Part shown: positions 1 through 40,000 of the stretch, piece after piece
How the letters are laid out: the number at the start of each line of letters is the position of its first letter
Numbering within the stretch: the stretch's first letter is position 1
Assembly (NCBI RefSeq): GCF_000523275.1
Contig: NZ_ATHQ01000001.1
Location: forward strand, 1,021,289 to 1,061,288
DNA: 40,000 nucleotides
Reading direction: 5' to 3'
Source: Lebetimonas sp. JH292
GTDB lineage: Bacteria > Campylobacterota > Campylobacteria > Campylobacterales > Nautiliaceae
Translations under genes and position numbers: made by a program
Notes under the pieces: model-generated
What the model saw: the letters and a program-made list of their open reading frames with translations, nothing else
Databases searched by the model: none
What the model was told of the DNA's origin: nothing

Positions 1-1
1 A

Positions 2-118
2 AATAGCGGGGAATTATTAAATGAAGCAAAAGAGATTATTGAAAAATGGGCTAAAAAATATAATGTAATTTTAGAAGAAGTAAAAGAAAATGTTTTTTAT
101 ATAAAAGGTATTAATTGA
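2..118 (+). CDS. 3' end of an unidentified protein-coding gene (partial, runs off the window start)
   Basis: Open frame from position 2 to TGA at 116-118 (...ELLNEAKEIIEKWAKKYNVILEEVKENVFYIKGIN*). Too short to assign a family. It converges on moeA and overlaps its 3' end by 8 nt. Confidence 0.3.
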   Translation, partial: NSGELLNEAKEIIEKWAKKYNVILEEVKENVFYIKGIN

Positions 119-1334
119 ACATATTGTTTTTATTGCTAAACTGATTTACAAAAGGTATGATTTTTAAAATTGTATCTTTTGTAATTATTTCATTCCCTTT
201 TTGAATAATTGCAACCGAATTGGATTTAAGGAGGGGTTTTAGCATTCCTGAACCGTATTTATAACTGTTATATACTTCCCATTCTCCGTTTTCATAAAAT
301 CCGAGTGCCGTATGGTCTTTTTTTGAATTAACTTTAAAATCGTTTTTGTTTTTTGCAAAATAAGTCTCATGATAATATTTGTCTGCACCGCTCATTTTTC
401 TTAAAACTGGTATTCCTATGCAAAACATATTTAAAAAACTGCTTAAAGGATTTCCGGGCATTGCAAAAATAAATTTTTTACCTATTTTTCCTATCATGGT
501 AGGACGTCCGGGTTTTACCATTATTCCGTGAAAAAATTCTTTTAACCCCAAGGTTTTAAAAACATTAAACATAAAATCTTTTTCCCCGAAACTTATTCCG
601 CCGCTTGTTATGATTACATCATAAAAATTTAGTATATTTTTTATTTCTTTTAATGTTTCTTCGTAAGTATCTGCTACAATTCCGATAATATCGGCATTAA
701 AACTGTATTTTTTTAAGAGTGAATAAATTGAGTAAGAATTGATGTTATATATTTCATCTTCATCGGCTTTTTCATAAGGCTCTTTCAGTTCATTTCCGCT
801 TGAAAGTATGGCAATAGAAGGTTTTTTATATACTTTTATATTTGTAATTCCCTGGCTTGCAAGCAGTGCTATTGTTTCAGGTGTTATTTCTTCGCCTTTT
901 TTTATTAAAATTTCTCCTTTTTGGATATCTTCGCCTTTTTTTCTTACATTGGCGCCTTTTTTTATTTCTGGAATTTCAATATATTCACCTGTAACTTTTA
1001 AGCAGTTTTCAATCGGAATTACAGTATCTATATCTTTTGGGATTTTTGCCCCTGTCATAATTTTAACGCATTCATTGTTTTTTATATCAAAATCATCAAA
1101 TTTATCTCCGGCATAAATAGTTTTTATAATTTTAAATTTTTTTTTGTCTGAATGTTTAAATCCAAATCCGTCCATGGCGGAGTTGTCAAATGAAGGGTTG
1201 TTTTTAGCGGCTTTTACATCTTCGGCTAAAAAATAACCTAAGGCTTCATTTATAAAAACATTTTTGGAAGTTGATAAAAAACTTTCTTTTAAAGAAACTT
1301 CCAAAGCCTCTTTATAGGGAATATTATTTAACAT
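111..1334 (-). CDS. moeA: Molybdopterin molybdenumtransferase MoeA
   Basis: 407 aa with MoeA hallmarks: NSAMDGFGF, the MoCF-biosynthesis segment DVIITSGGISFGEKDF, and AMPGNPLSS. The start ATG overlaps the infC stop (TAATG). Confidence 0.88.
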   Translation of the reverse strand: MLNNIPYKEALEVSLKESFLSTSKNVFINEALGYFLAEDVKAAKNNPSFDNSAMDGFGFKHSDKKKFKIIKTIYAGDKFDDFDIKNNECVKIMTGAKIPKDIDTVIPIENCLKVTGEYIEIPEIKKGANVRKKGEDIQKGEILIKKGEEITPETIALLASQGITNIKVYKKPSIAILSSGNELKEPYEKADEDEIYNINSYSIYSLLKKYSFNADIIGIVADTYEETLKEIKNILNFYDVIITSGGISFGEKDFMFNVFKTLGLKEFFHGIMVKPGRPTMIGKIGKKFIFAMPGNPLSSFLNMFCIGIPVLRKMSGADKYYHETYFAKNKNDFKVNSKKDHTALGFYENGEWEVYNSYKYGSGMLKPLLKSNSVAIIQKGNEIITKDTILKIIPFVNQFSNKNNMFN

Positions 1335-1864
1335 TATTTTTTCTTGGATTTTTTTACAGGGGTTACCAGTAAATTTATATAATTTCCTTCAAGTTTAGGC
1401 TCGTTTTGTTTTTCAGCCACATCTTTTATCATTTCCCAAACCCTGTTTATAACTTCAAAACCTTTCTCAGGTGTTGCAAGTTCTCTTCCTCTTAAAAAAA
1501 CTCTTAGTTTTACATGTTTTCCTTTTTCAAGAAAATCTTTTATATGTTTAACTTTATAATTTATATCGTTGTCTTGAATTTTACTTGTAAATTTTACTTC
1601 TTTGACTTCAATTTTAACCTGTTTTTTCTTTGCTTCTTTTTTCTTTCTTTCCTGTTCATATCTGTATTTTCCGTAATCCATGGCTTTAGCAACGGGAGGG
1701 TTGGCATTTGGGGCTACGCATACCAAATCAAGACCTTTATTATATGCTGTTTCAAGCGCCTTTGCTGAATCTACTATTTTAGGCTCACCTTGGGTATCTA
1801 CAAATCTTACTCTGTCTGTAAAATCAACTACTTCTTCGTTCAATAAAACCTTGTCTTTACTCAT
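1334..1864 (-). CDS. infC: Translation initiation factor IF-3
   Basis: 176 aa. IF-3 N- and C-domain pattern (GEPKIV..., GLDLVCVAPNANPPVAKAMDYGKYRYEQERKKKEAKKKQ, KEVKF...I..HD...K). The ATG overlaps the thrS stop (ATGA). Confidence 0.9.
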   Translation of the reverse strand: MSKDKVLLNEEVVDFTDRVRFVDTQGEPKIVDSAKALETAYNKGLDLVCVAPNANPPVAKAMDYGKYRYEQERKKKEAKKKQVKIEVKEVKFTSKIQDNDINYKVKHIKDFLEKGKHVKLRVFLRGRELATPEKGFEVINRVWEMIKDVAEKQNEPKLEGNYINLLVTPVKKSKKK

Positions 1865-3696
1865 AATTTAACCTCGCATAATTTTTTGATCATTTCCACA
1901 AATTCTCCTTTGCTTAATTTATATTGTTCTCTTTTTTTTCTGTCTCTTATGGCAACCAAATCATTTTCCACCTCTTCATCACCTATAATTACTACATATC
2001 CGACTCTTTGTTTTTCAGCATTTCTTATTCTTTTATTGAGTGAATCACCGCTGTCATAAATTTCGGTAATAATATCGTCATTAAGAAGTTCTTTTTGAAT
2101 TTCTTTTGCATAATTTACATGATTTTCATTGATTGGAACAAAAATCGCTTTAACAGGAGCTATAAAAGTAGGATATTCGCCTGCATAATGTTCTGTAAGG
2201 ATTGCTATAAATCTTTCAAAACTTCCAATAATCGCTCTGTGAATCATTACCGGACGTTTTTTGGTGTTGTTTTCATCAATATAATTTATGTCAAATCTTT
2301 CAGGCAGGTTAAAATCCACCTGAATTGTTCCGCATTGCCATTTTCTCCCTATTGCATCAGTAATTTTTATGTCTATTTTCGGACCGTAAAATGCCCCTCC
2401 GCCTTCGTCTATTCCATAATTTCTGTTAAGTCTGTTTAATGCACCTTTGAGGGCATTGGTTGCTTTTTCCCAAATTTCATCGCTTCCTATTGATTTTTCA
2501 GGTTTTGTAGAAATTTCCATTTCATACTCAAAGCCGAATCTTTGCATTATGGCATCTACAAATTCGAGTACTTTTATTACTTCATCTTCTATCTGATCGT
2601 CCCTGCAGAATATATGTGCGTCATCCTGGGTAAATTCCCTAACTCTTAAAAGTCCGTGTAAAACTCCGGATTTTTCGTGTCTGTGGACTGTTCCGAATTC
2701 AAAAAATCTAAGAGGCAGTTCTTTATAACTTCTTACTTTATGCCCGAAAATTTTGACATGAGAGAGGCAATTCATCGGTTTAATACCGTATTCTTCTGCA
2801 GGTTTATTAGGATCGTCGTTTTCAATTTCTGTAAAATACATATTTTCCTTGTAGTTATAATAATGCCCCGAAATTTTCCACATATGGCTTCTTAGAAGCT
2901 CAGGCCCTTTTACAGGTAGGTAATTTCTTCTTATATGGGCAGAATATAAAAGTTTTTCAAGATTGCCTCTAAGAAGTGCACCTTTTGGCAGCCAAATCGG
3001 CATTCCTGCCCCGATTTCTTCATCAAACATCCAAAGTTCAAGCTCAGTACCAAGTTTTCTGTGGTCTCTTTTTTTTGCCTCTTCAAGCATTTTAAGATAC
3101 TTTTGCAATGCCTCTTTTGTTGCAAAAGCGGTTCCGTAAATTCTTGTCAGCATCTCGTTTTTACTATCTCCTCCTAAATAGGCACCGGCAACTTTTTGAA
3201 GTTTTACGTTTTGAAGGTATTTTGTGTTTGGCACGTGAGGTCCGCGGCATAGGTCTTCAAAATCCCCCTGTTTATAAATAGAAACCTTGTCTTCATCAAT
3301 CATATCCAAAACAGCCTGTTTCAGTTCATCATCTTTAAATTTTTTTCTTGCTTCATCCATTGAAATATAATATTTTTCAATAGGGATTTTTTTCTTAGCA
3401 AGGGCTTTCATTTTCTTTTCAATATTTTTTAAATCTTTATCGGTAATGCTTTTTTGAGTTTTTAAATCATAATAAAATCCGTTTTCTATGGTAGGGCCCA
3501 CATAAAATTTTGCATCGGGATAAAGCTCTTTTACAGCCTGTGCCATTAAGTGGGCAGCTGAGTGTCTTATAAGTTCGAGTGCTTCAGAAGAGTTATCGAA
3601 AAATATTGGTTCTAAATTTTCAATACCCATTTCCTGAGCTGTTTGAATATCAATAATTTTATCATTATATTTATAACCGATTATATCGTTATGCAT
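1861..3696 (-). CDS. thrS: Threonine--tRNA ligase
   Basis: 611 aa. Second additional domain (HSAAHLMAQAV), class II catalytic motifs (FRVREFTQDDAHIF, HRAIIGSFERFIAILTEHYAG) and a C-terminal anticodon-binding domain. Confidence 0.95.
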   Translation of the reverse strand: MHNDIIGYKYNDKIIDIQTAQEMGIENLEPIFFDNSSEALELIRHSAAHLMAQAVKELYPDAKFYVGPTIENGFYYDLKTQKSITDKDLKNIEKKMKALAKKKIPIEKYYISMDEARKKFKDDELKQAVLDMIDEDKVSIYKQGDFEDLCRGPHVPNTKYLQNVKLQKVAGAYLGGDSKNEMLTRIYGTAFATKEALQKYLKMLEEAKKRDHRKLGTELELWMFDEEIGAGMPIWLPKGALLRGNLEKLLYSAHIRRNYLPVKGPELLRSHMWKISGHYYNYKENMYFTEIENDDPNKPAEEYGIKPMNCLSHVKIFGHKVRSYKELPLRFFEFGTVHRHEKSGVLHGLLRVREFTQDDAHIFCRDDQIEDEVIKVLEFVDAIMQRFGFEYEMEISTKPEKSIGSDEIWEKATNALKGALNRLNRNYGIDEGGGAFYGPKIDIKITDAIGRKWQCGTIQVDFNLPERFDINYIDENNTKKRPVMIHRAIIGSFERFIAILTEHYAGEYPTFIAPVKAIFVPINENHVNYAKEIQKELLNDDIITEIYDSGDSLNKRIRNAEKQRVGYVVIIGDEEVENDLVAIRDRKKREQYKLSKGEFVEMIKKLCEVKL

Positions 3697-3744
3697 TTTT
3701 GTCCTTTGAAGTATTTTGAAGGTTTAATAGTAGAAATAATAATC

Positions 3745-3785
3745 AAATGTAAAATCCTACTTTATTAATTTTCCATTTTACATTT
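3745..3785 (-). repeat. Perfect 11-bp inverted repeat (AAATGTAAAAT / ATTTTACATTT, 19-nt spacer) inside the predicted thrS leader
   Basis: Direct reading: arms at 3745-3755 and 3775-3785 are exact reverse complements. Function unknown; possibly a leader hairpin or operator. Confidence 0.6.
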
Positions 3786-3822
3786 TTGATTTTCAATTAA
3801 ATTAACCCCTTTTTTGGTATGA

Positions 3823-3851
3823 ATTTTAACTTAATTAATTTTTAATGTCAA
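3823..3851 (-). promoter_or_regulatory. Candidate sigma70-type promoter for thrS-infC-moeA
   Basis: On the minus strand: TTGACA (3851-3846), exactly 17 nt spacer, TAAAAT (3828-3823). This predicts a leader of about 120 nt before the thrS ATG at 3696. Confidence 0.45.
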
Positions 3852-4102
3852 CAAAAAATAATGGAGAATGGAGAAATATACCAACCCTACGGTTATTTTG
3901 ACAATTTGATAATGAGTGAATAGTGAGTAGTGAATGGTAAATAAATGTAAATTTTTTTATAATAATTGGTATTAATAATGGAAAATTAAAAAACGAAAAG
4001 TAAAAATTATAAATAGAAAATTTTAATAAAATGTTTTTACATTTATTTTTTATTTCCAATTATACATTTTACATTGAATAAGGTGTCAGAGAAATTTTTG
4101 TG

Positions 4103-4133
4103 TTAAAAAGAAAAATCCCAAAAAAAAGGGATT
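4103..4133 (-). terminator. Rho-independent terminator of atpE
   Basis: On the minus strand: AATCCC-(T)8-GGGATT hairpin overlapping the atpE stop codon, followed by TTTCTTTTTAA. Confidence 0.7.
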
Positions 4134-4434
4134 ATCCTAAGAATGGATTAGCATAAAGTGCTATTAAAGCAAGTACAAGTGCATAAATAACTTGTGCTTC
4201 GATCATCGCTAATGCGATGAACATTGTACCCATTAATTTACCACCAAGCTGAGGGTTTCTTGCAGTACCAGCAATAGTGGCAGCAGCAGTATGACCCATT
4301 CCGATAGCACCACCAAGTGCAGCCAAACCTAAACCTACAACGGCTGCTACTACGCTGTAAGCTTGAATCATAGTAGAATCACCTGCAAATGCAAATGCCA
4401 AAAATCCTGCCATTAAAAGAGCGATTTTTTTCAT
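4132..4434 (-). CDS. atpE: F0F1 ATP synthase subunit c
   Basis: 100 aa. Two-helix proteolipid with GLAALGGAIGMG, the polar loop ARNPQ and the ion-binding helix ALAMIEAQVIYALVLALI. It stands alone, with no other atp genes adjacent. Confidence 0.9.
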   Translation of the reverse strand: MKKIALLMAGFLAFAFAGDSTMIQAYSVVAAVVGLGLAALGGAIGMGHTAAATIAGTARNPQLGGKLMGTMFIALAMIEAQVIYALVLALIALYANPFLG

Positions 4435-4605
4435 TTTCTTCTCCTGTATATTTTATTACGCTATGCCCGTTCGGCTTGCGTATCCCTACTTATCACACAG
4501 CGCATTGCAATTATAAATAAAAATTAATTTTTTTGCAAGAGATAAAAAATAAGGCACTGACTAAATGTAAAAGATTTTTTAGAAATTGTTTTTCTCTTTA
4601 ATTTG

Positions 4606-4614
4606 TGGTATAAT
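4606..4614 (+). promoter_or_regulatory. Extended -10 promoter (TGgTATAAT) for the 4732 gene
   Basis: TGGTATAAT at 4606-4614, about 118 nt upstream of the ATG at 4732. Confidence 0.5.
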
Positions 4615-4731
4615 AATTATAAGATAAGTTTTACTTATCTTAAGCTTTATTTAAGTTTTAGGCTGTATAATTACACCGAATGTGTATTCATTAGGTTAAT
4701 GAATGCACACATAAAATTAAAAGGAGAAAAC

Positions 4732-5076
4732 ATGAGACGCTTAGCAAAAATGTTGGTAGCTGGAGCGCTACTTGCAAGTGTCACAGCAACAATGGCATTT
4801 GCTGATTACAACAAAGGATTTAAGTATTACCAAAAATATGTGAAAAGAGCTTCACATGTTAAAGGTACTGAATTCCTTAAAATCATAGGTGCAAAAACAC
4901 CTGACGACATTAATGCATTACTTAAAAATAATGCAAAACCGTTAATTTCTCTACTTGAAAAAAAAGGTCAAAAAAAAGCTGCTAAAGCTATTGAAAAAAT
5001 CGTTAAAAAACATAAACTTAACGATTTAAAAGACTTTTTGGTAGGAATGGTTAACGGTAAAATTCCAGCTGGCTGA
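4732..5076 (+). CDS. Small secreted/periplasmic lysine-rich protein, function unknown
   Basis: I chose the internal ATG at 4732, preceded by AAAGGAGAAAAC. It gives MRRLAKMLVAGALLASVTATMAFA-DY, a classical signal peptide. There is no CxxCH heme motif. The ORF-track start at 4603 adds a low-complexity extension with no RBS. Confidence 0.7.
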   Translation: MRRLAKMLVAGALLASVTATMAFADYNKGFKYYQKYVKRASHVKGTEFLKIIGAKTPDDINALLKNNAKPLISLLEKKGQKKAAKAIEKIVKKHKLNDLKDFLVGMVNGKIPAG

Positions 5077-5087
5077 TAACGCTTAAC

Positions 5088-5117
5088 AGGGCTTCGGTGA
5101 AGCCTTACGTTTTTTTA
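5088..5117 (+). terminator. Rho-independent terminator
   Basis: Hairpin GGCTTC-GGT-GAAGCC (5090-5104, extendable by A-T and G-T pairs) followed by TTACGTTTTTTT. Confidence 0.75.
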
Positions 5118-5124
5118 AATATTT

Positions 5125-5133
5125 TGATATAAT
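5125..5133 (+). promoter_or_regulatory. Extended -10 promoter (TGaTATAAT) for selC
   Basis: TGATATAAT at 5125-5133, which is 13 nt upstream of the first tRNA nucleotide. Confidence 0.5.
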
Positions 5134-5145
5134 TTTTTCTTCAAT

Positions 5146-5244
5146 GGAGGGGATGTGATCCTGGTGGACACCCCGGGCTTCAAACCCGGTGGGGCGGCAG
5201 GTGACTGTTTGCCCGGAAGGTTCGATTCCTTCCCCCTTCCGCCA
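5146..5244 (+). tRNA. selC: tRNA-Sec (anticodon UCA)
   Basis: 99 nt, GGAGGGGA...CCCCTTCC-G-CCA. Extended acceptor stem, anticodon stem CCGGG/CCCGG around the loop CUUCAAA (UCA), a very long variable arm (GGGCGGCAG-GTGA-CTGTTTGCCC), T-arm GGAAGG-TTCGATT-CCTTCC, and an encoded CCA. It lies next to selA/selB. Confidence 0.9.
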
Positions 5245-5315
5245 AAAAATTATAAATTTTATTTATAGATAATTAGTGTCTGTCACTATTAAAATAAGAA
5301 AAAAGAGAAAGAAAA

Positions 5316-6182
5316 TTATTTGTGAAAAGTTTTAATTGCTTTTTCTTTGAACTCTTCGATTTTTTGAAGAAGTTTTTTAAATATATTTTCTGTTTTACTG
5401 CCGTTTTTAATCTCTTTTTCAAGCTGTGTAATTTGTTCTTTTAACATTTTGTATGTTGTATCGCTTGTGCTTGTATATCCTAAAATTTCAGCTAAAGATA
5501 TCTGTTTTTTTGCTTCATCTAAATATTTTAAAGCCTGGTTTTTGTCTTTTTTAACACTTTCACTGGCATTTTTAACAAGGGCTTGAGCTTTGATAAGCGG
5601 GATAGGAATAACGGTATCTGTTTCTACCAATGTTGAAAGCGCCATTGACAAAACATCTTTTGCTTCTTTGGCTTTTCCTTCATTTATATATTTTAACGCC
5701 AAATTAAGAGCCGCCGGATATGTTGCAATAGGCAAATTGATTGTTTTGATCACAATTTCGCTTCTCAGAGAATTTAATACTTCCCTTGCCTGAGGTAATT
5801 TATTTTCTGCTACAAGTATTTTTACTTCATTTACAAGTTTTTTTACGTCTTTTACATCCCCTTGATATTGATATGCGTTAATTTGAACATCAACAGGTAA
5901 AAGATAAGGTGTATTAGGTCTATTTAATAAATCGCTAAGTTCCCCAATAGCTTTTTTTATTGAGTCTTTTGCTTTTTTAGTATTTTTTCCGCTTATATAT
6001 ATTAATGTATCCTGGGTATATTGGATAGCTTTTACCGCTTCATTTGCAAGTTCAGTGTTTTGGGCTTTTTTTTCCGCTTTGATTACGGCTTTTTTACTCA
6101 CCTGAGCGGTTTTTGCATCTGCGGCTAAACTAGATGATACCAAAATGGAAGCCAATACCACTGATGTTAAAATTCTTTTCAT
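5316..6182 (-). CDS. Secreted all-helical protein, tentatively YfdX-like; function unknown
   Basis: 288 aa with signal peptide MKRILTSVVLASILVSSSLAADA and helical, K/E-rich repeats. The segment NLPIATYPAALNLALKYINEGKAKEAKDVL...TDTVIPIPL recalls YfdX-family proteins; this is from memory and unverified. Confidence 0.6.
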   Translation of the reverse strand: MKRILTSVVLASILVSSSLAADAKTAQVSKKAVIKAEKKAQNTELANEAVKAIQYTQDTLIYISGKNTKKAKDSIKKAIGELSDLLNRPNTPYLLPVDVQINAYQYQGDVKDVKKLVNEVKILVAENKLPQAREVLNSLRSEIVIKTINLPIATYPAALNLALKYINEGKAKEAKDVLSMALSTLVETDTVIPIPLIKAQALVKNASESVKKDKNQALKYLDEAKKQISLAEILGYTSTSDTTYKMLKEQITQLEKEIKNGSKTENIFKKLLQKIEEFKEKAIKTFHK

Positions 6183-6245
6183 TTTTCCCTCCTAAAGTTT
6201 TATTTTTTAGAATTATATAATTTTAGTCGTTTATTGTCAACAATT

Positions 6246-6554
6246 TTATTTATATTTATTTATATTTTTTAAATACTCGATTATAACTTCTTCGACTGTC
6301 GATTTTTTTTGTTGAGGTATATAAACTTTGAAGTATTTATCATCAATATTTTCACCTGTTATAATATGCTTCATAAAAACGGCTTTTAAAAAATTAATTA
6401 GTTTAGTTTTGTCTTTTGTCTGATATGAAGGTGATTTCATAGAAGAATATTCTTTTGTTTTAGTGTCATAAAGAATTAAATATTTACATTCTTCAAAATG
6501 TGGACAAAATTTTGAAGTCATCCATTCTCCGTCGCTTGTTATAATTATTTTCAT
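6246..6554 (-). CDS. Small NifB/NifX-like (dinitrogenase FeMo-cofactor-binding fold) domain protein, tentative
   Basis: 102 aa. MKIIITSDG...HFEECKYLILYDTKTKE...IITGENID follows the MKIAv.s.G..v..HFG....f.iyD pattern of that family, but the match is weak. Confidence 0.5.
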   Translation of the reverse strand: MKIIITSDGEWMTSKFCPHFEECKYLILYDTKTKEYSSMKSPSYQTKDKTKLINFLKAVFMKHIITGENIDDKYFKVYIPQQKKSTVEEVIIEYLKNINKYK

Positions 6555-6568
6555 AAAAATCCTTTTTT

Positions 6569-6577
6569 TGATAAAAT
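6569..6577 (+). promoter_or_regulatory. Possible extended -10 promoter (TGaTAAAAT) for selAB
   Basis: TGATAAAAT at 6569-6577, about 40 nt upstream of the selA ATG. A short palindrome ATACCGGCGGTAT lies between them. Confidence 0.35.
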
Positions 6578-6616
6578 ATTAACAAAAATACCGGCGGTAT
6601 TTTACAAAGGAAAGAA

Positions 6617-7966
6617 ATGAATCTGTTTAGACAAATTCCAAAAGTGGATAAACTTTTAAAAAATAAAAATCTTCAAGATATTCCAGAGAATGTTTTGCTT
6701 TATTCCATACATTCAGTTTTGAATGAACTCAGAGAAAAAATAAAAAATAATAAAATAGATAAAATAGATGAAAATAAAATAATAAATGAAATTGAAAAAA
6801 AAGCTTGCGGCATATTAAGCCCTTCTTTAATTAATGTAATTAATGCCACAGGTGTTACAATCCATACAAATCTCGGCAGAAGTTTGATAGATGAAGAGAT
6901 TTTTGATGAAGCAAAGAAAGTCAGTACGCATTACTGTAATTTAGAATATGATTTGGATAAAGGAAAAAGGGGGGACAGGTATCATCACAGTGCGAAACAT
7001 TTGAGTTTTCTTTTTGGGTGTGAAGATGCGTTGGTTGTTAATAATAATGCGGCGGCTGTATTTTTGATTTTAAACACATTTGCAAAAGACAAAGAGGTTA
7101 TAGTGTCAAGAGGCGAACTTGTTGAAATAGGGGGAAGTTTCAGAGTGCCTGAAGTTATGAAAGCAAGCGGTGTAAAACTTGTTGAAGTCGGAACTACAAA
7201 TAAAACAAAACCAAAAGATTATGAAGAGGCAATCAATGAAAATACAGCAATGCTTATGAAAGTTCACAAATCAAATTATACTATTGAAGGGTTTAGTGAA
7301 GAAGTTTATATTGATGAAATTGTCAATCTTTCCCGTAAACATAATCTGCTTGATTATTATGATTTGGGAAGTGCATATATTCCAAAGCTTCCTTACGGAC
7401 TTTCAAACGCTGAGCCTTCAATTAATGATATAATGAAATTTTTACCTTCACTTATTAGTTTTAGCGGTGATAAACTTTTTGGAGGAGTTCAGGCGGGAAT
7501 AATTCTTGGTAAAAAAGAACTTATTAATAAACTTAAAAAAAATCAGATATTAAGGATGTTCAGGGTTGATAAAATTACACTCTCCCTTATTCAGGCAACC
7601 ACTCTTGCATATATTAAAAAAGAATATGAAAAAATTCCAACCCTCAGACAGATTTTTGCATCTATTGATGAACTCAAAAACAGGGCAAAAAAAATACTTA
7701 GCCTAACACCAGCCCTAAGGGCTAATATAAAAGAATCAAAAACATACGTAGGCGGGGGGACTATGCCAAATAAAGCCATTCCTACCGTGGTAATTGAAAT
7801 TGAAGGAAATGCTGTGAATTGGGAGAAAAAATTTAGAGAAAAACTTGTTATCGGTAGAATAGAAAATGAACATTTTGTGCTTGATGTAAGAACAATTCAG
7901 GATGATGAAATAGAAAAACTTGCAAATATAATAAATAAATTAATAAGCTGTGAGGTGAAAAGATGA
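6617..7966 (+). CDS. selA: L-seryl-tRNA(Sec) selenium transferase (selenocysteine synthase)
   Basis: 449 aa. INATGVTIHTNLGRS and the PLP-lysine motif FSGDKLFGGVQAGII match SelA. The stop overlaps the selB start (ATGA). Confidence 0.93.
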   Translation: MNLFRQIPKVDKLLKNKNLQDIPENVLLYSIHSVLNELREKIKNNKIDKIDENKIINEIEKKACGILSPSLINVINATGVTIHTNLGRSLIDEEIFDEAKKVSTHYCNLEYDLDKGKRGDRYHHSAKHLSFLFGCEDALVVNNNAAAVFLILNTFAKDKEVIVSRGELVEIGGSFRVPEVMKASGVKLVEVGTTNKTKPKDYEEAINENTAMLMKVHKSNYTIEGFSEEVYIDEIVNLSRKHNLLDYYDLGSAYIPKLPYGLSNAEPSINDIMKFLPSLISFSGDKLFGGVQAGIILGKKELINKLKKNQILRMFRVDKITLSLIQATTLAYIKKEYEKIPTLRQIFASIDELKNRAKKILSLTPALRANIKESKTYVGGGTMPNKAIPTVVIEIEGNAVNWEKKFREKLVIGRIENEHFVLDVRTIQDDEIEKLANIINKLISCEVKR

Positions 7967-9792
7967 GAAATATTATTATTGGAACCGCAGGGCATGTAGA
8001 CCATGGAAAAACATCTTTGATTGAGGCTATGACCGGGTATAACGGGGACGAGCTTAAAGAAGAAAAAGAGAGAGGAATTACAATCGATTTAAGCTTTACA
8101 AATATGAAAAGAGATGATGTAAATGTGGCATTTATAGACGTTCCGGGGCATGAAAAACTTGTAAAAAATATGATTAGCGGGGCGTTTGGATTTGACGCTA
8201 CGCTTTTTGCAATAGATGCAAACGAAGGTGTTATGCCGCAGACCATAGAGCATTTGGAAGTACTTGATATTTTAAAAGTTAAAAATATCATTGTGGCTTT
8301 GACAAAAATAGATTTGGCAAGTGAAGAAATTATTGAAAAAAGAAAAAAAGAGATAAAAGAATTAATAGCTAAATTTAAGAATTTAAAGCTTCTTGATATT
8401 ATCCCGACTTCCACTAAAATGCCTGAGACTATAGAAAATCTTAAGAATTATCTGTTTAACCTGCCTCCGAGAAATATTACACATTCCAAATTTTTCAGAT
8501 ACTATATAGACAGGGTGTTTTCCCTAAAAGGAATAGGAACTGTTGTAACAGGGACTGTTTTAAGCGGAAAAGTCAGACTTAAAGATAAAGTTTATATTAA
8601 TGAAACGGCTACTGTTACAACGGTTAAAAACCTGCAGGTTCATGGTGAAAATGTTAGTGTTGCCCATACCCATCAAAGACTTGCCATTAATCTCAATATT
8701 TCACACAATGAACTTAAAAAAGGATATTTGTTAAGTACAAAAGGATACTTAAGAGGATTTAAATTAATTGATGTTTATATTTCCCCGGTCGAAGGTAAAG
8801 AAATTAAGCATAATATGGGAGTTTTATTTATAAGCGGTGCAAAAAGAATACCTGCGAAAATTTTGATGTTTGATTCAAATGCAAAAGAAGGTTTTGCAAC
8901 TATGAAGTTGCAGGAAAAAGGATTTTTTGTTTATGAAGATCCGTTTGTGGTGCTTCATAAAGGAAGGGTTATCGGAGGAGGCGAAATTTTAAATCCTATA
9001 AGCGACCCTATTAAAAGAAATAAAAAATTATTGCTGTTAAATGCTTTAAAACAAAGGGATTTCCAAAAAGCATTTTCTATTTTGGTTGAAAATCACAAAA
9101 AAGGTTTCGGACTTCTTCAAAGTTATCAGAGATTTAATTTTTCGCCCGATGAAGCTCTCGGTATTGCAAAAACATTAAAAAATGTCTTTATAGATGAAGA
9201 AAATTATAATATTTTTTCAATGGATGTAAAAAAAGAGATAGAAAATGTGGTAAAAGAAACTTATGAAAAAAACAAATTTGCCTTTCTTTCTCCTGCATCA
9301 CTGAAACTCAGATTAAAATGGGCGAGTGAAAAATTGATTGAAACTGTTTTAAATGAATTTGTGGAAGAAGGATTTTTAATAAAAGAAGGCAATATTTATA
9401 AAAGAAAAGATCTTGGTGAAGTGAATATTGAAAAATCAGTCGAGCACAGGCTTTATTCGCTTTTGGATAATTCTGGATTAACTCCCGAAGCACCTTATAA
9501 TATATACGAAAAATTAAATATTGACAGAAAAGTGGGCGATCAGGCTATGAAGAACCTGACTAAGGCTAAAAAAGTTGTAAGGCTTGCCCATAATTTGTTT
9601 GTAAGTGATAAAAATATAAATTATGCAATGAAAAAAATGCGGGAAATTATGGAGAAAAAAGGATATATTGATATTAAAACATTTAAAGAAGAGATGCCTA
9701 TGAGCAGAAAATATATTGTGGCTTATCTTGATTATTTGGACAATATGGGGGATATTGTTAAAGTAGATAATAAAAGGTATTTGAAGAAATAA
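7963..9792 (+). CDS. selB: Selenocysteine-specific elongation factor SelB
   Basis: 609 aa. GTPase motifs GTAGHVDHGKTSL, DVPGHEKL and TKID, followed by a long C-terminal winged-helix extension typical of bacterial SelB (SECIS binding). Confidence 0.93.
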   Translation: MRNIIIGTAGHVDHGKTSLIEAMTGYNGDELKEEKERGITIDLSFTNMKRDDVNVAFIDVPGHEKLVKNMISGAFGFDATLFAIDANEGVMPQTIEHLEVLDILKVKNIIVALTKIDLASEEIIEKRKKEIKELIAKFKNLKLLDIIPTSTKMPETIENLKNYLFNLPPRNITHSKFFRYYIDRVFSLKGIGTVVTGTVLSGKVRLKDKVYINETATVTTVKNLQVHGENVSVAHTHQRLAINLNISHNELKKGYLLSTKGYLRGFKLIDVYISPVEGKEIKHNMGVLFISGAKRIPAKILMFDSNAKEGFATMKLQEKGFFVYEDPFVVLHKGRVIGGGEILNPISDPIKRNKKLLLLNALKQRDFQKAFSILVENHKKGFGLLQSYQRFNFSPDEALGIAKTLKNVFIDEENYNIFSMDVKKEIENVVKETYEKNKFAFLSPASLKLRLKWASEKLIETVLNEFVEEGFLIKEGNIYKRKDLGEVNIEKSVEHRLYSLLDNSGLTPEAPYNIYEKLNIDRKVGDQAMKNLTKAKKVVRLAHNLFVSDKNINYAMKKMREIMEKKGYIDIKTFKEEMPMSRKYIVAYLDYLDNMGDIVKVDNKRYLKK

Positions 9793-9802
9793 GAAGGAAA
9801 AA

Positions 9803-10846
9803 TTATTTAACAACTAAAGGAAACTCTTTGAATTCCTTAACAGTTGCTATTGCTTTAGCACTCACTCCTTCATTTTCCATTCTTTTTAAAAGTTCATTAA
9901 CTTTTTCCTGAGAGGCGCTGATTAAAAGCCCTCCGCTTGTCTGGGCATCAAATAGTATCATCTGCTCTTCAAAACTGAGTTCTTTTTCAAATTTTACTTT
10001 TCCTTCTAAAAATAGCTGGTTATTGTAACTTCCGGCAGGAATTATTCCCATGGATGCCTGATTAATCGCTTCTTTTAAGAAAGGCACTTTTTCAAATTCT
10101 ATTTCTATAGTGAAATTGTTAGCGCTCATTTCATACAAATGTCCTAAAAGACCAAATCCTGTAACATCTGTCATTGCATTTACACCGATTTCCCTTGCGA
10201 TAAGACTTGGTTTGTAATTTAATGTCCTTAAAATTTCAGCTACTTCACTGGCTACTGTTTTATCTATCAAATCCGCTTTTATTGCTGTTGTTAAAATTCC
10301 CATTCCAAGAGGTTTTGTTAAAACAATTACATCATCTTTTTTTAATGTATTGTTTCTTATAATTTTTTGAGGATGAATTGTACCTGTAACGCTAAGTCCG
10401 TAAATCATTTCCGGAGTTTCTATTGTATGTCCTCCGGCTAATACACCGCCGCACTCTTTTATTTTATTTTCACCGCCTTTTAAAATTTCATTTAATACAT
10501 CTTTTCCGTGATGACAGTTATCAAATCCGACTAAATTAAGGGCAGTTTTAACATCTCCTCCCATTGCAAACACATCGCTTAGGGAATTTGCAGCTGCAAT
10601 TTGTCCGTAAATAAACGGGTCGTCAACAACAGGTGTAATAAAATCGGCTGTTTGTACAAGTGCTATATCATCTGTTAATTTATAAACACTTGCATCCTCA
10701 TTTCCTTCAAATCCGACTATTAAATTTTCGTTTTTTCCATCAAGAACTTTTGTAGCTTTGTTTAGCTCCTCCGGAGCCAATTTCCCTGCTCAGCCGGCTG
10801 CTCTTACATATTTTGTAAGTTTGGCGTTGTTATTTAATTTAAGCAT
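9803..10846 (-). CDS. selD: Selenide, water dikinase (selenophosphate synthetase), selenocysteine-containing form
   Basis: The ORF track starts at 10780. Reading upstream in frame gives ATG (10846-10844) [31 protein letters not shown], with TGA at 10792-10790 as codon 19. This aligns with the E. coli SelD active-site loop (..YSHGAGCGCKI..). An RBS (AAAGGA) lies 6 nt before this ATG. The rest of the protein is the PurM-like SelD fold ([23 protein letters not shown]). Confidence 0.9.
10762..10780 (-). promoter_or_regulatory. SECIS-like hairpin downstream of the selD UGA
   Basis: On the minus strand, 10 nt after the UGA: TTGGCTCC-GGA-GGAGCTAA. That is 8 bp including one G-U pair, or 7 bp with the loop CGGAG. 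Confidence 0.55.
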
Positions 10847-10855
10847 ATATATCCT

Positions 10856-11212
10856 TTAAAATGTTATAACTTTGTCTGCTTCTTCAACCCAGGCAGCCAA
10901 GTCTTTCATTGTAGCTTTGATTTCAGGTGCAAAATATGGCTCGTTTTTAAATAATCCGCATCTTGCCTGACAAGTGCCGCATACTTTTAATTTTATACCG
11001 TTTTGATACATTTCTTTAAGCATTGCAACCAAGTCGTTGTCATAATTTTCAGGTTTTTTATTGCAATCCCTTGCCATATCCACGGCATCATTCATTAAAA
11101 AAATTCTTACATCGTTTCCTTTTTCAAACAAAACTTTTGCAAGTCTAAGTCCGTTCCAAGCTACATCGCTTCCGTCATATGGTTCGTGATTGAATATAAT
11201 TAAAATTTTCAT
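10856..11212 (-). CDS. DsrE/DsrF-like (YchN-fold) sulfur/selenium relay family protein
   Basis: 118 aa. MKILIIFNHEPYDGSDVAWNGLRLA... and the conserved Cys region KLKVCGTCQARCG are typical of the DsrE/YchN fold. It ends 9 nt upstream of the selD ATG. Confidence 0.75.
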   Translation of the reverse strand: MKILIIFNHEPYDGSDVAWNGLRLAKVLFEKGNDVRIFLMNDAVDMARDCNKKPENYDNDLVAMLKEMYQNGIKLKVCGTCQARCGLFKNEPYFAPEIKATMKDLAAWVEEADKVITF

Positions 11213-11490
11213 TTAACCTCCTTAATTTCTTTTATTTTTCCTTTATAACCTACGATTTCTATTGCGTGTAACAGTTTTTGAGGTGTTGTTTTTGTATCGT
11301 CAAAAATTACCGTTGCTATTTTAGTGTTTAGTAGTACTTTTGCTTTTATAACGCCCGGTGTCATTTTTAAACTTCTTTTTACAGCCATTGTACATAATGG
11401 ACAAGTCATTCCACTTACTTTAATAATAGCCACTTTTTCAGCTCCAAAAAGTGAACAAAATAATACTAAATTTAAAATAATTTTTTTCAT
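11209..11490 (-). CDS. Periplasmic heavy-metal-associated (HMA) domain protein, MerP-like
   Basis: 93 aa. Signal peptide MKKIILNLVLFCSLFGA followed by an HMA fold with GMTCPLC. There is a 4-nt overlap (ATGA) with the downstream DsrE-like gene. Confidence 0.8.
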   Translation of the reverse strand: MKKIILNLVLFCSLFGAEKVAIIKVSGMTCPLCTMAVKRSLKMTPGVIKAKVLLNTKIATVIFDDTKTTPQKLLHAIEIVGYKGKIKEIKEVK

Positions 11491-12075
11491 TTACTCTCCC
11501 ATAAACAGATATTGAGCCCAAAAAGGGTAAGTTAGCATAATTAATACAAAAACAGTACCAATACTTAAATATTTTACATAATTTTTGCAAATACTGCCAC
11601 TGCAAACCGGTCTTTTTCTAAGTTTAAAGAAATAATTTATCCACAAATAAACAATAATTATAACAGCTGCAATTGTAAAATAAATTCTATATGGTGCGAA
11701 AATATGTAAAAATGAAAGACTTCCGACACTTACTCCAAAAATCAAAAAAAGCAAAGGCCCTAAACAGCATGTGCTTGCCAAAATTGCAGTTATTGCCGCA
11801 CCTGCTATTAAAGCCCAAAAAGATTTTGATTTTTTACTTTCATTTTGAATTTCGCAACTGTAACCTTTTATAGCATTTATTATTGTATCTTTTCCTTCTT
11901 TTTTTTCATTAAAATAAATTCCTTGCGTTTGCAAAAATCTTTTTACATTCTGAATAGAAGAGAAGGAATTAAGTTTTATTTCAATAATTCCTTCTTCTAT
12001 TTCTTCTAATGCCTCTTTTGTTTTAAGAACAGGTTCTGGACAAGCTAAATTTCTTAAATCCAGCTTTTTTACCAT
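11491..12075 (-). CDS. Fusion protein: N-terminal TusA/SirA-like domain + C-terminal MerT-like three-helix membrane domain
   Basis: 194 aa. Residues 1-80 form a TusA fold with LRNLACPEPVLKTKEAL (CPxP motif). Residues 85-194 contain TM1 with the vicinal Cys pair ILASTCCLGPLLFLIFG (MerT signature), TM2, the loop RKRPVCSGSICKNY (second Cys pair) and TM3. Confidence 0.75.
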   Translation of the reverse strand: MVKKLDLRNLACPEPVLKTKEALEEIEEGIIEIKLNSFSSIQNVKRFLQTQGIYFNEKKEGKDTIINAIKGYSCEIQNESKKSKSFWALIAGAAITAILASTCCLGPLLFLIFGVSVGSLSFLHIFAPYRIYFTIAAVIIIVYLWINYFFKLRKRPVCSGSICKNYVKYLSIGTVFVLIMLTYPFWAQYLFMGE

Positions 12076-13199
12076 TAAAACAGTTCCTGAGAAGTAATTT
12101 TATATTCAAAACTTTTTGGAACATAATAATTTAACACATCATCATTTACCTCGGCATACGGATAACCAAACATATTTAGAGGGTATTGAACAGGTTTTGG
12201 ATAAAGTATGAAATCTCTTGCATGGTTAAATCCAACCCAGTTCATTTCCCATGAATGCAGATATTTTTTTACTAATTTTTGAACTTTTGGGTGGTTGTAA
12301 GGATATTTTTCAACTAATTCAAGTTTTGTAACATCAGCAGGGTCTGTAGGTATCCATCCAGCCCCTGGAATATAATATTCAGCCCTGCAGTGTTGCCAAG
12401 TGGTAATATTTGCAAAACCTTTACTATCACTTTTTCCAAGAGCTTTGTCAAAATGGCTTTTTCCAAGTCTGATACCAAAAACCTCTCTTGCAGGAATACC
12501 TGCCGCTCTTGTTAGGGCGGTAAAAAGTGAGCTTAAATCTGTACATTTTCCTCCAAACCATCCGTTTTTATAAATATATTCAGCTGTCGGTTTTTTTTGC
12601 TCTTGCATCATTTTGCCAACTTCACCTTTTCCGCATCCAATAGTTTTTGGATTTCTGAATGTATGGGCTGTACACCATAAATAAATTGCTTTTACTTTTT
12701 CAAACCTATCTTTTTTACCTTTTGTGATAAGTTCTGCCACTTCTTTTACAATTCCGTCAGTAGGAATATGGGCAGTAGGCTCAAGATATTTTAACACTTC
12801 TTTTGGATATGGCAGATTTTTTTTGCTGGCTTCTTTTATTAGTTCTAATGGAACACTTCTATCTTTTGTTTCAATTTCCATTTCCATTGTCAAAATTTTA
12901 GGCATAGCTGATTTTTCCCAATATGCATAAAAAGTATTTGCATCATATTCATTTTTATTGTTAATATCATAATCGTTATAATTTCCGCCAAATCTTAAAA
13001 ATTTAACTTTTTGATATGGTGCATTATATGGAAGCGGGTTCCATAATCTTGCAGGAAAACCTGGCTCGTCGTATTTGATGTTGAAATAATATTCAACCTT
13101 GAATCTTCTATAGCTTTCATCTTTTGCACTTACAATACCAGGTATAGAAACTGCCATACCTAAGGCTGCACCTGTTTTTAAAAACTCTCTTCTTTCCAT
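12075..13199 (-). CDS. TAT-exported transglutaminase-like cysteine protease-fold protein
   Basis: 374 aa. Twin-arginine signal MERREFLKTGAALGMAVSIPGIVSA. Transglutaminase-core triad context: GGKCTDLSSLFTALTRAAGIPAREVFG (Cys), WQHCRAEYYIPGAGW (His), IPTDPAD (Asp). Confidence 0.8.
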   Translation of the reverse strand: MERREFLKTGAALGMAVSIPGIVSAKDESYRRFKVEYYFNIKYDEPGFPARLWNPLPYNAPYQKVKFLRFGGNYNDYDINNKNEYDANTFYAYWEKSAMPKILTMEMEIETKDRSVPLELIKEASKKNLPYPKEVLKYLEPTAHIPTDGIVKEVAELITKGKKDRFEKVKAIYLWCTAHTFRNPKTIGCGKGEVGKMMQEQKKPTAEYIYKNGWFGGKCTDLSSLFTALTRAAGIPAREVFGIRLGKSHFDKALGKSDSKGFANITTWQHCRAEYYIPGAGWIPTDPADVTKLELVEKYPYNHPKVQKLVKKYLHSWEMNWVGFNHARDFILYPKPVQYPLNMFGYPYAEVNDDVLNYYVPKSFEYKITSQELF

Positions 13200-13204
13200 T
13201 ATTT
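13175..13204 (-). repeat. Copy 1 of a 30-nt exact direct repeat (AAATAATGGAAAGAAGAGAGTTTTTAAAAA) covering the RBS-proximal region and MERREFLK
   Basis: Identical by direct comparison to 15946-15975. It spans the start codon and twin-arginine motif of the transglutaminase-like gene. Confidence 0.9.
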
Positions 13205-13211
13205 ACTCCTT

Positions 13212-15970
13212 TTAAATTTTTTGTATTTTTATTTTTGTTGAACTAAAATCTGGTATACCTCCGATCGGATCAACCAAAGGTAAATCATAAAATTTTTTGT
13301 CTAATTTACTAATTTTATTTACACAAATTCCCATTGCTCTTTTTTTATCAGGAATTACGTAATTATTTTTAGTAACAAATAAGCACAGCATCCTTTGGCA
13401 ACAAAACATTTACTATTTTTACTTTGTCATAGTCTTTTAATCCTAATTTTTTAGCATCAATTGGGTTTATTTTTAATGTAATATCTGGTTCGTAATAAAG
13501 GGCTTTATCTAAACATATAGTTCTTGATTGTGTATGTAATGCCGATTTGTATGATGTTAAATAGAAATTTTTTTCTCCTATTATGGTATTTGTAGAAGTT
13601 GCAAGTTTTTCATTATATATATGTATTTTTTCAAAACCAAATATATAATTGTCATTTTCATCAAACCAATTGTTCTCTTTAAATACACCTCCTTTTGCTA
13701 AAACATTACATACTTTTTCCCATTCTTCTGATTGTAAAATATGTTTGTGTTTTGTAACAATATAATTTTTTTCTACATAATCAATAGTTTTTTTATCAGC
13801 CTTAGATATTTTTGCATTGTGTGCAAGATTGTAAATACCTCTTAGATAATAATCTTCTTGGGTATTTAAAGAAAATTTATTGTTTATAGCTTTTTCTCCA
13901 TAACCAGGTAATTTTAATTTTTTAGAAAGGTCAATCAAAAATTTTTCTAAATTAATATTATTTTTTGTGAGAGGCTCTATTATAGGTGTTCTAACACCAG
14001 TAAAATGACCTCCAGGAGCATGTGGATTTAAAAAGCCATAATGTCCTGTCTTAATCTGCATAGATATTTGTTTCATTAATAGTTGTGTCTATTGATACAA
14101 ACAGAGGAACTTTTGTTTTATTTTTTAACGTAGATTCAAATCTGTATCCTCCAGGCAGGATATTTTTGGTCTATACCGCTCATTGCGGCTACACTTAATC
14201 CTCCTTTAGTAATAAATATCCTCCTTTTCTGTTTACATTTCCAATTAATGCATTTAACATAGAAATTGCATAACTTGCATAAGTTCCGTTTATATAGTTT
14301 CCTCCTCCATGATACGCAAAAGCTGCACTGTGTGGGGCAATGTTTTTTTTATTAACTCCGCATTCTTTAGCATAATCATCAATTGAATGTTCAAAAACAG
14401 AGTTTTTCATTATTTTAAATGCTGTAACTACTTTATTTTACCTTCATATTCTAATATTGTATTTTTAGAATAAGTTTTCCAATTTTCCATAAAATCATCA
14501 TTTTTTAGTCCAATATCTGACCCTCTTAAAAATTTTCCATAATTTTTGTTTTCTTTATCAATTATTACTAAATGTGTAGCATTTGAAAATGTTGATCTTT
14601 TTTTATTTTTAGCTTCTTCTAAGTTTTTTTCTAAGAGAATTGCTTTTGGAGCTTTTGGATCAATTAATACGATTTTTAAATCATTATTTGCAGTTCTTTT
14701 TGCAATTATACTTCCTGATGTATTTACTCCGAATAAATATTAGCACCAAATATTAACATATATTTACAATTTTGAAAATCTGCCTTCATTTCAGCTTCTT
14801 TTCCGTCTGTAAAAGCGTAATTACCCATTCTAAAGCCGATACCACATATATCAGTATGTGCAATATAATTTTTTGAACCGATAGAATTATAAACCCATCT
14901 TTTTATAAAATCTACTCTTCCTCCTTGGGAACGTCCTGTAAACCATACAAATTGGTTTCTTTTAGAACCTAATTCTTCAGCTTCTTTTCAGATAAAATAT
15001 CTTTTATGCCTGGATAATATGTTTCATCCCCTAAATGTTTAAAATTTTTACCTCCGAAAGCTATTTCATTTATTAAAGTATCCCAATCTATAGGTTCGAA
15101 TTTTCCGCTTCCTCTTTCACCGTTTTTAAAGGTTTTGTTATTCTGTAAGGATTATAAACATATTCATTATTCATTTGCGGTTTTGCACACGTTGATGCTG
15201 AATATTTAAAACTTTTTTCTATATCTGTTGAATAAGAAATTTGGTTGAAATCTCTATTATATGGGTGATAAGGATTTCCATCAACTTGTACACATTTGTT
15301 GTCTTTAACGGCTATTCTTAAACCGCATCTTGCATTACAAGCTAAACAGACGGTATTTACTATTTTATCTGCTTTTGGTTTTTTTGTTTCATAAAATCCA
15401 TATTTTTCTTTATAAATAGGTGTAACATCAGTAAAAGTCGCTAAATGGTGATAAAGTGCATATTTTAAAGTTGGATTGTTTTCTAGAAGTTCTTTTAATT
15501 GTCCTTTAGGATTTTTAAGATTTCCATAAACTAAAGCCCCGCCTGGGCAAATACTGACACATCTTGGAATGTCTCCTTGAATAATTCTGTCAAAACACAT
15601 ATCGCATTTTTTTGCTTTTTTATCAAAAACTATAGCGTCAAAAGGACAGGCTTTAGCACAACTTTGTTTATTTTCGGCACAATTGATATCACATTTGTCT
15701 TCATTTATTAATATAACTCCATCTTTTGCACAAATTGCAATATATTCAAACGCTCGGCACAAAAGTTTTTATTTTGAAAAACACTACATCATAAGGAAGA
15801 TTTTTTTCAAGTTGACATGCTGCCATACAGCTTTTGCAGTCTAAACATCTGCTTTGGTCATATATTAAAACAGGCATAAATTCATTTTCTTCAGCATTAG
15901 CAAATTTAAATGTTGTTGTGCTGATTAAAACACTAAATGCTCCAATTTTTAAAAACTCTCTTCTTTCCAT
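13212..15970 (-). pseudogene. Decayed gene for a TAT-signal 4Fe-4S ferredoxin fused to a Mo/W-bisPGD (DMSO-reductase-superfamily, Psr/Phs/Ttr-like) oxidoreductase
   Basis: Stitching the minus-strand frames gives one continuous homolog: MERREFLK (TAT), CLDCKSCMAAC, CAKACP, CDMC...CVSICP (ferredoxin), CLACNARCG (MopB N-terminal cluster), ITKPLK/GERGSGKFEPIDWDTLINEIA, FVWFTGRSQGG, YIAHTDICGIGF (Cys ligand region), MLIFGANIY, IVLIDP, VVTAFKIMKNSVFEHSIDDYAKECGVNKKNI, GNVNRKGG, VPLFVSIDTTINETNIYAD, KLGLKDYDKVKIVN, DPIGGIPDFSSTKIKIQKI. At least 8-9 frame breaks or stops interrupt it, near 15746-15781, 15121-15133, 14981-14992, 14722-14740, 14428-14442, 14192-14210, 14158-14170, 14048-14063 and 13369-13409, mostly in A/T runs. 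Confidence 0.8.
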
Positions 15971-15975
15971 TATTT
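15946..15975 (-). repeat. Copy 2 of the 30-nt exact direct repeat (start region of the Mo-oxidoreductase relic)
   Basis: Identical to 13175-13204. Confidence 0.9.
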
Positions 15976-15978
15976 TCC

Positions 15979-16569
15979 TTATAAGCTAATAGTATTTTTG
16001 TGAAGTAGAAAGTCCATTGTGTCGTATGCGTTTCCTATTTCTCCGACTTTTAGCTCTTCTGGAGGAATTTTGTAAAAATTCATACAAACGCCGCATGAAT
16101 AAATTTTTACGCCTCTTTTTTCAAATTCTTTTAAAATTTCTATTGTTTTTTCATTTTTTGTTGTTAAAAATACACCTCTGTTTACACATACAATAATTTC
16201 AGGAAGTTTTTTAAATTCAAGTGTTGTTTTTAAAAATCCTTCTATTAATATGTGTCCAAGCTCGCCTTCTCCAACTTTGTCATCTTTTATAAAAAGCACC
16301 TTATCTAAAAATTTATCATTATCTTCTTCTTTTGGTGCAATACTGCATTCATAACCTTTTACAATCCTGATTATGGTTTCACCATTATCCAGTTTTTCTT
16401 CTTCTGCAACCAGTCCCTGGTTTGCCGCAAATCTTTTAACGTTTTGAACAGATGAAATAGAATTTACCAAAACCTCCAAAATTCCTTCGTCCATCTCTTC
16501 AAGTGCTTTTTTTGTATCAAGCACAGGTTTTGGACATGCCGCATTTCTGCAGTCTATTTTTTTATTCAT
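15979..16569 (-). CDS. yedF: YedF-like selenium-metabolism-associated protein (TusA/SirA-like N-domain + DsrE-like C-domain)
   Basis: 196 aa. The N-terminus CRNAACPKPVLDTKKALEEMDEG (CPxP) is paralogous to the N-domain of 11491..12075. The C-terminal half, with IIVCVNRGVFL and KIYSCGVCMNFY, is DsrE-like. Length and architecture fit the roughly 200-aa YedF family (TIGR03527, recalled from memory). Confidence 0.72.
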   Translation of the reverse strand: MNKKIDCRNAACPKPVLDTKKALEEMDEGILEVLVNSISSVQNVKRFAANQGLVAEEEKLDNGETIIRIVKGYECSIAPKEEDNDKFLDKVLFIKDDKVGEGELGHILIEGFLKTTLEFKKLPEIIVCVNRGVFLTTKNEKTIEILKEFEKRGVKIYSCGVCMNFYKIPPEELKVGEIGNAYDTMDFLLHKNTISL

Positions 16570-17329
16570 TTGTTACTCCTTTTGTTGTTTCGTATCCGGC
16601 AAGAGCCGCTCCGAATGCCCCCATCATCTGAGGATATTCCGGTGTGTATACTTCTTTTTTTAATTTTTTTGAAAGCAATTCCCTAAGAAGTGAATTTTTA
16701 GCTCCTCCCCCGGTAAAAACGATTTTGTCTTCCGGTCTAATGCTTTTGGCCATTCCGGCTAATCTTGATGCTATTGAATCAATAATTCCGTATCCTATAT
16801 TTTCAGGCTTTTCTTTTTTTGCCATAAGAGAAATTACTTCTGATTCGGCAAATACCGCACACATTGAAGATATCTGGATTGTTTTGTCAGCTTTTTTACA
16901 AAAATCTCCAAACTCATCAAGCGGAATCTGGAGTTTTACAGCCGCCATTTCTATAAATTTTCCGGTTCCGGCCGCACATTTGTCGTTCATTTTGAAATTA
17001 TCAAAATTTCCGCCTTCGGTTACTTTTATTACCTTGCTGTCCTGTCCTCCTAAATCAATAACAGTTCTTACATCCGGAAAGAAAAAATAAGCCCCTTTTG
17101 CATGGGCTTTTATTTCGCTGATTACAGGAACGTCAAACGCTTCTTGCATCATATATCTTCCATAACCTGTTGCAACCAGGGTTTCAATAGGTTTATCTTT
17201 TAAATATTCTTTTACCTGTTCGTCGGGATTTATAACGGTATCTAATACTTTAATGTCAATTATGTTTTTATTATCATCAATTCCAACAATTTTTGTATAG
17301 GTTGAGCCTATGTCAACTCCGTAATACAT
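16562..17329 (-). CDS. BcrAD/BadFG-type ATPase: activator of a (R)-2-hydroxyacyl-CoA dehydratase-like or double-cubane reductase
   Basis: 255 aa. ASKHA fold with GVDIGSTYTKIV and DLGGQDSKVI. The two cluster-bridging Cys contexts are MNDKCAAGTGKF and ISSMCAVFAESEV, and FTGGGAKN is present. Confidence 0.85.
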   Translation of the reverse strand: MYYGVDIGSTYTKIVGIDDNKNIIDIKVLDTVINPDEQVKEYLKDKPIETLVATGYGRYMMQEAFDVPVISEIKAHAKGAYFFFPDVRTVIDLGGQDSKVIKVTEGGNFDNFKMNDKCAAGTGKFIEMAAVKLQIPLDEFGDFCKKADKTIQISSMCAVFAESEVISLMAKKEKPENIGYGIIDSIASRLAGMAKSIRPEDKIVFTGGGAKNSLLRELLSKKLKKEVYTPEYPQMMGAFGAALAGYETTKGVTNE

Positions 17330-18642
17330 TAAAATCCTTTAAATTTAACGTTCTTTTTAAATGAAATACTTTCCAAAAACGCTTCAACTCTTGTTTTAAT
17401 CTGACCCATATCTTCCATTGAATAATCAGATTCAATTCTTAAAACAGGAATATTTTCAGCCTGAAGTCTGTCTATTACTCTTTTTGATTCCACGTTGTAT
17501 GTATGACAAAAAGAGAGTGAATAATAAATAATACCGTCAGCTTTTCTTTCTTTATACATTTTGATTATTTTATCTATTCTATCATCATTTGGAGTAAAGC
17601 ATGCACAGTCTATTTTCATATATCTATCAAGCATATTATTCATTAAATCATCAATAGTTTCAGCTCCTTGGGTTTCAATATTGTCTTTATAATATCTGTG
17701 TCCGATACATGCTTCTTCGTTTATTATTACTCCACCGGTTGTTTCAACAATATGATGAAGCTTCCAGTTTGGAGGTGCCATAGGTGTTCCAATTACCATA
17801 ATTCTCGGAGTATCTTTTTTTACAACAGAAACGCATTTTTTAATTCTTTCTTCAAGTTCGTCGCAAAGTTCATTTACTTTTTGTGTAAATCTTTCAGGGT
17901 CGTCATAAAAAGAGATTTGGTTAATTAAAAGTCCGTCTTTTCCGCTGATAGGTACAACATCAGGATACATGCCCCTTAATTTGTCAAGACGCTGCATGGC
18001 TTCTCTTTTTTTGTTTATAATTTCAATTCCCTTTTTAAGCTCTTCAAATGTAAGTTCTTTTCCTATAATTGATTCAATGTGTTTTTTAAAATCATAAACT
18101 TCACTTTTCCAAAGTTCTTTTTCTTTTTCTCTTTTCATTTGAGGAATATGCATTACATGAGTTGGGTGCAATTCGTTTAAAATTTCCCATGTTTTTTTCT
18201 TAGCTTCGCAGCTTGTTTCCCCGTATATAAAATCTGAAGCCTGTGTATACGGACATGTTTTTTGAACTTTAAATCCATACGCAGATTTAATTAAAGGGCA
18301 TATATTTCTTGGCAAATCTCTTTCGGCATCTGCAATAGAAAATTCAGCCCCGCCGCATAATCCGTAACATACTCCATCAGCCCCGACAACAATTTCTTCC
18401 GGGACAAATATACAAAAAGTTCCAACTAAAGGTTTTCCTTCTTTTTTCTTTTCTAAAATTTCTTCTATTCTTTTACCGTGTATTTCACTCATTACATAAT
18501 CAAAATATTCCATTGCTTTTGGTCTGTTTTCCTGCTTTAAAAAAAATTCAGGATATATTTCACCCAGAGCAGCCAAAAGTTCATTGTGTTTTTCTATATC
18601 CATACCAAGTTCTTGATACATAGGTGTGTAATCTTTAGACAT
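17329..18642 (-). CDS. 2-hydroxyacyl-CoA dehydratase (HGD-D) family protein, single-subunit type; candidate double-cubane-cluster reductase
   Basis: 437 aa, Cys-rich ([58 protein letters not shown]). A single HGD-D gene paired with one activator ATPase, rather than an alpha/beta pair, matches the DCCP arrangement. Confidence 0.75.
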
Positions 18643-18795
18643 ACTTATCCTTTTTTAATTTTTTTAATTTTTATTTTTTTAGGATAAGCCTTATCCTTTT
18701 AACAACATTTTATCTTGAAGGTTTTAGAAGTACATCATGAAGCTTTTAGGAGTTTATGCCTCATGTGTTTCCCAGCCTGGGAGCTTAATTAGAGA

Positions 18796-18801
18796 ATTAT
18801 A
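18796..18801 (-). promoter_or_regulatory. Possible -10 box (TATAAT) for the 18642-9803 gene string
   Basis: A minus-strand TATAAT about 150 nt upstream of the ATG at 18642. No -35 element was evaluated, and read-through from the Crp-family gene is equally possible. Confidence 0.3.
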
Positions 18802-18836
18802 ACTCTTTTTTTCTTAAAGTTTGCTTAAAGTTTAAA

Positions 18837-19478
18837 TTATTGTAAATAATTTTTTAATTTTTTCATATCTATAATGATGTATTTGTCTTTGCCGATTTTT
18901 TTCAAAATTTTTTCTTTTATCAGTTGATTAAAAAATTTGGAAGTAGTCTGTCTTTGCGAACCGATAAAAGTTGCCAAATCTTTTATGCTTAAAGATAAGT
19001 CTATTTCAATACCTTCATCAGTTTTTTTACCGCTTTTTTTTGCAATTTCCAAAAGAAATGAAATTATTCTTCTTTTGCAGTTTTCAAAAACCAAGCCTTT
19101 AATAATATCTTTTTCAACCATCATAATATTTCTGAATGAATTTAATACAGAATTACAAAACATAGGATTATCGAAAACGGCAGGATGTTTTGTAACATCA
19201 AGAGATAAAACAACGGAGTCGCTTAGAAATTCAATTATAGATTCCGGATGCATTACATATATATTATTTTTCGATAAAAAATATAATATAAATTCTTTGT
19301 CTTCATATAAAAAAGAAACTTTTGCTTCACCTTCTTTAAAAATTAACAGTTTTGTTTTTTCTTCAGGATAAAATATTTCCCCTTTTTTAAAATGCATTTT
19401 TACAAATTTTGATAAATCTTCTTTACTCAAAATTTTTTCTATATCAAAACTGTCAATTTTAATTCTGCAAAATTTCAT
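18837..19478 (-). CDS. Crp/Fnr-family transcriptional regulator
   Basis: 213 aa. N-terminal cNMP-binding-like beta-roll and C-terminal HTH (LSIKDLATFIGSQRQTTSKFFNQLIKEKIL). It lacks the N-terminal Cys cluster of true FNR. It is divergent from fdhF. Confidence 0.8.
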   Translation of the reverse strand: MKFCRIKIDSFDIEKILSKEDLSKFVKMHFKKGEIFYPEEKTKLLIFKEGEAKVSFLYEDKEFILYFLSKNNIYVMHPESIIEFLSDSVVLSLDVTKHPAVFDNPMFCNSVLNSFRNIMMVEKDIIKGLVFENCKRRIISFLLEIAKKSGKKTDEGIEIDLSLSIKDLATFIGSQRQTTSKFFNQLIKEKILKKIGKDKYIIIDMKKLKNYLQ

Positions 19479-19510
19479 TTTAACTCCTTTTATATGGAAT
19501 TATAACAAAT

Positions 19511-19528
19511 AATGAATTATTATTCATT
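19511..19528. promoter_or_regulatory. Perfect palindrome AATGAAT-TATT-ATTCATT (Crp/Fnr-type 5-N4-5 geometry), abutting a TATAAT at 19529-19534
   Basis: Direct reading. TGAAT-N4-ATTCA resembles the FNR-type TTGAT-N4-ATCAA architecture. It sits in the divergent crp-like/fdhF intergenic region. Confidence 0.4.
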
Positions 19529-19538
19529 TATAATCAGA

Positions 19539-19560
19539 GCGTCTTTTATATGACACGATT
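19539..19560 (+). promoter_or_regulatory. Conserved operator-like motif, copy 1 (GCGTCTTTTATATGACACGATT)
   Basis: It matches 31369-31390 at 22 of 25 aligned positions (CGTCTTTTATA-n-GACAC-n-ATT-n-TTT). The G of GTC is exactly 74 nt from the ATG in both copies. The core is a GTC-N8-GAC dyad. Confidence 0.55.
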
Positions 19561-19614
19561 GTTTATAAAAAAGATATATTATTTTGATGAATAAAAATCC
19601 CAAAAGGAGGAATA

Positions 19615-21846
19615 ATGACAAAAGTACAAACCACATGTCCTTATTGTGGGACAGGTTGTAATATAGATTTGATTGTTGAAAACGGAAGAGTCGTTAAAGC
19701 GGAAGGCACTAAAAACCATCCTGTAAATGACGGTGAATTGTGTTTAAAAGGTATGTTTGGATGGGAATATATACATTCTCCAAAAAGACTGACCAAACCT
19801 TTAATCAGAAAAAAATATGGTAAATATTCAAGAGATGGACGTTTGGAAGAATCTTCATGGGAAGAAGCATACGCTCTTGTTGCTTCAAAATTAAAAGAAA
19901 CTGTTGAAAAATATTCATCTGATAGCGTTGTAGGTTTTTCATCAGCAAGATGTACAAATGAAGAAAATTATATTTTTCAAAAATTTATAAGGGCACTTGG
20001 TTCAAATAATGTAGACCACTGTGCTCGTTTTTGACACGGTCCTACAGTAGCCGGTCTGGCTAAAACACTTGGAAGCGGGACTATGACAAACGATTTGGCG
20101 GAATTTGCAACAGATACGGATGTGTTTTTATTAATAGGTACAAATACAAGTGAATGCCATCCTATAATCGCTATGCAGGTTTTAAGAGGCCTTGAGAGAG
20201 GTGCAAAGCTTGTTGTAATTGACATTAAAAAAACAGATATGGCAAAAAAAGCGGATGTATTTATCCAGATACCGAGCGGATATAATATACCTTTAATTAA
20301 TGCAATGATAAATTATATTATTCAAAACAATTTATATGATAAAGAATTTGTTGAGAAATATACAAACGGATTCGAATGGTTAAAAGAAACAGTTAAAGAT
20401 TTTACATTTGAAAAAGTGGAAAAAGAAACAGGTGTGTCAAAAGAACTTTTGATTGAAGCTACTGAATTATATGCAAAAGGTAATCCTTCCGCAATACTTT
20501 ATACAATGGGAATTACCCAGTTTATAGACGGAACATATAATGTAATGGATGTTTCAAACCTTGCAATTGTTACTGGGAATTTAGGTAAAAAAGGAGGAGG
20601 TGTCAATCCCCTAAGAGGCCAAAACAATGTTCAGGGTGCAGGTGATATGGGCGCTCTTCCTGGTGATTTGCCAAATGGAAAAGTGACTGATCCAAAAGCC
20701 CGTGAAAAAGCTGAGGAAATTTGGGGATTTAAAATAAATCCAATTCCAGGCTTAAAACTTTCTCAAGTACCTCATGCAATTGATGAGGGAAAAGTGAAAT
20801 TTTTATATATTTTTGGAGAAAATCCTGTAATGAGCGATCCGTGGACGGAACATTTTATTCACGCTTTGAAAAAAACAGATTTTATAGTTGTTCAGGATAT
20901 TTTTCTTACAGAAACAGCCCAGGAAGCGGATGTTGTATTGCCAAGTGCGTGCTGGGGTGAAAAAGACGGAACATTTAGTAACACTTCAAGAAAAGTTCAA
21001 TTGGTAAGAAAAGCTGTTGAGCCTCCTGCAAATTTAAATCCAGACTGGAAAGTAATCTGTAATGTAGCAAACAGAGTAGGGTTAAAAGGCTTTAATTTCA
21101 ATACGGCTGAGGAAATTTGGAATGAAGTCAGAAAATTAAACCCTTTCAAATTTAAAGGGATTACTTATGAAAGAATGGCTAAATTAAACGGAATAAACTG
21201 GCCTTGTCCTGATGAAGATCATCAGGGAACTCCTTATTTGTATGAAGATAACAAATCTTTTTTACCTGACGGAAAATTCAAACTTGTACCTATTGGTTAT
21301 ACATTAGATAAAAATGAAAGAATTGTTTTAGAAAATAAATTAAGAAAAACTTTTAATATTCCTGATGATTATCCTGTAGGCGTTGGGTGTCCTAGTGAAC
21401 AGCCTACAGAAGAATATCCTTGTATGTACACAACAGGTAGGAAAGTTTATCATTATCATACAGGAACAATGACAAGAAAATGCAAACCTCTTGAAATGGG
21501 TGCAGATATTATGGGACCTGTTATTGAGGTCAGCGAAGATATAGCAAGAGAAAGAAATTTGGAGAATGGATGCTATGCCGTGGTTTATAATAAAAGAGGA
21601 AAGATTGCTGCAAAAGTATTGGTAAATAAAGACTTAAGATACGGAACTATATTTACCACATTTCATTATGCGGAAGCAGACGGAAACGAACTTACCAATG
21701 CAGAGGAATCAGACCCGGTATCAGGAATGCCGCCACTTAAAATGTCAATAGCGGATATTAAAAAAATTTCCGAAGAAGAATTTTTAAAAATAAGAACAGA
21801 AATTCTTAGAGAAATAGAACCTGAAATTATTGAAAGGAGGGGTTAA
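19615..21846 (+). CDS. fdhF: Formate dehydrogenase H-type catalytic subunit (cytoplasmic, Mo/W-bisPGD), selenocysteine-containing
   Basis: The two ORF-track pieces (19615..20034 and 20083..21846) are in the same frame, separated only by TGA at 20032-20034. Read-through gives [30 protein letters not shown], the canonical FDH active-site Sec context. The N-terminus has TCPYCGTGC with no TAT signal. Confidence 0.92.
20035..20075 (+). promoter_or_regulatory. Bacterial SECIS element of fdhF
   Basis: UGA CAC GGU CCU ACA GUA GCC GGU CUG GCU A. The apical hairpin is UAGCC-GGUCU-GGCUA (20048-20062). The loop sequence and spacing closely parallel the E. coli fdhF SECIS (..GUUGCA GGUCU GCAC..). Confidence 0.65.
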
Positions 21847-21847
21847 A

Positions 21848-22420
21848 ATGCAATCAACAAGAAAAAATAAATTTGTTATAGCCAATCCAGAAGTATGTAT
21901 AGGATGTGCTACCTGTATGGCGGCTTGTTACAAGTCCGCATATGAAAGAGGAAAACTTGCAACCCCTCGCTTGATTGTAACAAGAACTTTTAACGGAGTA
22001 ATGCCTAATCAGTGTAGACAGTGTGATGATGCGCCGTGTGCAAATGTCTGTCCTGTGGGTGCGCTTACATTTGGAGAAGATTGTATAGAACTGCATGAAG
22101 AAATATGTATTGGTTGTAAATTATGTACTATTGCCTGCCCTTTTGGGGCTATAAGACCTGCAGCGGAAACAATGCCTTCGGTTGATTATGCCCTTGAACC
22201 AGATGCTATGCTTACACTGGAATCTGTTGCGGGATTAAAAACGGTTGCAGTAAAATGTGATTTATGCAAAGGAAGAGAAGGCGGGCCTGCTTGTGTTGAA
22301 GCATGTCCTACAGGGGCATTGATGTTTTTGGAACCTAATAAACAAGAAAACATGATTTTGGAAAAATCTGAAAAAGCAGTGGAAAAAACAGTAGAAACTT
22401 CTCATCAACATAAAGGATAA
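21848..22420 (+). CDS. hyfA: Formate hydrogenlyase 4Fe-4S electron-transfer subunit (HycB/HyfA-like)
   Basis: About 190 aa with four CxxCxxCxxxCP-type motifs (CIGCATCMAAC, CRQCDDAPCANVCP, CIGCKLCTIACP, CDLC...CVEACP). I chose the ATG at 21848, after GAAAGGAGGGG, rather than 21830. Confidence 0.85.
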   Translation: MQSTRKNKFVIANPEVCIGCATCMAACYKSAYERGKLATPRLIVTRTFNGVMPNQCRQCDDAPCANVCPVGALTFGEDCIELHEEICIGCKLCTIACPFGAIRPAAETMPSVDYALEPDAMLTLESVAGLKTVAVKCDLCKGREGGPACVEACPTGALMFLEPNKQENMILEKSEKAVEKTVETSHQHKG

Positions 22421-22423
22421 AAA

Positions 22424-24394
22424 ATGGGAGTGGTATATTCACTTTATATAATAGCCGCTGTTACTTCTTTGGTTTTATATAAAGAAAATAAAATAGCGCT
22501 GAAAGTGGGCTTTGGTTTAACGGCATTGGCCTCGGCTTATGCTGTTTTTTATTTTTTAATTCATCTGACATCAACTGAGTCTTTATCTCTTGGAAATTAT
22601 TTTATCTTTAATCCGCATTTTATGCTTGACCCGTTAAGAAACTTTTTTTCTTTGGTAATTTCTTTTATAGGACTGGCTGCTTCAATTTATTCAATGAATT
22701 ATGCCGAAGAATATTCAAAAGCTGGAAGTCTTGGGGTAATGGCGTTTTTTTACAGTGCATTTATACTTGCAATGCTTTTGGTTATTTCAGCGGCAAATGT
22801 TTTTTGGTTTATGATTTTTTGGGAATTAATGACATGGGTTTCATATTTTTTAATTTGTTTTAATGATTCTCAAAAATCTCTAAAAGCTACTATTATTTAT
22901 ATGGGAATTGCCCATTTCGGTGGTGTAATGATATTAATATCTTTATTGTTACTCTCTTATCAGGCGGGTTCTTTGGAATTCAGTCATTTTTATAATCTTT
23001 CTCTTTCACCTGTAATGGCAGCTATTATATTTTTATTTGCATTTTTCGGTTTCGGCTCAAAAGCGGGTATGTTCCCGCTTCATGTATGGTTGCCTATGGC
23101 CCACCCGGCTGCACCTTCTAATGTATCAGCCCTTATGAGTGGGGTTATGATTAAAGTTGCAATTTTTGGAATGATTCAAACCTGTTTATGGCTGCCTCTA
23201 ACTTCATGGATGGGAATTACAATATTAATTATAGGTGCACTTTCAGCACTTTTAGGGGTATTGTATGCCTTAATGCAGCATGATTACAAAGCACTTTTGG
23301 CTTACCATTCAGTTGAAAATATAGGAATTATCCTTTTAGGTATAGGTGTTGGAGTTTATGGTATGGCTATACATTCACCTGTTCTTGCAGCAGTTGGATT
23401 TTTAGCAGGTTTATATCACGTATTAAACCATGCAACATTTAAAGGATTGCTTTTCTTGGGTGCGGGAAGTGTATTATATACTACACATACTAAAGATATG
23501 GAAATTTTAGGAGGTCTTGCAAAAAAAATGCCTCTAACTGCTTTTGCGTTTTTAATCGGTTCTATGGCAATATCAGCATTGCCTCCATTGAATGGATTTG
23601 TGAGTGAATGGATAACTTATCAGTCTATGCTCCAGGCTGCGCTTGGTGATGGAATTTTATACAGATTTGCCTTTACACTCTCAATTGTGGCTTTGGCACT
23701 TACAGGTGTACTTGCAGTATTTTGTTTTGTAAAAGTATACAGTGTAATTTTTGGCGGAGTTCCGAGAAACAGAAAAATTTATGAAAAAGCAAAAGAAGTT
23801 CCTCTTTCAATGCTTACAGGAATGTATTTATTGGTTATAGCATGTTTCGCATTCGGTCTTGGAGCAACGAAGGTAGTTAATTATTTGATGAATGTGGTTT
23901 CTTCATTTGCGGGGAACTATCAGGCGACGGCAGGAGGAAATTTAGTTTCACCTTTAGGTTCAATGGTTTCAACGCCGTTTATAGCAATTATGTTAATTTC
24001 TTTCTTGGCACTGCCGTTTATTTTTGTAGTTATATATATTAATAATTCAAAAACAAAAGTAACTATCAGGGAAACTGACCCTTGGGCATGCGGATTTAAA
24101 TATTCTCCAAGAATGCAGATGACTGCCGCTCCGTTTACAGGAAGTTTAAGAAGATTAATGAACTGGTTATACAGATCAGATACAAAAGTAGAAGACCAGG
24201 GATATTTTAAACCTGTAAAATTTACTTATCATGCCAGGGATGTATGGTGGAATTTATTTTATTCTCCATTTATCAAAATTACGACCTATTTATCAGAAAA
24301 AATGAAATATTTGCAAAACGGTAATACAAATATTTACATTTTATATATTTTATTGACGTTATTTATTTTCGTCGGTATAGCATATTTGCTATAA
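22424..24394 (+). CDS. hyfB: Hydrogenase-4 membrane subunit, NuoL/Mrp antiporter-like (HyfB/HycC)
   Basis: 656 aa, polytopic. Conserved FGSKAGMFPLHVWLPMAHPAAPSNVSALMSGVMIK and AYHSVENIG. Confidence 0.88.
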   Translation: MGVVYSLYIIAAVTSLVLYKENKIALKVGFGLTALASAYAVFYFLIHLTSTESLSLGNYFIFNPHFMLDPLRNFFSLVISFIGLAASIYSMNYAEEYSKAGSLGVMAFFYSAFILAMLLVISAANVFWFMIFWELMTWVSYFLICFNDSQKSLKATIIYMGIAHFGGVMILISLLLLSYQAGSLEFSHFYNLSLSPVMAAIIFLFAFFGFGSKAGMFPLHVWLPMAHPAAPSNVSALMSGVMIKVAIFGMIQTCLWLPLTSWMGITILIIGALSALLGVLYALMQHDYKALLAYHSVENIGIILLGIGVGVYGMAIHSPVLAAVGFLAGLYHVLNHATFKGLLFLGAGSVLYTTHTKDMEILGGLAKKMPLTAFAFLIGSMAISALPPLNGFVSEWITYQSMLQAALGDGILYRFAFTLSIVALALTGVLAVFCFVKVYSVIFGGVPRNRKIYEKAKEVPLSMLTGMYLLVIACFAFGLGATKVVNYLMNVVSSFAGNYQATAGGNLVSPLGSMVSTPFIAIMLISFLALPFIFVVIYINNSKTKVTIRETDPWACGFKYSPRMQMTAAPFTGSLRRLMNWLYRSDTKVEDQGYFKPVKFTYHARDVWWNLFYSPFIKITTYLSEKMKYLQNGNTNIYILYILLTLFIFVGIAYLL

Positions 24395-24406
24395 AAGGAG
24401 AAAGCT

Positions 24407-25333
24407 ATGAACAGTATATTTTGGATGGTAATTCAAGTTGTCACAATAGTGGCGGTTATGCCTTTTTTTGACGGAATTGCAAGAATTGTCAGGGCAAGAA
24501 TGCAATCAAGAAAAGGTCCTAACAGTGTTTTTCAGACATATCTGGATATTTTTAAATTATTGAAAAGAGGAGGAAAAACAACCCCTAAATATTCCCACTG
24601 GTTTTTCAGATATGCACCTTTTATGCTTTTTGCTGCAAATGCGGCAATTTTAGCCGCACTTCCTATTACTTACAGCGATAATATCAATGCTGGGGCATAC
24701 GCTGATATATTTGTAATTATTTACTTAGGTGCTCTTGCAAGATTTATTTTCGGGGTTGCTTCCATGGACAGCGGTAGTCCATTTGCCGCAATAGGGGGGA
24801 GCAGGGAGCAGATGCTCGCTGTTTTTGTAGAGCCGGTGGCGATTATCTGTTTAATTGTAATAATGCTTCTTGCCAAAACATCAAATTTAGTTGTTATTCA
24901 AAATTTAGTAAGGGAAGGTGTGGTAGGATATCAAATCCCGGCGTTTGCCGTTGCATCAATTGCTTTTCTTTGGGCAAGTTATGTTGAAACGGGAAGAAAT
25001 CCTTATGATTTGGCCGAAGCTGAACAGGAAGTTTTAGAAGGAGTTGCAGGAGAATATTCAGGAAGCGATTTGGCAATAGTTGATGTTGCTTTAATGATAA
25101 AACAGGTTGCAATGATAGGACTTTTTTTATCTATATTTGAACCTTGGAATTTTACAAATCCTATTTTGGCATTATTAGTTTTTATTATTGAAATTGGAAT
25201 TTTTTATGTAGGCGCAACATTTATAGATAATTTGGGACCTCGTTATAAATTGTTAAAAGGTTTCAAAAAAAATGCCTCTTTTGCATTTTCAGTTGCATTT
25301 GTTGCATTAATACTTTATGTGGTAGGAGTTTAA
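24407..25333 (+). CDS. hyfC: Hydrogenase-4 membrane subunit, NuoH-like (HyfC/HycD)
   Basis: 308 aa, polytopic. RKGPNSVFQTYLDIFKLLKRG and NPYDLAEAEQEVLEG are NuoH/HycD signatures. Confidence 0.88.
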   Translation: MNSIFWMVIQVVTIVAVMPFFDGIARIVRARMQSRKGPNSVFQTYLDIFKLLKRGGKTTPKYSHWFFRYAPFMLFAANAAILAALPITYSDNINAGAYADIFVIIYLGALARFIFGVASMDSGSPFAAIGGSREQMLAVFVEPVAIICLIVIMLLAKTSNLVVIQNLVREGVVGYQIPAFAVASIAFLWASYVETGRNPYDLAEAEQEVLEGVAGEYSGSDLAIVDVALMIKQVAMIGLFLSIFEPWNFTNPILALLVFIIEIGIFYVGATFIDNLGPRYKLLKGFKKNASFAFSVAFVALILYVVGV

Positions 25334-25334
25334 A

Positions 25335-25979
25335 ATGGATATGATAAGTTTTTTGGCAATTTTGATGATAATTGCATCATTTTTGGTGTTTTCCCTTAGA
25401 AATCTTAAATTTGCAACATATGCGTATATAGTAGAAACTTTGCTGTTAGTAGGTATTTTTTTTACATTGGCAGGAAAATATCATGTAAATTCACTTTACG
25501 GATGGGCGGTTATTGCTTTTTTTACAAAAGTTTTAATTGTTCCTTACATTATTTTAAGACTTATTAATAAACTTGGTGTCAAATCTGAAGAAACTCCGGT
25601 AGAAGGGTTTTTTGTAAGTCCGGTTATTGCCCTCGGTTTTTCTTTGGCCATTGCAATGATGCTTTTTCCTGTTTTAAAGAGTTTTGCTTTACTTAAAGAA
25701 AATATACCTTTAGTAGCGTCTTTAACTATTTATTCATTGGGAATATTCGGACTGATTTTAAGAAAAAACGCCGTTAAACAGATTTTATCATTATGTCTTT
25801 TTGAAAACGGAACACATTTAACACTTGCGCTTGTTGCTTATAATTCTCCTGAAATTGTTGATATAGGAATTTTAACAGATGCCATTTTTGCAGTAATTAT
25901 TATGTCAATTTTAGCAACAAGATTTTATAAATTTTTTGGTTCTTTAGATACTTCCAAAGCAAATACTTTAAAAGGATAG
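25335..25979 (+). CDS. hyfE: Hydrogenase-4 membrane subunit HyfE-like (NuoK-related)
   Basis: 214 aa, about 7 TM helices. Its size and position between the HyfC-like and HyfF-like genes match HyfE. Confidence 0.7.
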   Translation: MDMISFLAILMIIASFLVFSLRNLKFATYAYIVETLLLVGIFFTLAGKYHVNSLYGWAVIAFFTKVLIVPYIILRLINKLGVKSEETPVEGFFVSPVIALGFSLAIAMMLFPVLKSFALLKENIPLVASLTIYSLGIFGLILRKNAVKQILSLCLFENGTHLTLALVAYNSPEIVDIGILTDAIFAVIIMSILATRFYKFFGSLDTSKANTLKG

Positions 25980-25982
25980 ATT

Positions 25983-27464
25983 ATGAGTATGCATTTATTA
26001 TTAGCTCTTGTAATGATAACTCCGTTAGCAACGGCTATTATTATATATTTTTTACCGAACAACTTTTCCACACTTTCAATTTTTCATGTAATAGGCTCAT
26101 TTGCCACATCAATAATAGCTTTTTATGCTATTTCAAATGTTATTCACGGAGGTATATATTTTCTTTGGGATGAACTTTTTTTCTTAGATTCTGTAGGAGG
26201 AGTGTTTTTAGCGCTTATTGCTTTGACAGGACTTTTAATTAATCTTTATGCAGTGAAATATATGCAGTGGGATTTGGAAGAGGGAAAAATAAAAATAAAA
26301 GACGTTAAATTATATTATTCATTAATGAATTTATTTATATTTACAATGATTACATCAGTAGTTGCAAACAATATTGCAATAATGTGGGCTGCAATTGAGG
26401 CAACCACTCTTTCATCTGTATTTATGGTGGCACTTTACAAAAACAAAAGAGCTACTGAGAGCGGATGGAAATATATAATTATTTGTAGTGTCGGTTTGGC
26501 TTTTGCACTTTATGCAACTGTATTAATGTATGGAGCAGGATATCATGCATTAAAAAACGGTGAAAGTGCGATGCTTTGGACATCTTTATATACGAATGCA
26601 AAACTTTTAGACCCGAGTGCATTAAAATTGATTTTTGTTTTTGCTTTAATAGGATTTGGAACAAAAGCAGGTCTTGCACCAATGCATACATGGCTTCCTG
26701 ACGTTCACTCAGAAGGTCCTTCTCCGACTTCAGCTATTCTAAGCGCAGTTTTATTAAAATGTGCAATATTGGCGATAGTCAGATATTATTCTGTTATAGG
26801 AGAAAACGTAGGATTTACGTATGTTCAAATACTTACACTTGTTGTATCACTGCTTTCAATATTTATTGCGGCAATGTTTATAATTCGCCAAAAAGATATA
26901 AAAAGAATGTTTGCATACCACTCAGTAGAACACGTTGGGATAATTGCTTTTGGATTTGGAATCGGCGGACCTTTAGGCGTTTTTGCAGGGCTTTTTCATA
27001 CAATGGCCCATTCTCTTTCAAAAGCGCTTGCTTTTTGTGTAAGCGGAAATATTATGAAAATTTATGGCACAAGGGATATGGACAAAATGGGAGGACTTAT
27101 GAAAATAAACCCTTTAACGGCGGTGCTTTTTGCCATTGCAATATTTTCATTAATCGGCGCACCTTTGCTTGCTGTATTTGTAAGTGAGTTTTTAATGGTC
27201 AAAGCAAGTATCATGACTACCCAGTATTTGCCGGTATTTTTATTTGTTGTCGGACTTGGAATTATTGTTATAGGTGTTTTGGCTCACTTTAATCATGTTG
27301 TGTTTGGAAAACCAAGAGGAGAGGTTAAAACACAAACACTCGGAGCAAATGCTCATTTGCCTTTAATAGTTTTGGGGGCTTTGATAATAGCTTTTGGAGT
27401 TTTTTATATTCAAGACTGGTATTTATTGCTTGATAATGCAGTAAAAAATATTTTACATATTTAA
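25983..27464 (+). CDS. hyfF: Hydrogenase-4 membrane subunit, NuoN/M antiporter-like (HyfF)
   Basis: 493 aa. GFGTKAGLAPMHTWLPDVHSEGPSPTSAILSAVLLK and AYHSVEHVG. Confidence 0.85.
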   Translation: MSMHLLLALVMITPLATAIIIYFLPNNFSTLSIFHVIGSFATSIIAFYAISNVIHGGIYFLWDELFFLDSVGGVFLALIALTGLLINLYAVKYMQWDLEEGKIKIKDVKLYYSLMNLFIFTMITSVVANNIAIMWAAIEATTLSSVFMVALYKNKRATESGWKYIIICSVGLAFALYATVLMYGAGYHALKNGESAMLWTSLYTNAKLLDPSALKLIFVFALIGFGTKAGLAPMHTWLPDVHSEGPSPTSAILSAVLLKCAILAIVRYYSVIGENVGFTYVQILTLVVSLLSIFIAAMFIIRQKDIKRMFAYHSVEHVGIIAFGFGIGGPLGVFAGLFHTMAHSLSKALAFCVSGNIMKIYGTRDMDKMGGLMKINPLTAVLFAIAIFSLIGAPLLAVFVSEFLMVKASIMTTQYLPVFLFVVGLGIIVIGVLAHFNHVVFGKPRGEVKTQTLGANAHLPLIVLGALIIAFGVFYIQDWYLLLDNAVKNILHI

Positions 27465-27473
27465 GGAGAAATT

Positions 27474-29210
27474 ATGGTTGGAGATAAATTTATAAACAGA
27501 TTAAAACAAAAAATTAAAATTAAGGATATTGTGAGAAATCCTGAAGATCAGATTGTTATTACAGTCGATAGAAACGATTTGCCTGAAGCTGTGAGAATGC
27601 TTTATTATGATATGGGCGGATGGCTTTCAAGTATGGTTCCAACCGATGAGAGGGAAATAAACGGATGCTATGGGGTTTATTTTATTTTATCAATGGAAGG
27701 AAGTAAAATAAATCCTGAAGATGAATTAAGTCAAAATGACAAATGCTGGATTACCGTAAGAGCTTATTTGCCTTCTACAAATCCCATTTATCCATCAGTT
27801 ACAAAAAAAGTTCCGGCAGCCGTCTGGTATGAAAGGGAAGCATATGATATGTTTGGGATTGTGGCAGAAGGTTTGCCTGATCCAAGAAGACTGGTACTTC
27901 CTGATGACTGGCCAGAAGAGATTCATCCTTTAAGAAAAGATGCAATGGATTACAGATACAGGCCCGACGCACTCGCTCCAGAAGATGAGCCTGATTATGA
28001 ATTTATAACACCGGAAGGTGAAGGCACCGTTGATGTTCCATGGGGGCCTTTGCATATTACAAGTGATGAACCGGGTCATTTCAGGCTTTTTTGCGACGGT
28101 GAAACAATTATAGATGCGGATTACAGGTTATATTATCAGCACAGAGGTATGGAAAAGCTTGCCGAAAATAGAATGAATTATGACCAGATGGGGTTTTTGG
28201 CTGAAAGGGTATGTGGAATTTGCGGATTTGCACATTCAATCGCCTGTATAGAAGCGGCTGAAAGAGCTGTCGGAATGAACATTCCTTTGCGTGCCCAAGC
28301 GATTAGGGCGATGTGTCTTGAAATTGAAAGACTGCATTCACATTTATTAAATATCGGTCTTGCCTGTGAAGTTACGGGTAATGTAACAGCTTTTATGCAT
28401 ATATTTAGAGTTCGTGAATATACGATGCAGCTTGCGGAATTAGTTACAGGAGGCAGAAAAACTTATGGAAACGTAATGGTTGGCGGTGTAAGGCGCGATA
28501 TGACGGCTGAAGAGATGAAAAAAGCGCTGGAGCTTGTAGATAAAATAGACTCTCTTACAAGAGAAGTCTGGGATGCAGTTATGGAAGATGATGCTCAGAT
28601 TGCAAGATGGAAAGGTGTTGGAATACTTGATAGAAAAGTTGCAAGGGATTTTTCACCCGTAGGTCCGAATATCAGAGGGAGCGGATTTAAAAGAGATACA
28701 AGATACGACCATCCGTATGATATTTTTGAAAAATTGGAATTTGATGTGGCAGTAGAAAACGGATGCGATGTTTTGGCAAGGGAAACCGTAAGATACAAAG
28801 AAGTACTGGAATCACTTAAAATTATAAGACAGTGTATTGAATTTATGCCGAACACTTCAATATTTATCAAGCCACAAGATACTATTATTAAACCAGGAGC
28901 TTTTGCATTGGGAAACGATGAAGCTCCAAGGGGGGAAAATATTCACTGGGTAATGCATGGAAACGCTCAGAAAGTATTCAGATGGAGATGTAGGGCGGCT
29001 ACATATAATAACTGGCCGTCACTCAGGTATCAATTCCAGGGTAACGATATTTCCGACGCAGCTTTAATTGTTACATCATTAGACCCATGTTATTCATGTA
29101 CGGAAAGGGTCACAGTTATTGATGTAAAGACCAAAAAAGCAAGAATAGTGACTCAAAAAGAGTTAAAAAAATATGCGCAGACACTTAAAAACTCTCCATT
29201 AAAGAAATAG
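27474..29210 (+). CDS. hyfG: Group 4 [NiFe]-hydrogenase large subunit (HycE/HyfG; NuoC-NuoD fusion)
   Basis: 578 aa. N-terminal NuoC-like domain, the Ni-binding motifs RVCGICGFAHS and DPCYSCTER, and a 32-residue C-terminal tail expected to be cleaved by HycI. Confidence 0.93.
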   Translation: MVGDKFINRLKQKIKIKDIVRNPEDQIVITVDRNDLPEAVRMLYYDMGGWLSSMVPTDEREINGCYGVYFILSMEGSKINPEDELSQNDKCWITVRAYLPSTNPIYPSVTKKVPAAVWYEREAYDMFGIVAEGLPDPRRLVLPDDWPEEIHPLRKDAMDYRYRPDALAPEDEPDYEFITPEGEGTVDVPWGPLHITSDEPGHFRLFCDGETIIDADYRLYYQHRGMEKLAENRMNYDQMGFLAERVCGICGFAHSIACIEAAERAVGMNIPLRAQAIRAMCLEIERLHSHLLNIGLACEVTGNVTAFMHIFRVREYTMQLAELVTGGRKTYGNVMVGGVRRDMTAEEMKKALELVDKIDSLTREVWDAVMEDDAQIARWKGVGILDRKVARDFSPVGPNIRGSGFKRDTRYDHPYDIFEKLEFDVAVENGCDVLARETVRYKEVLESLKIIRQCIEFMPNTSIFIKPQDTIIKPGAFALGNDEAPRGENIHWVMHGNAQKVFRWRCRAATYNNWPSLRYQFQGNDISDAALIVTSLDPCYSCTERVTVIDVKTKKARIVTQKELKKYAQTLKNSPLKK

Positions 29211-29219
29211 GAGTTAAAA

Positions 29220-29753
29220 ATGAAACTTTTAGATATATCAAAAGAAATCGGGATAATAACATATGATTATCCGTTTAAACCATATGAAGTTCCCGAAGGT
29301 TTTCGTGGAAAACCTGAATATGATTATGAAAAATGTATAGGATGCGGTGCATGTGCAATAGCGTGCCCTCCTAATGCTTTAAATGTAAAATATGACAAAG
29401 AAAATAATAAAGTAATCTGGTCTTTTGACTGCGGAAGATGTATTTTTTGTGGAAGATGTGAAGAAGTTTGTCCTACCGGAGCAATAGCTCTTTCACCTTT
29501 ATATGAAATGGCAGTAAGATTTGATTATAAAAATCTAAAAGAAGAGAGTGAACTTGAAGTTGTAAAATGCAAAATATGCGGTAAAGCTTTTACAACAAAA
29601 AGACTTATCAATTATGCCATAGAAAGAATGGAGGTTGCGGGTGCGGTAATTAATGAAGAAAAAATCGATTATTTGCATACATGTCCCGAATGTAAAAAAT
29701 CTGGTGCCGTTGAAAAATTTATATCAGAAGAGCACTTTGGAGGTAAAAAATGA
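29220..29753 (+). CDS. hyfH: Hydrogenase 2x[4Fe-4S] subunit (HycF/HyfH, NuoI-like)
   Basis: 177 aa with CIGCGACAIACP and CIFCGRCEEVCP. Confidence 0.88.
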   Translation: MKLLDISKEIGIITYDYPFKPYEVPEGFRGKPEYDYEKCIGCGACAIACPPNALNVKYDKENNKVIWSFDCGRCIFCGRCEEVCPTGAIALSPLYEMAVRFDYKNLKEESELEVVKCKICGKAFTTKRLINYAIERMEVAGAVINEEKIDYLHTCPECKKSGAVEKFISEEHFGGKK

Positions 29754-30580
29754 GTAAAAAACCAACAGTAATATTGCCAAATGAAATATTTGAAGCAAAT
29801 AAGCTGGAAGATAAAATTAAACATTTACAAAATATAAAAAGAAGCTTTAATGTTTTTAGGATTGACTGTGGATCCTGCAACGGTTGTGAAATAGAAATAT
29901 TTGCTGCTATTACTCCTATGTGGGACCCTGAGAGGTTTGGCTTTAAACTTGTTGCAAGTCCGAGACATGCGGATATTCTTGTTTGTACAGGGCCTCTTAC
30001 AAGGCAGACTTATTATCCTCTTTTAAGGGCTTATGAAGCCACCCCAGACCCTAAAGTTGTGGTTGCTGTTGGGGCTTGTGGATGCAGCGGTGGTATATTT
30101 TATGATTCTTATGCAGTCTGGGGAGGTATTAAAAGCACAGTGCCTGTTGATGTGTTTGTGCCGGGCTGTCCACCTCATCCGGCAAGTATTATTTACGGAC
30201 TTGCAGTCGGGCTTGATATTTTAAAACAGCGTCTTGAATATAAAAAACATGATGGAGATAGCGGGGATGCACCTGAAATTGAGAAATCTCTTTTAGACAA
30301 TATTCTTTTTGAACGTGATGTTTATATGGAATCTAAAAGGCTTATGGGATATTTGTTTGGTAAAAAACTTTACAATAAATTCATTGATATTATGAAAAAA
30401 TCAAAAGATCCTAAAAATCCGGAAATTACAAAAAATTCTTTTATAAAAAATATAAAAAATGAACAAGATTCAAGATACAGGGAATGTATGGTTACTTTAT
30501 TCAATGAAGTTTATCTTCCTTTTTTAAAAAAACATTTTTATTTAAATATAGATAAATATAATATTATGGAAAAAATATGA
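29750..30580 (+). CDS. hyfI: Group 4 [NiFe]-hydrogenase small subunit (HycG/HyfI, NuoB-like)
   Basis: 276 aa with DCGSCNGCEIEI, GACGCSGG and PGCPP. The C-terminal extension (ESKRLMGYLFGKKL) resembles the HycG tail. Confidence 0.9.
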   Translation: MSKKPTVILPNEIFEANKLEDKIKHLQNIKRSFNVFRIDCGSCNGCEIEIFAAITPMWDPERFGFKLVASPRHADILVCTGPLTRQTYYPLLRAYEATPDPKVVVAVGACGCSGGIFYDSYAVWGGIKSTVPVDVFVPGCPPHPASIIYGLAVGLDILKQRLEYKKHDGDSGDAPEIEKSLLDNILFERDVYMESKRLMGYLFGKKLYNKFIDIMKKSKDPKNPEITKNSFIKNIKNEQDSRYRECMVTLFNEVYLPFLKKHFYLNIDKYNIMEKI

Positions 30581-30918
30581 TTGAGGTAAACAGATTAACC
30601 AAAAGGCATGTGGACAAACCTAAAAAAATGCCAAGAGAGTTAGAGCAGATTAAAATATTTTCCACTCTTACAGGACATGGGGTGGGTACTATTGATTTTG
30701 TCGAGTGTGTTATGAAACTTGAAGATGAAGAATTTAATAATATTTTGGAAAATTCAAAAGATTATGCCAAATTTAAACTGGGTAATCTTTTGAAATACAG
30801 GGAAATAGAAATTTTTCCCGAACATATTGAGAAATTAAAAGATTCAATGGCTGAATGTGAATTAAAAAATCTTTTTTTATCCTTAAAAGAGGGATATTTT
30901 GTATTAAGGCTGAAATAA
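30577..30918 (+). CDS. hycH: HycH/HyfJ-like formate hydrogenlyase maturation protein
   Basis: 113 aa. The position and the motif LTGHGVGTIDF (compare HycH AIGHHVGVIDC) support the call, but the similarity is modest. Confidence 0.6.
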   Translation: MIEVNRLTKRHVDKPKKMPRELEQIKIFSTLTGHGVGTIDFVECVMKLEDEEFNNILENSKDYAKFKLGNLLKYREIEIFPEHIEKLKDSMAECELKNLFLSLKEGYFVLRLK

Positions 30919-31358
30919 TGAAAAAAGCCCTTTTGGTTATTGGTAATGATTTAAGAGGTGATGACGGCGCTGCATTATATCTTGGAAAACTGGTTGAAAA
31001 AAATTTACCTGAATGGAAAGTTTTTTTCGGTAATGATACACCTGAAGATAAAATTTATCAAATCAGGGATTTTAATCCCGATTTGCTGGTTGTTGCAGAT
31101 TCGGTTGTAGGGCTTGAATCTAAAAGTGAATTTTTAGAAGTTAAATCATCTCCAGAATATATTTTTACTACCCATAATATTCCTACTCATATTCTTATTA
31201 ATCTGCTTGAAAATTTTGCCAAAAAAGTCTTTTTTTTAGGAATAAATGTAAAAAAGGAAAATTTAAGCGGAATTAATATGAACCTTTCTGATGAAGCAAA
31301 AGAAAACTCATTAAATGCTTTTTTACAGATAAAAAAATTTAACTCTTTATTTAATTAA
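30918..31358 (+). CDS. hycI: Hydrogenase 3-type maturation endopeptidase HycI
   Basis: 146 aa. LLVIGNDLRGDDGAALYLG and the ..DS.. metal-ligand pattern. Confidence 0.8.
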   Translation: MKKALLVIGNDLRGDDGAALYLGKLVEKNLPEWKVFFGNDTPEDKIYQIRDFNPDLLVVADSVVGLESKSEFLEVKSSPEYIFTTHNIPTHILINLLENFAKKVFFLGINVKKENLSGINMNLSDEAKENSLNAFLQIKKFNSLFN

Positions 31359-31368
31359 ATTTTTTTAA

Positions 31369-31390
31369 CCGTCTTTTATAAGACACAATT
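31369..31390 (+). promoter_or_regulatory. Conserved operator-like motif, copy 2 (CCGTCTTTTATAAGACACAATT)
   Basis: See copy 1 at 19539-19560. Here the dyad GTCTT-TTAT-AAGAC is perfect, and it sits at the same 74-nt distance from the focA ATG. A TATAAA box follows at 31405-31410, in the same relative position as TATATT in copy 1. Confidence 0.55.
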
Positions 31391-31444
31391 CTTTTTTAAT
31401 TCATTATAAACTTTTATGTATTTAAATTTTAAAAAGGAGTAAAA

Positions 31445-32323
31445 ATGGTAAAAGCACCTCATGAAACAATAGTTGCTTTATCTGACATGTCAAAACATAA
31501 AGCGGAACTGCCTATTTTAAGCGTTATTCTTCTTGCTATTATGGCCGGAAGCGCCATTGCAATAGGTGATATTTTCTGGGCTCATGCCACAGTGGGTGTT
31601 GGTGCAAAACTGGCACCAGGTATTGCTAATTTTATAGGAGGTTTTGCATTCTCCGCAGGATTGATGTTAGTTGTATTTTACGGAGGACATTTATTTACAA
31701 GTTCAGTATTGAGTGGTGTTAGCTGTTGTGAAAAAAAAGTTGGAATTTTTGGTGGAGTTGTAAGTTATTGGACAATTGTTTGGATTTTTAACTTTGTGGG
31801 AGCCGCTTTTACAGCCTGGCTTTATTACAAATCAGGGCTTCCTTTAAAATATCATGAAGCTATTTTAAAACATTTTGTTCATTTAGGAGAAGCAAAAGTA
31901 TCTTTAACTTTTACAGAAGCCTTTATAAGAGGTATTTTTTGTAATGTGTTAGTTTGTATGGCTGTCTGGCTTGCTGTTGCATGTAAAGACGGTGCAGGTA
32001 AAGTCTGGGGTATCGCATTTATTATTGCGGCATTTGTTGCCAGTGGATATGAGCACTGTGTTGCTAATATGTTTATTATTTCAGAAGGTCTAATAGCAAA
32101 AGCACATTATATGGCTCAGTTTGGCGGCGATATTCATGCAGTTGCCAGTGCCCTTCATCTTCCGGCTGAAGCGATAGAACATTTAAATATAAAATCTTTT
32201 TTATTGGATAATGAATTACCTGTAACATTGGGAAATATTGTAGGTGGAGTTATTTTTGTCGGAATTGTGGCTCTTATGGCTCATAAACCCGATATTGAAA
32301 AAAGCGGTTGTAATAATCATTAA
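31445..32323 (+). CDS. focA: Formate/nitrite transporter family channel (FocA-like)
   Basis: 292 aa, six-TM FNT fold. GGHLFTSS and the SGYEHCVANMF signature. Confidence 0.9.
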   Translation: MVKAPHETIVALSDMSKHKAELPILSVILLAIMAGSAIAIGDIFWAHATVGVGAKLAPGIANFIGGFAFSAGLMLVVFYGGHLFTSSVLSGVSCCEKKVGIFGGVVSYWTIVWIFNFVGAAFTAWLYYKSGLPLKYHEAILKHFVHLGEAKVSLTFTEAFIRGIFCNVLVCMAVWLAVACKDGAGKVWGIAFIIAAFVASGYEHCVANMFIISEGLIAKAHYMAQFGGDIHAVASALHLPAEAIEHLNIKSFLLDNELPVTLGNIVGGVIFVGIVALMAHKPDIEKSGCNNH

Positions 32324-32331
32324 TTAAATTA

Positions 32332-32354
32332 TATCCGTCTTATTGACGGATATA
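32332..32354 (+). other. Stable hairpin ATATCCGTC-TTATT-GACGGATAT downstream of focA (no U tract)
   Basis: 9-bp perfect stem starting 9 nt after the focA stop codon. Neither strand has a T run after it, so it is not a canonical intrinsic terminator. Confidence 0.5.
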
Positions 32355-32466
32355 AAATTAAACATGGCCGGAAAAAAATAAAAACTCCTTAGGATATTGC
32401 TTCATTCATTTTATTCCTCCTAAAAGCCCTTCTTCTTTTCCGGTCATATTTAATTTTATTTTTTTG

Positions 32467-32472
32467 TATAAT
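32467..32472 (+). promoter_or_regulatory. -10 box TATAAT upstream of fdhD
   Basis: TTGTATAAT, 19 nt upstream of the fdhD ATG, with the RBS AAAGGAG in between. This would give a very short leader. Confidence 0.4.
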
Positions 32473-32490
32473 ACTTTTAAAGGAGTTTAA

Positions 32491-33279
32491 ATGGATGCTA
32501 CATATAATTTTGAAATTACAAAAATTAAAGGTGATAAAAAATTTAAATTCAATGATACCCTAATCAGGGAAATCAGATTGGATATTTATGTAAACAATGA
32601 AAAAATTGTTTCAATGATGGCTACCCCTGTTGACCAGGAAGCGCTGGCGATAGGATATTTGATAAGTGAGGGGATTATAAAAGATATTAAAGATATAGAA
32701 AATTTAAAATTAAAAAAAGACGGATTGATTGTTGATATAAAGGCGAAAATAAATAAAGAGAAAGCTAAAAAGTTAAGTGAAGAGGGTATAATTGTAAGCG
32801 GATGCGGAAAAAGTATCAGCGCAAATTTAGATATTGACCCTGAAAAAATTGATGCGGCTAAAATAGAGAGTGATTTTAAGATTAGAGCCGCTGAAATTTC
32901 AAAGCAGATGGATGAATTTTATAAATCATGTCCTCTGTATGAACAAACCGGATGTGTGCATACGGCAAGAATTTATTTTGATGAAAATAACTATTTTGAT
33001 GCAGAAGATATTGCCCAGCATTCTACTATTGATAAAGCGGTGGGAAAGGCTATTTTAAATGAATTTAATCCGCAAAACGGAATTATGATGGTAAGCGGAA
33101 GGCTCAGCAGTGAAATGGTTGTAAAAGCGGTTATGCATAAAATCCCAATTTTGATTTCAAGAACGGCTACCACCTGTCTCGGATTTAAAATAGCTGAAAA
33201 ATTTAATTTAACTCTTGTGGGTTTTGCAAGGGGAGATAAAATGAATGTATATACCCATGATTACAGAATTGTTGTTTAA
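32491..33279 (+). CDS. fdhD: Formate dehydrogenase accessory sulfurtransferase FdhD
   Basis: 262 aa. ALAIGYLISEGII, the Cys loop VSGCGKS, and the C-terminal ISRTATT...LTLVGFARG pattern of FdhD. Confidence 0.88.
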   Translation: MDATYNFEITKIKGDKKFKFNDTLIREIRLDIYVNNEKIVSMMATPVDQEALAIGYLISEGIIKDIKDIENLKLKKDGLIVDIKAKINKEKAKKLSEEGIIVSGCGKSISANLDIDPEKIDAAKIESDFKIRAAEISKQMDEFYKSCPLYEQTGCVHTARIYFDENNYFDAEDIAQHSTIDKAVGKAILNEFNPQNGIMMVSGRLSSEMVVKAVMHKIPILISRTATTCLGFKIAEKFNLTLVGFARGDKMNVYTHDYRIVV

Positions 33280-33288
33280 GGAGCAGAT

Positions 33289-34017
33289 ATGATAAAAGAA
33301 TTAATAGAAAAATATAAAAACGATGAAAATAAATTAACTTGTGCAAAAGCTTATGTAGTTGCTAAAAAAGCTGGGGTTGAACCTATCGTTGTAGGAAAGA
33401 TGGCTGATGAAATGGGTGTTAGGATTACTGACTGCGGTCTGGGACAGTTTGGAGGGCTTGATTTTACGGACAATTATGAAAAAGAAATTGTTGATGAGCT
33501 TGAAAAATTAGCTGATGATAAAAAAAGGGTTTTTTGCAAAGATGCAAGAAAACTTGCCGAAAAATATAATCTAAAAAAAGTAAGAAGTGCAATAAAAGAT
33601 AACGGATTTGAGGTAATATACTGCGAACTTGGTGTTTTTAAAGAAAAAAAACGTCCACGTGCTTTTATTAAAACAAAAGTCTGGATAGAAAATCAAAAAG
33701 GTGAATTACTGTTTGGAAAAGGAAAAACAGAAATTTTGGAGTTGATAGAAAAAGAAGGTTCGATTGCAAAAGCGGCTGAGAAAATGGGACTTAATTATAA
33801 AAAAGCCTGGTCGCATATCAAAACACTTCAGAAAAACCTTGATGATGAACTGGTAACCGTAGAAAAAGGTGTAAAAGGCGGCACATATTTAACTCCCAAG
33901 GCAAAGGAGTATATTGAAATTTTTAAAGAATTGGAAAGTGAAATTCAGGAATTTGCCAATAAAAGGTTTAAAGAGCTGTTTTTAAAAAAATTAAAAGGCC
34001 CTAAGAAGAAGAATTAA
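33289..34017 (+). CDS. Atypical ModE-family regulator: duplicated Cys-containing N-terminal module + ModE-type wHTH, no Mop/TOBE domain
   Basis: 242 aa. Residues 135-215 (GKTEILELIEKEGSIAKAAEKMGLNYKKAWSHIKTLQKNL...GVKGGTYLTPKAKEYI) align with the E. coli ModE N-terminal HTH (GSISQGAKDAGISYKSAWDAINEMN...GGKGGGGAVLT). Residues 15-120 contain two copies of a roughly 40-aa motif, C..A...A...........G..I..C.LG.F. Confidence 0.7.
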   Translation: MIKELIEKYKNDENKLTCAKAYVVAKKAGVEPIVVGKMADEMGVRITDCGLGQFGGLDFTDNYEKEIVDELEKLADDKKRVFCKDARKLAEKYNLKKVRSAIKDNGFEVIYCELGVFKEKKRPRAFIKTKVWIENQKGELLFGKGKTEILELIEKEGSIAKAAEKMGLNYKKAWSHIKTLQKNLDDELVTVEKGVKGGTYLTPKAKEYIEIFKELESEIQEFANKRFKELFLKKLKGPKKKN

Positions 34018-34672
34018 AAAGATGATTAATTATATCAATATTTAATTTATATTTTCTCTTTGGCAGTTTTGTAATAATATTTTTATCCTGCAAATCTTTA
34101 AACAGTTTTATCAAGGTAGGTTTGCTGATATCAATTCTTTTCATTATTTCAGGATATAAAAGTGAAAAATTGTAATTATCATCCAAAGAATTTACTATAA
34201 GTTTAATAACTTCCAATTGTTTGCTTTCGCACACTAAAGAAGCTAATTTAAATAAAATAGTAGAATTTTCCAATTCTTTTTTTTGGTATTTAGGAAGCAG
34301 TGTTTCATAAATGCTGTCTAATAATTCTTTTATTTTTATCGGTTTTACTAAGTAATTTGAAACTTTTTCTTTTATTGCCTCAAGTAAATAATCTGTTTCG
34401 GTATAGGCGGTTGTTAAAATAAAAGGAATTTTAAAACCCTGATTTTTTAAAAAAGAGATAAATTCAATTCCGTTTTTATCTTCTATTAAAATGTCGCTTA
34501 TAATTAAATCTATATGGTTTTCTTTTAATATTTTATAAGCTTCTTGTGTATTGCTTGCTAAATATATTTTTTTAACAAAATCTTTAAGAATTTCACCTAA
34601 AGTGTTTAATAAATTTTTATCATCTTCTATATATAAAATGTTAAAATTTTTCAAAATATCATAATTTTTCAT
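34001..34672 (-). CDS. Response regulator (receiver domain + C-terminal winged-helix-like domain)
   Basis: Receiver motifs ILYIEDD, DLIISDI and ILTTAY..KP. I prefer the start at 34672 (MKNYDILK...). The ORF-track start at 34708 adds 12 residues that overlap the kinase gene. Confidence 0.8.
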   Translation of the reverse strand: MKNYDILKNFNILYIEDDKNLLNTLGEILKDFVKKIYLASNTQEAYKILKENHIDLIISDILIEDKNGIEFISFLKNQGFKIPFILTTAYTETDYLLEAIKEKVSNYLVKPIKIKELLDSIYETLLPKYQKKELENSTILFKLASLVCESKQLEVIKLIVNSLDDNYNFSLLYPEIMKRIDISKPTLIKLFKDLQDKNIITKLPKRKYKLNIDIINHLFNSSS

Positions 34673-34695
34673 TACTCGCCTTTGGCAAAATGATT

Positions 34696-36118
34696 TCAAA
34701 CATTGCACATTTTTAATATTCTTTTTGTACCCATTCTATGAATTATATTTTTTGCCTTTATTTTTCCTCCCATAAAGGATATAATCTGTTCTGCCATATA
34801 AAGCCCTATGCCCGTTCCTTGCTGTTTTGTTTTAGTGGTAAAATAGGGCTCAAAAATTTTATCCATTATTGATTCATCTATTCCGCCCGCATTATCTATT
34901 ATACTTATAATTATATCTTTTTTTGTTTCTTTTACCGTTATTAATATCTTTTTTTCTTTTATATCTGAATTTATCAAAGCTTCAATGGCGTTTGTTATAA
35001 AATTGATACATACATGCGAAAGCTCATTCGGATAACCTAAAATTTGGATATCATTTTTTATATTTATTTTTAGGTCAATTTTGTTTTTTTGTTTTTAATA
35101 AACATTCTTTTATCGAAAATCTTTTTTTTATTTTATCAGGAATAAAAAAATTTCTGAAATCTTCTATTGTTTTTGACATATTTTCCGCAATAATCAATGC
35201 TTCTTTTGTTTTGTTTTCAATATATTTGCTCTCAAGTTTTCCAAATTCGTTTTTAATCTGAAAAGATTCGATAATCATGGATAAATTTGCAAGAGGCTGT
35301 CTCCACTGATGTGTAATATTTTGAAGCATTTCTCCCATTGCTGCTAATTTACTTTGCTGGAACATAATTTTATCTTTTTTCCTGATTTCATTAATTTTCT
35401 TTTCTATTCTTTTTTCAAGTGTTTTATTCATTATTTGTAATTCTTTGGTTTTTTCTTCAACTTTTTTTTCAAGTAATGTATTGATATTTTTAAATTTTTC
35501 AATAATCAAAAATATTAATGTAATTGTAATGATAAATACAATAATAATACTTATAATTGAAGCTTTCACGGCAAAAGAAAATTTTTTATCTGTGTTGTTT
35601 TTTTGAATTATTGCTTTTTTGAGGTTTATGTTAATCAGGTTTGATAAATAAATATTAATTAAATTTATATTATTAGATAGTTTTTGAATGTTGATTTCTC
35701 TTGTTGTTAAAAATTTGTTTAATTTATTGTCAATCTCTTTTTTCAGTGTTTTTATATTGTTGAATATCAGATATTCAAATGTGTTTTTTGGTATTGATTC
35801 TGTTTCTAAGTAGTTATTCCACTCTTTTTGTATTAAAATATTTGCGAGTTTTATAACGTTATTTGCTTCTTTAAAACTGATTTCTTTTCTTTTATATTGA
35901 TTTATGGTTTCATAAATATTTATTTTGTATAAATCTTTTATGTGAGAAAGCTTTACAGATGAAACAAGCCTTTTCTGAAAAAGTATGTCAATATCGTTTT
36001 TAAATGAAAATATAGTATATTGGGACATAAAAATAATACTTAAAAGCAATATCGAAATTATTGAGACAATAAGTTTTGTTTTATTTAAAAAACCGGTTTT
36101 TATAAATTTTTTTATCAT
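34696..36118 (-). pseudogene. Sensor histidine kinase split by a single frameshift in an A-rich tract (pseudogene, phase-variable gene or sequence error)
   Basis: 35075..36118 encodes TM, periplasmic domain, TM, coiled coil and the H-box (MGEMLQNITHQWRQPLANL), then stops. The N-box (ILGYPNELSHVCINFITNAIEAL) and the G-boxes (DNAGGI, GTGIGLYMA) continue in another frame, open from about 35094 down to 34696. The shift must lie within AAAAACAAAAAAACAAAA (plus-strand 35078-35096). Confidence 0.75.
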
Positions 36119-37209
36119 TGTATTTCTTTAAAAACATTGTTTTTATATTTATATAAATATGTTTTATTTAAAAGCTGATTGTTTTTATATTCAATCGGAA
36201 TATCTTTAAAAATGTTTTTGGGTGTTTTTTTTATAATTTTTTTTAAATGCTCCTGAGTATAGGGAAATGTTAAATGATTAAATGCGCTAATTAAAATTTT
36301 TGTTGCAAGATATGATTCAAATCCGTAAAATGTCGGCTCTGTTTTTGGATTTAATTTGTGTAGAGATGTCAGATAATTTTTGGCTTCTGTTATATTTGCC
36401 TTATAATAGGGAACAACTTCTGAAAAAATAATATTGTTTTTATTTTTTATCAAAGATATAAGTTTGTCGGGATTAACAAAAGAAATTGTAATAAATAAAA
36501 CATTTTTATCTATTTTCCTATAATTTTTAATAAACAAAGCCGCTATTTCCGCGGTTGAACCGAGAATAATAGCCTGCGGTTTTGAAGAAGAGATTGAATT
36601 TAAGGCTGAATCAATCAAATATGTGTTTCTTTCATATGTCCCCACACTTGATAATGAAAGTTTGTGTTTTTTTAACGTATCACATAAATGAAGATATATT
36701 TCATCACCGTAATCATCATTTTGATATAAAAGAGAAATTTTATTTATATGTTTTTTTAACAGATAATTTATAATGTGTTCAATTTCATCTTTGTAAGATG
36801 CTCTAAAATTAACTACATTTTTATTTTTTCTTAAAAATTCTGCACCTGTGAAAGGGGCAAAAACGAAAATTGAATGTTCATTCACAAAAGGTAAAACCGC
36901 TTTTACCGTAGGGGTTCCTGTGAGGCCGTATAACAGAAATGAATTGTTATTATAAAAATTTATAATATTCGTTTTCATTAAATCGGGTTCGTATTTATCA
37001 TCTTTAAAAATAAATTTAATTTTTTCTTTATTGGGAATATTGAAATTATTATAATATGCTAATGTTCCATATTTTATACTTTCTCCCATGTTTTTCATTA
37101 TTCCGCTAAGAGGAAGTGAAGATGAAATTATATATTTTTTTGGAGCTGAAAAAAGAATATAAGAAATAATAATAATTATCAAAAATAAAATTAAAAAAAT
37201 TTTTTTCAA
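36115..37209 (-). CDS. Periplasmic type-1 solute-binding protein (Leu/Ile/Val-binding-protein-like), probable sensor partner
   Basis: 364 aa with an N-terminal signal or anchor. It overlaps the kinase start by 4 nt. The family call rests on overall pattern only (LPLSG...G......G..LA.....). Confidence 0.55.
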   Translation of the reverse strand: MKKIFLILFLIIIIISYILFSAPKKYIISSSLPLSGIMKNMGESIKYGTLAYYNNFNIPNKEKIKFIFKDDKYEPDLMKTNIINFYNNNSFLLYGLTGTPTVKAVLPFVNEHSIFVFAPFTGAEFLRKNKNVVNFRASYKDEIEHIINYLLKKHINKISLLYQNDDYGDEIYLHLCDTLKKHKLSLSSVGTYERNTYLIDSALNSISSSKPQAIILGSTAEIAALFIKNYRKIDKNVLFITISFVNPDKLISLIKNKNNIIFSEVVPYYKANITEAKNYLTSLHKLNPKTEPTFYGFESYLATKILISAFNHLTFPYTQEHLKKIIKKTPKNIFKDIPIEYKNNQLLNKTYLYKYKNNVFKEIQ

Positions 37210-37260
37210 AACAAACCTTTTTAAAATTTTTACTTTTTAAGCTAACTTTAAGCTTTTTGG

Positions 37261-37269
37261 TGTTATAAT
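37261..37269 (+). promoter_or_regulatory. Extended -10 promoter (TGtTATAAT)
   Basis: TGTTATAAT lies 30 nt upstream of the ATG at 37299. Confidence 0.5.
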
Positions 37270-37298
37270 AGCATTAATCAAAAATTAAAAGGCTGCAA

Positions 37299-38960
37299 AT
37301 GATTGAATATGCTTTTTATACAACTGAACCTTTGGATTTTCCATTAAGTGAAAATATTATTGTAATAAACGATTCAAATACTCCTACAATTATATCAAAT
37401 TCAAAAGAAACAAACCCGATAGTTTATGCCCCTGAAATTAATTTTTATATCAATTCTTCAAAAGCACATATTTTGGAAAAAATTGATGTAATAAATAAAC
37501 TTTATGAGATCAGGGGGATAAAATTAGATTATGCGAAATTTAACGAATATAAAAAAGAAGTTAAAAACAGGCTTTTAATTATAGGGAATAAAGAAGAAGC
37601 TGAGAATTTTGATGATTTAAAAGAATTTGACAAATATTATTCCCTTCCTGAATGGATAAAAGATATCAGTGGAACAATAGGAAATTTGAAATTTACAATT
37701 CAAAAAGGAAATGAATCAATTGATTTGGAAGTGGACCAGGCAATATGGTTTAACGCCCCTGAAATTGCATTTAAACAAAGAGGAATAGTTGATCCGTCTG
37801 ATATAGGAGTGGAAAAAGCAAAACAGATTATAAGAAAAAGAGTAGGAATTTATGAATATAGAAATTATGTTACATACAATAAAGATGTATGTCAGTATCA
37901 TCACAGGGTATTAAAAGAAACATGCGGAAACTGTGCAAATGTATGCCCTACAAATGCTATTATAAAAGATGATGAAACAAAAGAGCTTGTTTTTTCGCAT
38001 ATTGACTGTGACGGATGCGGCGGATGTGTAAGTGTTTGTCCGAGCGGTGCGTTGGATTTCAGTGCAATTCCAAGAGATTCTTTTTATGAAATTTCTAAAA
38101 TTTTCAGCGGATTTATTCCTTTTATCGTGCCGGAGGATATGGTAGAAAATTTGGAAATTGAATTGCCTAAAAATGTAATTCCTTTTGTAATAGAAGGCAG
38201 AAAATTTTTGGATGAGGTTCATTTATTGACTCTGTTTCAGGACAGCGGGGCTCAAATAGTGTTTTTAAACGATAATTTTTCAAAAGGTGAAAAAGAGGCA
38301 GTTAAATTAATAAATGAGATTTCAAACAGAAAATTTGGAAAAAATGCCGTTTTATTTACCGATAATTCTGAAGAAGCTGAGATACTTTTGTATGAAGCAG
38401 AAAAAATACCTGAAGCAAAATATATGATAAATGAAAACAACTTAAATAAAAGGGAGATTTTTTCAATCAGACTTTCACATTTAATTGAAAATGATGATTT
38501 AGGTGTGATTGATTTAAGTGATAATAATTTCATCCATTACGGAAAAGTAGAAATTGATGAAAATAAATGTACTTTGTGCATGGGATGTGTGAGCGTCTGT
38601 AATGTCGGGGCATTAACCGCTCATGATGAAGACGGCACTTTAAAATTTGATGCTTCTATGTGTACTGCCTGTGGTTACTGCGAGGTTGCATGTGCTGAAA
38701 AATGCCTTAAAGTAATTTCTGATAAGCTTGAATTAAATAAAGACTTTTTCGGACAGAAAACAATGGCAAAAGACGAACCTTTTTATTGCATAATGTGCGG
38801 GAAACCGTTTGCTCCAAAAAAAGCAATTGAGAGAATTGCAGCACAGTTATTACCTATTTTTACAGATGAATTAAAGAAAAAATCTATTTACTGTTGCCCT
38901 GAATGCAAATCGAAACTGTTGTTCAATGAATATATAGAAAGGAAAACCAATGGAAAATAA
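37299..38960 (+). CDS. Multi-[4Fe-4S] ferredoxin-domain protein with C-terminal zinc-ribbon-like CxxC pairs, FDH-associated
   Basis: 553 aa. CGNCANVCP, CDGCGGCVSVCP, CTLCMGCVSVC and CTACGYCEVAC, plus the C-terminal YCIMCG...CCPEC. It immediately precedes the TorD-like chaperone and the TAT FDH genes. Confidence 0.75.
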   Translation: MIEYAFYTTEPLDFPLSENIIVINDSNTPTIISNSKETNPIVYAPEINFYINSSKAHILEKIDVINKLYEIRGIKLDYAKFNEYKKEVKNRLLIIGNKEEAENFDDLKEFDKYYSLPEWIKDISGTIGNLKFTIQKGNESIDLEVDQAIWFNAPEIAFKQRGIVDPSDIGVEKAKQIIRKRVGIYEYRNYVTYNKDVCQYHHRVLKETCGNCANVCPTNAIIKDDETKELVFSHIDCDGCGGCVSVCPSGALDFSAIPRDSFYEISKIFSGFIPFIVPEDMVENLEIELPKNVIPFVIEGRKFLDEVHLLTLFQDSGAQIVFLNDNFSKGEKEAVKLINEISNRKFGKNAVLFTDNSEEAEILLYEAEKIPEAKYMINENNLNKREIFSIRLSHLIENDDLGVIDLSDNNFIHYGKVEIDENKCTLCMGCVSVCNVGALTAHDEDGTLKFDASMCTACGYCEVACAEKCLKVISDKLELNKDFFGQKTMAKDEPFYCIMCGKPFAPKKAIERIAAQLLPIFTDELKKKSIYCCPECKSKLLFNEYIERKTNGK

Positions 38961-39684
38961 ACAATTAGAAGAAGCCAGAGCCTTTTATTACGGTTTTTTT
39001 TCAAAACTGTTTACATTTTTTGATGATGAAAAAAGATTTGAAGGAGTGAAAGAAGCTGCAAAAATTTTATATCAAAATGCGCTTGAACCGAATTCAAAAG
39101 AAGCACTAAAACATTTTATTGAAAATTTTGATGAAAATAAATTAGTTCAGGAATATGATGATATTTTTTATGATTTGGCAAACGACCCTGTGCCAACTAC
39201 AGCCTCTTATTATGATGAAGAGATAGAAAATGGAAAAATGAGGGTTAAAATGGTTGATATTGTTTTATCGTCCAAATTCAGAAAAAACGAAAAATTTACT
39301 GATACAGAAGATGATATTGGATTTATTTTGCCGTTTATGCATTATTTGATTTTGGAAAAAATAAACGGAGATGAAAAAGCGGTTTGGCTTGAGGAAAAAA
39401 CATTTGATGTTTTAAATACTTTTATTGATGATTTTATAGAAAATGTTTATATGCACTCAGCCGCAGACCTTTATAAAGATATTGCCGTGGTATTAAAAGC
39501 TTTTATAGAAACAGAGAGAATGTATCTTGAAAAACCAAAACCAACTATTGAGAAAGTTTCCAAAAAAATTGATATTAAAACCGTTCAGGATGAAGAGGCA
39601 AGAATAAGAAAAGCTAAAAAGAAAAAAGAAAAAAATCTTGTTTGTAATTTGGAAGAAGGCGGGGATGTGGAAGATGATGTATAG
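38950..39684 (+). CDS. TorD/DmsD-family redox-enzyme maturation chaperone (FDH-specific, inferred)
   Basis: 244 aa. The N-terminal ARAFYYGFFSKLF pattern and an all-helical fold, with an acidic/lysine-rich tail. The context is upstream of a TAT-dependent FDH. Confidence 0.6.
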   Translation: MENKQLEEARAFYYGFFSKLFTFFDDEKRFEGVKEAAKILYQNALEPNSKEALKHFIENFDENKLVQEYDDIFYDLANDPVPTTASYYDEEIENGKMRVKMVDIVLSSKFRKNEKFTDTEDDIGFILPFMHYLILEKINGDEKAVWLEEKTFDVLNTFIDDFIENVYMHSAADLYKDIAVVLKAFIETERMYLEKPKPTIEKVSKKIDIKTVQDEEARIRKAKKKKEKNLVCNLEEGGDVEDDV

Positions 39685-39753
39685 AGATATCTGCAGAGCT
39701 TTATGAGCCCTGCCGTTATCTCTATATGAGATAAATCCAAAAAAGGAGTGAAA

Positions 39754-39945
39754 ATGAAAAGAAGAAGCTTTTTAAAAGGTGCACTTGGTGTCGGTGCATT
39801 GAGCGTGGCTTCTTCAACGTTGGTTTTTGCCAAAGCCGACGATGAAGATGTTGGAAATGGGGTTGTAAAAGGACATTCCCCTAAAAAAGAGATTCTCTAC
39901 AGAAAAACCAAAAATTGGGAAATTTATTACAAAAATGCAATATAA
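39754..39945 (+). CDS. Small twin-arginine protein of the 'formate dehydrogenase region TAT target' type
   Basis: MKRRSFLKGALGVGAL... followed by the C-terminal YRKTKNWEIYY, which fits the Y-[HRK]-x-[TS]-x-x-x-x-x-[YF]-Y tail remembered for that family. I chose the ATG at 39754, after AAAGGAG; the track's 39748 start is a GTG. Confidence 0.65.
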   Translation: MKRRSFLKGALGVGALSVASSTLVFAKADDEDVGNGVVKGHSPKKEILYRKTKNWEIYYKNAI

Positions 39946-39954
39946 GGAGAGAAA

Positions 39955-40000
39955 ATGAGCTCACAAGAAAAATTAAACGTTAGAGTGGGCAGAAGGGCGT
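39955..40000 (+). CDS. 5' end of a TAT-exported (periplasmic) formate dehydrogenase catalytic subunit, partial
   Basis: The ATG at 39955, after AAGGAGAG, gives MSSQEKLNVRVGRRA..., the start of a twin-arginine leader. Identity is inferred from context only, with 15 codons visible. Confidence 0.45.
   Translation, partial: MSSQEKLNVRVGRRA

Follow-up and report, generated by a model that had tools for sequence, protein, structure and literature searches.

The operon described here ends in the gene for selenophosphate synthetase, and the question it raises is what a Mer-like membrane cassette and an ATP-dependent reductase are doing in the company of selD. Selenium has no known dedicated transporter (PMC11097638). 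In our judgment, the locus is likely to be the operon with which Lebetimonas acquires and activates selenium, made up of eight working genes and a dead accessory gene, a reading that rests on three lines: synteny, a common leader, and the literature. The gene identities, their tight coupling, the recurrent clustering with selD, and a conserved leader common to selD/selAB and predicted selenium transporters are established.

Within the window (the whole stretch of 40,000 nucleotides analyzed), Lebetimonas sp. JH292, a bacterium of deep-sea vents, carries nine consecutive minus-strand reading frames from 18642 to 9803, comprising eight intact genes and one pseudogene. From 18642 down, they are as follows.

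17329..18642, minus strand: double-cubane-cluster protein, DCCP (NF040772, 475.9 bits, cut-off 350)
16562..17329, minus strand: DCCP reductase/activase, a BcrAD/BadFG-type ATPase (PF01869, 181.8 bits; TIGR00241, 248 bits, cut-off 125)
15979..16569, minus strand: YedF, a TusA domain plus a DsrE-like domain (TIGR03527, 193.1 bits, cut-off 110)
13212..15970, minus strand: pseudogene of a TAT-exported ferredoxin::Mo-bisPGD oxidoreductase (TtrB::TtrA-like), with frame switches and deletions
12075..13199, minus strand: TAT-signal transglutaminase-fold (papain-like) protein, TGase (PF01841 Transglut_core, 69.6 bits; RR motif present)
11491..12075, minus strand: TusA::MerT fusion, a single protein (PF01206 TusA, 59.9 bits; PF02411 MerT, 47.1 bits)
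11209..11490, minus strand: MerP-like periplasmic HMA protein (PF00403, 51.9 bits; signal peptide; GMTCPLC)
10856..11212, minus strand: YchN/DsrE-like small protein (PF02635, 75.2 bits; CxxC formed by C78 and C81, plus C85)
9803..10846, minus strand: SelD, selenophosphate synthetase (TIGR00476, 335.7 bits)

Neighboring genes overlap by 1 nt (DCCP/activase and TGase/TusA::MerT), 4 nt (MerP-like/DsrE-like), or 8 nt (activase/YedF), abut without a gap (TusA::MerT/MerP-like), or are parted by 8 nt (YedF/molybdoenzyme), 12 nt (molybdoenzyme/TGase), or 9 nt (DsrE-like/SelD). All coordinates and junctions given in the initial annotation were thus reproduced, as was every one of its domain calls by profile HMM search. 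Tight spacing of co-directional genes is normal operon architecture and in itself no statistical anomaly; what is unusual about this operon is its gene content. The location that had been proposed, between selC/selA/selB and a Sec-dependent formate hydrogenlyase, also proved correct: tRNA-Sec (5146-5240), selA (6617-7966), and selB (7963-9792) lie on one side, and a Sec-containing fdhF (TGA at 20035), with hydrogenase genes after it, lies on the other. Codon 19 of selD is an in-frame TGA (10792-10790), translated as Sec19, and an 8-bp hairpin lies 12 nt past the UGA. One further gene adjoins the operon.

18837..19478, minus strand: Crp/Fnr-family regulator (HTH_Crp_2, 55 bits), directly upstream of the operon

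This gene is probably a transcription unit apart from the operon and is a possible candidate for its regulator; a homologue, 50% identical, lies immediately upstream of selA-selB-yedF in Caminibacter mediatlanticus.

The molybdoenzyme gene had been described as decayed and yet was put forward as a possible step in the relay. The first of these claims was confirmed: compared with an intact 1143-aa orthologue (L001:4174-7605), it switches frame nine times or more and has lost three internal segments. The orthologue scores 479.5 bits against TtrA, far under the cut-off of 1750. The second has to be abandoned: because the gene is a pseudogene, a molybdenum step cannot operate in Lebetimonas sp. 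JH292. Moreover, the gene is absent in L088, L089, and L002, and its complete absence from L. natsushimae and C. mediatlanticus marks it as an accessory rather than a relay step.

Several of the remaining proteins have a published connection with SelD. YedF (Cys12 in a CPxP motif; CGVC at 159-162) belongs to a curated selenium-metabolism family. Its linkage to SelD and its position next to activase and HGD-D genes were reported by Lin et al. (2015, Table 1; PMC5322559), and its STRING partners include activase, HGD-D, and transglutaminase-like genes (PMC5322559). Likewise, 955 of 970 high-scoring DCCPs come from SelD-containing genomes (Haft & Gwadz 2022), and selenium starvation induces TusAD in M. 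maripaludis (PMC11097638). The claim of novelty therefore holds only in part; on the Mer-like/TGase cassette and on the leader, our literature search found no paper. The DCCP cluster, which neither dithionite nor Ti(III) can reduce, requires ATP, and its physiological role is unknown (PMC9351452). By homology, the window DCCP would be the catalytic part of a low-potential reductase driven by ATP; it aligns over its full length with the solved DCCP of C. hydrogenoformans (6ENO/7YYL; 507 bits), every cluster cysteine included, and the activase gene adjoins DCCP in every relative compared. The small protein next to selD resembles E. coli YchN (1JX7; E 1.5e-12) and scores 32 bits against the TusD equivalog, under its cut-off of 89.

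Comparison with isolate genomes did not bear out the idea of a single obligate nine-part machine. L. natsushimae has the order DCCP-activase-YedF-TGase-TusA::MerT-MerP-DsrE-SelD, and C. mediatlanticus has selA-selB-YedF-TGase-TusA::MerT-MerP-DsrE-SelD, with no DCCP at the locus; Caminibacter profundus has DCCP-activase-YedF-DsrE-SelD-selA-selB, without the Mer-like cassette. In Arcobacter nitrofigilis and strain DY0563, selB-selA-selD is divergent from DCCP-activase(-DsrE-like)-TGase-MerT-MerP, and in Nitratifractor salsuginis selU and selD are divergent from the cassette. In S. arcachonense, Malaciobacter, and one Sulfurospirillaceae MAG, DCCP-activase is found by itself. There are, then, separable modules (DCCP-activase, TGase-MerT-MerP, and YedF/DsrE), linked by genomic neighborhood with selD and by the common leader; as they also occur apart from one another, they are not obligate partners. 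This modularity bears on the reverse dependency, in which DCCP would be the recipient of selenium from SelD and the relay, perhaps to build a selenium-bridged [8Fe-9S] variant or to serve a selenium-dependent step in its pathway. Haft and Gwadz raised this as a formal possibility for the co-occurrence of DCCP and SelD, DCCP heads the operon, and the leader is present even at stand-alone DCCP genes. However, C. mediatlanticus and several MAGs have the cassette in an operon with YedF, the DsrE-like protein, and SelD at a locus without DCCP, and the cluster of the C. hydrogenoformans protein, to which the window DCCP aligns so completely, is described as sulfur bridged (PMC9351452). We therefore regard this direction of supply as distinctly unlikely.

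The three-gene cassette that begins with TGase is invariant, its members occurring together in about 60 Campylobacterota loci labeled as Nautiliaceae, Nitratifractor, Sulfurovaceae/Sulfurovum, Sulfurimonas, Sulfurospirillum, and Arcobacter type. TGase is a putative periplasmic thiol enzyme: C189, C219, H270, C271, D286, and D289 are invariant in the homologue alignment, and its AF2 model (pLDDT 80, pTM 0.83) finds its nearest solved fold in 3ISR, an uncharacterized putative Cys protease. The fusion protein joins an N-terminal cytoplasmic TusA domain (Cys12) to a three-helix MerT-like membrane domain with a CC pair at 103-104 and a C158/C163 loop; these cysteines are invariant across 15 homologues, and in the AF2 model a TusA fold is accompanied by three long helices. 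The MerP-like protein has a hydrophobic N terminus (residues 4-26). Given the MerT and MerP/HMA homology, and a public annotation that reads “mercuric transporter MerT family protein,” one might suppose a Mer-type uptake relay for detoxification or delivery of heavy metals (Hg, or Cu/Cd) in a metal-rich vent habitat. We find this highly improbable. Neither the window nor any of the ca. 60 loci contains merA, merR, or merB, and scores fall far under the equivalog cut-offs (MerT, 51 bits versus 150; MerP, 61.2 bits versus 92.55); nor does metal resistance offer a rationale for a fused TusA chalcogen carrier, an invariant TGase partner, or a leader common to sel genes.

A more pertinent comparison is with sulfur. 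The cassette might import zero-valent sulfur (sulfane, persulfide, or thiosulfate) through TGase, MerP, MerT, and TusA, with YedF and DsrE acting as ordinary sulfur carriers and the proximity of selD being incidental or reflecting general chalcogen handling. TusA and DsrE are canonical sulfur-relay families and folds, and the hosts, going by the locus titles, are sulfur-metabolizing vent bacteria. Furthermore, the cassette adjoins soxA/soxB/soxH-like genes in six loci (L008, L012, L019, L024, L027, and L037), an adjacency that the initial annotation had named beforehand as counting against selenium; in L012, L024, L027, and L037, however, the cassette keeps its own leader between sox and TGase. 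The fused TusA domain itself matches the YedF model best (57.8 bits, versus 15.8 bits for TsuB/YeeD), and DCCP is nearly restricted to SelD-containing genomes. Synteny points the same way. selD is present in 24 of 63 cassette loci and lies within 1.5 kb of the cassette in 11 of the 29 flanked on each side by 1.5 kb or more (ca. 60% of these adequately flanked loci having none within that distance), against a chance expectation of roughly 0.2% for a single gene in a genome of 2 Mb; this is an excess of more than 100-fold, among loci that all come from one phylum and so are not independent. The placement of selD varies, with at least five arrangements, among them co-directional downstream, divergent upstream, and convergent downstream.

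The leader weighs on the same comparison.

18718..18801, minus strand: candidate -10 box (TATAAT at 18801-18796) and structured 5′ leader

In the window copy, hairpin P2 (18782-18770, UCCCA-GGC-UGGGA, with the conserved AGGYU loop context) is followed by ACAUGA at 18766-18761 and hairpin P3 (CAUGAGGC...GCUUCAUG, 18765-18736), and the MFE fold has the two-hairpin layout seen in eight of nine relatives. Judged by alignments (A4/A6/A11) and this fold, it is the Nautiliaceae variant of a structured, ca. 95-nt leader family that precedes DCCP, TGase, YedF, selD, and selA; against covariance model R2 alone it scores 14.7 bits (E 0.5), which is not significant. An Rfam search gave no match to the leader. 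R2 has 39 matches at E ≤ 1 in 1.14 Mb, each co-oriented with the gene downstream (TGase, 22; DCCP, 8; YedF, 5; selD, 3; selA, 1) and almost all within ca. 40 nt of it, a few lying up to 300 nt away. On the 22 non-training matches, 84.7% of cells were paired, versus 64.2% when shuffled, and compensatory changes were seen in 20 of 21 pairs. On metagenome contigs, the genes that follow the leader further include selD-selA-selB, a MetNIQ-like ABC system, a putative selenate-binding protein of TIGR04553 (360 bits against a cut-off of 250), and a YeeE/YedE-family transporter. The last of these gives 84.9 bits with TsuA and a slightly lower 78.9 bits with YedE/FdhT, both below cut-offs, and to that extent suits sulfur; the selD-selA-selB and selenate-binding genes do not. 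Taken with the synteny, this makes sulfur trafficking unlikely as the function of the operon. The leader, probably a riboswitch or a SECIS-like SelB-binding element, probably places the modules under selenium-status control.

For selenium supply, then, one can envisage the following route. Transcription would start at the promoter and structured leader at ca. 18800. The exported TGase, with its presumptive Cys219-His270-Asp triad and invariant Cys189 and Cys271, may capture or free selenium from external species in the periplasm. Carried as a thiol-bound adduct (a selenotrisulfide or perselenide), the selenium would pass from the MerP-like CxxC to the membrane CC pair of the MerT-like domain, then to the cytoplasmic C158/C163 loop, and on to Cys12 of the fused YedF-type TusA domain. 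YedF and the YchN/DsrE-like protein could hold it in the cytoplasm and hand it onward, and DCCP with its ATP-hydrolyzing reductase might provide the very low-potential electrons that free it as selenide for SelD, yielding selenophosphate for Sec and selenouridine synthesis. Of the original interpretation, the link to selenium thus survives, through the recurrent selD synteny in several arrangements and a leader that selD/selAB and predicted selenium transporters also carry, while the molybdenum step, the nine-part unity, and full novelty do not. If the route is correct, it would represent a dedicated selenium supply line of a kind not known in any organism, and the operon is a strong candidate for one. 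Its outside-to-inside direction, the order of the hand-offs, and the part assigned to the reductase are proposed by analogy with mercury uptake, the envisaged selenium relay being likened to the Mer chain of MerP, MerT, and NmerA.

The nine consecutive minus-strand ORFs of the selD operon lie where the initial annotation had placed them, with junctions comprising overlaps of 1, 8, 1, and 4 nt, one abutting pair, and gaps of 8, 12, and 9 nt; profile HMM searches also recovered all of its domain assignments. In order, the genes encode a double-cubane-cluster protein (DCCP), a BcrAD/BadFG-type ATPase (the activase), YedF, a molybdoenzyme segment, a transglutaminase-fold protein with a putative TAT signal (TGase), a TusA::MerT fusion, a MerP-like protein, a DsrE-like protein, and selenophosphate synthetase (SelD). 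The flanks agree as well: tRNA-Sec, selA, and selB lie on one side, and a Sec-containing fdhF with hydrogenase genes (the formate hydrogenlyase) and a Crp/Fnr regulator gene lie on the other. The following features of the window are discussed here.

5316-6182 (-), gene for a YfdX-family protein
6246-6554 (-), gene for a ca. 100-aa protein
9803-18642 (-), nine-gene operon
13212-15970 (-), molybdoenzyme segment
18695-18681 (-), perfect hairpin GGAUAAG-G-CUUAUCC
18718-18801 (-), copy of the structured leader RNA
18837-19478 (-), Crp/Fnr-family gene
20035-20062 (+), fdhF Sec codon and hairpin

Protein comparisons place the window in Lebetimonas (Nautiliaceae, Campylobacterota): the TGase shares 100% identity with a protein of Lebetimonas sp. 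JH292, and the fusion protein reaches 98% identity to proteins of that genus; a plasmid search with the whole region returned zero matches. Promoter and terminator scans of the region gave as many sites as expected from shuffled sequence and are therefore uninformative on internal signals. The Crp/Fnr-family gene lies directly upstream of the operon and may be a candidate dedicated regulator; a 50%-identical homologue is found directly upstream of selA-selB-yedF in Caminibacter mediatlanticus (L089:4131-4772; L numbers denote the compared loci), and L. natsushimae and C. profundus have a LysR-type gene and fdhD at this position instead. The YfdX-family and ca. 100-aa proteins are encoded between tRNA-Sec and selA. 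The latter, with a weak match to Nitro_FeMo-Co (dinitrogenase cofactor-binding-like), is also kept beside selD/selA in L. natsushimae and C. profundus (L088:15690-16946; L082:12249-12542).

Three of the operon's genes, encoding the TGase, the (TusA::)MerT protein, and the MerP-like protein, form what we refer to as the cassette. Within the single 194-aa fusion protein, profile HMMs recognized TusA (59.9 bits) and MerT (47.1 bits). The latter score exceeds the Pfam PF02411 cut-off of 32.9, but the protein reached just 51.3 bits against the MerT equivalog NF010314 (cut-off, 150), and we read the membrane domain as having the MerT fold and family without being a MerT equivalog. It carries the CC pair in the first helix and the cytoplasmic Cys pair, the helix layout being visible in an AF2 model; among 15 homologues, C103, C104, and C158 do not vary, and C163 is kept in 90% or more. 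The nearest profile to the fused TusA domain is YedF. The MerP-like protein has a signal-like N terminus and GMTCPLC, and scored 51.9 bits against HMA and 61.2 bits against TIGR02052, below the cut-off of 92.55. Neither MerA nor MerR was found among the profile-scanned window genes or the recurrent neighbor clusters of ca. 60 loci, so that the linked merA and merR of a mer operon are absent there. The TGase, always the first gene of the cassette, matched Transglut_core (PF01841) at 69.6 bits (cut-off, 23). Its C219, H270, and D286/D289, invariant in 14 to 20 homologues, make up a Cys-His-Asp triad, and two further cysteines are also invariant. The putative TAT signal scored 18.6 bits against PF10518, below the cut-off of 22.7, and MxRRxFLK is invariant. 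A sequence search of the TGase against the PDB found nothing, and the sole find of a fold search was 3ISR (E, 7e-15), an uncharacterized structural-genomics protein which offers no functional lead.

YedF scored 193.1 bits against the equivalog TIGR03527 (cut-off, 110), with Cys12 within CPKP and C159-x-x-C162 present. It is a curated selenium-metabolism family, and its adjacency to activase, HGD-D, and transglutaminase-like genes appears in a STRING table (Lin et al. 2015). The DsrE-like protein scored 75.2 bits against DsrE by profile HMM and 32 bits against the TusD equivalog (cut-off, 89.25), of which it is thus not a member; its closest solved relative is Escherichia coli YchN (1JX7). Methanococcus starved of selenium induces a TusA-TusD system (PMC11097638). 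SelD, starting at 10846, scored 335.7 bits against TIGR00476 (cut-off, 125), and a TGA is read through at codon 19 in the N-terminal glycine-rich loop (...RAAG-U-AGK). At 13 loci, the window not being among them, a gene for a ca. 155-aa HAD-like protein (soluble P-type-ATPase-like, with weak Hydrolase_3/HAD-IC matches) lies immediately beside selD (L003:3278-3745, L005:12121-12588, L008:12021-12491, L009:5308-5778, L010:2179-2646, and eight more) and may be another selenium-associated gene.

The molybdoenzyme segment, compared with an intact 1,143-aa orthologue from a Nautiliaceae MAG, shows at least 9 frame changes and has lost three internal stretches; it is a real pseudogene and a dead accessory. 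The intact orthologue scored 479.5 bits against the TtrA equivalog (cut-off, 1750) and thus falls outside TtrA/TtrB. The suggestion that the Mo enzyme performs a periplasmic selenium-reducing step was rejected for the window's organism, because its gene is a pseudogene and the sister species lacks it.

Scanning one genome per species with an alignment of the fusion protein yielded 63 Campylobacterota loci, whose neighborhoods were read by tblastn with all window proteins. In these loci, TGase, (TusA::)MerT, and MerP-like protein form an invariant, co-directional three-gene cassette. TusA is fused in Nautiliaceae, Nitratifractor, and many Sulfurospirillum/Campylobacterales MAGs; MerT is unfused in Sulfurimonas- and Sulfurovum-labeled loci, some Sulfurospirillum loci, and two Arcobacter-type genomes (reached via DCCP). 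selD is visible at 24 of the 63 loci. It lies no more than 1.5 kb from the cassette in 11 of the 29 having at least 1.5 kb on both flanks, chance adjacency being expected at ca. 0.2% (for a single-copy gene in a genome of ca. 2 Mb), and its position varies (co-directional downstream, divergent upstream, or convergent downstream).

Gene layouts around selD in isolate genomes
L. natsushimae: DCCP-activase-YedF-TGase-TusA::MerT-MerP-DsrE-SelD, without a molybdoenzyme gene
Caminibacter mediatlanticus: Crp, then selA-selB-YedF-TGase-TusA::MerT-MerP-DsrE-SelD, without DCCP
Caminibacter profundus: DCCP-activase-YedF-DsrE-SelD-selA-selB, without the Mer-like cassette
Arcobacter nitrofigilis and strain DY0563: selB-selA-selD divergent from DCCP-activase, then TGase-MerT-MerP; in A. 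nitrofigilis, an additional stand-alone YedF-C-like DsrE protein
Nitratifractor salsuginis: cassette divergent from selU and selD

Across these layouts, the gene set clusters with selD in no fewer than five arrangements, accompanied by either the Sec machinery or the selenouridine enzyme.

In the window, a G+C-rich patch stands out against the A+T-rich genome in the 194-nt spacer upstream of the DCCP gene, and alignment of DCCP upstream regions from eight loci uncovered a conserved structured 5' RNA element of ca. 95 nt (the leader). Metagenome contigs, scanned for an exact pattern, yielded 40 stretches, ca. 25 of them with the full element directly upstream of DCCP; the others, in which the full element was missing, were set aside as chance matches. 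The helices of the leader are as follows.

P1, closing helix GCUGU/ACAGC
P2, 5-bp hairpin with the conserved loop AGGYU and a stem that is fully variable yet complementary (GUCUA, GCUCA, ACCCA, GCCUA, UCCCA)
P3, helix on the invariant ACAUGA and CAUG(U)A blocks
P4, inner helix

RNAalifold on MAFFT alignments gave P2 only, and the other helices come from a hand-drawn seed structure followed by covariance-model realignment. Both the training alignment and that of 22 non-training hits were fitted to the model and so lean toward its structure; read in that light, 94% of cells were paired in the former and 84.7% in the latter (64.2% when shuffled), with compensatory changes in 19/21 and 20/21 pairs, respectively, and P2 cells paired at 100% in both. 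Sliding the 3' partners by 1 to 3 columns lowered pairing to 19 to 48% (training) and 23 to 47% (non-training), and the covariation score was reached by 0 of 500 shuffles of either alignment. Rfam 15 gave no gathering-threshold match in the window and none at an E value of ≤1-10 for the window leader and five strong representatives.

Copies of the structured ca. 95-nt leader outside the window, with many others
L005:8764-8859, leader copy
L013:6573-6671, leader copy
L057:8803-8898, leader copy
L084:7902-7983, leader copy
L099:4540-4623, leader copy
L107:4771-4867, leader copy

The window copy (ca. 18790-18730) is a divergent Nautiliaceae form, made up of P2 and a long P3, and scored only 14.7 bits with R2, our second covariance model. 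An alignment nevertheless pairs it with the C. profundus copy (E, 8e-5), itself a training-set member, and with Nautiliaceae copies upstream of YedF; independent MFE folding gave a common two-hairpin layout with compensatory stems in 8 of 9 sequences of this form. A TATAAT lies ca. 14 nt upstream of P2 in the window, a position consistent with a leader near the transcript 5' end. Readings of the leader as containing a mini-ORF (AUG-AAG-UAG) and of the invariant ACAUGA as T-box-like were dropped as inconsistent across members. Antisense model matches were likewise discounted: they coincide with true leaders, the palindromic P2 and ACAUGU being their source. Downstream of the leader and ahead of the DCCP ribosome-binding site lies the perfect hairpin, also present in L. 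natsushimae and followed by an A-rich, not U-rich, tract, which may be part of an expression platform.

In 1.14 Mb of loci, R2 gave 39 matches at an E value of ≤1, and all 39 were co-oriented with the following start codon, nearly always at a distance of no more than ca. 40 nt (a few at up to 300 nt). The genes which follow are those of TGase (22), DCCP (8), YedF (5), selD (3, of which one is probably an antisense echo), and selA (1). In metagenomes, the leader also precedes a TIGR04553 "putative selenate ABC transporter substrate-binding protein" (360 bits; cut-off, 250), a YeeE/YedE-family transporter (L099), selD-selA-selB, a second DCCP copy, and a MetNIQ-like ABC system. On L117:6012-11704 and L109:10-3105, two tandem DCCP genes are each preceded by a leader of their own, and a divergent third leader stands before the MetN/MetI/MetQ(NlpA)-like transporter, which may hint at an organic selenium (or sulfur) substrate in the regulon.

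The leader could be a selenium-regulon riboswitch or a SelB-binding, SECIS-like element. The E. coli selAB 5' UTR carries a SECIS-like element bound by SelB in feedback (PMC13449736); like ours, it is a leader hairpin that lies close to a selenium gene's ribosome-binding site. The G-rich P2 loop, AGGYU, constant upon a covarying stem, fits the bacterial SECIS consensus, with G at its second position (PMC13449736; PMC13582414). However, our leader is larger (multihelix P1 to P4, ca. 95 nt, with invariant ACAUGA and CAUGUA blocks) and precedes uptake and reduction genes besides sel genes. After the Sec codon of fdhF in the window (TGA at 20035) comes the hairpin UAGCC-GGUCU-GGCUA, and its loop, GGUCU, resembles both the E. 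coli fdhF SECIS loop and the leader P2 loop. Folds of the selD and fdhF SECIS regions contained hairpins with z-scores that were not significant, and they serve here as description only.

Adjacency to sox genes, which the initial annotation had named as telling against a selenium role if typical, does occur: six related loci have soxA, soxB, and genes for a SoxH-like metallohydrolase, a DsrE-like protein, and a cytochrome-c/thioredoxin fusion right ahead of the cassette.

Cassette loci adjacent to sox genes
L008:6910-8682, sox genes upstream of the cassette and selD downstream too
L012:3478-8740, leader between sox and TGase
L019:23-3688, cassette downstream of sox genes
L024:134-5378, leader between sox and TGase
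L027:3531-8761, leader between sox and TGase
L037:3257-8490, leader between sox and TGase

Four of the six cassettes thus carry their own leader and would be units of their own, apart from sox. The sox neighbors lend some color to the reading that the cargo is sulfur rather than selenium; set beside these separate leaders and the gathering of the cassette around selD, a sulfur cargo seems to us improbable, and selenium is the cargo that we prefer.

The DCCP is a member of NF040772 by profile HMM (475.9 bits; cut-off, 350), and C77, C96, C115, C145, C312, C346, and C379 align with the cluster cysteines of 6ENO/7YYL. The activase gene adjoins it with a 1-nt overlap and, at 248 bits against TIGR00241 (cut-off, 125), encodes the cognate ATPase. 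For the characterized DCCP, neither physiological role nor substrate is established, and the cluster is not reducible by dithionite or Ti(III), the ATPase being required (PMC9351452). Haft and Gwadz (2022) found 955 of 970 high-scoring DCCPs in SelD-containing genomes and stated that DCCPs were then not known to be connected to selenium. The embedding of the gene in the selD operon behind a candidate selenium-regulon leader suggests a selenium-related substrate for the DCCP here. In some genomes, DCCP-activase occurs without the other modules. Outside the phylum, a DCCP with 75% identity was named from Thermotomaculum (Acidobacteriota), and one 81% identical to the window protein is found in Desulfurobacterium thermolithotrophum (L081:8001-9457). 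In the latter, the reading frame is broken in two, IS605, resolvase, and integrase genes lie on its flanks, and no activase is seen; it looks like a recent horizontal acquisition, now decaying, and its neighborhood was dropped as uninformative because the gene is split and lies between IS elements.

In the Mer system, a periplasmic CxxC protein hands Hg(II) to the CC pair of MerT, from which it reaches the Cys pair on the cytoplasmic side of MerT and finally the MerA N-terminal domain. Thiol-bound selenium would be chemically suited to a ligand-exchange relay of this kind, and from protein identity, linkage, and signals of co-regulation, which we observe directly, we infer a mechanism of transport and reduction. 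The TGase would be the likely entry enzyme in the periplasm; selenium, as a selenotrisulfide or perselenide, would be relayed from the MerP-like protein to MerT C103/C104, then to C158/C163 and the fused TusA, by analogy with Mer. YedF and the YchN-like protein are plausible cytoplasmic selenium carriers. The DCCP, with its ATPase, would be a reasonable source of low-potential electrons for freeing selenide for SelD, because its cluster resists dithionite and Ti(III) and needs the ATPase. The dependency might also run in reverse, with selenium flowing to the DCCP; this seems to us unlikely, and we favor the DCCP as supplier to SelD.

Within Campylobacterota, the one phylum from which the selenium evidence comes, a selenium role is well supported as functional association and co-regulation; the specific relay, argued by analogy, is a reasoned hypothesis. 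That the cassette is the first dedicated selenium importer (by a Mer-style relay), that the DCCP/ATPase is SelD's physiological selenide reductase, and that the 95-nt leader is a new selenium-status sensor is, taken jointly, a tentative proposition, possible but rather doubtful. If true, the DCCP would gain its first natural function, and the leader (a riboswitch for a selenium metabolite or an element binding SelB/Sec-tRNA(Sec)) would define a Campylobacterota selenium regulon. The open question addressed is how trace selenium is picked from a large excess of sulfur, imported, and handed over in reduced form to SelD; according to recent papers, no organism is known to possess a selenium transporter of high affinity or dedicated function (PMC9312934; PMC11097638). 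The locus and its relatives supply a concrete list of parts to test (a putative periplasmic thiol enzyme, a Mer-like relay with a YedF-type TusA, YedF/YchN-like carriers, an ATP-driven low-potential reductase, and SelD), and the conserved leader, which ties these modules to selD/selAB and predicted selenium transporters, can serve as a probe for regulon mapping and ligand searches. Cultivable hosts (Arcobacter and Sulfurospirillum) make the hypotheses directly testable. In the literature that we searched, no paper linked MerT, MerP, or the TGase cassette to SelD, and none described the leader. The claim that the combination is undescribed thus survives in part: selenium links of YedF and DCCP were already published, but, to the extent that we can determine, both the Mer-like/TGase cassette and the leader RNA are new.

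Among known systems, the Lebetimonas DCCP is a clear orthologue of Carboxydothermus hydrogenoformans DCCP/DCCP-R (PDB 6ENO, 7YYL; 507 bits), with every cluster cysteine aligned and a cognate BcrAD-type ATPase gene likewise adjacent; it differs in sitting in a selD operon behind a candidate selenium-regulon leader. The selenocysteine-assisted organometallic (SAO) locus of Haft and Gwadz (2022) similarly ties DCCPs and a DsrE-like CxxC protein to SelD-dependent selenium use by anaerobes. However, SAO is an ABC-transporter and MerB-like system of selenoproteins, whereas SaoL, SaoP, SaoB, and the rest are all absent here, and SelD is the sole selenoprotein of the operon. With YedE/YedF (FdhT/FdhU, predicted selenium transport) and TsuA/TsuB (YeeE/YeeD, thiosulfate), our system would share the logic of a membrane transporter that passes a chalcogen on to a TusA-like Cys in the cytoplasm; the operon includes YedF itself (193 bits), and a YeeE/YedE-family gene stands under the same leader in the metagenome locus L099. 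Unlike those systems, the membrane part here is a three-helix MerT-like protein rather than a YeeE/YedE Sulf_transp protein, and the periplasmic partners, MerP-like protein and TGase, are absent there; in these genomes, the Mer-like cassette might stand in for YedE.

The closest likeness is to the mer relay (MerP to MerT to NmerA/MerA). Both have an HMA protein with GMTCxxC (predicted here to be periplasmic) and a three-helix membrane protein whose first helix bears CC and which places a Cys pair in the cytoplasm between helices 2 and 3, and in both a cytoplasmic domain would accept the cargo from that pair. The acceptor here, however, would be the fused TusA domain and not an HMA-like NmerA, and the presumed cargo is selenium, not Hg(II). 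The cassette also has an obligatory, putatively TAT-exported transglutaminase-fold partner, linkage to selD, and a leader shared with sel genes, whereas MerA, MerR, and MerB are lacking and the MerT and MerP scores fall under the equivalog cut-offs. By this analogy, we would describe the system as Mer-like in its working but not as a mer operon.

Follow-up and report, generated by a model that had tools for sequence, protein, structure and literature searches.

Whether the genes packed upstream of selD in the vent bacterium Lebetimonas supply selenium to the selenophosphate synthetase that selD encodes is the question raised by a 40,000-nt stretch of the genome of strain JH292 (the window). 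No high-affinity selenium transporter is known in the literature. An earlier note had read the locus as a candidate undescribed nine-gene system that passes selenium from the outside to the inside of the cell, with ATP-driven reduction. We favor, at a probability of about 0.55, the reading of the string as an operon that supplies SelD with selenium and is built from two recurrent selenium-linked modules.

The string runs on the minus strand from 18642 to 9803. The ORF listing resolves it into eight intact genes and one decayed pseudogene, ending in a selD whose reading frame requires TGA 10790-10792 as Sec19 (Table 1). Together with a junction script, this listing reproduced the gene ends and starts given in the earlier note for the nine members, with intergenic junctions ranging from -8 to +12 nt, and profile HMMs recovered all its family assignments without exception. 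All genes start with ATG, and an AGGA/GGAG-type Shine-Dalgarno sequence stands ahead of each start. The genes are tightly coupled and probably co-transcribed. The genomic setting is also as described previously, with the Sec machinery on one side and a Sec-dependent formate hydrogenlyase on the other. The latter cluster extends to about 31358 and comprises Hyf/Hyc-type subunits and HycH, followed by focA and fdhD (Pfam matches).

Table 1. Features of the selD string and its surroundings; junctions (minus strand) are to the next gene downstream.
Feature	Position	Strand	Evidence or remark	Junction (nt)
tRNA-Sec	5146-5240	+	ARAGORN and Rfam RF01852	
selA	6617-7966	+	orthologues with PF03841 SelA; convergent with selD	
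selB	7963-9792	+	orthologues with PF09107 SelB; convergent with selD	
selD, selenophosphate synthetase	9803..10846	-	TIGR00476 355 bits (cut-off 125)	
DsrE-like protein, stand-alone	10856..11212	-	PF02635 75 bits; immediately upstream of selD	+9
Secreted MerP/CopZ-like HMA protein	11209..11490	-	PF00403 52 bits	-4
YedF-N/TusA::three-helix MerT-like membrane fusion	11491..12075	-	PF01206 60 bits; PF02411 47 bits	0
TAT-exported transglutaminase-fold protein (TGase)	12075..13199	-	PF01841 70 bits and TAT signal	-1
Pseudogene, TAT-exported 4Fe-4S ferredoxin::Mo-bisPGD oxidoreductase (TtrB::TtrA-like)	13212..15970	-	many stops; tblastn vs intact orthologue	+12
YedF (selenium-metabolism protein family), TusA-like N and DsrE-like C domain	15979..16569	-	TIGR03527 193 bits (cut-off 110)	+8
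ASKHA-type ATP-dependent electron-transfer activase (DCCP reductase/archerase)	16562..17329	-	PF01869 182 bits; TIGR00241 248 bits	-8
Double-cubane-cluster protein (DCCP, HGD-D fold), long class, N-terminal extension	17329..18642	-	NF040772 476 bits (cut-off 350); PF06050 401 bits	-1
Conserved two-hairpin 5' leader	18718..18786	-	between TATAAT-like box and DCCP start	
TATAAT-like box	18796-18801	-	ahead of the leader	
Crp/Fnr-family regulator	18837..19478	-	PF13545 55 bits; 194 nt upstream of DCCP start; possible unit member	
fdhF with Sec140	19615..21846	+	translation with TGA=U; heads formate hydrogenlyase cluster	

Alignments of five Nautiliaceae show the two-hairpin leader ahead of the gene that opens the operon. 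RNAalifold analysis of the five sequences yielded 17 pairs, four of them with compensatory changes. The folding z-score was -3.09 for the 168-nt intergenic region (18643-18810) and -3.89 for the 54-nt core of the leader (18722-18775), and an Rfam search of the leader region matched no family. The Caminibacter orthologue of the Crp/Fnr-family regulator adjoins fdhF and selA.

Across Nautiliaceae, the locus has a core made of YedF, TGase, the (YedF-N/TusA::)MerT-like protein, the MerP-like protein, the DsrE-like protein and SelD. Six other genomes of the family (G001, G003, G006, G010, G018 and G024) share the order YedF-[Mo]-TGase-fusion-MerP-DsrE-selD, so the arrangement is not due to chance. 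The Mo enzyme is present at only two of seven Nautiliaceae loci and is missing from G001, G003, G010 and G024. In Lebetimonas JH292 it is non-functional: ten colinear tblastn HSPs, spread over three frames, account for 971 of the 1143 residues of the intact orthologue, and at least nine frame changes and three internal deletions add to the stops, so that the gene previously called decayed is a true pseudogene. On NF011567 TtrA the intact orthologue reaches 480 bits, far under the cut-off of 1750. In three complete sister genomes with the remaining core genes, DCCP and its activase were not found, and within the Nautiliaceae core locus the pair is present in Lebetimonas only. Because of these absences and of the state of the Mo gene, neither the DCCP/activase pair nor the Mo enzyme is an obligatory step; DCCP and activase are optional extras. 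What had been proposed as a nine-gene system is thus a Lebetimonas-specific concatenation of modules.

The envelope module is the trio formed by TGase, the MerT-like protein and the MerP-like protein, which stays together almost invariably in Campylobacterota, Enterobacterales, Pasteurellaceae and Shewanella. A MerT gene lies within 1 kb of the TGase gene, on the same strand, at 27/28, 10/10, 12/12 and 2/2 loci, respectively. TGase conserves Cys189 (in GCGxG), a catalytic-type Cys219, His270-Cys271 and Asp286 (alignment A2); its AF2 model (pLDDT 91.6) has 3ISR and the TgpA periplasmic domain as closest solved folds. The MerP-like protein scores 61 bits on TIGR02052 MerP, under the cut-off of 92.55, and carries an invariant GM(T/H)CPLCT loop with Cys30 and Cys33 (alignment A3). 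The N part of the fusion matches positions 1-81 of TIGR03527 (58 bits). Its invariant cysteines are Cys12 (CPxP) and Cys75 (KGYxC), plus Cys103-Cys104 in helix 1 and Cys158-x4-Cys163 in the helix 2/3 loop of the MerT part (alignment A1). The AF2 model comprises a TusA domain (1-70) and helices 86-113, 121-152 and 166-192, with low-confidence inter-domain geometry (pTM 0.43).

The outside-to-inside relay, its selenium substrate and the ATP-driven reduction are proposals; one element alone, a predicted contact between TGase and the MerP-like protein, has in silico support. Complex prediction scored 0.83 for this pair, a mark reached in 58 of 80 solved complexes vs 2 of 110 mismatched pairs, while the best of three controls scored 0.00. 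Contact agreement between runs was 100%, and partner pLDDT was at least 91. In the predicted interface, MerP residues 29-35 (the CPLC loop) contact TGase residues 191 and 193, which flank conserved Cys189. A tentative interpretation is that conserved cysteines of the exported TGase would capture a selenium species; a Cys-S-Se-S-Cys or perselenide adduct is the most plausible form in which TGase would pass it to the MerP-like CxxC loop. The MerT-like protein would then move selenium across the membrane, from the Cys-Cys pair of helix 1 to the Cys-x4-Cys loop, which by analogy with Hg(II) transfer in MerP/MerT would face the cytoplasm. No MerA, the expected mer partner, was found in the Lebetimonas genome, and we count this in favor of the selenium reading.

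In the second, cytoplasmic module, the YedF-N/TusA domain fused to MerT may take over the selenium and deliver it to CGxC proteins, namely the stand-alone DsrE-like protein and YedF, which would in turn supply the Sec19 loop of SelD with selenium in reduced form. The CGxC motif of the DsrE-like protein (Cys78/Cys81) is common to the YedF C domain (alignment A4), and YedF has motif cysteines at Cys12 (CPxP) and Cys159/162 (CGVC). Taken together, alignments A1-A4 show that conserved cysteines sit at the positions a relay would need.

In a comparison across genomes, the link with selenium utilization proposed in the earlier note passed the refutation test set there. Of 251 Campylobacterota genomes, 93 have TGase; all 93 carry selD, which occurs in 190/251 overall. 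At the genus level, all 17 TGase genera fall within the 34 selD genera, of 48 (hypergeometric, 5.5e-4). TGase, fusion and YedF were not found in the selD-less congeners G007 and G011. Outside Campylobacterota, selD is present in 10/10 trio-bearing genomes; Nitrosospira sp. Nsp1, a distant genome with TGase only, is without selD. A role in maturation of formate dehydrogenase instead of selenium supply would leave the same trace: many genomes of these lineages have selD, which goes along with formate dehydrogenase, and so co-occurrence cannot tell one from the other. YedF is FdhU of C. jejuni, which controls formate dehydrogenase; fdhTU of that species has been studied experimentally.

Gene neighborhoods also bear on the supply of selenium to SelD, as in several phyla selD, selA or selB has the trio or the DCCP-activase pair as its neighbor, in varied gene orders. 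The trio often adjoins these genes, and TGase-(fusion/MerT)-MerP adjoins selD in other families (G027, G031, Arcobacter nitrofigilis and metagenome contigs L030/L031). Independently rearranged clusters are fdhF-selA-selB-TGase in Herminiimonas, TGase-DCCP-activase in Caldimicrobium, DCCP-activase-YedF-DsrE-selD-selA-selB in Caminibacter profundus (L029) and DCCP-activase-DsrE-selD-selA-selB-TGase in an Acidobacteriaceae MAG (L105); DsrE-selD adjacency recurs in the last two. The trio stands apart from sel genes in Enterobacterales, Pasteurellaceae and a Campylobacter concisus-type genus (g17). No YedE, which would be an alternative route, was found in the Lebetimonas genome, a point in favor of the supply reading; g17 carries YedE and the trio together, and therefore there is no clean either/or pattern. 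By pedigree, TusA, DsrE, MerT and MerP are handlers of sulfur or metals, and we count this against a selenium function; dsr, sox and tRNA-thiolation genes, whose adjacency would have favored such handling, were not seen in the neighborhoods whose flanking genes were read.

DCCP and activase form a recurrent pair that would serve the cytoplasmic module. The DCCP encoded here, the only one of the genome, has the seven-cysteine motif C77-x18-C96-x18-C115-x29-C145-x166-C312-x33-C346-x32-C379. Among 80 metagenomic DCCP loci, an activase was called at 67, mostly less than 300 nt from the DCCP gene, and YedF and selD were close by in 22 and 13, respectively. DCCP/activase adjoin YedF/selD at 28 of these loci, as well as in Caminibacter profundus, Arcobacter and the Acidobacteriaceae MAG. 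Of the 41 loci flanked by 8 kb or more, 17 had a selenium gene, vs a chance expectation of about 2.5%, and 24 had none nearby; none was found near the DCCP locus of Sulfurospirillum arcachonense either. No physiological substrate of DCCP is known in the literature. In Lebetimonas, DCCP and its ATP-driven activase might provide low-potential electrons, with which Se(0)/Se(II) bound to the carriers would be reduced as far as selenide.

The locus is undescribed in part only. YedF had already been published as a SelD-linked candidate, and its STRING partners in Lin et al. 2015 include genes for an activase, an HGD-type dehydratase subunit and a transglutaminase-like protein. The DCCP-SelD link had been reported too: Haft and Gwadz placed 955 of 970 DCCPs in genomes with SelD. 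As a supply operon for SelD, the string would be a candidate, open to testing, for the dedicated selenium route to selenophosphate synthetase that has long been sought.

An ORF listing combined with a junction script reproduced the nine consecutive minus-strand units claimed in the earlier note, running from 18642 to 9803, and profile searches confirmed all its family calls. In that order, the junctions measure -1, -8, +8, +12, -1, 0, -4 and +9 nt, the first being the 1-nt overlap of the activase gene with the gene for the double-cubane cluster protein (DCCP). Every unit has an ATG start with a ribosome-binding site of the AGGA/GGAG type ahead of it. The flanks were also found as described: tRNA-Sec, selA and selB lie on one side, and fdhF (with Sec140), a hydrogenlyase of the Hyf/Hyc type, HycH, FocA and FdhD on the other. 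The genome has a size of 1.64 Mb, around 30% G+C and a completeness of 99.7%; proteins of the window show 94% identity to those of Lebetimonas natsushimae, and the next nearest relatives are Caminibacter and Nautilia, which places the organism in Lebetimonas, an anaerobe of hydrothermal vents.

Features of the operon and its flanks (window coordinates), with profile scores in bits
Feature	Position	Strand	Remarks
ORF without Pfam match	4603-5076	+	One of three such ORFs, 100-157 aa
YfdX-family gene	5316-6182
ORF without Pfam match	6246-6554	-	One of three such ORFs, 100-157 aa
SelD	9803-10846	-	TIGR00476, 355 vs cut-off 125; Sec19 in N-terminal glycine-rich loop
TGA read as Sec19 of SelD	10790-10792
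DsrE-like protein	10856-11212	-	PF02635, 75
MerP-like HMA protein	11209-11490	-	HMA, 52; TIGR02052, 61 vs 92.55
TusA::MerT fusion	11491-12075	-	TusA PF01206, 60; MerT PF02411, 47 (cut-off 32.9)
TAT-exported transglutaminase-fold protein (TGase)	12075-13199	-	PF01841, 70 vs 23
Mo-enzyme pseudogene	13212-15970	-	Ten aligned pieces
YedF	15979-16569	-	TIGR03527, 193 vs 110; CPxP Cys12, CGxC Cys159/162; selD in same operon
Activase	16562-17329	-	BcrAD/BadFG-type, 182
DCCP	17329-18642	-	NF040772, 476 vs 350
Structured 5' leader	18718-18786	-
TATAAT-like box	18796-18801
CTTTAAG direct repeat	18813-18830
ORF without Pfam match, after hycH	30918-31358	+	One of three such ORFs, 100-157 aa
242-aa protein after fdhD	33289-34017	+	LysR-type HTH match, unusually placed at residues 148-204

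SelD is the only selenoprotein among the nine products, and its reading frame needs the TGA codon to be read as selenocysteine within the loop AAGUAGK. The genome encodes a single DCCP, which carries the seven-cysteine motif with spacings of 18/18/29/166/33/32 (the published first spacer is 19) and belongs to the long class, for which small-molecule substrates have been proposed. For the DsrE-like protein, only the Pfam superfamily model passed; the TusD/DsrE model TIGR03012 gave 32 bits against 89. The N domain of the fusion best matches positions 1-81 of the YedF model, KGYxC included, and an invariant CGxC is common to the DsrE-like protein and the C domain of YedF. Because of these two features, the fusion and the DsrE-like protein resemble the halves of a second, divided YedF, whose putative N half is tethered to a membrane protein.

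The order YedF-[Mo enzyme]-TGase-fusion-MerP-DsrE-selD is kept in six further Nautiliaceae genomes. The Mo enzyme is intact in only two of them and deleted in four, and its decay in the window, proposed in the earlier note, was confirmed by alignment with the intact orthologues, in which nine or more frame changes and three deletions were counted. These various states provide a snapshot of gene loss within an otherwise conserved operon. The intact orthologues (1143-1155 aa; loci L020:4174-7605 and L018:9269-12736) are TtrB::TtrA-like ferredoxin::Mo-bisPGD fusions. With 480 bits, an intact orthologue stays below the cut-off (1750) of the TtrA equivalog NF011567, and the enzyme is distantly related to the Ttr/Phs/Arr reductases.

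Gene content at the start of the operon is also variable. Among the Nautiliaceae compared, DCCP and activase genes lie at this locus in the two Lebetimonas genomes only, and searches of three complete sister genomes that retain the rest yielded no DCCP at any position. In Caminibacter profundus, the arrangement is DCCP-activase-YedF-DsrE-selD-selA-selB, and the envelope genes are absent at that place. In Arcobacter nitrofigilis, selB-selA-selD is divergent from DCCP-activase, followed by a DsrE protein of the YedF-C type and then by TGase-MerT-MerP. A metagenome-assembled genome (MAG) of Acidobacteriaceae shows DCCP-activase-DsrE-selD-selA-selB-TGase on a single strand, while TGase-DCCP-activase is found in Caldimicrobium and fdhF-selA-selB-TGase in Herminiimonas. 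Since gene sets and orders differ across Nautiliaceae, other Campylobacterota and other phyla, the view of the string as a fixed nine-gene system was not borne out, and the string is one way of combining recurrent modules.

The DCCP shows 81% identity to a copy in Desulfurobacterium (Aquificota; locus L026) and 75% identity to a protein of Thermotomaculum (Acidobacteriota). The Desulfurobacterium copy is broken and has genes of the IS605/IS481 type on its flanks. High identity across phyla, together with a broken, IS-flanked copy, suggests horizontal transfer of DCCP among vent thermophiles. Mobile-element genes were detected only around this broken copy, plus, about 8 kb off, an integrase at one end of locus L027 (Arcobacter); the other genomic settings examined look like housekeeping surroundings. 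Decay of the Mo gene, the coming and going of DCCP and activase between genera, and the signs of DCCP transfer might be taken to indicate that functionally unrelated genes have simply been crowded together in a small genome. However, the same families are re-associated, in other orders and orientations, in Nautiliaceae, Arcobacteraceae, the Acidobacteriaceae MAG, Caldimicrobium and Herminiimonas, and the TGase-MerT-MerP trio is near-invariant in four bacterial orders. Given the comparative data, chance packing is strongly disfavoured.

The distribution of this envelope trio was examined by searching a single genome of each species with an alignment of TGase. At least 594 relatives were detected, and the best 80 loci were examined for neighbours. 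In these 80 loci, a MerT-like gene lies within 1 kb after the TGase gene, on the same strand, in 27/28 Campylobacterota, in all ten Enterobacterales (Leclercia, Citrobacter, Serratia fonticola, Buttiauxella, Kluyvera and others), in all twelve Pasteurellaceae including Haemophilus influenzae and in both Shewanella; nearly always, the next gene is MerP-like. A selD gene is found within 6 kb of the TGase gene in nine of the 28 loci from Campylobacterota and in a few more of the best 80, and metagenome contigs with selD divergent from TGase-MerT-MerP were also detected. Distant TGase homologues (35-38% identity, for example in Nitrosospira) are devoid of MerT/MerP neighbours, and the TusA-MerT fusion was seen only in some Campylobacterota. 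In H. influenzae (locus L092, 4706-10581), the trio is divergent from a reductase operon of the dmsABC type (DMSO/selenate family). Adjacency of a Mo enzyme is not a general feature of the trio among the 80 loci, and the H. influenzae arrangement is absent from the other Pasteurellaceae examined.

In a sample of 251 Campylobacterota genomes with a completeness of at least 90%, selD was found in 190 and TGase in 93, and all 93 TGase genomes carry selD; counted by genome, the association looks stronger than it is, as related genomes are not independent samples. At the genus level, the 17 genera with TGase are all included among the 34 (of 48) with selD (hypergeometric probability, 5.5e-4). The pattern is the opposite of what the earlier note had named as contrary to its proposal, namely a cluster equally common in genomes without selenium traits. 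Within one genus, a genome (G003) has selD, TGase and fusion, and two others (G007 and G011) lack all three and also YedF. Outside Campylobacterota, selD is present in 10/10 trio-bearing genomes and in 4/5 genomes with TGase only.

A search for the selenium-related membrane protein YedE (TIGR04112) in the Lebetimonas genome gave no match at E <= 0.001, and a 10-TM YedE was not found in the genomes searched of Nautiliaceae and of families f6, f10, f4 and f8. A clean alternation of YedE and trio does not hold, however: the vent families have the trio without YedE, but genus g17 has both and genus g26 has neither at the thresholds used. In g26, selD is found in 28/30 genomes, TGase in 0/30 and YedE (TIGR04112 at E <= 1e-40) in 0/30; the selenium entry route of this genus is not accounted for by trio or YedE at these thresholds.

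Association with selD admits more than one explanation. One is a sulfur relay: persulfide sulfur would be the cargo of the MerT-like protein and of the TusA/DsrE carriers, with possible uses in vent sulfur metabolism or in the sulfuration, by way of FdhD, of the Mo/W cofactor of formate dehydrogenase (FDH); selD would then be a mere neighbour, since FDH needs both. TusA and DsrE are classical sulfur carriers, and the CPxP cysteine of TusA and DsrE-fold carriers are shared with TusA/DsrEFH (TusBCD) and with YeeE/YeeD (TsuA/TsuB). Sulfur relays also include a transporter coupled to a TusA-like cytoplasmic acceptor, and Nautiliaceae are sulfur-reducing vent organisms. Furthermore, fdhD, moeA and fdhF are all inside the window, and several homologous clusters are flanked by FDH genes. 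As selD travels with formate dehydrogenase here, the phyletic data, taken alone, are therefore compatible with a role in FDH maturation or in sulfur transfer. We nevertheless consider a sulfur relay unlikely. All 93 TGase genomes among the 251 Campylobacterota have selD, and the system is missing from congeners without selD. The genes that lie nearby most tightly and most often are selD, selA and selB rather than fdhD, dsr, sox or tus, and the YedF family is defined by its co-occurrence with SelD. The products of the string score below the TusD/TusC and YeeD cut-offs, and CGxC replaces the single active cysteine of DsrE. To our knowledge, known persulfide relays have no counterpart to periplasmic capture by a CxxC protein of the metallochaperone type.

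The cysteines of the envelope proteins are highly conserved. In the alignment, helix 1 of the MerT part carries an invariant Cys-Cys pair, the loop joining helices 2 and 3 keeps Cys-x4-Cys, and the TusA part of the fusion retains its CPxP cysteine. In an AF2 model, the fusion consists of a TusA domain followed by a disordered linker and by three long helices, the placement of TusA relative to the membrane not being fixed (pTM 0.43); by analogy with the known topology of MerT, the TusA domain is probably cytoplasmic. The MerP-like protein keeps the invariant motif GM(T/H)CPLCT. In TGase, Cys219, His270 and Asp286 are near-invariant in 31 sequences and form a putative Cys-His-Asp triad of the transglutaminase type; Cys189 (GCGxG) and Cys271 are also kept. 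The TGase model (pLDDT 91.6) comprises a beta-sandwich and a transglutaminase core, and the nearest solved folds are 3ISR, an uncharacterised cysteine protease, and the periplasmic domain of TgpA. Prediction of a complex between mature TGase and mature MerP gave a score of 0.83, a value reached by 58/80 solved complexes and 2/110 mismatched pairs; the best of three controls scored 0.00. Contact agreement between runs was 100%, and the pLDDT of the partners was at least 91. In the predicted contact, the CPLC loop of MerP (29-35) rests on residues 191 and 193 of TGase, close to Cys189, and on residues 336-359. These figures express model confidence and, as such, support binding of TGase to MerP.

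In architecture, the trio resembles the MerT/MerP proteins of mer operons: a periplasmic HMA protein, its loop reading GMxCxxC, is combined with a three-helix inner-membrane protein that has Cys-Cys in helix 1 and a cysteine pair in the helix 2-3 loop. The trio might be an importer or chaperone for thiophilic metals (Hg, Cu, Cd or an organometallic species of the kind proposed for the selenocysteine-assisted organometallic (SAO) system), with TGase as periplasmic partner and an indirect link to selenium. Besides the MerT and HMA/MerP profile matches, the near neighbours in NCBIfam include MerP, CopZ and selenoproteins of the MerT/CopZ type, and Haft and Gwadz tie DCCPs to the proposed organometallic system. 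A solved periplasmic domain of TgpA is reported to have been crystallised with ethylmercury. Several observations make a metal cargo quite improbable, however. MerT and MerP scores fall under the equivalog cut-offs (51 bits against 150 for the fusion with the MerT model NF010314), and no MerA was found above cut-off genome-wide (best score, 212 bits against 454). MerR, a P-type ATPase, a MerB-like protein and an ABC transporter are lacking among the nine genes. Unlike mer, the string has a MerT joined to a TusA domain of the YedF type and an obligatory TAT-exported transglutaminase-fold partner, its co-occurrence and co-location with selD are strict, and its genomic settings are housekeeping-like save for those around the Desulfurobacterium DCCP and at one end of L027. 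SAO shares with the string the association of selenium-using anaerobes with DCCPs, with Mer-related proteins and with a DsrE-like protein that has CxxC. Nevertheless, SAO is characterised by the efflux protein SaoE, the MerB-like SaoL and CU-motif ABC subunits, and the string differs in gene set and phylum: its nine products give no Pfam match of the ABC-transporter, efflux-pump or MerB type, and no Sao-specific NCBIfam model is among their matches.

The DCCP and its activase form a module of their own, with the NF040772 match, the seven-cysteine motif and the adjacent ASKHA activase seen in Carboxydothermus (CHY_0487) and in YjiM/YjiL of E. coli. The literature gives the physiological substrate of the DCCP family as unknown. 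In 80 metagenomic DCCP loci (49-67% identity to the DCCP of the window), an activase gene was called in 67, mostly within 300 nt of the DCCP gene; YedF was found nearby in 22 and selD in 13, and TGase adjoins DCCP in four. When loci with at least 8 kb of flank were considered, a selenium gene was present in 17/41, against about 2.5% expected by chance. Many DCCP loci, for example in Sulfurospirillum arcachonense, have no selenium gene nearby. Haft and Gwadz reported 955 of 970 DCCPs in genomes with SelD, a co-occurrence at the genome level only, which the metagenomic survey turns into a neighbourhood signal. The signal agrees with the YedF partners that Lin et al. retrieved from STRING in Slackia: an activase, a dehydratase subunit of the HGD type and a transglutaminase-like enzyme. 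Because DCCP and activase are embedded among YedF, DsrE and selD here and in many loci, a selenium substrate for DCCP is suggested.

In five Nautiliaceae, a conserved structured leader lies ahead of the opening gene of the operon, which encodes DCCP in the case of Lebetimonas and C. profundus and YedF in that of genomes G006 and G010. It is made of a hairpin of variable sequence, followed by an 11-bp hairpin and the invariant AUGAUGUACU. Four pairs show compensatory changes, and the z value of the core fold is -3.9. No Rfam family matches the leader, and comparison with the SECIS regions of selD and fdhF revealed no obvious likeness. The leader could be a regulatory RNA for the operon. A promoter and terminator scan was uninformative, as counts in this AT-rich DNA equalled the shuffle expectation. 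The sole regulator nearby is of the Crp/Fnr type; the box TTGAT-N4-ATCAA gave 3 matches (5.7 expected), and 0 in the promoter region.

Additional observations concern the surroundings. Around 300 nt upstream of the window (G000:C1:1020159-1020993, plus strand), two adjacent pieces in different frames match selU/mnmH (TIGR03167; model positions 2-179 with 193 bits and 190-303 with 88 bits), a possible frameshifted or split selU beside the sel region. The 242-aa HTH protein after fdhD may be related to the selenium-linked LysR family of Lin et al. 2015; a similar gene, 244 aa long, lies between fdhD and moeA in C. profundus (L029, 7083-7817). Of the three Pfam-less ORFs, two lie beside tRNA-Sec and selA; the third, which follows hycH, could encode a HycI-like protease.

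A route supplying SelD with selenium, from periplasmic capture to the Sec19 loop, is in accord with the identities of the genes, with their coupling and conservation, and with the finding that they co-occur and are co-located with the Sec machinery. TGase would capture selenium in the periplasm and hand it to the MerP-like protein; the MerT-like protein would permit passage through the membrane, by a thiol-to-thiol hand-over borrowed from MerT/MerP; the fused YedF-N/TusA domain would take selenium up in the cytoplasm, and the CGxC proteins (DsrE-like and YedF) would carry it to the Sec19 loop of SelD. DCCP and activase might act as an optional ATP-driven reductant. We infer the cargo, its chemical form, the direction and each of the hand-offs, save for the predicted TGase-MerP contact. 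Thiol-relay chemistry is presumably reversible, and a relay working inside-out, or one that traps reactive selenium, might serve for selenium detoxification, export or periplasmic sequestration, protecting a cell that lives on trace selenium in metal-rich vent fluid. Lin et al. proposed export or detoxification for YedE and YedF. The intact Mo enzyme of some relatives resembles reductases of the Ttr/Psr/Arr clade, which would suit such a role. The operon ends, however, in selD, a consumer of reduced selenium, and the adjacency of DsrE and selD is kept across phyla. The precedent of MerT/MerP is also import. In Campylobacter jejuni, fdhTU (YedE/YedF) are reported to control the selenium-dependent biogenesis of FDH, a role that points to supply and not to removal. 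We therefore give little credence to detoxification.

The supply route for SelD has a parallel in YedE/YedF (FdhT/FdhU of C. jejuni), as the string includes a true YedF, a second one apparently split, and a membrane protein beside a TusA-like acceptor, tied to SelD and FDH. The difference is that a 10-TM YedE is missing; its place would be held by an unrelated MerT-like protein with periplasmic partners. The claim that the combination is an undescribed system stands in part: we found no description of the TGase-MerT-MerP trio or of the TusA::MerT fusion in a selenium context, but YedF and DCCP were already linked to SelD in general terms. According to a 2022 review, no high-affinity selenium transporter is known.

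A bolder, joint interpretation is that the trio is the first dedicated bacterial selenium importer, that DCCPs are ATP-driven selenium reductases and that the leader RNA is a selenium sensor. In that case, a cysteine relay of the Mer type would move selenium bound to protein, in the form of a perselenide or selenotrisulfide. The double-cubane [8Fe-9S] proteins, which have long been orphans, would generate on YedF/DsrE carriers the selenide that SelD needs, and the conserved structured RNA ahead of the operon would sense selenium status. The three claims taken together are tentative, and we assign them a probability of roughly 0.3. The trio is also present in tractable bacteria (H. influenzae, Shewanella, Serratia, Arcobacter and Campylobacter concisus), and the hypothesis of selenium supply is therefore directly testable and of high practical interest.

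The analysis touches on the question of how a cell tells trace selenium from sulfur, takes it up and hands it over to selenophosphate synthetase without free toxic selenide, and also on the physiological substrate of double-cubane cluster proteins. The operon and its rearranged relatives offer candidates for each step: capture, membrane passage, cytoplasmic carriers and an optional ATP-driven reductase.

Follow-up and report, generated by a model that had tools for sequence, protein, structure and literature searches.

The selD locus of the vent bacterium Lebetimonas sp. JH292 contains a core of three conserved genes, encoding a periplasmic transglutaminase-fold cysteine enzyme (TGase), a MerT-like membrane protein and a MerP-like protein, and the link of this trio to selenium is well supported. 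We lean, modestly, towards reading the operon as a system for selenium acquisition and for its delivery to SelD through an inward Mer-type cysteine relay, for which we infer the substrate, the inward direction and every transfer step.

The window, i.e. the whole stretch of 40,000 nucleotides that was analysed, carries nine minus-strand genes that run from 18642 to 9803 with a largest gap of 12 nt in the ORF listing. Nine genes on one strand with gaps of at most 12 nt point to an operon by an ordinary, strong signature. The features and gene junctions are the following:

18643..18800, minus strand, probable promoter (-10-like TTATAAT) with a structured leader (about 145 nt) before the DCCP gene
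17329..18642, minus strand, double-cubane-cluster protein (DCCP), an [8Fe-9S]-type anaerobic reductase component (PF06050, 401 bits; NF040772, 476 bits, cut-off 350)
16562..17329, minus strand, ATP-dependent electron-transfer activase (archerase, BcrAD/HgdC type) for DCCP (PF01869, 182 bits; TIGR00241, 248 bits, cut-off 125)
15979..16569, minus strand, YedF, a TusA-DsrE two-domain selenium-metabolism protein (TIGR03527, 193 bits, cut-off 110)
13212..15970, minus strand, pseudogene of a TAT-exported TtrB-like ferredoxin fused to a TtrA-like Mo-bisPGD oxidoreductase (tblastn against orthologues)
12075..13199, minus strand, TGase, TAT-exported (PF01841, 70 bits; N-terminal RREFLK signal)
11491..12075, minus strand, TusA::MerT-like membrane fusion in a single ORF (PF01206, 60 bits; PF02411, 47 bits)
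11209..11490, minus strand, periplasmic MerP-like HMA protein with signal peptide (PF00403, 52 bits)
10856..11212, minus strand, small cytoplasmic DsrE-family protein (PF02635, 75 bits)
9803..10846, minus strand, SelD, selenophosphate synthetase (TIGR00476, 355 bits, cut-off 125)
7963-9792, selB, flank of the operon
6617-7966, selA, flank of the operon
5146-5240, tRNA-Sec, flank of the operon
17329/17329, minus strand, DCCP end and activase start, 1-nt overlap
16562/16569, minus strand, activase end and YedF start, 8-nt overlap
15979/15970, minus strand, YedF end and start of the Mo-enzyme region, 8-nt gap
13212/13199, minus strand, end of the Mo-enzyme region and TGase start, 12-nt gap
12075/12075, minus strand, TGase end and TusA::MerT start, 1-nt overlap
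11491/11490, minus strand, TusA::MerT end and MerP-like start, abutting
11209/11212, minus strand, MerP-like end and DsrE-like start, 4-nt overlap
10856/10846, minus strand, DsrE-like end and SelD start, 9-nt gap

The gene ends and starts given in the original prediction were each reproduced by the ORF listing, and profile HMMs bore out all of its domain identities. The flanks are likewise as described, with the sel machinery on one side and a Sec-dependent formate hydrogenlyase on the other, where hyc/hyf-type hydrogenase genes and focA come after a Sec-containing FdhF. Short intergenic gaps are common in a genome of this size (1.64 Mb). Promoter and terminator consensus scans of the locus gave scores no better than those of shuffled sequence. 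In the leader, an upstream CUUAUCCU is able to pair with the Shine-Dalgarno stretch AAGGAUAAG or, alternatively, with an identical decoy copy of AAGGAUAAG located just before it. The leader, whose motif occurs once in the genome, folds at -28.5 kcal/mol (z = -2.97) with the Shine-Dalgarno stretch paired; it is 85% identical to that of the sister species, and the pairing elements are invariant between both. Such a pattern suggests that the leader may have a regulatory role.

At the other end of the operon, read-through of a TGA codon (10790-10792) as Sec yields a SelD of 347 aa with U at residue 19, as had been proposed; downstream of the TGA lies an 8-bp hairpin, the fold energy of which is not significant. 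The DsrE-like protein, with a C78-x2-C81-x3-C85 motif, scores 32 bits against the TusD equivalog, under the cut-off of 89. Its gene is located between MerP and SelD in Nautiliaceae loci, and in two loci without MerTP (L050 and L057) it adjoins YedF, near SelD. YedF, in which the motifs CPKP and CGVC are present, is kept beside the core in those Nautiliaceae loci that were examined. It belongs to a curated selenium-metabolism family and is an established associate of SelD (TIGR03527; PMC5322559).

The TGase gene is the first of the conserved core. Its product is invariant in 37 sequences at C189 (G-C-G), C219 (GGKC-D), H270-C271, D286 and D289, and the predicted structure (pLDDT 88.6) has 3isr as its nearest fold. 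In the fusion protein encoded next, the TusA domain carries Cys12 in a CPEP motif, and the MerT-like part has a CC pair (103-104) in helix 1 and C158-x4-C163 in a basic loop. Judging from the known topology of MerT, TusA would be cytoplasmic and the membrane part would comprise three helices. Both TusA-fused and unfused forms of the MerT-like protein occur across Campylobacterota, the fused one often. The genome has two TusA domains in all, and both belong to this operon. The MerP-like protein has a GMTCPLC motif, the cysteines of which (C30 and C33) do not vary among 26 sequences. When the mature TGase and MerP-like proteins were submitted to complex prediction together with three controls, the pair reached an ipSAE of 0.85 versus 0.01 for the best control. 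Solved complexes reach this mark in 58 of 80 cases and mismatched pairs in 2 of 110. All contacts (100%) are shared between the runs, with a pLDDT of 92 for the partner. In the model, residues 29-32 and 34-35 of MerP (the TCPLC loop) face residues 191 and 193 of TGase, next to the invariant G188-C189-G190; the CxxC loop is thus predicted to dock beside the Gly-Cys-Gly of TGase. To our knowledge, there is no solved TGase-HMA complex from which the prediction might have been copied.

A MerT-like and/or MerP-like gene directly follows TGase in 40 of the 42 Campylobacterota TGase loci with enough downstream sequence, among them loci labelled Nautiliaceae, Sulfurimonas, Sulfurovum, Sulfurospirillum, Nitratifractor, Hydrogenimonas and Arcobacter/Aliarcobacter. 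In 15 of 22 well-flanked loci SelD is found at most 8 kb from TGase, in varied layouts (downstream, divergent or convergent) and often together with selA/selB and YedF. A census with TGase as query found SelD within 5 kb in fewer than three of three carriers in the likeness band of 60% and above, 6/9 at 40-59%, 9/75 at 20-39% and 3/210 below 20% (random control 0). With TusA::MerT as query the corresponding counts were 6/9 at 20-39% and 48/285 below 20% (random control fewer than three), fewer than five carriers having been tried in each of the two upper bands. For a phylogenetic profile, 301 Campylobacterota genomes of at least 90% completeness were searched for strong TGase matches (E <= 1e-75), and co-presence with SelD was cross-checked by hand between two genome listings. 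Such matches occur in 114 genomes from 23 genera, all 114 of which carry SelD, and in none of the 75 SelD-negative genomes. In one genus (g3), one species has TGase and SelD, and two species have neither. Since SelD is common (226 of the 301 genomes, i.e. 75%, and 41 of 57 genera) and the genomes share ancestry, this nesting is weaker than the raw counts make it look. The proposed tie of the cluster to selenium is sustained by the trio, which is often beside selD and whose TGase, in its strong form, is found in SelD-positive genomes only. In many genomes the trio is located apart from selD, e.g. in a 63-species genus (about 400 kb in G035) and in several Sulfurovum and Sulfurospirillum contigs. 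It is not required for selenium use, since many SelD-positive Campylobacterota have neither the trio nor an adjacent YedE.

The idea that all nine genes constitute one conserved system did not hold, as DCCP and its activase are sporadic and the Mo enzyme is optional; the conserved unit is TGase-MerT-MerP. The Mo enzyme is found in some relatives and missing from most. When mapped against intact orthologues of 1143 aa and 1155 aa (L020:4174-7605 and L018:10269-13736), the region is split by tblastn into ten pieces whose frames alternate, with at least nine frameshifts and segments missing at orthologue residues ~68-95, 674-729, 749-764 and 1043-1090. Its best family is TtrA (NF011567, 479 bits, under the cut-off of 1750). 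The gene had been described as decayed, and it is indeed a heavily decayed pseudogene; because it is dead, the enzyme is unable to act in Lebetimonas sp. JH292.

DCCP, present as a single copy in the genome, retains all seven cluster cysteines (C77, C96, C115, C145, C312, C346 and C379), and the activase has Cys118 and Cys157 in the contexts DKCAAG and SMCAVF. Among the Nautiliaceae searched, the two genes occur in two Lebetimonas genomes only. They adjoin the TGase locus in Lebetimonas, an Arcobacter contig (L064), a Sulfurospirillum contig (L036) and two genomes of genus g50 (G184 and G268), and are sporadic additions to the locus in a few lineages. In the 301 Campylobacterota genomes strong DCCP matches are confined to SelD-positive genomes, in agreement with the published co-occurrence of 955 of 970 strong DCCPs with SelD (Haft and Gwadz, bioRxiv 10.1101/2022.07.06.499078, section 24). 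The YedF/activase/dehydratase-like/SelD neighbourhood has also been reported (PMC5322559, Table 1), and the physiological substrate of DCCP was still unknown according to a 2020 review (PMC7317905). We would guess that DCCP reduces bound Se(0) or perselenide to selenide in an ATP-driven, low-potential reaction. Alternatively, SelD might serve DCCP, with selenophosphate donating a selenium atom to a form of the [8Fe-9S] cluster that is bridged by Se, and YedF acting as carrier. Haft and Gwadz treat this as a formal possibility to account for the occurrence of 955 of 970 strong DCCPs in SelD genomes, and the SelD operon opens with DCCP, activase and YedF. We nevertheless consider it improbable, as the same authors rate the option less likely, the solved DCCP cluster is all-sulfur (PMC7317905), and most carriers of TGase-MerT-MerP-SelD have no DCCP (present in 57/301 genomes versus 114 with TGase). 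It concerns the DCCP part only and is compatible with a selenium relay for the rest of the operon.

In the inward relay that we favour, periplasmic TGase would capture a selenium species on its invariant cysteines, namely that of a Cys-His-Asp triad and two more, and pass it to the CxxC of the MerP-like protein. From there it would move on to the MerT-like protein, at the CC pair of helix 1, then via the cytoplasmic-loop Cys pair to the fused TusA Cys, and finally through the DsrE-like protein and/or YedF to SelD (Sec19). The cargo would likely be selenium held between two thiolates (selenotrisulfide) or perselenide. In Lebetimonas the operon has gained DCCP and its ATPase, beside YedF, as an add-on that would most likely reduce bound Se(0)/perselenide to selenide; some relatives add a periplasmic TtrBA-like molybdoenzyme, inactive in Lebetimonas sp. 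JH292. The original prediction's relay from periplasm to cytoplasm is consistent with all tests run, including the predicted position of the MerP loop on TGase, beside an invariant Cys. The selenium linkage would suit the opposite direction equally well, i.e. detoxification or homeostasis in which DsrE, YedF and TusA collect excess selenide/perselenide from the cytoplasm and hand it via MerT and MerP to the periplasmic enzyme, yielding Se(0). An outward relay is unlikely, however, because characterised MerT/MerP systems are importers, the genes are translationally coupled to the selenide-consuming SelD, beside selAB and Sec-dependent FdhF, and an ATP-driven reductase suits selenide production more than disposal. 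Export has been raised as a possible role of the analogous YedE (Lin et al., PMC5322559, Discussion).

YedE (PF04143) is the other proposed selenium transporter family. It was found neither in the Lebetimonas sp. JH292 genome nor in the 24 Nautiliaceae searched. In a sister family, TGase and YedE are largely alternative: the genus of 63 species has TGase in 62 and PF04143 in 6, and a 34-species genus has TGase in none and PF04143 in 21, often beside SelD.

As classic carriers of sulfur, TusA and DsrE bear Pfam names of sulfur-relay families. The genes might traffic sulfur (persulfide, thiosulfate or polysulfide) and merely be near selD, with the TtrBA-like and thiol enzymes acting on vent sulfur compounds. 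The nearest relatives of the optional Mo enzyme are tetrathionate and thiosulfate reductases, and the carriers are sulfur-rich organisms. Distant TGase homologues (35-41% identity; Nitrosospira, Aquificota and others) have no MerT/MerP neighbours. As to whether homologues are equally common without a selenium trait, this is not so for strong TGase matches in Campylobacterota (0/75 SelD-negative genomes), whereas for distant TGases outside this phylum SelD is absent from 2 of 5 genomes tested. Selenium specificity therefore does not extend to the whole TGase fold family. We still hold sulfur trafficking to be decidedly unlikely: these organisms all need sulfur, yet the strong TGase keeps to SelD-positive genomes, adjacency to selD recurs in differing gene orders, YedF meets the curated selenium-metabolism model, and dsr, sox and tRNA-thiolation genes are absent from the window.

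Uptake or buffering of Hg or another thiophilic metal, near selD since selenide and selenoproteins are prime metal targets, is highly improbable although vent fluids are metal-rich, the proteins match Pfam MerT and HMA with all canonical Cys motifs and homologues are named 'mercury transporter MerT' in sources, because a search of the genome gave no MerA (top score 212 bits, cut-off 454), the MerT and MerP equivalog cut-offs are widely missed by the operon's proteins (MerP-like, 61 bits against TIGR02052, cut-off 92.55), the TusA fusion and the coupling to DsrE/YedF/SelD have no counterpart in mer operons, and the module is confined to SelD-positive genomes (strong TGase matches, 301 Campylobacterota). 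The TusA::MerT and MerP-like operon is not a mercury system; selenotrisulfide, the cargo proposed for the inward selenium relay, is a chemical analogue of the Hg(II)-bis-thiolate carried by Mer proteins.

The combination had been called a candidate undescribed system, which applies to the trio and not to the YedF-SelD and DCCP-SelD associations, both published: a literature search found no description of the TGase-MerT-MerP core module. Reviews up to 2026 state that prokaryotes have no known selenium transporter that is both specific and of high affinity (PMC9312934; PMC13188914; PMC11097638). Since the core recurs across Campylobacterota, in SelD-bearing genomes only, the trio can be tested as a candidate for the specific route of selenium uptake in bacteria that these reviews call unidentified.

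The ORF list confirmed that nine consecutive minus-strand genes run from 18642 down to 9803, with junctions between an 8-nt overlap and a 12-nt gap, and profile HMMs (Pfam and NCBIfam) reproduced the domain calls of all operon products. The genome has a size of 1.64 Mb and a G+C content of roughly 31%. Proteins of its closest relative are named Lebetimonas natsushimae by the sources; Caminibacter mediatlanticus TB-2 is among the further relatives, and one fetched contig of the same family is labelled Nautiliaceae, which marks the organism as a Lebetimonas-like member of the vent Campylobacterota. From head to end, the operon consists of:

18642 to upstream of 15970, minus strand: double-cubane-cluster protein (DCCP), its BcrAD/HgdC-type ATPase (activase) and the TusA-DsrE two-domain protein YedF
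15970-13212, minus strand: TtrBA-like molybdoenzyme (Mo enzyme), pseudogene
13199-12075, minus strand: TAT-exported transglutaminase-fold Cys enzyme (TGase)
12075-11491, minus strand: TusA::MerT-like membrane fusion
11490-11209, minus strand: MerP-like protein
between the MerP-like gene and selD, minus strand: DsrE-family protein
10846-9803, minus strand: SelD

The setting between Sec genes and Sec-dependent formate/hydrogenase genes also proved correct, with tRNA-Sec, selA and selB on one flank and a CRP/FNR-type regulator, a Sec-containing FdhF, hyc/hyf-type hydrogenase genes and focA on the other. tRNA-Sec was the sole match in an Rfam scan of the window, and promoter and terminator consensus scans gave the same counts as in shuffled sequence. 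Around selC and ahead of selA, positions 4603-5076 and 5316-6182 hold an ORF without family match and a YfdX-family protein. At 34001-38000 the G+C content falls to 23-25%, compared with about 31% in the rest, and the genes change strand; possibly this stretch was acquired. About 0.3-1.1 kb upstream of the window start (G000:C1:1020159-1020993, in the source genome) lies a tRNA 2-selenouridine synthase homologue (TIGR03167), which places a third selenium trait gene close to the sel cluster. It is split over two neighbouring frames (model positions 2-179 and 190-303) and represents either a frameshifted gene or a sequencing error.

When the loci of relatives were compared by tblastn with the operon products, the loci fetched from four Nautiliaceae genera showed the common order YedF, TGase, TusA::MerT, MerP, DsrE and SelD, usually with selA and selB adjoining. 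In loci from three further families of the order, TGase, (TusA::)MerT and MerP make up the common part, and SelD adjoins them in two of the three. A TGase profile retrieved 80 loci. Downstream sequence of 1.8 kb or more was available for 42 Campylobacterota loci, and in 40 of these a MerT-like and/or MerP-like gene directly follows the TGase gene on its 3' side. SelD is found within 8 kb of the TGase, in several orientations, in 15 of 22 loci with good flanks on both sides. Two loci lack MerT/MerP (L050:8001-11069 and L057:7609-12486, on contigs labelled Sulfurimonas and Campylobacterales, one each). Their TGase gene has YedF, DsrE and SelD immediately beside it or no more than 3 kb away; thus, the tie of the TGase to SelD is independent of the Mer-like pair. 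Two tandem TGase paralogues stand side by side in six genomes of one genus, g31 (G302:C1:906642-909118 and five others).

The original prediction had treated the nine genes as one system. As a single ancestral unit this set has to be rejected, because the synteny in relatives is one of accretion. The interpretation found partial support. What holds together across Campylobacterota is a putative Mer-like relay, nested within SelD genomes and equipped with a novel periplasmic partner: the trio of TGase, MerT-like and MerP-like genes. YedF and DsrE are frequent companions of the trio, and DCCP/activase and the TtrBA-like enzyme are optional add-ons.

A phylogenetic profile over 301 Campylobacterota genomes, each at least 90% complete, links the TGase to the selenium trait. 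SelD is encoded in 226 of these genomes, and strong TGase matches occur in 114, belonging to 23 genera; a hand cross-check of two listings revealed SelD in all 114. A strong TGase match is missing from each of the 75 genomes that lack SelD, and in one genus TGase and SelD are either both there or both missing. With SelD in 23 of 23 TGase genera versus a background of 41 of 57, a chance origin is unlikely, albeit kinship among genomes inflates this result. We also took a census of about 36,000 genera, banding carriers by their percentage of likeness. Close relatives of the TGase and of the TusA::MerT fusion are essentially limited to Campylobacterota. SelD was within 5 kb of the TGase in 3/210 carriers (<20%), 9/75 (20-39%), 6/9 (40-59%) and fewer than 3/3 (60+%), and in none of the random control; for the fusion, the two lower bands gave 48/285 and 6/9 (random control, fewer than 3), and in each upper band under 5 carriers were tried. 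In many genomes the trio is far from selD. Distant TGase homologues have no Mer-like partners, and SelD is missing in two of five such genomes tested; their neighbours (in Nitrosospira, Aquificota and others) reflect lineage-specific synteny only, with no common partner.

When the TGA is read as Sec, selD encodes a protein of 347 aa (TIGR00476, 355 bits; cut-off 125) with U19 in the motif AAGUAGK, within the N-terminal glycine-rich loop. This Sec codon is the only one checked for and found in the operon; a hairpin is present downstream of the TGA, with a fold energy no better than that of shuffles in the SECIS check. YedF (TIGR03527, 193 bits; cut-off 110) bears a CPKP motif at residue 12 and a CGVC motif at 159-162. 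It shares the operon with SelD and has the hallmarks curated for selenium metabolism, namely TusA plus DsrE domains, CPxP/CGxC motifs and a SelD-encoding genome. Its role as a SelD partner is established comparative genomics (PMC5322559; PMC4607533), and a STRING table of YedF associates in Slackia lists an activase, a '2-hydroxyglutaryl-CoA dehydratase subunit', SelD and a 'transglutaminase-like enzyme' (PMC5322559). For the DsrE-family protein, PF02635 (75 bits) was the only model reached; among NCBIfam models the TusD equivalog scored 32 bits versus a cut-off of 89, and TusC was also far under its cut-off. The operon shares with the TusA-TusBCD-TusE and DsrEFH relays the TusA and DsrE folds and a conserved active-site Cys in each, but the window is devoid of TusE, MnmA and Dsr partners, and the context is selenium rather than sulfur.

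The periplasmic TGase has an RR signal and matches PF01841 with 70 bits (cut-off 23). In an alignment of 37 sequences, including 35-45% identical members of other phyla, the invariant residues include three Cys (C189 in G-C-G, C219 in GGKC-D and C271 after H270), H270, D286, D289 and several Arg; of these, C219, H270 and D286/D289 form the putative catalytic triad. The structural model (pLDDT 88.6) displays a transglutaminase/cysteine-protease fold with an N-terminal beta-sandwich, and the nearest structures are 3isr (E = 1.5e-14) and the periplasmic domain of TgpA. The TGase profile had no match among PDB sequences, and the Atlas returned generic transglutaminase-like clusters only. A complex predicted from mature TGase and mature MerP reached an ipSAE of 0.85, whereas the best of three controls scored 0.01; of 80 solved complexes 58 scored that high, as did 2 of 110 mismatched pairs. 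The runs agree fully (100%) on the contacts, with a partner pLDDT of 92. On the MerP side the predicted interface comprises the TCPLC loop (residues 29-32 and 34-35), and on the TGase side residues 143-144, 191, 193 and 336-359, which would place it beside the invariant C189. We know of no solved TGase-HMA complex that the model could recall. These scores express the confidence of the model rather than a measurement; within that limit, the modelling supports the notion that TGase binds MerP.

In databases the fusion goes by 'mercury transporter MerT', 'TusA-related sulfurtransferase' or 'hypothetical'. The operon shares with mer operons an HMA protein in the periplasm that carries GMTCxxC. A further common feature is the three-helix membrane protein, in which helix 1 bears a CC pair and the cytoplasmic loop a second Cys pair (here PF02411, 47 bits, cut-off 32.9; CC at 103-104, C158/C163). 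The logic is shared as well, a two-coordinate thiophilic species being handed from Cys pair to Cys pair. Different from mer operons are the TusA domain fused at the cytoplasmic N-terminus of the MerT-like protein, the obligate upstream TAT-exported transglutaminase-fold partner, and the genomic partner, which is SelD and not mercuric reductase. The best match to MerA (TIGR02053) in the whole genome has 212 bits versus a cut-off of 454, and there is none in the window. Likewise, the MerT equivalog NF010314 scored 51 versus 150 and the MerP equivalog TIGR02052 61 versus 92.55. The lack of a MerA match, the missed MerT and MerP cut-offs, the fact that the only two TusA domains of the genome both lie inside this operon, and the distribution of YedE all weigh against a mercury or sulfur role. 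The MerP-like and MerT-like proteins also gave sub-threshold matches to two NCBIfam models, both for selenoprotein versions of these folds: the UxxU metal-binding protein NF041115 and the MerT/CopZ fusion selenoprotein NF045683. Proteins of the Mer type therefore turn up among selenium users in more than one form.

YeeE/YeeD, i.e. TsuA/TsuB, take up thiosulfate and likewise pair a Cys-bearing membrane protein with a TusA-like partner. YedE/YedF, a proposed selenium transporter pair, sits next to SelD and co-occurs with it (PMC5322559). It shares with the present operon a Cys-bearing membrane protein, a cytoplasmic TusA-like protein and an adjacent SelD, and YedF itself is in the operon; the membrane component here, however, is MerT-like instead of a member of the YedE/YeeE family (PF04143), and there are two extra periplasmic proteins. 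PF04143 was matched neither in this genome, which is 99.7% complete, nor in any of the 24 Nautiliaceae genomes searched. In a neighbouring family, a genus of 63 species has the TGase in 62 and PF04143 in 6. In a genus of 34 species there, no species has the TGase and 21 have PF04143, often a few kb from SelD. In parts of the phylum, one system thus seems largely to stand in for the other.

The selenocysteine-assisted organometallic (SAO) locus of Clostridioides and others, with Mer-like and DsrE-like proteins and double-cubane genes nearby (bioRxiv 10.1101/2022.07.06.499078), is a comparable selenium-associated neighbourhood but differs in gene content and taxa. The present operon has neither an ABC transporter nor a MerB-like SaoL; identity with the SAO locus was rejected, for an NCBIfam scan of all operon products matched no Sao model (SaoL, SaoP, SaoB, SaoD and others).

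DCCP, at the operon head, matches NF040772 with 476 bits (cut-off 350) and contains seven cluster Cys residues (C77, C96, C115, C145, C312, C346 and C379), the spacing of which agrees with the published motif apart from a one-residue deviation in the first interval. The activase gene (TIGR00241, 248 versus 125) overlaps that of DCCP by 1 nt. Among the Nautiliaceae searched, both occur only in the window genome and the sister species; all Campylobacterota DCCP matches above about 440 bits are in SelD-positive genomes, and in several lineages DCCP abuts the trio locus. More generally, 955 of 970 strong NF040772 proteins are in SelD genomes, for which possible reasons have been discussed by Haft and Gwadz (bioRxiv 10.1101/2022.07.06.499078, section 24). 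With the DCCP/DCCP-R system of Carboxydothermus hydrogenoformans the present pair shares an above-cut-off NF040772 match, the complete seven-Cys motif and an adjoining archerase-type ATPase, but here DCCP is translationally coupled to YedF and heads an operon ending in SelD. An [8Fe-9S] cluster and ATP-dependent reduction are predicted for the pair. The physiological substrate of DCCP is unknown (PMC7317905); its coupling to YedF and the SelD operon makes carrier-bound Se(0) or perselenide a concrete candidate.

Decay of the Mo-enzyme gene was borne out as well. Mapped on intact orthologues of 1143 aa and 1155 aa, the stretch is a dead gene in ten pieces in alternating frames, with at least 9 frame changes and several segments lost. 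In the intact protein, a TtrB-like ferredoxin with a TAT signal is joined to a TtrA-like molybdoenzyme; the intact orthologue of one relative (L020:4174-7602) does not reach the level of tetrathionate reductase (479 versus 1750 for TtrA, 72 versus 416 for TtrB), and no TtrC-like membrane anchor was identified. Among relatives the enzyme is intact in two and absent in four. In the sister species (L016, between 10067 and 10080) it is cleanly missing, with 12 nt between the YedF and TGase genes. In the window, the Mo-enzyme gene appears to be caught part-way through its loss.

The leader upstream of the DCCP gene (18643-18800, minus strand) is kept in the sister species. A copy of AAGGAUAAG and a downstream CUUAUCCU are able to form a local hairpin, and CUUAUCCU could alternatively pair with an identical AAGGAUAAG at the ribosome-binding site (fold z = -2.97). 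The motif was found in two Lebetimonas genomes only. The leader looks like a translational switch.

MerT proteins have their N-terminus in the cytoplasm. By analogy, the fused TusA domain would be cytoplasmic, beside the loop Cys pair, and we infer a relay whose substrate, inward direction and individual hand-offs are all proposals. The carried form, by known selenotrisulfide chemistry, would be selenium between two thiolates (RS-Se-SR), a natural analogue of Hg(SR)2. In the periplasm it would pass from C189/C219/C271 of TGase to C30/C33 of MerP, then in the membrane to C103/C104 of MerT and on to the loop pair C158/C163, and finally in the cytoplasm to C12 of TusA, to C78/C81/C85 of DsrE and/or C159/C162 of YedF, and to U19 of SelD. 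Release of selenide at the end would require low-potential reducing power, and DCCP/activase, coupled to YedF at the operon head, is a plausible provider. As a tentative and somewhat doubtful proposal, the trio might be the first dedicated high-affinity bacterial selenium importer, and the Lebetimonas DCCP/ATPase the missing low-potential reductase. Such an importer would transfer selenium, as its bis-thiolate (selenotrisulfide) adduct, directly from the periplasm to the cytoplasmic carrier chain ending at SelD, and in Lebetimonas DCCP and ATPase would free selenide from that chain, which would be the first physiological function for double-cubane proteins.

According to reviews from 2022 and 2026 and a mutant study from 2024, a specific selenium transporter is not known (PMC9312934, PMC13188914, PMC11097638), the latest of these sources being the review of May 2026 (PMC13188914). 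We found no published description of the TGase/MerT/MerP module in a selenium context, in a search covering few subscription journals, so an earlier account is possible. The YedF-SelD and DCCP-SelD links had already been published.

The specific uptake of trace selenium by bacteria and the delivery of toxic selenide to SelD are acknowledged gaps. For these, the trio provides a candidate: three defined and widely conserved genes whose chemical logic is clear and for which a protein-protein interface is predicted. The trio is present in many Campylobacterota lineages, including contigs labelled Sulfurospirillum, Arcobacter and Campylobacteraceae, some of which may suit genetics, and the selenium reading would correct the common database label 'mercury transporter'. 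Finally, the locus suggests a testable substrate for double-cubane reductases.

Follow-up and report, generated by a model that had tools for sequence, protein, structure and literature searches.

In Lebetimonas (Nautiliaceae, Campylobacterota), a cassette of three genes, encoding a transglutaminase-like protein, a fusion of a TusA-like domain to a MerT-type transporter, and a MerP-like protein, is probably the core of a selenium-acquisition system that feeds the selenophosphate synthetase SelD. The genes lie in a stretch of 40,000 nucleotides that was analysed as a whole (the window), and its relevant features are as follows.

6617-7966, plus strand: selA (TIGR00474, 544 bits)
7963-9792, plus strand: selB (TIGR00475, 320 bits)
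9803-10846, minus strand: SelD selenophosphate synthetase (TIGR00476, 335.7 bits)
10856-11212, minus strand: DsrE-family protein of 118 aa with a CGTCQARC motif (Pfam DsrE, 75.2 bits)
11209-11490, minus strand: MerP-like periplasmic HMA protein of 93 aa, third cassette gene (HMA profile, GMTCPLC)
11491-12075, minus strand: TusA::MerT fusion of 194 aa (Pfam and NCBIfam matches)
11494-11835, minus strand: three-helix MerT domain of the fusion (residues 81-194), preceded by a flexible linker
11851-12075, minus strand: YedF-type TusA domain of the fusion (residues 1-75), predicted to be cytoplasmic
12075-13199, minus strand: putative TAT-exported transglutaminase-like thiol enzyme, first cassette gene (Pfam Transglut_core, 69.6 bits)
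13212-15970, minus strand: broken remnant of a fused TtrB-like ferredoxin/TtrA-like molybdopterin oxidoreductase (at least 5 short ORFs with TtrA/TtrB fragments)
15979-16569, minus strand: full-length YedF with TusA-like and DsrE-like domains (TIGR03527, 193.1 bits versus a cutoff of 110; Pfam TusA and DsrE)
16562-17329, minus strand: activase ATPase (TIGR00241, 248 bits)
17329-18642, minus strand: double-cubane-cluster reductase (NF040772, 476 bits versus a cutoff of 350)
18837-19478, minus strand: Crp/Fnr-family regulator (Pfam HTH_Crp_2), upstream of the gene string

The minus-strand genes from 13199 down to 9803 abut or overlap. The stop codon of the transglutaminase-like gene overlaps the start codon of the fusion, and the DsrE-like gene, situated between the MerP-like gene and selD, shares 4 nt with the former. 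SelD is itself a selenoprotein, with a TGA at 10790-10792 (AAG-U-AGK in the read-through translation), and selA and selB are convergent with its gene. YedF is encoded upstream of the cassette in the same minus-strand gene string. At the head of this string are the activase and reductase genes, which overlap each other and YedF; both families are listed as YedF-associated (PMC5322559), and it is possible, if uncertain, that they are part of the selenium pathway. The TtrB/TtrA remnant between YedF and the cassette is probably a pseudogene in the window; an intact 1143-aa orthologue is found at locus L001 (4174-7605), and this oxidoreductase gene is absent from L002 and from the Caminibacter locus L082. 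A Crp/Fnr-family regulator also adjoins the selenium operon of Caminibacter. FdhD and MoeA are encoded in the window as well. A promoter and terminator scan of the operon showed no terminator-like site on the minus (coding) strand among the genes from the cassette to selD; it gave no more sites than shuffled sequence and is uninformative in such AT-rich DNA.

We surveyed 71 non-mer loci that carry the cassette. Most of these loci are from metagenome-assembled genomes, originating in a few vent studies and in one phylum, and their counts are not independent. Synteny was counted where the flank was long enough, which was the case upstream at 57 loci and downstream at 67. In 57/57 loci MerT was immediately preceded by the transglutaminase-like gene, and in 67/67 it was followed downstream by the MerP-like gene. 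The initial annotation of this DNA had described a pair of MerP-like and MerT-like genes next to selD; the unit is instead one of three genes with the transglutaminase-like gene first, and selD, while nearby, is separated from it by the DsrE-like gene. That gene was seen only in the window, at L001, L002, L004, and L045, and in Caminibacter among the surveyed loci, and is a lineage-specific addition of the Nautiliaceae. Its product locally resembles, if weakly, the CGxC region of the YedF C-terminal domain.

Both domains that had been ascribed to the 194-aa protein were recognized by their Pfam profiles. The TusA profile (PF01206) matched residues 3-64 with 59.9 bits (cutoff, 28.6), and the MerT profile (PF02411) aligned residues 81-190 to model positions 3-115/116 with 47.1 bits, above its gathering threshold of 32.9. 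AlphaFold2 (AF2) modeling gave the three helices expected of a MerT protein (82-113, 127-152, and 166-192); the individual domains are good, while the pTM of 0.43 makes the inter-domain geometry unreliable. By BLASTP, the MerT part is 32% identical to Tn501-type MerT, and its C103/C104 and C158/C163 align with C24/C25 and C76/C82 of that protein. Across 30 members of the fusion family, C12 (the cysteine of the CPxP motif) never varies, nor does P15; P13 is conserved in at least 90%, and C74 is also conserved. C103, C104, and C158 are likewise invariant, and C163 is conserved in at least 90% of the sequences. The cysteine motifs are those first read from the protein: a vicinal pair in TM1, a second cytoplasmic pair, and the CPxP cysteine. 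In distant cassette clades the second pair has degenerated: the MerT proteins of Arcobacter/Malaciobacter, like the divergent fusion P0239, have CxC there, and L067/L068 have a single cysteine.

A topology prediction, which the initial annotation had proposed, places the TusA domain and the second cysteine pair on one side of the membrane. Lysine plus arginine averaged 5.2 in the TM2-TM3 loop and 0.4 in the TM1-TM2 loop of the 30 sequences, and together with hydropathy these positive-inside counts predict an N-in protein in which the N terminus with its TusA domain and the C158/C163 loop are both cytoplasmic. The TusA domain of the model matched SirA-like 3HZ7 and E. coli TusA of the IscS-TusA complex 3LVJ in Foldseek (target-normalised TM scores of 0.85 and 0.79) and superposes on YeeD in the YeeE-YeeD structure 8K1R.

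The fused domain resembles one TusA-type protein in particular. It is 51% identical by BLASTP to the N-terminal domain of the YedF encoded in the window, with which it has the KGYxC motif in common, and outside the fusions the proteins that match it best are of YedF length. It groups with YedF and not with short stand-alone TusA proteins. Against the YedF model TIGR03527, the fusion scored 57.8 bits over model positions 1-81 only (full-length cutoff, 110), the C-terminal half of YedF being replaced by MerT. The TusA domain of the initial annotation is thus, more specifically, the N-terminal half of YedF. The fusion is optional, as ~40% of equivalent cassettes carry a plain MerT. We considered a single origin and rejected it, as fused and unfused MerT domains are interspersed in a neighbor-joining (NJ) tree of these short sequences, drawn without support values; repeated gain or loss appears the more likely history, if weakly so. 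A metagenome scan for relatives of the divergent fusion P0237 that might supply gene context gave no match. Four short tblastn matches were inspected for selenocysteine variants and none had a TGA at a Cys position; two are frameshifted (L030 and L066) and two read through in frame (L068 and L074).

The 93-aa protein, encoded on the minus strand, was MerP-like as claimed. It matched the HMA profile (PF00403) with 51.9 bits, is 41% identical to plasmid MerP, and carries the GMTCPLC motif, both cysteines of which (C30 and C33) are retained without exception by 72/72 relatives. Its signal peptide was called by inspection alone.

The remaining component, the transglutaminase-like protein, is the most conserved of the cassette. 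It has a twin-arginine motif (RREFLK), with a weak Pfam TAT_signal match of 18.6 bits, and combines a beta-sandwich at the N terminus with a transglutaminase core. C189, C219, H270, C271, and D286 are invariant across 66 loci, and C219-H270-D286 is predicted to be the Cys-His-Asp triad of the transglutaminase superfamily (PF01841). A PDB sequence search with this protein gave no significant match. Its AF2 model (pLDDT, 82; pTM, 0.83) has as its best PDB match in Foldseek 3ISR, a structural-genomics entry for a putative Cys protease, and the other matches are generic transglutaminases.

As the MerT/MerP cysteine motifs are kept exactly as in Hg(II) transporters, the cassette is very likely able to bind soft metals, and it may transport Hg, Cu(I), Cd, or Ag. 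It could be argued that this is also its task, namely that it takes up or handles Hg(II) or Cu(I)/Ag/Cd for a cytoplasmic partner encoded elsewhere, with the selD linkage reflecting metal-selenium antagonism or history. The topology as well as the signature cysteines of MerT/MerP is fully retained, the scores exceed the Pfam cutoffs for MerT and HMA, the name given to the proteins by NCBI is "mercuric transporter MerT family," and hydrothermal vents are generally known to be rich in metals and mercury. However, the NCBIfam scores are far below the equivalog cutoffs: 51.3 bits for the fusion against MerT (NF010314; cutoff, 150) and 61.2 bits for the 93-aa protein against MerP (TIGR02052; cutoff, 92.55), the latter in an end-to-end alignment that includes the signal peptide region. 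The initial annotation had seen no merA, merR, or merB in the 40 kb, and our searches bear this out. Reference tblastn for MerA and MerR gave only an HMA-domain cross-hit in the window, a Pfam/NCBIfam scan of nearly all larger window ORFs found neither protein, and neither MerB nor a metal-efflux ATPase was found in the window or at the 71 cassette loci. Full-length MerA or MerR was found at 0/71 of these loci, so the fusion family does not keep the company of mercury-resistance genes. An apparent MerA beside the cassette at L064 proved to be a dihydrolipoyl dehydrogenase (467.6 bits versus a cutoff of 408.8). True MerT-MerP-MerA operons do occur in co-occurring Aquificaceae (L069/70/73/75), and their MerT, ~35% identical, is a distinct branch outside the main cassette clade in the NJ tree. 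Additionally, the acceptor fused to MerT is a chalcogen carrier rather than an HMA/NmerA domain, and importing a toxic metal with no reductase or sink would make little physiological sense. We consider a soft-metal function decidedly unlikely.

Selenium, rather than sulfur or a soft metal, is suggested as the substrate by gene context. selD lay within 10 kb of the cassette in 28/71 loci, and in 9/15 of the loci with both flanks of at least 9 kb, whereas the chance of finding any one gene there was estimated at ~1% in a ~2-Mb genome. The linkage is seen in six or more distinct gene arrangements. In Caminibacter L082 the order is selA-selB-yedF-TGase-tusA::merT-merP-dsrE-selD (TGase being the transglutaminase-like gene), and in a divergent fusion clade of Sulfuricurvum/Sulfurimonas it is selU(MnmH)-selD-TGase-tusA::merT-merP. 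The latter arrangement suggests that the cassette keeps to SelD regardless of the selenium trait that SelD serves. Tabulating the neighbors of the fusion family, a check that had been called for at the outset, showed that SelD, SelA/SelB, SelU, and YedF recur and that they are the only functionally coherent set. The proposal of a Cys-relay importer for a thiophilic chalcogen instead of mercury is thus supported by the MerT profile, the predicted cytoplasmic side of the TusA domain, the missing merA/merR, and the selenium-gene neighbors, with the substrate suggested by the last.

Proteins of the TusA and DsrE families chiefly carry sulfur, and a thiol relay does not obviously tell sulfur from selenium. 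It is possible, therefore, to see in the cassette an importer of sulfur (sulfane sulfur, polysulfide, or thiosulfate-derived) whose relay supplies TusA for tRNA thiolation, Moco/FDH sulfuration, and Fe-S clusters, with selenium carried adventitiously. The hosts are sulfur-metabolising vent Campylobacterota, the fold of the fused domain matches the established sulfur relays IscS-TusA and YeeE-YeeD, and FdhD and MoeA would fit such a role. About half of the well-flanked cassettes are without selD within 10 kb; some of these are close to soxB or to unrelated signalling genes, and SoxB is encoded a few kilobases from the cassette in five loci. Against this, recurrent neighbors of the cys, isc, suf, or tus type were not found at the cassette loci, in contrast to the coherent set of selenium genes, and the fused domain groups with YedF, for which the model TIGR03527 is named selenium metabolism protein. 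The occurrence of YedF tracks that of SelD (PMC5322559). High-affinity scavenging of sulfur would also seem needless in a sulfide-rich habitat. On balance a sulfur importer is unlikely, though it deserves to be taken seriously, and we favor selenium acquisition.

We infer a scheme that covers what is transported and in which direction, the sequence of hand-offs, and the part played by the transglutaminase-like protein. In the periplasm, the transglutaminase-like enzyme (C219-H270-D286, C189, and C271) would capture or activate selenium species on its thiols and pass selenium to C30/C33 of the MerP-like protein as a two-thiol-bound atom. The selenotrisulfide Cys-S-Se-S-Cys so formed would be a chemical analogue of Hg(SR)2; we know of no established selenium role for the HMA fold. 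From the MerP-like pair, selenium would move to the vicinal C103/C104 in TM1 of MerT, then to the cytoplasmic-loop pair C158/C163, and from there to C12 (possibly C74) of the tethered TusA-like domain, perhaps as a perselenide. This domain could deliver it to SelD either directly or via the CxxC proteins of the DsrE-like/YedF type, and the selenophosphate made would enter selenocysteine synthesis (SelA/SelB) or, in Sulfuricurvum, selenouridine synthesis (SelU).

The same cysteines could in principle carry electrons instead of atoms. In a transmembrane thiol-disulfide relay like CcdA/DsbD, MerT would merely keep periplasmic partners reduced, and the real chemistry would take place outside. A small membrane protein with one Cys pair on each face, periplasmic partners that rely on invariant thiols, and a periplasmic enzyme that is the most conserved component would all suit such a device. 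We regard it as highly unlikely, however, as the conserved core has no thioredoxin-fold partner on either side, MerT homologues are known as carriers of Hg(II) and not of electrons, a TusA domain with its single Cys carries atoms, and some clades have a degenerate second Cys pair. The SelD linkage would also go unexplained unless selenium enters by another route.

The direction of the relay may be questioned too, as it is chemically reversible in principle and YedE was once suggested as a possible selenium exporter (PMC5322559). The cassette would then move excess cytoplasmic selenide outward for detoxification. Characterised MerT/MerP proteins work inward, however, and the operon partners are selenium consumers (selD, selU, and selAB), not stress or efflux genes. 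Selenium is moreover a trace nutrient at vents, and the demand for it is high in these genomes, in which FdhA and SelD are Sec proteins. The probability that this is an export system is very small.

Selenium acquisition by the cassette, as preferred here, would have wider consequences. According to a 2026 review, prokaryotes have no known specific selenium transporter, and the role of YedE/YedF in selenium transport or handling is itself a prediction (PMC5322559). In a full-text literature search, no paper connected selenium uptake with MerT-like or transglutaminase-like genes; what came closest were MerT-family selenoproteins and a STRING table entry. The cassette is a strong candidate for a dedicated selenium uptake system of bacteria, and one with an explicit chemical mechanism. 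More tentatively, and with some hesitation, we suggest that it may be the first dedicated high-affinity selenium uptake system of prokaryotes, in which selenium is always protein-bound (as selenotrisulfide or perselenide) and never a free ion, and that mercury and selenium uptake may be branches of one ancient "thiophilic atom relay." If selenium acquisition is right, the MerT/MerP scaffold is not mercury-specific, and metagenomic surveys of mercury resistance that count merT/merP would be affected, many of these genes being automatically annotated as "mercuric transporter MerT family protein." A large and very conserved family of TAT-exported transglutaminase-like proteins would gain a function, and the fusion would be the second natural transporter relying on a TusA-type acceptor, after YeeE-YeeD.

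Among known systems, MerT/MerP of the Tn501/Tn21 type is closest in its parts. Both are three-helix, N-in members of PF02411 in which the two Cys pairs align residue for residue, and next to both, in the order merT then merP, an HMA protein is encoded that has GMTCxxC and a signal peptide (putative in the cassette). Identity is only ~32% for MerT and 41% for MerP, in addition to the low equivalog scores. Unlike mer operons, the cassette is never found with merR, merA, merC, or merD, is always preceded by its transglutaminase-like gene, is linked to selD, selU, and selAB, and in the fusion has as its acceptor a YedF-type TusA domain where mer systems have the NmerA of MerA.

The logic of a transporter with a TusA-type acceptor has a precedent in YeeE(TsuA)/YeeD(TsuB). 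Thiosulfate uptake by YeeE requires the TusA-like YeeD with its catalytic cysteine, and the YeeE-YeeD crystal structures were solved from fusion proteins (PMC11073785). In both systems a conserved cytoplasmic cysteine of a TusA-like protein takes, or in the cassette would take, the chalcogen off the transporter. The membrane part of the cassette is, in contrast, a 3-TM MerT protein and not a member of the YeeE/YedE family (PF04143, Sulf_transp), which matched neither the fusion nor any scanned window ORF. The cassette also adds two periplasmic thiol proteins, and its context is selenium rather than cysteine synthesis.

YedE/YedF (FdhT/FdhU) is likewise linked in genomes to selD and to genes of the Sec machinery (PMC5322559). 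The fused domain is the counterpart of the N-terminal half of YedF and shares its CPxP and KGYxC cysteines, and the DsrE-family CxxC protein of the Nautiliaceae resembles a supply of the missing YedF C-terminal half. A YedE-family membrane protein is found neither in the cassette nor among the scanned window ORFs, however, and MerT stands in its place; YedF is also present in the window as a separate gene, and YedE/YedF has no periplasmic partners. Finally, NF045683 (a MerT/CopZ fusion-like selenoprotein) and NF041115 (a UxxU metal-binding protein) also join the MerT/HMA families to selenium, with weak profile matches of 40 and 60 bits. In proteins of these types selenocysteine is a metal ligand, and they are read as heavy-metal handlers (bioRxiv 10.1101/2022.07.06.499078; PMC13188914). 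The cassette proteins are, by contrast, all-Cys, and their link would be to selenium supply rather than to selenium content.

The two open reading frames singled out in the initial annotation, coding for a TusA::MerT fusion and a MerP-like protein, are indeed present on the minus strand, in a tightly packed string of genes whose start and stop codons overlap or abut. The string runs from a Crp-family regulator through a double-cubane reductase, an activase ATPase, YedF, a broken TtrB::TtrA-like gene, a transglutaminase-like (TGase-like) gene, TusA::MerT, the MerP-like gene, and a DsrE-family gene to SelD. The pair had been placed directly beside selD; it does share the string with selD, but the DsrE-family gene lies between them. 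The closest protein match is to Lebetimonas (98%).

Features of the string and the adjoining cluster
18837-19478, minus: Crp/Fnr-family regulator, flanking the selenium gene string
15979-18642, minus: activase ATPase (acyl-CoA-dehydratase type), double-cubane-cluster reductase (NF040772, 476 bits), and YedF, all overlapping
13212-15970, minus: TtrB-like ferredoxin::TtrA-like molybdopterin oxidoreductase remnant between YedF and the cassette, in at least 5 ORF pieces
12075-13199, minus: TAT-signal transglutaminase-like protein, canonical RREFLK twin-arginine leader
11491-12075, minus: TusA::MerT fusion, 194 aa, Pfam TusA and MerT both above threshold
11209-11490, minus: MerP-like HMA protein, 93 aa, Pfam HMA above threshold
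10856-11212, minus: DsrE-family CxxC protein
19615-33279, plus: formate hydrogenlyase-like cluster (Sec-FdhA, ferredoxin, Mrp/complex-I-type membrane subunits, FocA, FdhD)
31445-32323, plus: FocA of that cluster
32491-33279, plus: FdhD of that cluster

SelD is itself a selenoprotein (in-frame TGA at 10790-10792, context AAG-U-AGK), and selA and selB converge toward it. The formate hydrogenlyase-like cluster, which directly adjoins the selenium genes, includes a Sec-containing formate dehydrogenase catalytic subunit (in-frame TGA at 20032-20034, context CARF-U-HGP) whose gene is called as two ORFs, 19615-20034 and 20083-21846. The window is thus an island of selenium supply and selenium use. 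The activase ATPase and double-cubane-cluster reductase that directly precede YedF could form a putative ATP-driven low-potential reductase for selenium; for Slackia, a STRING table in PMC5322559 lists the same families in association with YedF. The Crp/Fnr-family regulator, which flanks the selenium gene string in Caminibacter too (L082, 3131-3772), is a candidate operon regulator. A related MAG from Nautiliaceae has the TtrB::TtrA-like gene as an intact ORF of 1143 aa (L001, 4174-7605), and Caminibacter and locus L002 lack it; it is likely a decaying optional gene.

The domain assignments proposed for both proteins held up. The fusion matches Pfam TusA at residues 3-64 (59.9 bits) and Pfam MerT at residues 81-190 (47.1 bits), and by BLASTP its C103/C104 and C158/C163 align with C24/C25 and C76/C82 of Tn501-type MerT. 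The MerP model aligns with the 93-aa product from end to end, including the leader region, and the product is 41% identical to a plasmid MerP. In an AF2 model of the fusion, the TusA domain is well predicted, linker residues 75-79 have low confidence, and three long helices follow. Across 30 family members, the loop with the second Cys pair carries a mean of 5.2 Lys+Arg, versus 0.4 in the TM1-TM2 loop, and the segment ahead of TM1 is likewise basic; the predicted topology is therefore N-in, like that of MerT, and puts the second Cys pair on the cytoplasmic side together with the TusA domain. In the fusion-family alignment, the linker joining TusA to MerT (in the window protein, it lies between positions 75 and 81) spans ~11 residues in Nautiliaceae and ~45 in a Nitratifractor-like clade; the longer form includes a conserved segment of the type AEALRAAQIA, which may serve for docking or form an additional helix.

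Members of the fusion family are few: ~96 clusters at 90% identity, all containing both domains. When 1.84 billion representatives were searched exhaustively with HMMER, just 8 matches reached E <= 1e-30, and there are 4 full-length fusion clusters at 50% identity. A genome scan gave 77 loci, phylogenetically clustered and largely MAGs, almost all from Campylobacterota of vents and sediments, which we searched with the window's proteins and reference Mer proteins. Six of these (L069, L070, L072, L073, L075, and L076, from Aquificaceae and one deltaproteobacterium) are real mer operons or fragments carrying MerT-MerP-MerA or MerR, most with a MerT ~31 to 35% identical to that of the window. In the remaining 71 cassette loci, a MerP-like gene lies immediately downstream of MerT (67/67) and a TGase-like gene immediately upstream wherever the contig reaches far enough (57/57). 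MerT and MerP do adjoin, as first described, but the conserved unit is therefore three genes rather than a two-gene transport pair, with the TGase-like gene always first. Of the 71 loci, 44 have the TusA domain and 27 lack it, a few of the latter being truncated at the end of a contig. A neighbour-joining tree of the MerT domain shows fused forms scattered among unfused ones and places the MerTs of true mer operons outside the main cassette clade. In two MAG loci (L030, 10001-10640; L066, 9995-10400), the MerT frame is frameshifted, through either assembly error or gene decay.

Could the cassette simply take up soft metals? Its Cys sites would surely bind Hg(II), so a side activity on Hg(II) is likely. 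As a principal function this is disfavoured, as MerA, MerR, or any sink is wholly absent and the scores stay below equivalog level. Within the 40 kb, tblastn with Klebsiella plasmid mer operon references matched the HMA domain only, and domain scans of nearly all larger ORFs revealed neither MerA nor MerR, in agreement with the initial annotation. Nor does the cassette accompany merA/merR: MerR occurs in 0/71 cassette loci, and the single MerA-like match beside a cassette is a dihydrolipoyl dehydrogenase. By profile the fusion belongs to the Pfam MerT family, but classing it as a mercury transporter is not warranted, since it scores below the NCBIfam equivalog threshold and lies outside a mer operon context.

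SelD lies within 10 kb of the cassette in 28/71 loci, and in 9 of the 15 with both flanks reaching 9 kb, whereas chance alone, by our estimate, would place a given gene of a ~2 Mb genome there in ~1% of cases. This linkage is kept across rearrangements of gene order:

SelD downstream, same strand, with or without DsrE between
SelD downstream, opposite strand
SelD upstream, divergent
selB-selA-selD upstream (Arcobacter/Malaciobacter)
TGase-MerT-MerP-SelD-SelA-SelB-YedF (L067/L068)
Crp, selA, selB, yedF, TGase, tusA::merT, HMA, dsrE, selD, in one direction (Caminibacter mediatlanticus)
selU-selD-TGase-tusA::merT-HMA (Sulfuricurvum/Sulfurimonas; divergent fusion P0239, found by exhaustive search only)

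The last arrangement carries the most weight. Its SelU is MnmH (353.7 bits versus a cutoff of 241), and the operon is devoted to selenouridine instead of selenocysteine; what the cassette tracks is therefore SelD, not one particular pathway that consumes selenium. Cassettes standing alone also occur. A sulfur importer is a less likely alternative: it would fit the role of TusA and DsrE as carriers of sulfur and the half of the cassettes that have no selD nearby, but sulfur-assimilation genes are not recurrent. A SoxB-like TAT protein lies 1.5 to 5 kb upstream of the cassette in L008, L012, L023, L026, and L037, with selD nearby in L008 (~460 bp from MerT) and not in the other four; the arrangement may point to a link with sulfur, or to synteny that close relatives have in common. 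In 13 related loci outside the window (L003, 3278-3742, and 12 others), SelD has as its neighbour a HAD-family protein of 155 aa that is similar to the soluble domain of P-type ATPases.

The fused TusA domain is itself YedF-like. It shares 51% identity over 88 residues with the N-terminal domain of the window's YedF, 4 kb away, as well as a second conserved cysteine, C74 (KGYxC); against the YedF model TIGR03527 it aligns with positions 1-81, and its best relatives other than fusions have two domains and the length of YedF. YedF occurrence tracks SelD (PMC5322559). The Nautiliaceae DsrE-family neighbour has a CGxC-type motif and weak similarity to the YedF C-terminal domain, thus suggesting that two YedF-like halves are distributed over the transporter and a separate gene.

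The TGase-like protein is the most conserved cassette member (59 to 77% identity among the relatives listed). Its confident AF2 model (pLDDT 82, pTM 0.83) comprises a beta-sandwich and transglutaminase core, and the nearest solved structure is that of an uncharacterised protein, 3ISR, a putative cysteine protease. In 66 loci, distant clades included, Cys219, His270, and Asp286 of the triad never vary, and neither do C189 and C271, the latter adjoining the catalytic His. Such an enzyme might capture selenite, by Painter-type chemistry, or Se(0)/polyselenide, tasks to which a low-pKa thiolate with extra thiols at its flanks would be well suited.

Formally, a selenotrisulfide, with Se between two thiols, corresponds to the linear Hg(SR)2 handed along by MerP/MerT; stepwise ligand exchange of the same kind could therefore move Se along the retained Cys pairs. 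Starting from the observed domain identities, conservation, topology, and synteny, we infer selenium as the substrate, inward transport, and an order of hand-off. Se would pass from the TGase-like thiols to C30/C33 of the MerP-like protein, then to MerT C103/C104, on to C158/C163, and to C12 (and C74) of the tethered TusA domain, which would deliver it to DsrE-like/YedF or straight to SelD. A DsbD-like relay of reductant, or an export function, fits less of the evidence than this selenium import.

The cassette is not described in the literature we searched, and no specific prokaryotic Se transporter is known, according to a 2026 review. Its high interest lies in making that question directly testable. 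Thiosulfate uptake by YeeE/YeeD is an established case of a transporter that depends on a TusA-like cysteine protein in the cytoplasm (PMC11073785), and the TusA domain of the fusion model superposes on YeeD. The cassette shares its architecture with MerT/MerP and is alike in logic to YeeE/YeeD and YedE/YedF.

Follow-up and report, generated by a model that had tools for sequence, protein, structure and literature searches.

Double-cubane cluster proteins (DCCPs) are nitrogenase-like ATP-driven reductases that occur in ~5% of prokaryotic genomes and for which there is a solved structure and no known physiological substrate. What such an enzyme does beside a gene linked to selenium is the question raised by a 40,000-nucleotide stretch of the Lebetimonas sp. 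JH292 genome (contig NZ_ATHQ01000001.1, positions 1,021,289 to 1,061,288; hereafter the window), on whose minus strand a candidate DCCP gene, an ATPase gene and a yedF-like gene overlap. An earlier reading of this DNA, made from the sequence alone, had put forward a selenium role as a new hypothesis for the enzyme class, which overstates its novelty. A general DCCP-selenium link is already in print: Haft and Gwadz (bioRxiv 10.1101/2022.07.06.499078; J Bacteriol 2023) reported that 955 of 970 NF040772 proteins are encoded in SelD genomes and considered a role for them that involves selenium compounds, and Lin et al. 2015 (PMC5322559, Table 1) list activase and HGD-subunit genes among the STRING partners of YedF and LysR_Se. 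Our literature search for double-cubane together with YedF found nothing.

A class I double-cubane cluster protein with its ATPase and YedF

The gene at 17,329–18,642 (minus strand) encodes a 437-aa protein that scores 475.9 bits against NF040772, the model for double-cubane-cluster-containing anaerobic reductases (cutoff 350), and matches Pfam HGD-D with an E-value of 6e-120. It also matches the structures of the Carboxydothermus hydrogenoformans DCCP (ChDCCP; PDB 6ENO and 7YYL, E 1e-151), with residues 6–426 aligned onto ChDCCP residues 5–421. All 11 cysteines of ChDCCP are conserved in such an alignment, which the sequence-only reading had proposed as a check. The 7-Cys motif defined by Jeoung et al. 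2020 (PMC7317905), in whose classification NF040772 proteins are sequence cluster IV, comprises six cluster ligands and one Cys beside the cluster; it is present as C77, C96, C115, C145, C312, C346/348 and C379 and is invariant in our DCCP alignment (A1). Cysteine conservation was judged by alignment rather than by the published spacing, a literal regular expression of which matches neither the window DCCP nor ChDCCP, as the paper counts spacing differently. The protein is of the long form and carries the N-terminal channel-closing extension of class I. Sequence comparison thus confirms a class I DCCP, for which a [8Fe-9S] cluster and ATP-dependent reduction of small molecules are predicted. 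That the DCCP might itself be a selenoprotein was rejected, since an in-frame stop splits none of the homologs among 80 loci.

The DCCP gene overlaps by 1 nt with that of a 255-aa DCCP reductase, or archerase-type ATPase (16,562–17,329, minus strand), which scores 248 bits against TIGR00241, acyl-CoA dehydratase activase (cutoff 125), and matches the DCCP-R chain 7YYL_E as well as 4EHT and 1HUX. Its C118 and C157 lie in the conserved motifs NDKCAAGTG and SSMCAVFAESE and, from an alignment inspected against the activator 4EHT, are taken to correspond to the DCCP-R cluster ligands C115 and C152 (PMC9351452). The ATPase gene in turn overlaps by 8 nt with a gene for a 196-aa, two-domain YedF (15,979–16,569, minus strand) that consists of a TusA-like N-terminal domain (PF01206) and a DsrE-like C-terminal domain (PF02635), scores 193.1 bits against TIGR03527, selenium_YedF (cutoff 110), and contains CPxP (C12-P13-x-P15) and CGxC (C159-G160-x-C162) motifs that are invariant in the YedF alignment (A2). 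All three reading frames lie exactly as first described, and the pairing of a 437-aa HGD-D gene with a 255-aa activator, which had been taken for a double-cubane arrangement, is borne out by the model scores, the PDB matches and the cysteine conservation.

The closest parallel in our comparison is the C. hydrogenoformans DCCP/DCCP-R pair (CHY_0487/0488), likewise a long single-subunit HGD-D protein (51% identity in A1, with every cluster Cys) adjoined by an archerase-type ATPase with two cluster cysteines, and the same mechanism, ATP-driven electron transfer to a [8Fe-9S] cluster, would be expected. Recombinant ChDCCP is active, and its [8Fe-9S] cluster includes a mu2-sulfide; neither dithionite nor Ti(III) citrate can reduce the double-cubane cluster. 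Azide is a substrate of DCCP and cyanide an inhibitor, and the channels of class I proteins are narrow and admit small molecules only (PMC7317905). A further likeness is to the nitrogenase Fe protein and MoFe protein, in which low-potential electrons pass from an ATPase dimer, bridged by a [4Fe-4S] cluster, to an 8-Fe cluster that reduces small molecules (PMC9351452), although the folds are unrelated and the DCCP pair is not a member of that family.

Membership of Pfam HGD-D, and the many databases that name homologs dehydratases, could suggest instead a component of a 2-hydroxyacyl-CoA dehydratase or benzoyl-CoA reductase whose partner subunit is encoded elsewhere in the genome. HgdAB and HadBC with their activators HgdC and HadI do belong to the same superfamily and use the same type of ATP-dependent activator, yet they are built as heterodimers, each subunit with a single [4Fe-4S] cluster, act on CoA esters and require catalytic activation only, whereas the window DCCP has an extra Cys set and no partner subunit and scores far below the respective cutoffs (HadC 108.5 versus 700 bits, BzdN 72.3 versus 453.8, BcrC 68.3 versus 421). 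PDB dehydratase and reductase subunits reach 23–63 bits, compared with 507 for DCCP, class I channels leave no room for CoA esters, and there is a single HGD-D reading frame in the 40-kb window, as in 79 of the 80 homologous loci (locus L074 has a tandem duplicate of the DCCP itself). CoA-transferase, 2-hydroxyacid dehydrogenase and acyl-CoA dehydrogenase/Etf genes are absent from the homologous loci L081 and L082 and from the entire window, which extends to all 40 kb the earlier remark that no acyl-CoA transferase, dehydrogenase or fermentation genes lie nearby. Assignment to the double-cubane class is therefore supported as the sequence-only reading had it; a dehydratase role for the pair is excluded, and a partner subunit elsewhere in the genome is barely credible.

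The operon continues to selD among other selenium genes

The three genes head a longer array, one co-directional run on the minus strand from DCCP to selD in which neighbouring genes overlap or are separated by at most 9 nt, except for a pseudogene and the 13 nt that follow it. Downstream of yedF, this pseudogene (13,212–15,970) derives from a TAT-exported, TtrB-TtrA-like fused molybdopterin oxidoreductase; its fragments match TtrB and TtrA, and it contains at least six reading-frame switches and many stops. An intact gene of 1157 aa occupies the same position in locus L086, and the gene is absent in L. natsushimae. There follow genes for a TAT-signal transglutaminase-like protein (12,075–13,199; PF01841 plus a TAT signal), a membrane protein in which TusA, the YedF N-terminal part, is fused to MerT (11,491–12,075; N-terminal part of TIGR03527 plus MerT models, with PF01206 and PF02411 on the L081 ortholog), a MerP/CopZ-like periplasmic HMA protein with a GMTCPLC motif (11,209–11,490; TIGR02052 MerP and NF041115 UxxU metal-binding (seleno)protein, both below cutoff) and a DsrE/TusD-like protein (10,856–11,212; a weak match to TIGR03012, with PF02635 on orthologs). 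A transglutaminase-like gene lies near DCCP in 12 of the 80 loci, and a transglutaminase-like enzyme is among the STRING partners of YedF (Lin et al. 2015, Table 1, PMC5322559).

The array ends in selD (9,803–10,846; TIGR00476, 336 bits), so that yedF shares an operon with selD, its genomic partner. This selD is of the selenoprotein form, with an in-frame TGA at 10,790–10,792 in the motif G-U-AGK and an upstream frame that reads as protein; in L081 and L082 the gene is called at 347 aa. Convergent with it on the plus strand are selA (6,617–7,966; TIGR00474, 544 bits) and selB (7,963–9,792; TIGR00475, 320 bits), and tRNA-Sec (selC) lies at 5,146–5,240 on the same strand (ARAGORN; Rfam RF01852, 67 bits). 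On the other side of the operon, a plus-strand gene at 19,615–21,846 encodes a selenocysteine-containing formate dehydrogenase alpha subunit (TGA at 20,032–20,034 within CARF-TGA-HGPTVAG; TIGR01591 matches both halves) and is the first gene of a divergent formate hydrogenlyase cluster. A Crp/Fnr-family regulator gene (18,837–19,478, minus strand; PF13545) lies directly upstream of the putative operon promoter and is absent at the corresponding position in L081 and L082. The continuation to selD and the flanking selC, selA, selB and formate dehydrogenase genes had been missed in the earlier reading.

In the comparison with the C. hydrogenoformans pair, the genomic context considered is that of Lebetimonas, where the two genes stand at the front of an operon that also carries yedF, a mer-like uptake set, a dsrE-like gene and selD and is preceded by a conserved leader RNA. 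The order DCCP-ATPase-YedF-...-SelD is kept in Lebetimonas and Caminibacter, as DCCP-ACT-YedF-TGase-TusA/MerT-HMA-DsrE-SelD in L. natsushimae and as DCCP-ACT-YedF-DsrE-SelD in C. profundus (ACT denotes the ATPase).

Selenium genes recur near DCCPs across phyla

Our survey covered 80 DCCP loci with 52–91% identity that span six or more phyla, with members in Campylobacterota, Desulfobulbales, Nitrospirota, WOR-3 and Bacillota and in one MAG that bears the label of an archaeon. The ATPase gene adjoins DCCP in 73 of the 80, and selD, selA, selB, yedF or DUF3343 lies within 5 kb in 21 (binomial P 3e-10 at a background of 5%, a generous choice). A lack of yedF or selD enrichment near homologs had been named beforehand as evidence against a selenium role; enrichment is what we found, and the window gene is itself co-operonic with selD. 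Some sulfur or selenium carrier gene is near DCCP in 46 of the 80 loci, and in three loci from Bacillota PF11823 (Se/S carrier) is inserted between the DCCP and ATPase genes. A HesB/IscA-like gene abuts DCCP in 14 Desulfobulbales-type loci, and the Sulfurospirillum DCCP-ATPase pair is not beside selenium genes.

Viewed from yedF, in a metagenome scan that used a query alignment of four sequences, selD is downstream in most loci long enough to judge and DCCP is adjacent in only 6 of 66. Short Arcobacteraceae genes that resemble the C-terminal half of YedF were considered as full-length yedF interrupted by selenocysteine and rejected, as the upstream frame is full of stops other than TGA; these genes encode DsrE-like proteins on their own. 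To yedF-selD operons DCCP is an optional addition. Most such operons, and most SelD genomes, lack the DCCP-ATPase pair, so that selenium use does not require it.

A conserved leader RNA precedes DCCP and yedF

Upstream of DCCP, a putative promoter (18,796–18,830, minus strand) consists of the repeat CTTTAAG-CAAA-CTTTAAG (18,830–18,813) followed by TATAAT (18,801–18,796); repeat and hexamer are conserved with the upstream regions of L. natsushimae and C. profundus, and we infer promoter function for this segment. Promoter and terminator consensus scans over 9.5–19.7 kb stayed at background level and have no bearing on the operon boundaries.

Between promoter and DCCP start, at 18,726–18,788 (minus strand) and ~110 nt from the start codon, lies a conserved structured leader RNA in which a first hairpin, P1 (UCCCA-GGC-UGGGA), is followed by a second of invariant sequence, P2 (ACACAUGAGGC...GCUUCAUGAUGU). 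A covariance model built without the window sequence matches it with 57.3 bits (E 9e-13), and nearly all of the 42 leader sites in total are directly 5' of DCCP or yedF in Campylobacterota. P1 comprises 6 bp, with compensatory changes at 6 of 6 pairs and 99.6% of cells paired; its apical loop is GGN in 40 of the 41 P1-bearing sequences, and it resembles the SECIS hairpins of fdhA and selD in the window. Rfam returned nothing relevant for the leader, either at the gathering threshold or at E-values up to 10. A conserved leader peptide was rejected on inspection, as the window and C. profundus do not have the same reading frames there. At locus L021 the leader occurs a second time, ahead of what appears by eye to be a MetN/MetI-type ABC transporter.

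The same leader precedes DCCP-ATPase genes, stand-alone Sulfurospirillum pairs included, and yedF-selD operons that lack DCCP, which suggests that these form one regulon. We regard it as a candidate new selenium-responsive regulatory element with a putative SECIS-like hairpin. Its precedent is the SelB-bound SECIS-like element in the E. coli selAB 5'-UTR, likewise a short GGN-loop hairpin in the leader of a selenium operon (PMC13449736), although that element is 3 nt from the SD sequence, whereas the Lebetimonas leader is far from the start codon, has a second, sequence-invariant hairpin and would bind SelB only putatively. The leader could instead be a riboswitch.

Selenium supply as the leading explanation

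The position of the DCCP pair at the head of an operon that ends in selD points to a role in supplying usable selenium, and the reading that we tentatively place first is that DCCP carries out ATP-driven reduction of small selenium species to selenide for SelD. The protein identities, the structure and conservation of the operon, the enrichment across phyla and the common leader are observed; what DCCP acts on, which way selenium moves, how it is relayed and what the leader does we infer as follows. DCCP and its ATPase would have been recruited to the head of an operon for selenium acquisition, as its first two genes. Reduced ferredoxin or flavodoxin would feed the [4Fe-4S] cluster of the ATPase dimer, and ATP hydrolysis would push an electron to the [8Fe-9S] cluster, whose potential is very low; DCCP would then reduce a small selenium species that thiols reduce poorly (Se(0)/polyselenide, low-molecular-weight selenotrisulfide or perselenide, or another small selenium compound) to selenide. 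YedF and the DsrE-like protein may take up the selenium and chaperone it to SelD, whose selenophosphate would support selA/selB-dependent selenocysteine insertion into formate dehydrogenase and SelD itself. The leader, through its SECIS-like hairpin, may tie expression to selenium status.

The transglutaminase-like, MerP-like and TusA-MerT proteins could form a mer-like thiol relay that brings periplasmic selenium inward. Like the mer operon (MerP-MerT-MerA), the array combines an HMA protein of the periplasm, a membrane protein of the MerT type that bears a Cys pair, a Cys carrier in the cytoplasm and a reductase as the last step; here, however, DCCP would take the place of the flavoprotein, the proposed cargo is selenium rather than Hg(II), and MerT is fused to a TusA domain, so that the relay is proposed by analogy only.

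The Se(0)/HSe- couple has an E0' of ~-0.7 V, far below that of S(0)/HS-, and this low potential would justify ATP-driven reduction; our literature search for the Se(0)/HSe- potential found nothing. Counting against selenium supply, selenite is converted to selenide by thiol- and thioredoxin-dependent routes that need no ATP. The specific chemistry of the sequence-only reading, reduction of Se(0), selenotrisulfide or carrier-bound perselenide to selenide, is a candidate only, and the narrow class I channels (PMC7317905) argue against perselenide bound to YedF or another carrier as the direct substrate.

Alternative roles for the reductase

Co-location of DCCP with selD would fit a selenophosphate-consuming enzyme equally well. 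SelD, YedF and the carriers might supply selenium or a bridging chalcogen to mature the DCCP cofactor (e.g. to [8Fe-8S-Se]), and the substrate would then be an unrelated small molecule. Selenium-dependent molybdenum hydroxylases are also co-operonic with selD. The HesB/IscA-like proteins found beside DCCP in 14 loci belong to an Fe-S cluster carrier family, and the HesB, rhodanese, TusA and DsrE neighbours could be sulfur or Fe-S cluster maturation factors instead. Nearly all DCCPs occur in SelD genomes, whereas the converse does not hold, and Haft and Gwadz (10.1101/2022.07.06.499078) list selenium dependence as a formal possibility. Recombinant ChDCCP is nevertheless active with its [8Fe-9S] cluster and mu2-sulfide, no catabolic or substrate-indicating neighbours recur in the 80 loci, and a leader common with selenium uptake and carrier genes suits supply more than consumption; we therefore consider a selenium-dependent DCCP unlikely.

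No more probable, in our estimate, is reduction or cleavage by DCCP of some organometallic or organoselenium compound, such as a methylated selenide, a species derived from selenomethionine, selenocyanate or a substrate of SAO-type systems, which would free selenium for reuse. In the literature, DCCPs are associated with the SAO locus and with type I mlp methyltransferase clusters for which methyl-selenide demethylation has been proposed, and azide reduction, cyanide inhibition and the apparent transporter behind the second leader copy in L021 can be read in the same direction. Yet methyltransferase, corrinoid and SAO genes are found neither in the window nor in the Nautiliaceae operons, and the window neighbours (MerT/MerP, TusA, DsrE) look like inorganic-ion relay proteins.

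Still less likely is a role in sulfur chemistry, on persulfide, polysulfide or other low-potential sulfur species, with selenium genes nearby only because sulfur/selenium trafficking and selenoprotein families cluster. Rhodanese, TusA, DsrE, HdrA and MvhD neighbours are of classical sulfur-metabolism families, many loci, chiefly from Desulfobulbales, have such neighbours and no selD or yedF, and the intact TtrBA-like neighbour in L086 is of the tetrathionate/thiosulfate/polysulfide reductase clade. However, S(0)/HS- chemistry can proceed without a potential lower than that of dithionite, and DCCP is directly co-operonic with selD in several lineages. In addition, 98% of DCCPs are found in SelD genomes (Haft and Gwadz).

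Implications for selenide supply

Returning to selenium supply, a broader and less likely extension is that class I DCCPs are the missing ATP-driven selenide generators of anaerobes that mobilise elemental or refractory selenium for SelD, and that in Campylobacterota they may be part of a selenium-acquisition regulon under an undescribed leader RNA whose SECIS-like hairpin would sense selenium or Sec-tRNA status. The operon touches on an unsettled question, the supply of selenide to SelD in anaerobes without glutathione. Because it links the DCCP-ATPase pair physically with YedF, a mer-like uptake set and SelD, a co-occurrence so far published as a statistic can be cast as a concrete assay, for which the operon names the two enzyme components, possible carriers, the enzyme that accepts the selenium and a few substrates to try.

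A class I double-cubane cluster protein

The 437-aa protein encoded at 17329-18642 (minus strand) matches Pfam HGD-D and scores 475.9 bits against the NCBIfam model NF040772 ('double-cubane-cluster-containing anaerobic reductase', cutoff 350), whereas models for subunits of dehydratases and benzoyl-CoA reductases, with cutoffs of 421-700, give it only 68-108 bits. A PDB search aligned residues 6-426 with ChDCCP, the double-cubane cluster protein (DCCP) of C. hydrogenoformans (6ENO, 7YYL; E 1e-151), and returned BzdN, HadC, MbdN and MbdO at only 23-63 bits. In an alignment with this characterized protein, 11 of 11 ChDCCP cysteines are kept, as is the published seven-cysteine motif (C77, C96, C115, C145, C312, C346/348 and C379). 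The double-cubane assignment made in the sequence-only reading is thus borne out by model score, structural match and cysteine count, and its remark that genes for acyl-CoA transferase, dehydrogenase or fermentation are missing nearby holds for the whole 40-kb window, which has no gene of acyl-CoA metabolism; a dehydratase role is excluded. The protein is a long, 'class I' DCCP; in this class N-terminal helices make the channels for substrate narrower, and these let in small molecules only (PMC7317905), and the double-cubane cluster is reduced by neither dithionite nor Ti(III) citrate (PMC9351452). We rejected the idea that DCCP is itself a selenoprotein because none of its homologs in 80 loci is interrupted by an in-frame stop.

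The 255-aa product of the following gene (16562-17329, minus) is an ATPase of the archerase type (TIGR00241, 248 bits; match to 7YYL_E); its C118 and C157 lie in conserved motifs and are taken to be cluster ligands. The third gene (15979-16569, minus) encodes a 196-aa two-domain YedF (TIGR03527, 193 bits, cutoff 110), in whose alignment the CPxP and CGxC motifs are invariant. DCCP and ATPase genes overlap by 1 nt and ATPase and yedF genes by 8 nt, and all three reading frames lie exactly where the earlier reading had placed them.

The DCCP operon extends to selD

That reading had seen only part of a co-directional minus-strand array that runs on 3' of yedF as far as selD. Next come a TAT-exported TtrB-TtrA-like fusion (13212-15970), a multiply frameshifted pseudogene in the midst of an otherwise intact operon, and genes for a TAT-signal transglutaminase-like protein (12075-13199), a TusA-MerT fusion (11491-12075), a MerP/CopZ-like HMA protein (11209-11490) and a DsrE-like protein (10856-11212), followed by selD (9803-10846). 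The product of selD is a selenoprotein with an in-frame TGA (10790-10792) within a G-U-AGK motif and a SECIS hairpin, GGCUCC-GGA-GGAGCU, 3' of it; the gene truly begins with the ATG at 10846, and plain ORF calling, which starts it from a TTG at 10780, cuts it short. The TusA-MerT, MerP-like and DsrE-like genes stand in a row beside selD (10856-12075, minus), and their families, present here in cysteine forms, include selenoproteins elsewhere; so ordered, they suggest that selenium passes along a mer-like relay of thiols.

In Lebetimonas natsushimae (L081; DCCP 94% identical) the operon reads DCCP-ATPase-YedF-TGase-TusA/MerT-HMA-DsrE-SelD, where TGase is the transglutaminase-like protein, with selB and selA convergent, as they are with selD in the window. 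Caminibacter profundus (L082; 89%), like the window's host a member of the Nautiliaceae, has a shorter version, DCCP-ATPase-YedF-DsrE-SelD, followed by selAB. An intact 1157-aa TtrB-TtrA fusion lies between yedF and the TGase gene in a metagenomic relative that has no DCCP (L086, 3498-6971); its score against the TtrA model, 514 bits, is far under the cutoff of 1750. Because the gene is intact there and L. natsushimae has none, we regard the window pseudogene as a decayed optional module.

Other selenium genes surround the operon. A tRNA-Sec gene lies at 5146-5240, and a Crp/Fnr-family regulator gene (18837-19478, minus) lies immediately 5' of the putative operon promoter. On its far side, the selenocysteine-containing fdhA (19615-21846, plus), split into two ORFs by its Sec codon (TGA at 20032-20034, CARF-U-HGP), opens a hyf-type cluster for formate hydrogenlyase that runs divergently (~19.6-31.4 kb); after the cluster come focA, fdhD and a regulator gene of the HTH_1 family. 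In L. natsushimae neither this whole block nor the Crp gene stands between fdhD and DCCP. The lowest G+C of the window (0.23-0.25) occurs at 34001-38000, a stretch with a response-regulator-family gene (34001-34708) and two more ORFs, for which synteny with L081 makes a sensor kinase and a periplasmic binding protein the probable products.

Selenium genes recur near DCCP homologs

We translated the 80 closest DCCP loci (52-91% identity, one genome per species), and searched every reading frame with HMMs made from neighbor families. Within 5 kb of DCCP, 21 of 80 loci have one or more of selD, selA, selB, yedF and DUF3343 (P = 3e-10 for at least 21 at a 5% background, a generous assumption), so the yedF/selD enrichment on which the selenium hypothesis had been staked is seen; some S/Se carrier gene is this close in 46. 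Because many contigs are truncated, all these counts are lower bounds; family by family they are 73/80 for the ATPase (within 2 kb), 9 each for selD and full-length yedF, 5 for a stand-alone YedF C-domain gene (YedFc), 6 for selA, 8 for selB, 7 for the PF11823 Se/S carrier (formerly DUF3343), 12 for TGase, 12 and 8 for two rhodanese models, 14 for HesB-like, 10 for HdrA and 8 for MvhD. F10, a ~190-aa family without a Pfam match, lies within 2 kb of DCCP in 13 loci.

These architectures recur in separate lineages: DCCP-ACT (ACT being the ATPase) is followed by YedF-SelD in Campylobacteraceae MAGs and by rhodanese-YedF in Nitrospirota, a tandem DCCP lies between two yedF genes in WOR-3 (L074, YedF-DCCP-DCCP-ACT-YedF), and a MAG labelled archaeon has YedF-DCCP-SelD. 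PF11823 is inserted between DCCP and ATPase genes in Bacillota L052, L068 and L080 and lies within 10 nt of DCCP in L075, L078 and L079. The Desulfobulbales order is HdrA-MvhD-HesB-(rhodanese)-DCCP-ACT, and neighbors of this type stand directly 5' of DCCP in L033, L037, L039, L042, L046, L047, L054, L066 and related loci; HdrA/MvhD could be a low-potential electron source. In Arcobacteraceae, selB-selA-selD diverges from DCCP-ACT, which is followed by YedFc, TGase, MerT and MerP genes. Here YedFc is a stand-alone 113-aa protein equivalent to the C-terminal, DsrE-like half of YedF (L009, L015 at 12114-12455 minus, L017, L025, L036), its gene convergent with the ATPase gene in 4 of 5 loci; a Sec-split full-length yedF was considered and rejected.

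Reciprocally, among 66 yedF-centred metagenome loci, mostly from vent Campylobacterota, the usual operon is yedF-(TGase-TusA/MerT-MerP)-DsrE-selD, and DCCP-ACT adjoins it in only 6. This makes DCCP-ACT an accessory module at the 5' end of a selenium operon and not its universal partner.

A leader RNA common to DCCP-ACT and yedF-selD operons

The ~190 nt 5' of the window DCCP have conserved counterparts in L. natsushimae and C. profundus, and operons lacking DCCP carry the same element 5' of yedF. A covariance model (R1) built from 12 yedF leaders, with the window and L. natsushimae purposely left out, matches the window at 18726-18788 (minus; 57.3 bits, E 9e-13). It has 42 sites in all, including L081 9861-9918 and L082 9767-9832, and 39 lie directly 5' of DCCP or yedF on the sense strand, among them stand-alone Sulfurospirillum DCCP-ACT pairs with no selenium genes nearby. 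The other three are L021 2190-2261 (minus), L111 74-147 and a reverse-strand echo of the L092 site. The L021 site is a second leader copy, in opposite orientation, 5' of what by eye appears to be a MetN/MetI-type ABC transporter (1165-2151 and 494-1156, minus), a hint that the regulon also covers the uptake of organic Se or S.

Helix P1 has 6 bp and a GGN loop, with compensatory changes at 6 of 6 pairs and 99.6% pairing over 39 distinct sequences; P2 is nearly invariant in sequence, and an Rfam search gave no match. P1 resembles the SECIS hairpins 3' of the UGA codons in the window's fdhA and selD and recalls the SelB-binding SECIS-like element of the E. coli selAB leader (PMC13449736). By this analogy it may be a SECIS-like element; a riboswitch is equally possible. 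Since DCCP-ACT and yedF-selD operons share this cis-element, they probably form one regulon, and the leader is a candidate for a new selenium-linked cis-regulatory RNA across Campylobacterota, whether SECIS-like or riboswitch. Right after the Crp-family stop codon and just 5' of a TATAAT box (18796-18801, minus) lies a direct repeat, CTTTAAG-CAAA-CTTTAAG (18813-18830, minus), conserved in L081 and L082; the relatives' version is an inverted repeat, TTAAG...CTTAA. A regulator probably binds this repeat, which occupies the -35 position.

Possible roles of DCCP

The best-supported mechanism, which we advance tentatively, is that DCCP and its ATPase supply selenide for SelD. Ferredoxin would reduce the ATPase, ATP hydrolysis would drive electrons onto the double-cubane cluster, and DCCP would reduce a small selenium species to selenide, which YedF and the DsrE-like protein would hand to SelD; import would run over a mer-like relay made up of the TGase-like, MerP-like and TusA-MerT proteins. 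With a potential of about -0.7 V, the Se(0)/HSe- couple is much lower than S(0)/HS-, which would rationalize an ATP-driven reductase. Against this proposal, the DCCP-ACT module is optional and selenide can also be formed by thiol-based routes.

Another objection is that co-location with selD suits a selenophosphate-consuming enzyme equally well. A selenium cofactor in DCCP, though improbable in our estimate, has been raised in the literature: Haft and Gwadz, who found 955 of 970 strong NF040772 matches in assemblies with SelD, proposed a role in processing selenium compounds, with a selenium-bridged cluster as the alternative that is formally possible (10.1101/2022.07.06.499078). That an organoselenium compound is the substrate is similarly unlikely. 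Least probable is a role in sulfur chemistry, which, like cluster maturation, the neighboring carriers could also serve, a further point against selenide supply.

The sequence-only interpretation is supported in part: its selenium link, like its class assignment, holds and is stronger than that reading knew, but as such the link was already known. Lin et al. (2015) list 'CoA-substrate-specific enzyme activase', an HGD subunit and a transglutaminase-like enzyme among YedF STRING partners in their Table 1, in which LysR_Se has an HGD subunit as its first-ranked partner (PMC5322559), and in the words of a 2023 preprint DCCP is 'provisionally linked to selenium metabolism'; our literature search found no paper assaying a selenium substrate with DCCP. 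What is new is the explicit operon-level coupling of DCCP to selD in Nautiliaceae, the quantified DCCP neighborhoods across phyla, the complementary optional reductase modules, DCCP in the cytoplasm and TtrBA-like in the periplasm, and the leader RNA common to DCCP-ACT and yedF-selD operons.
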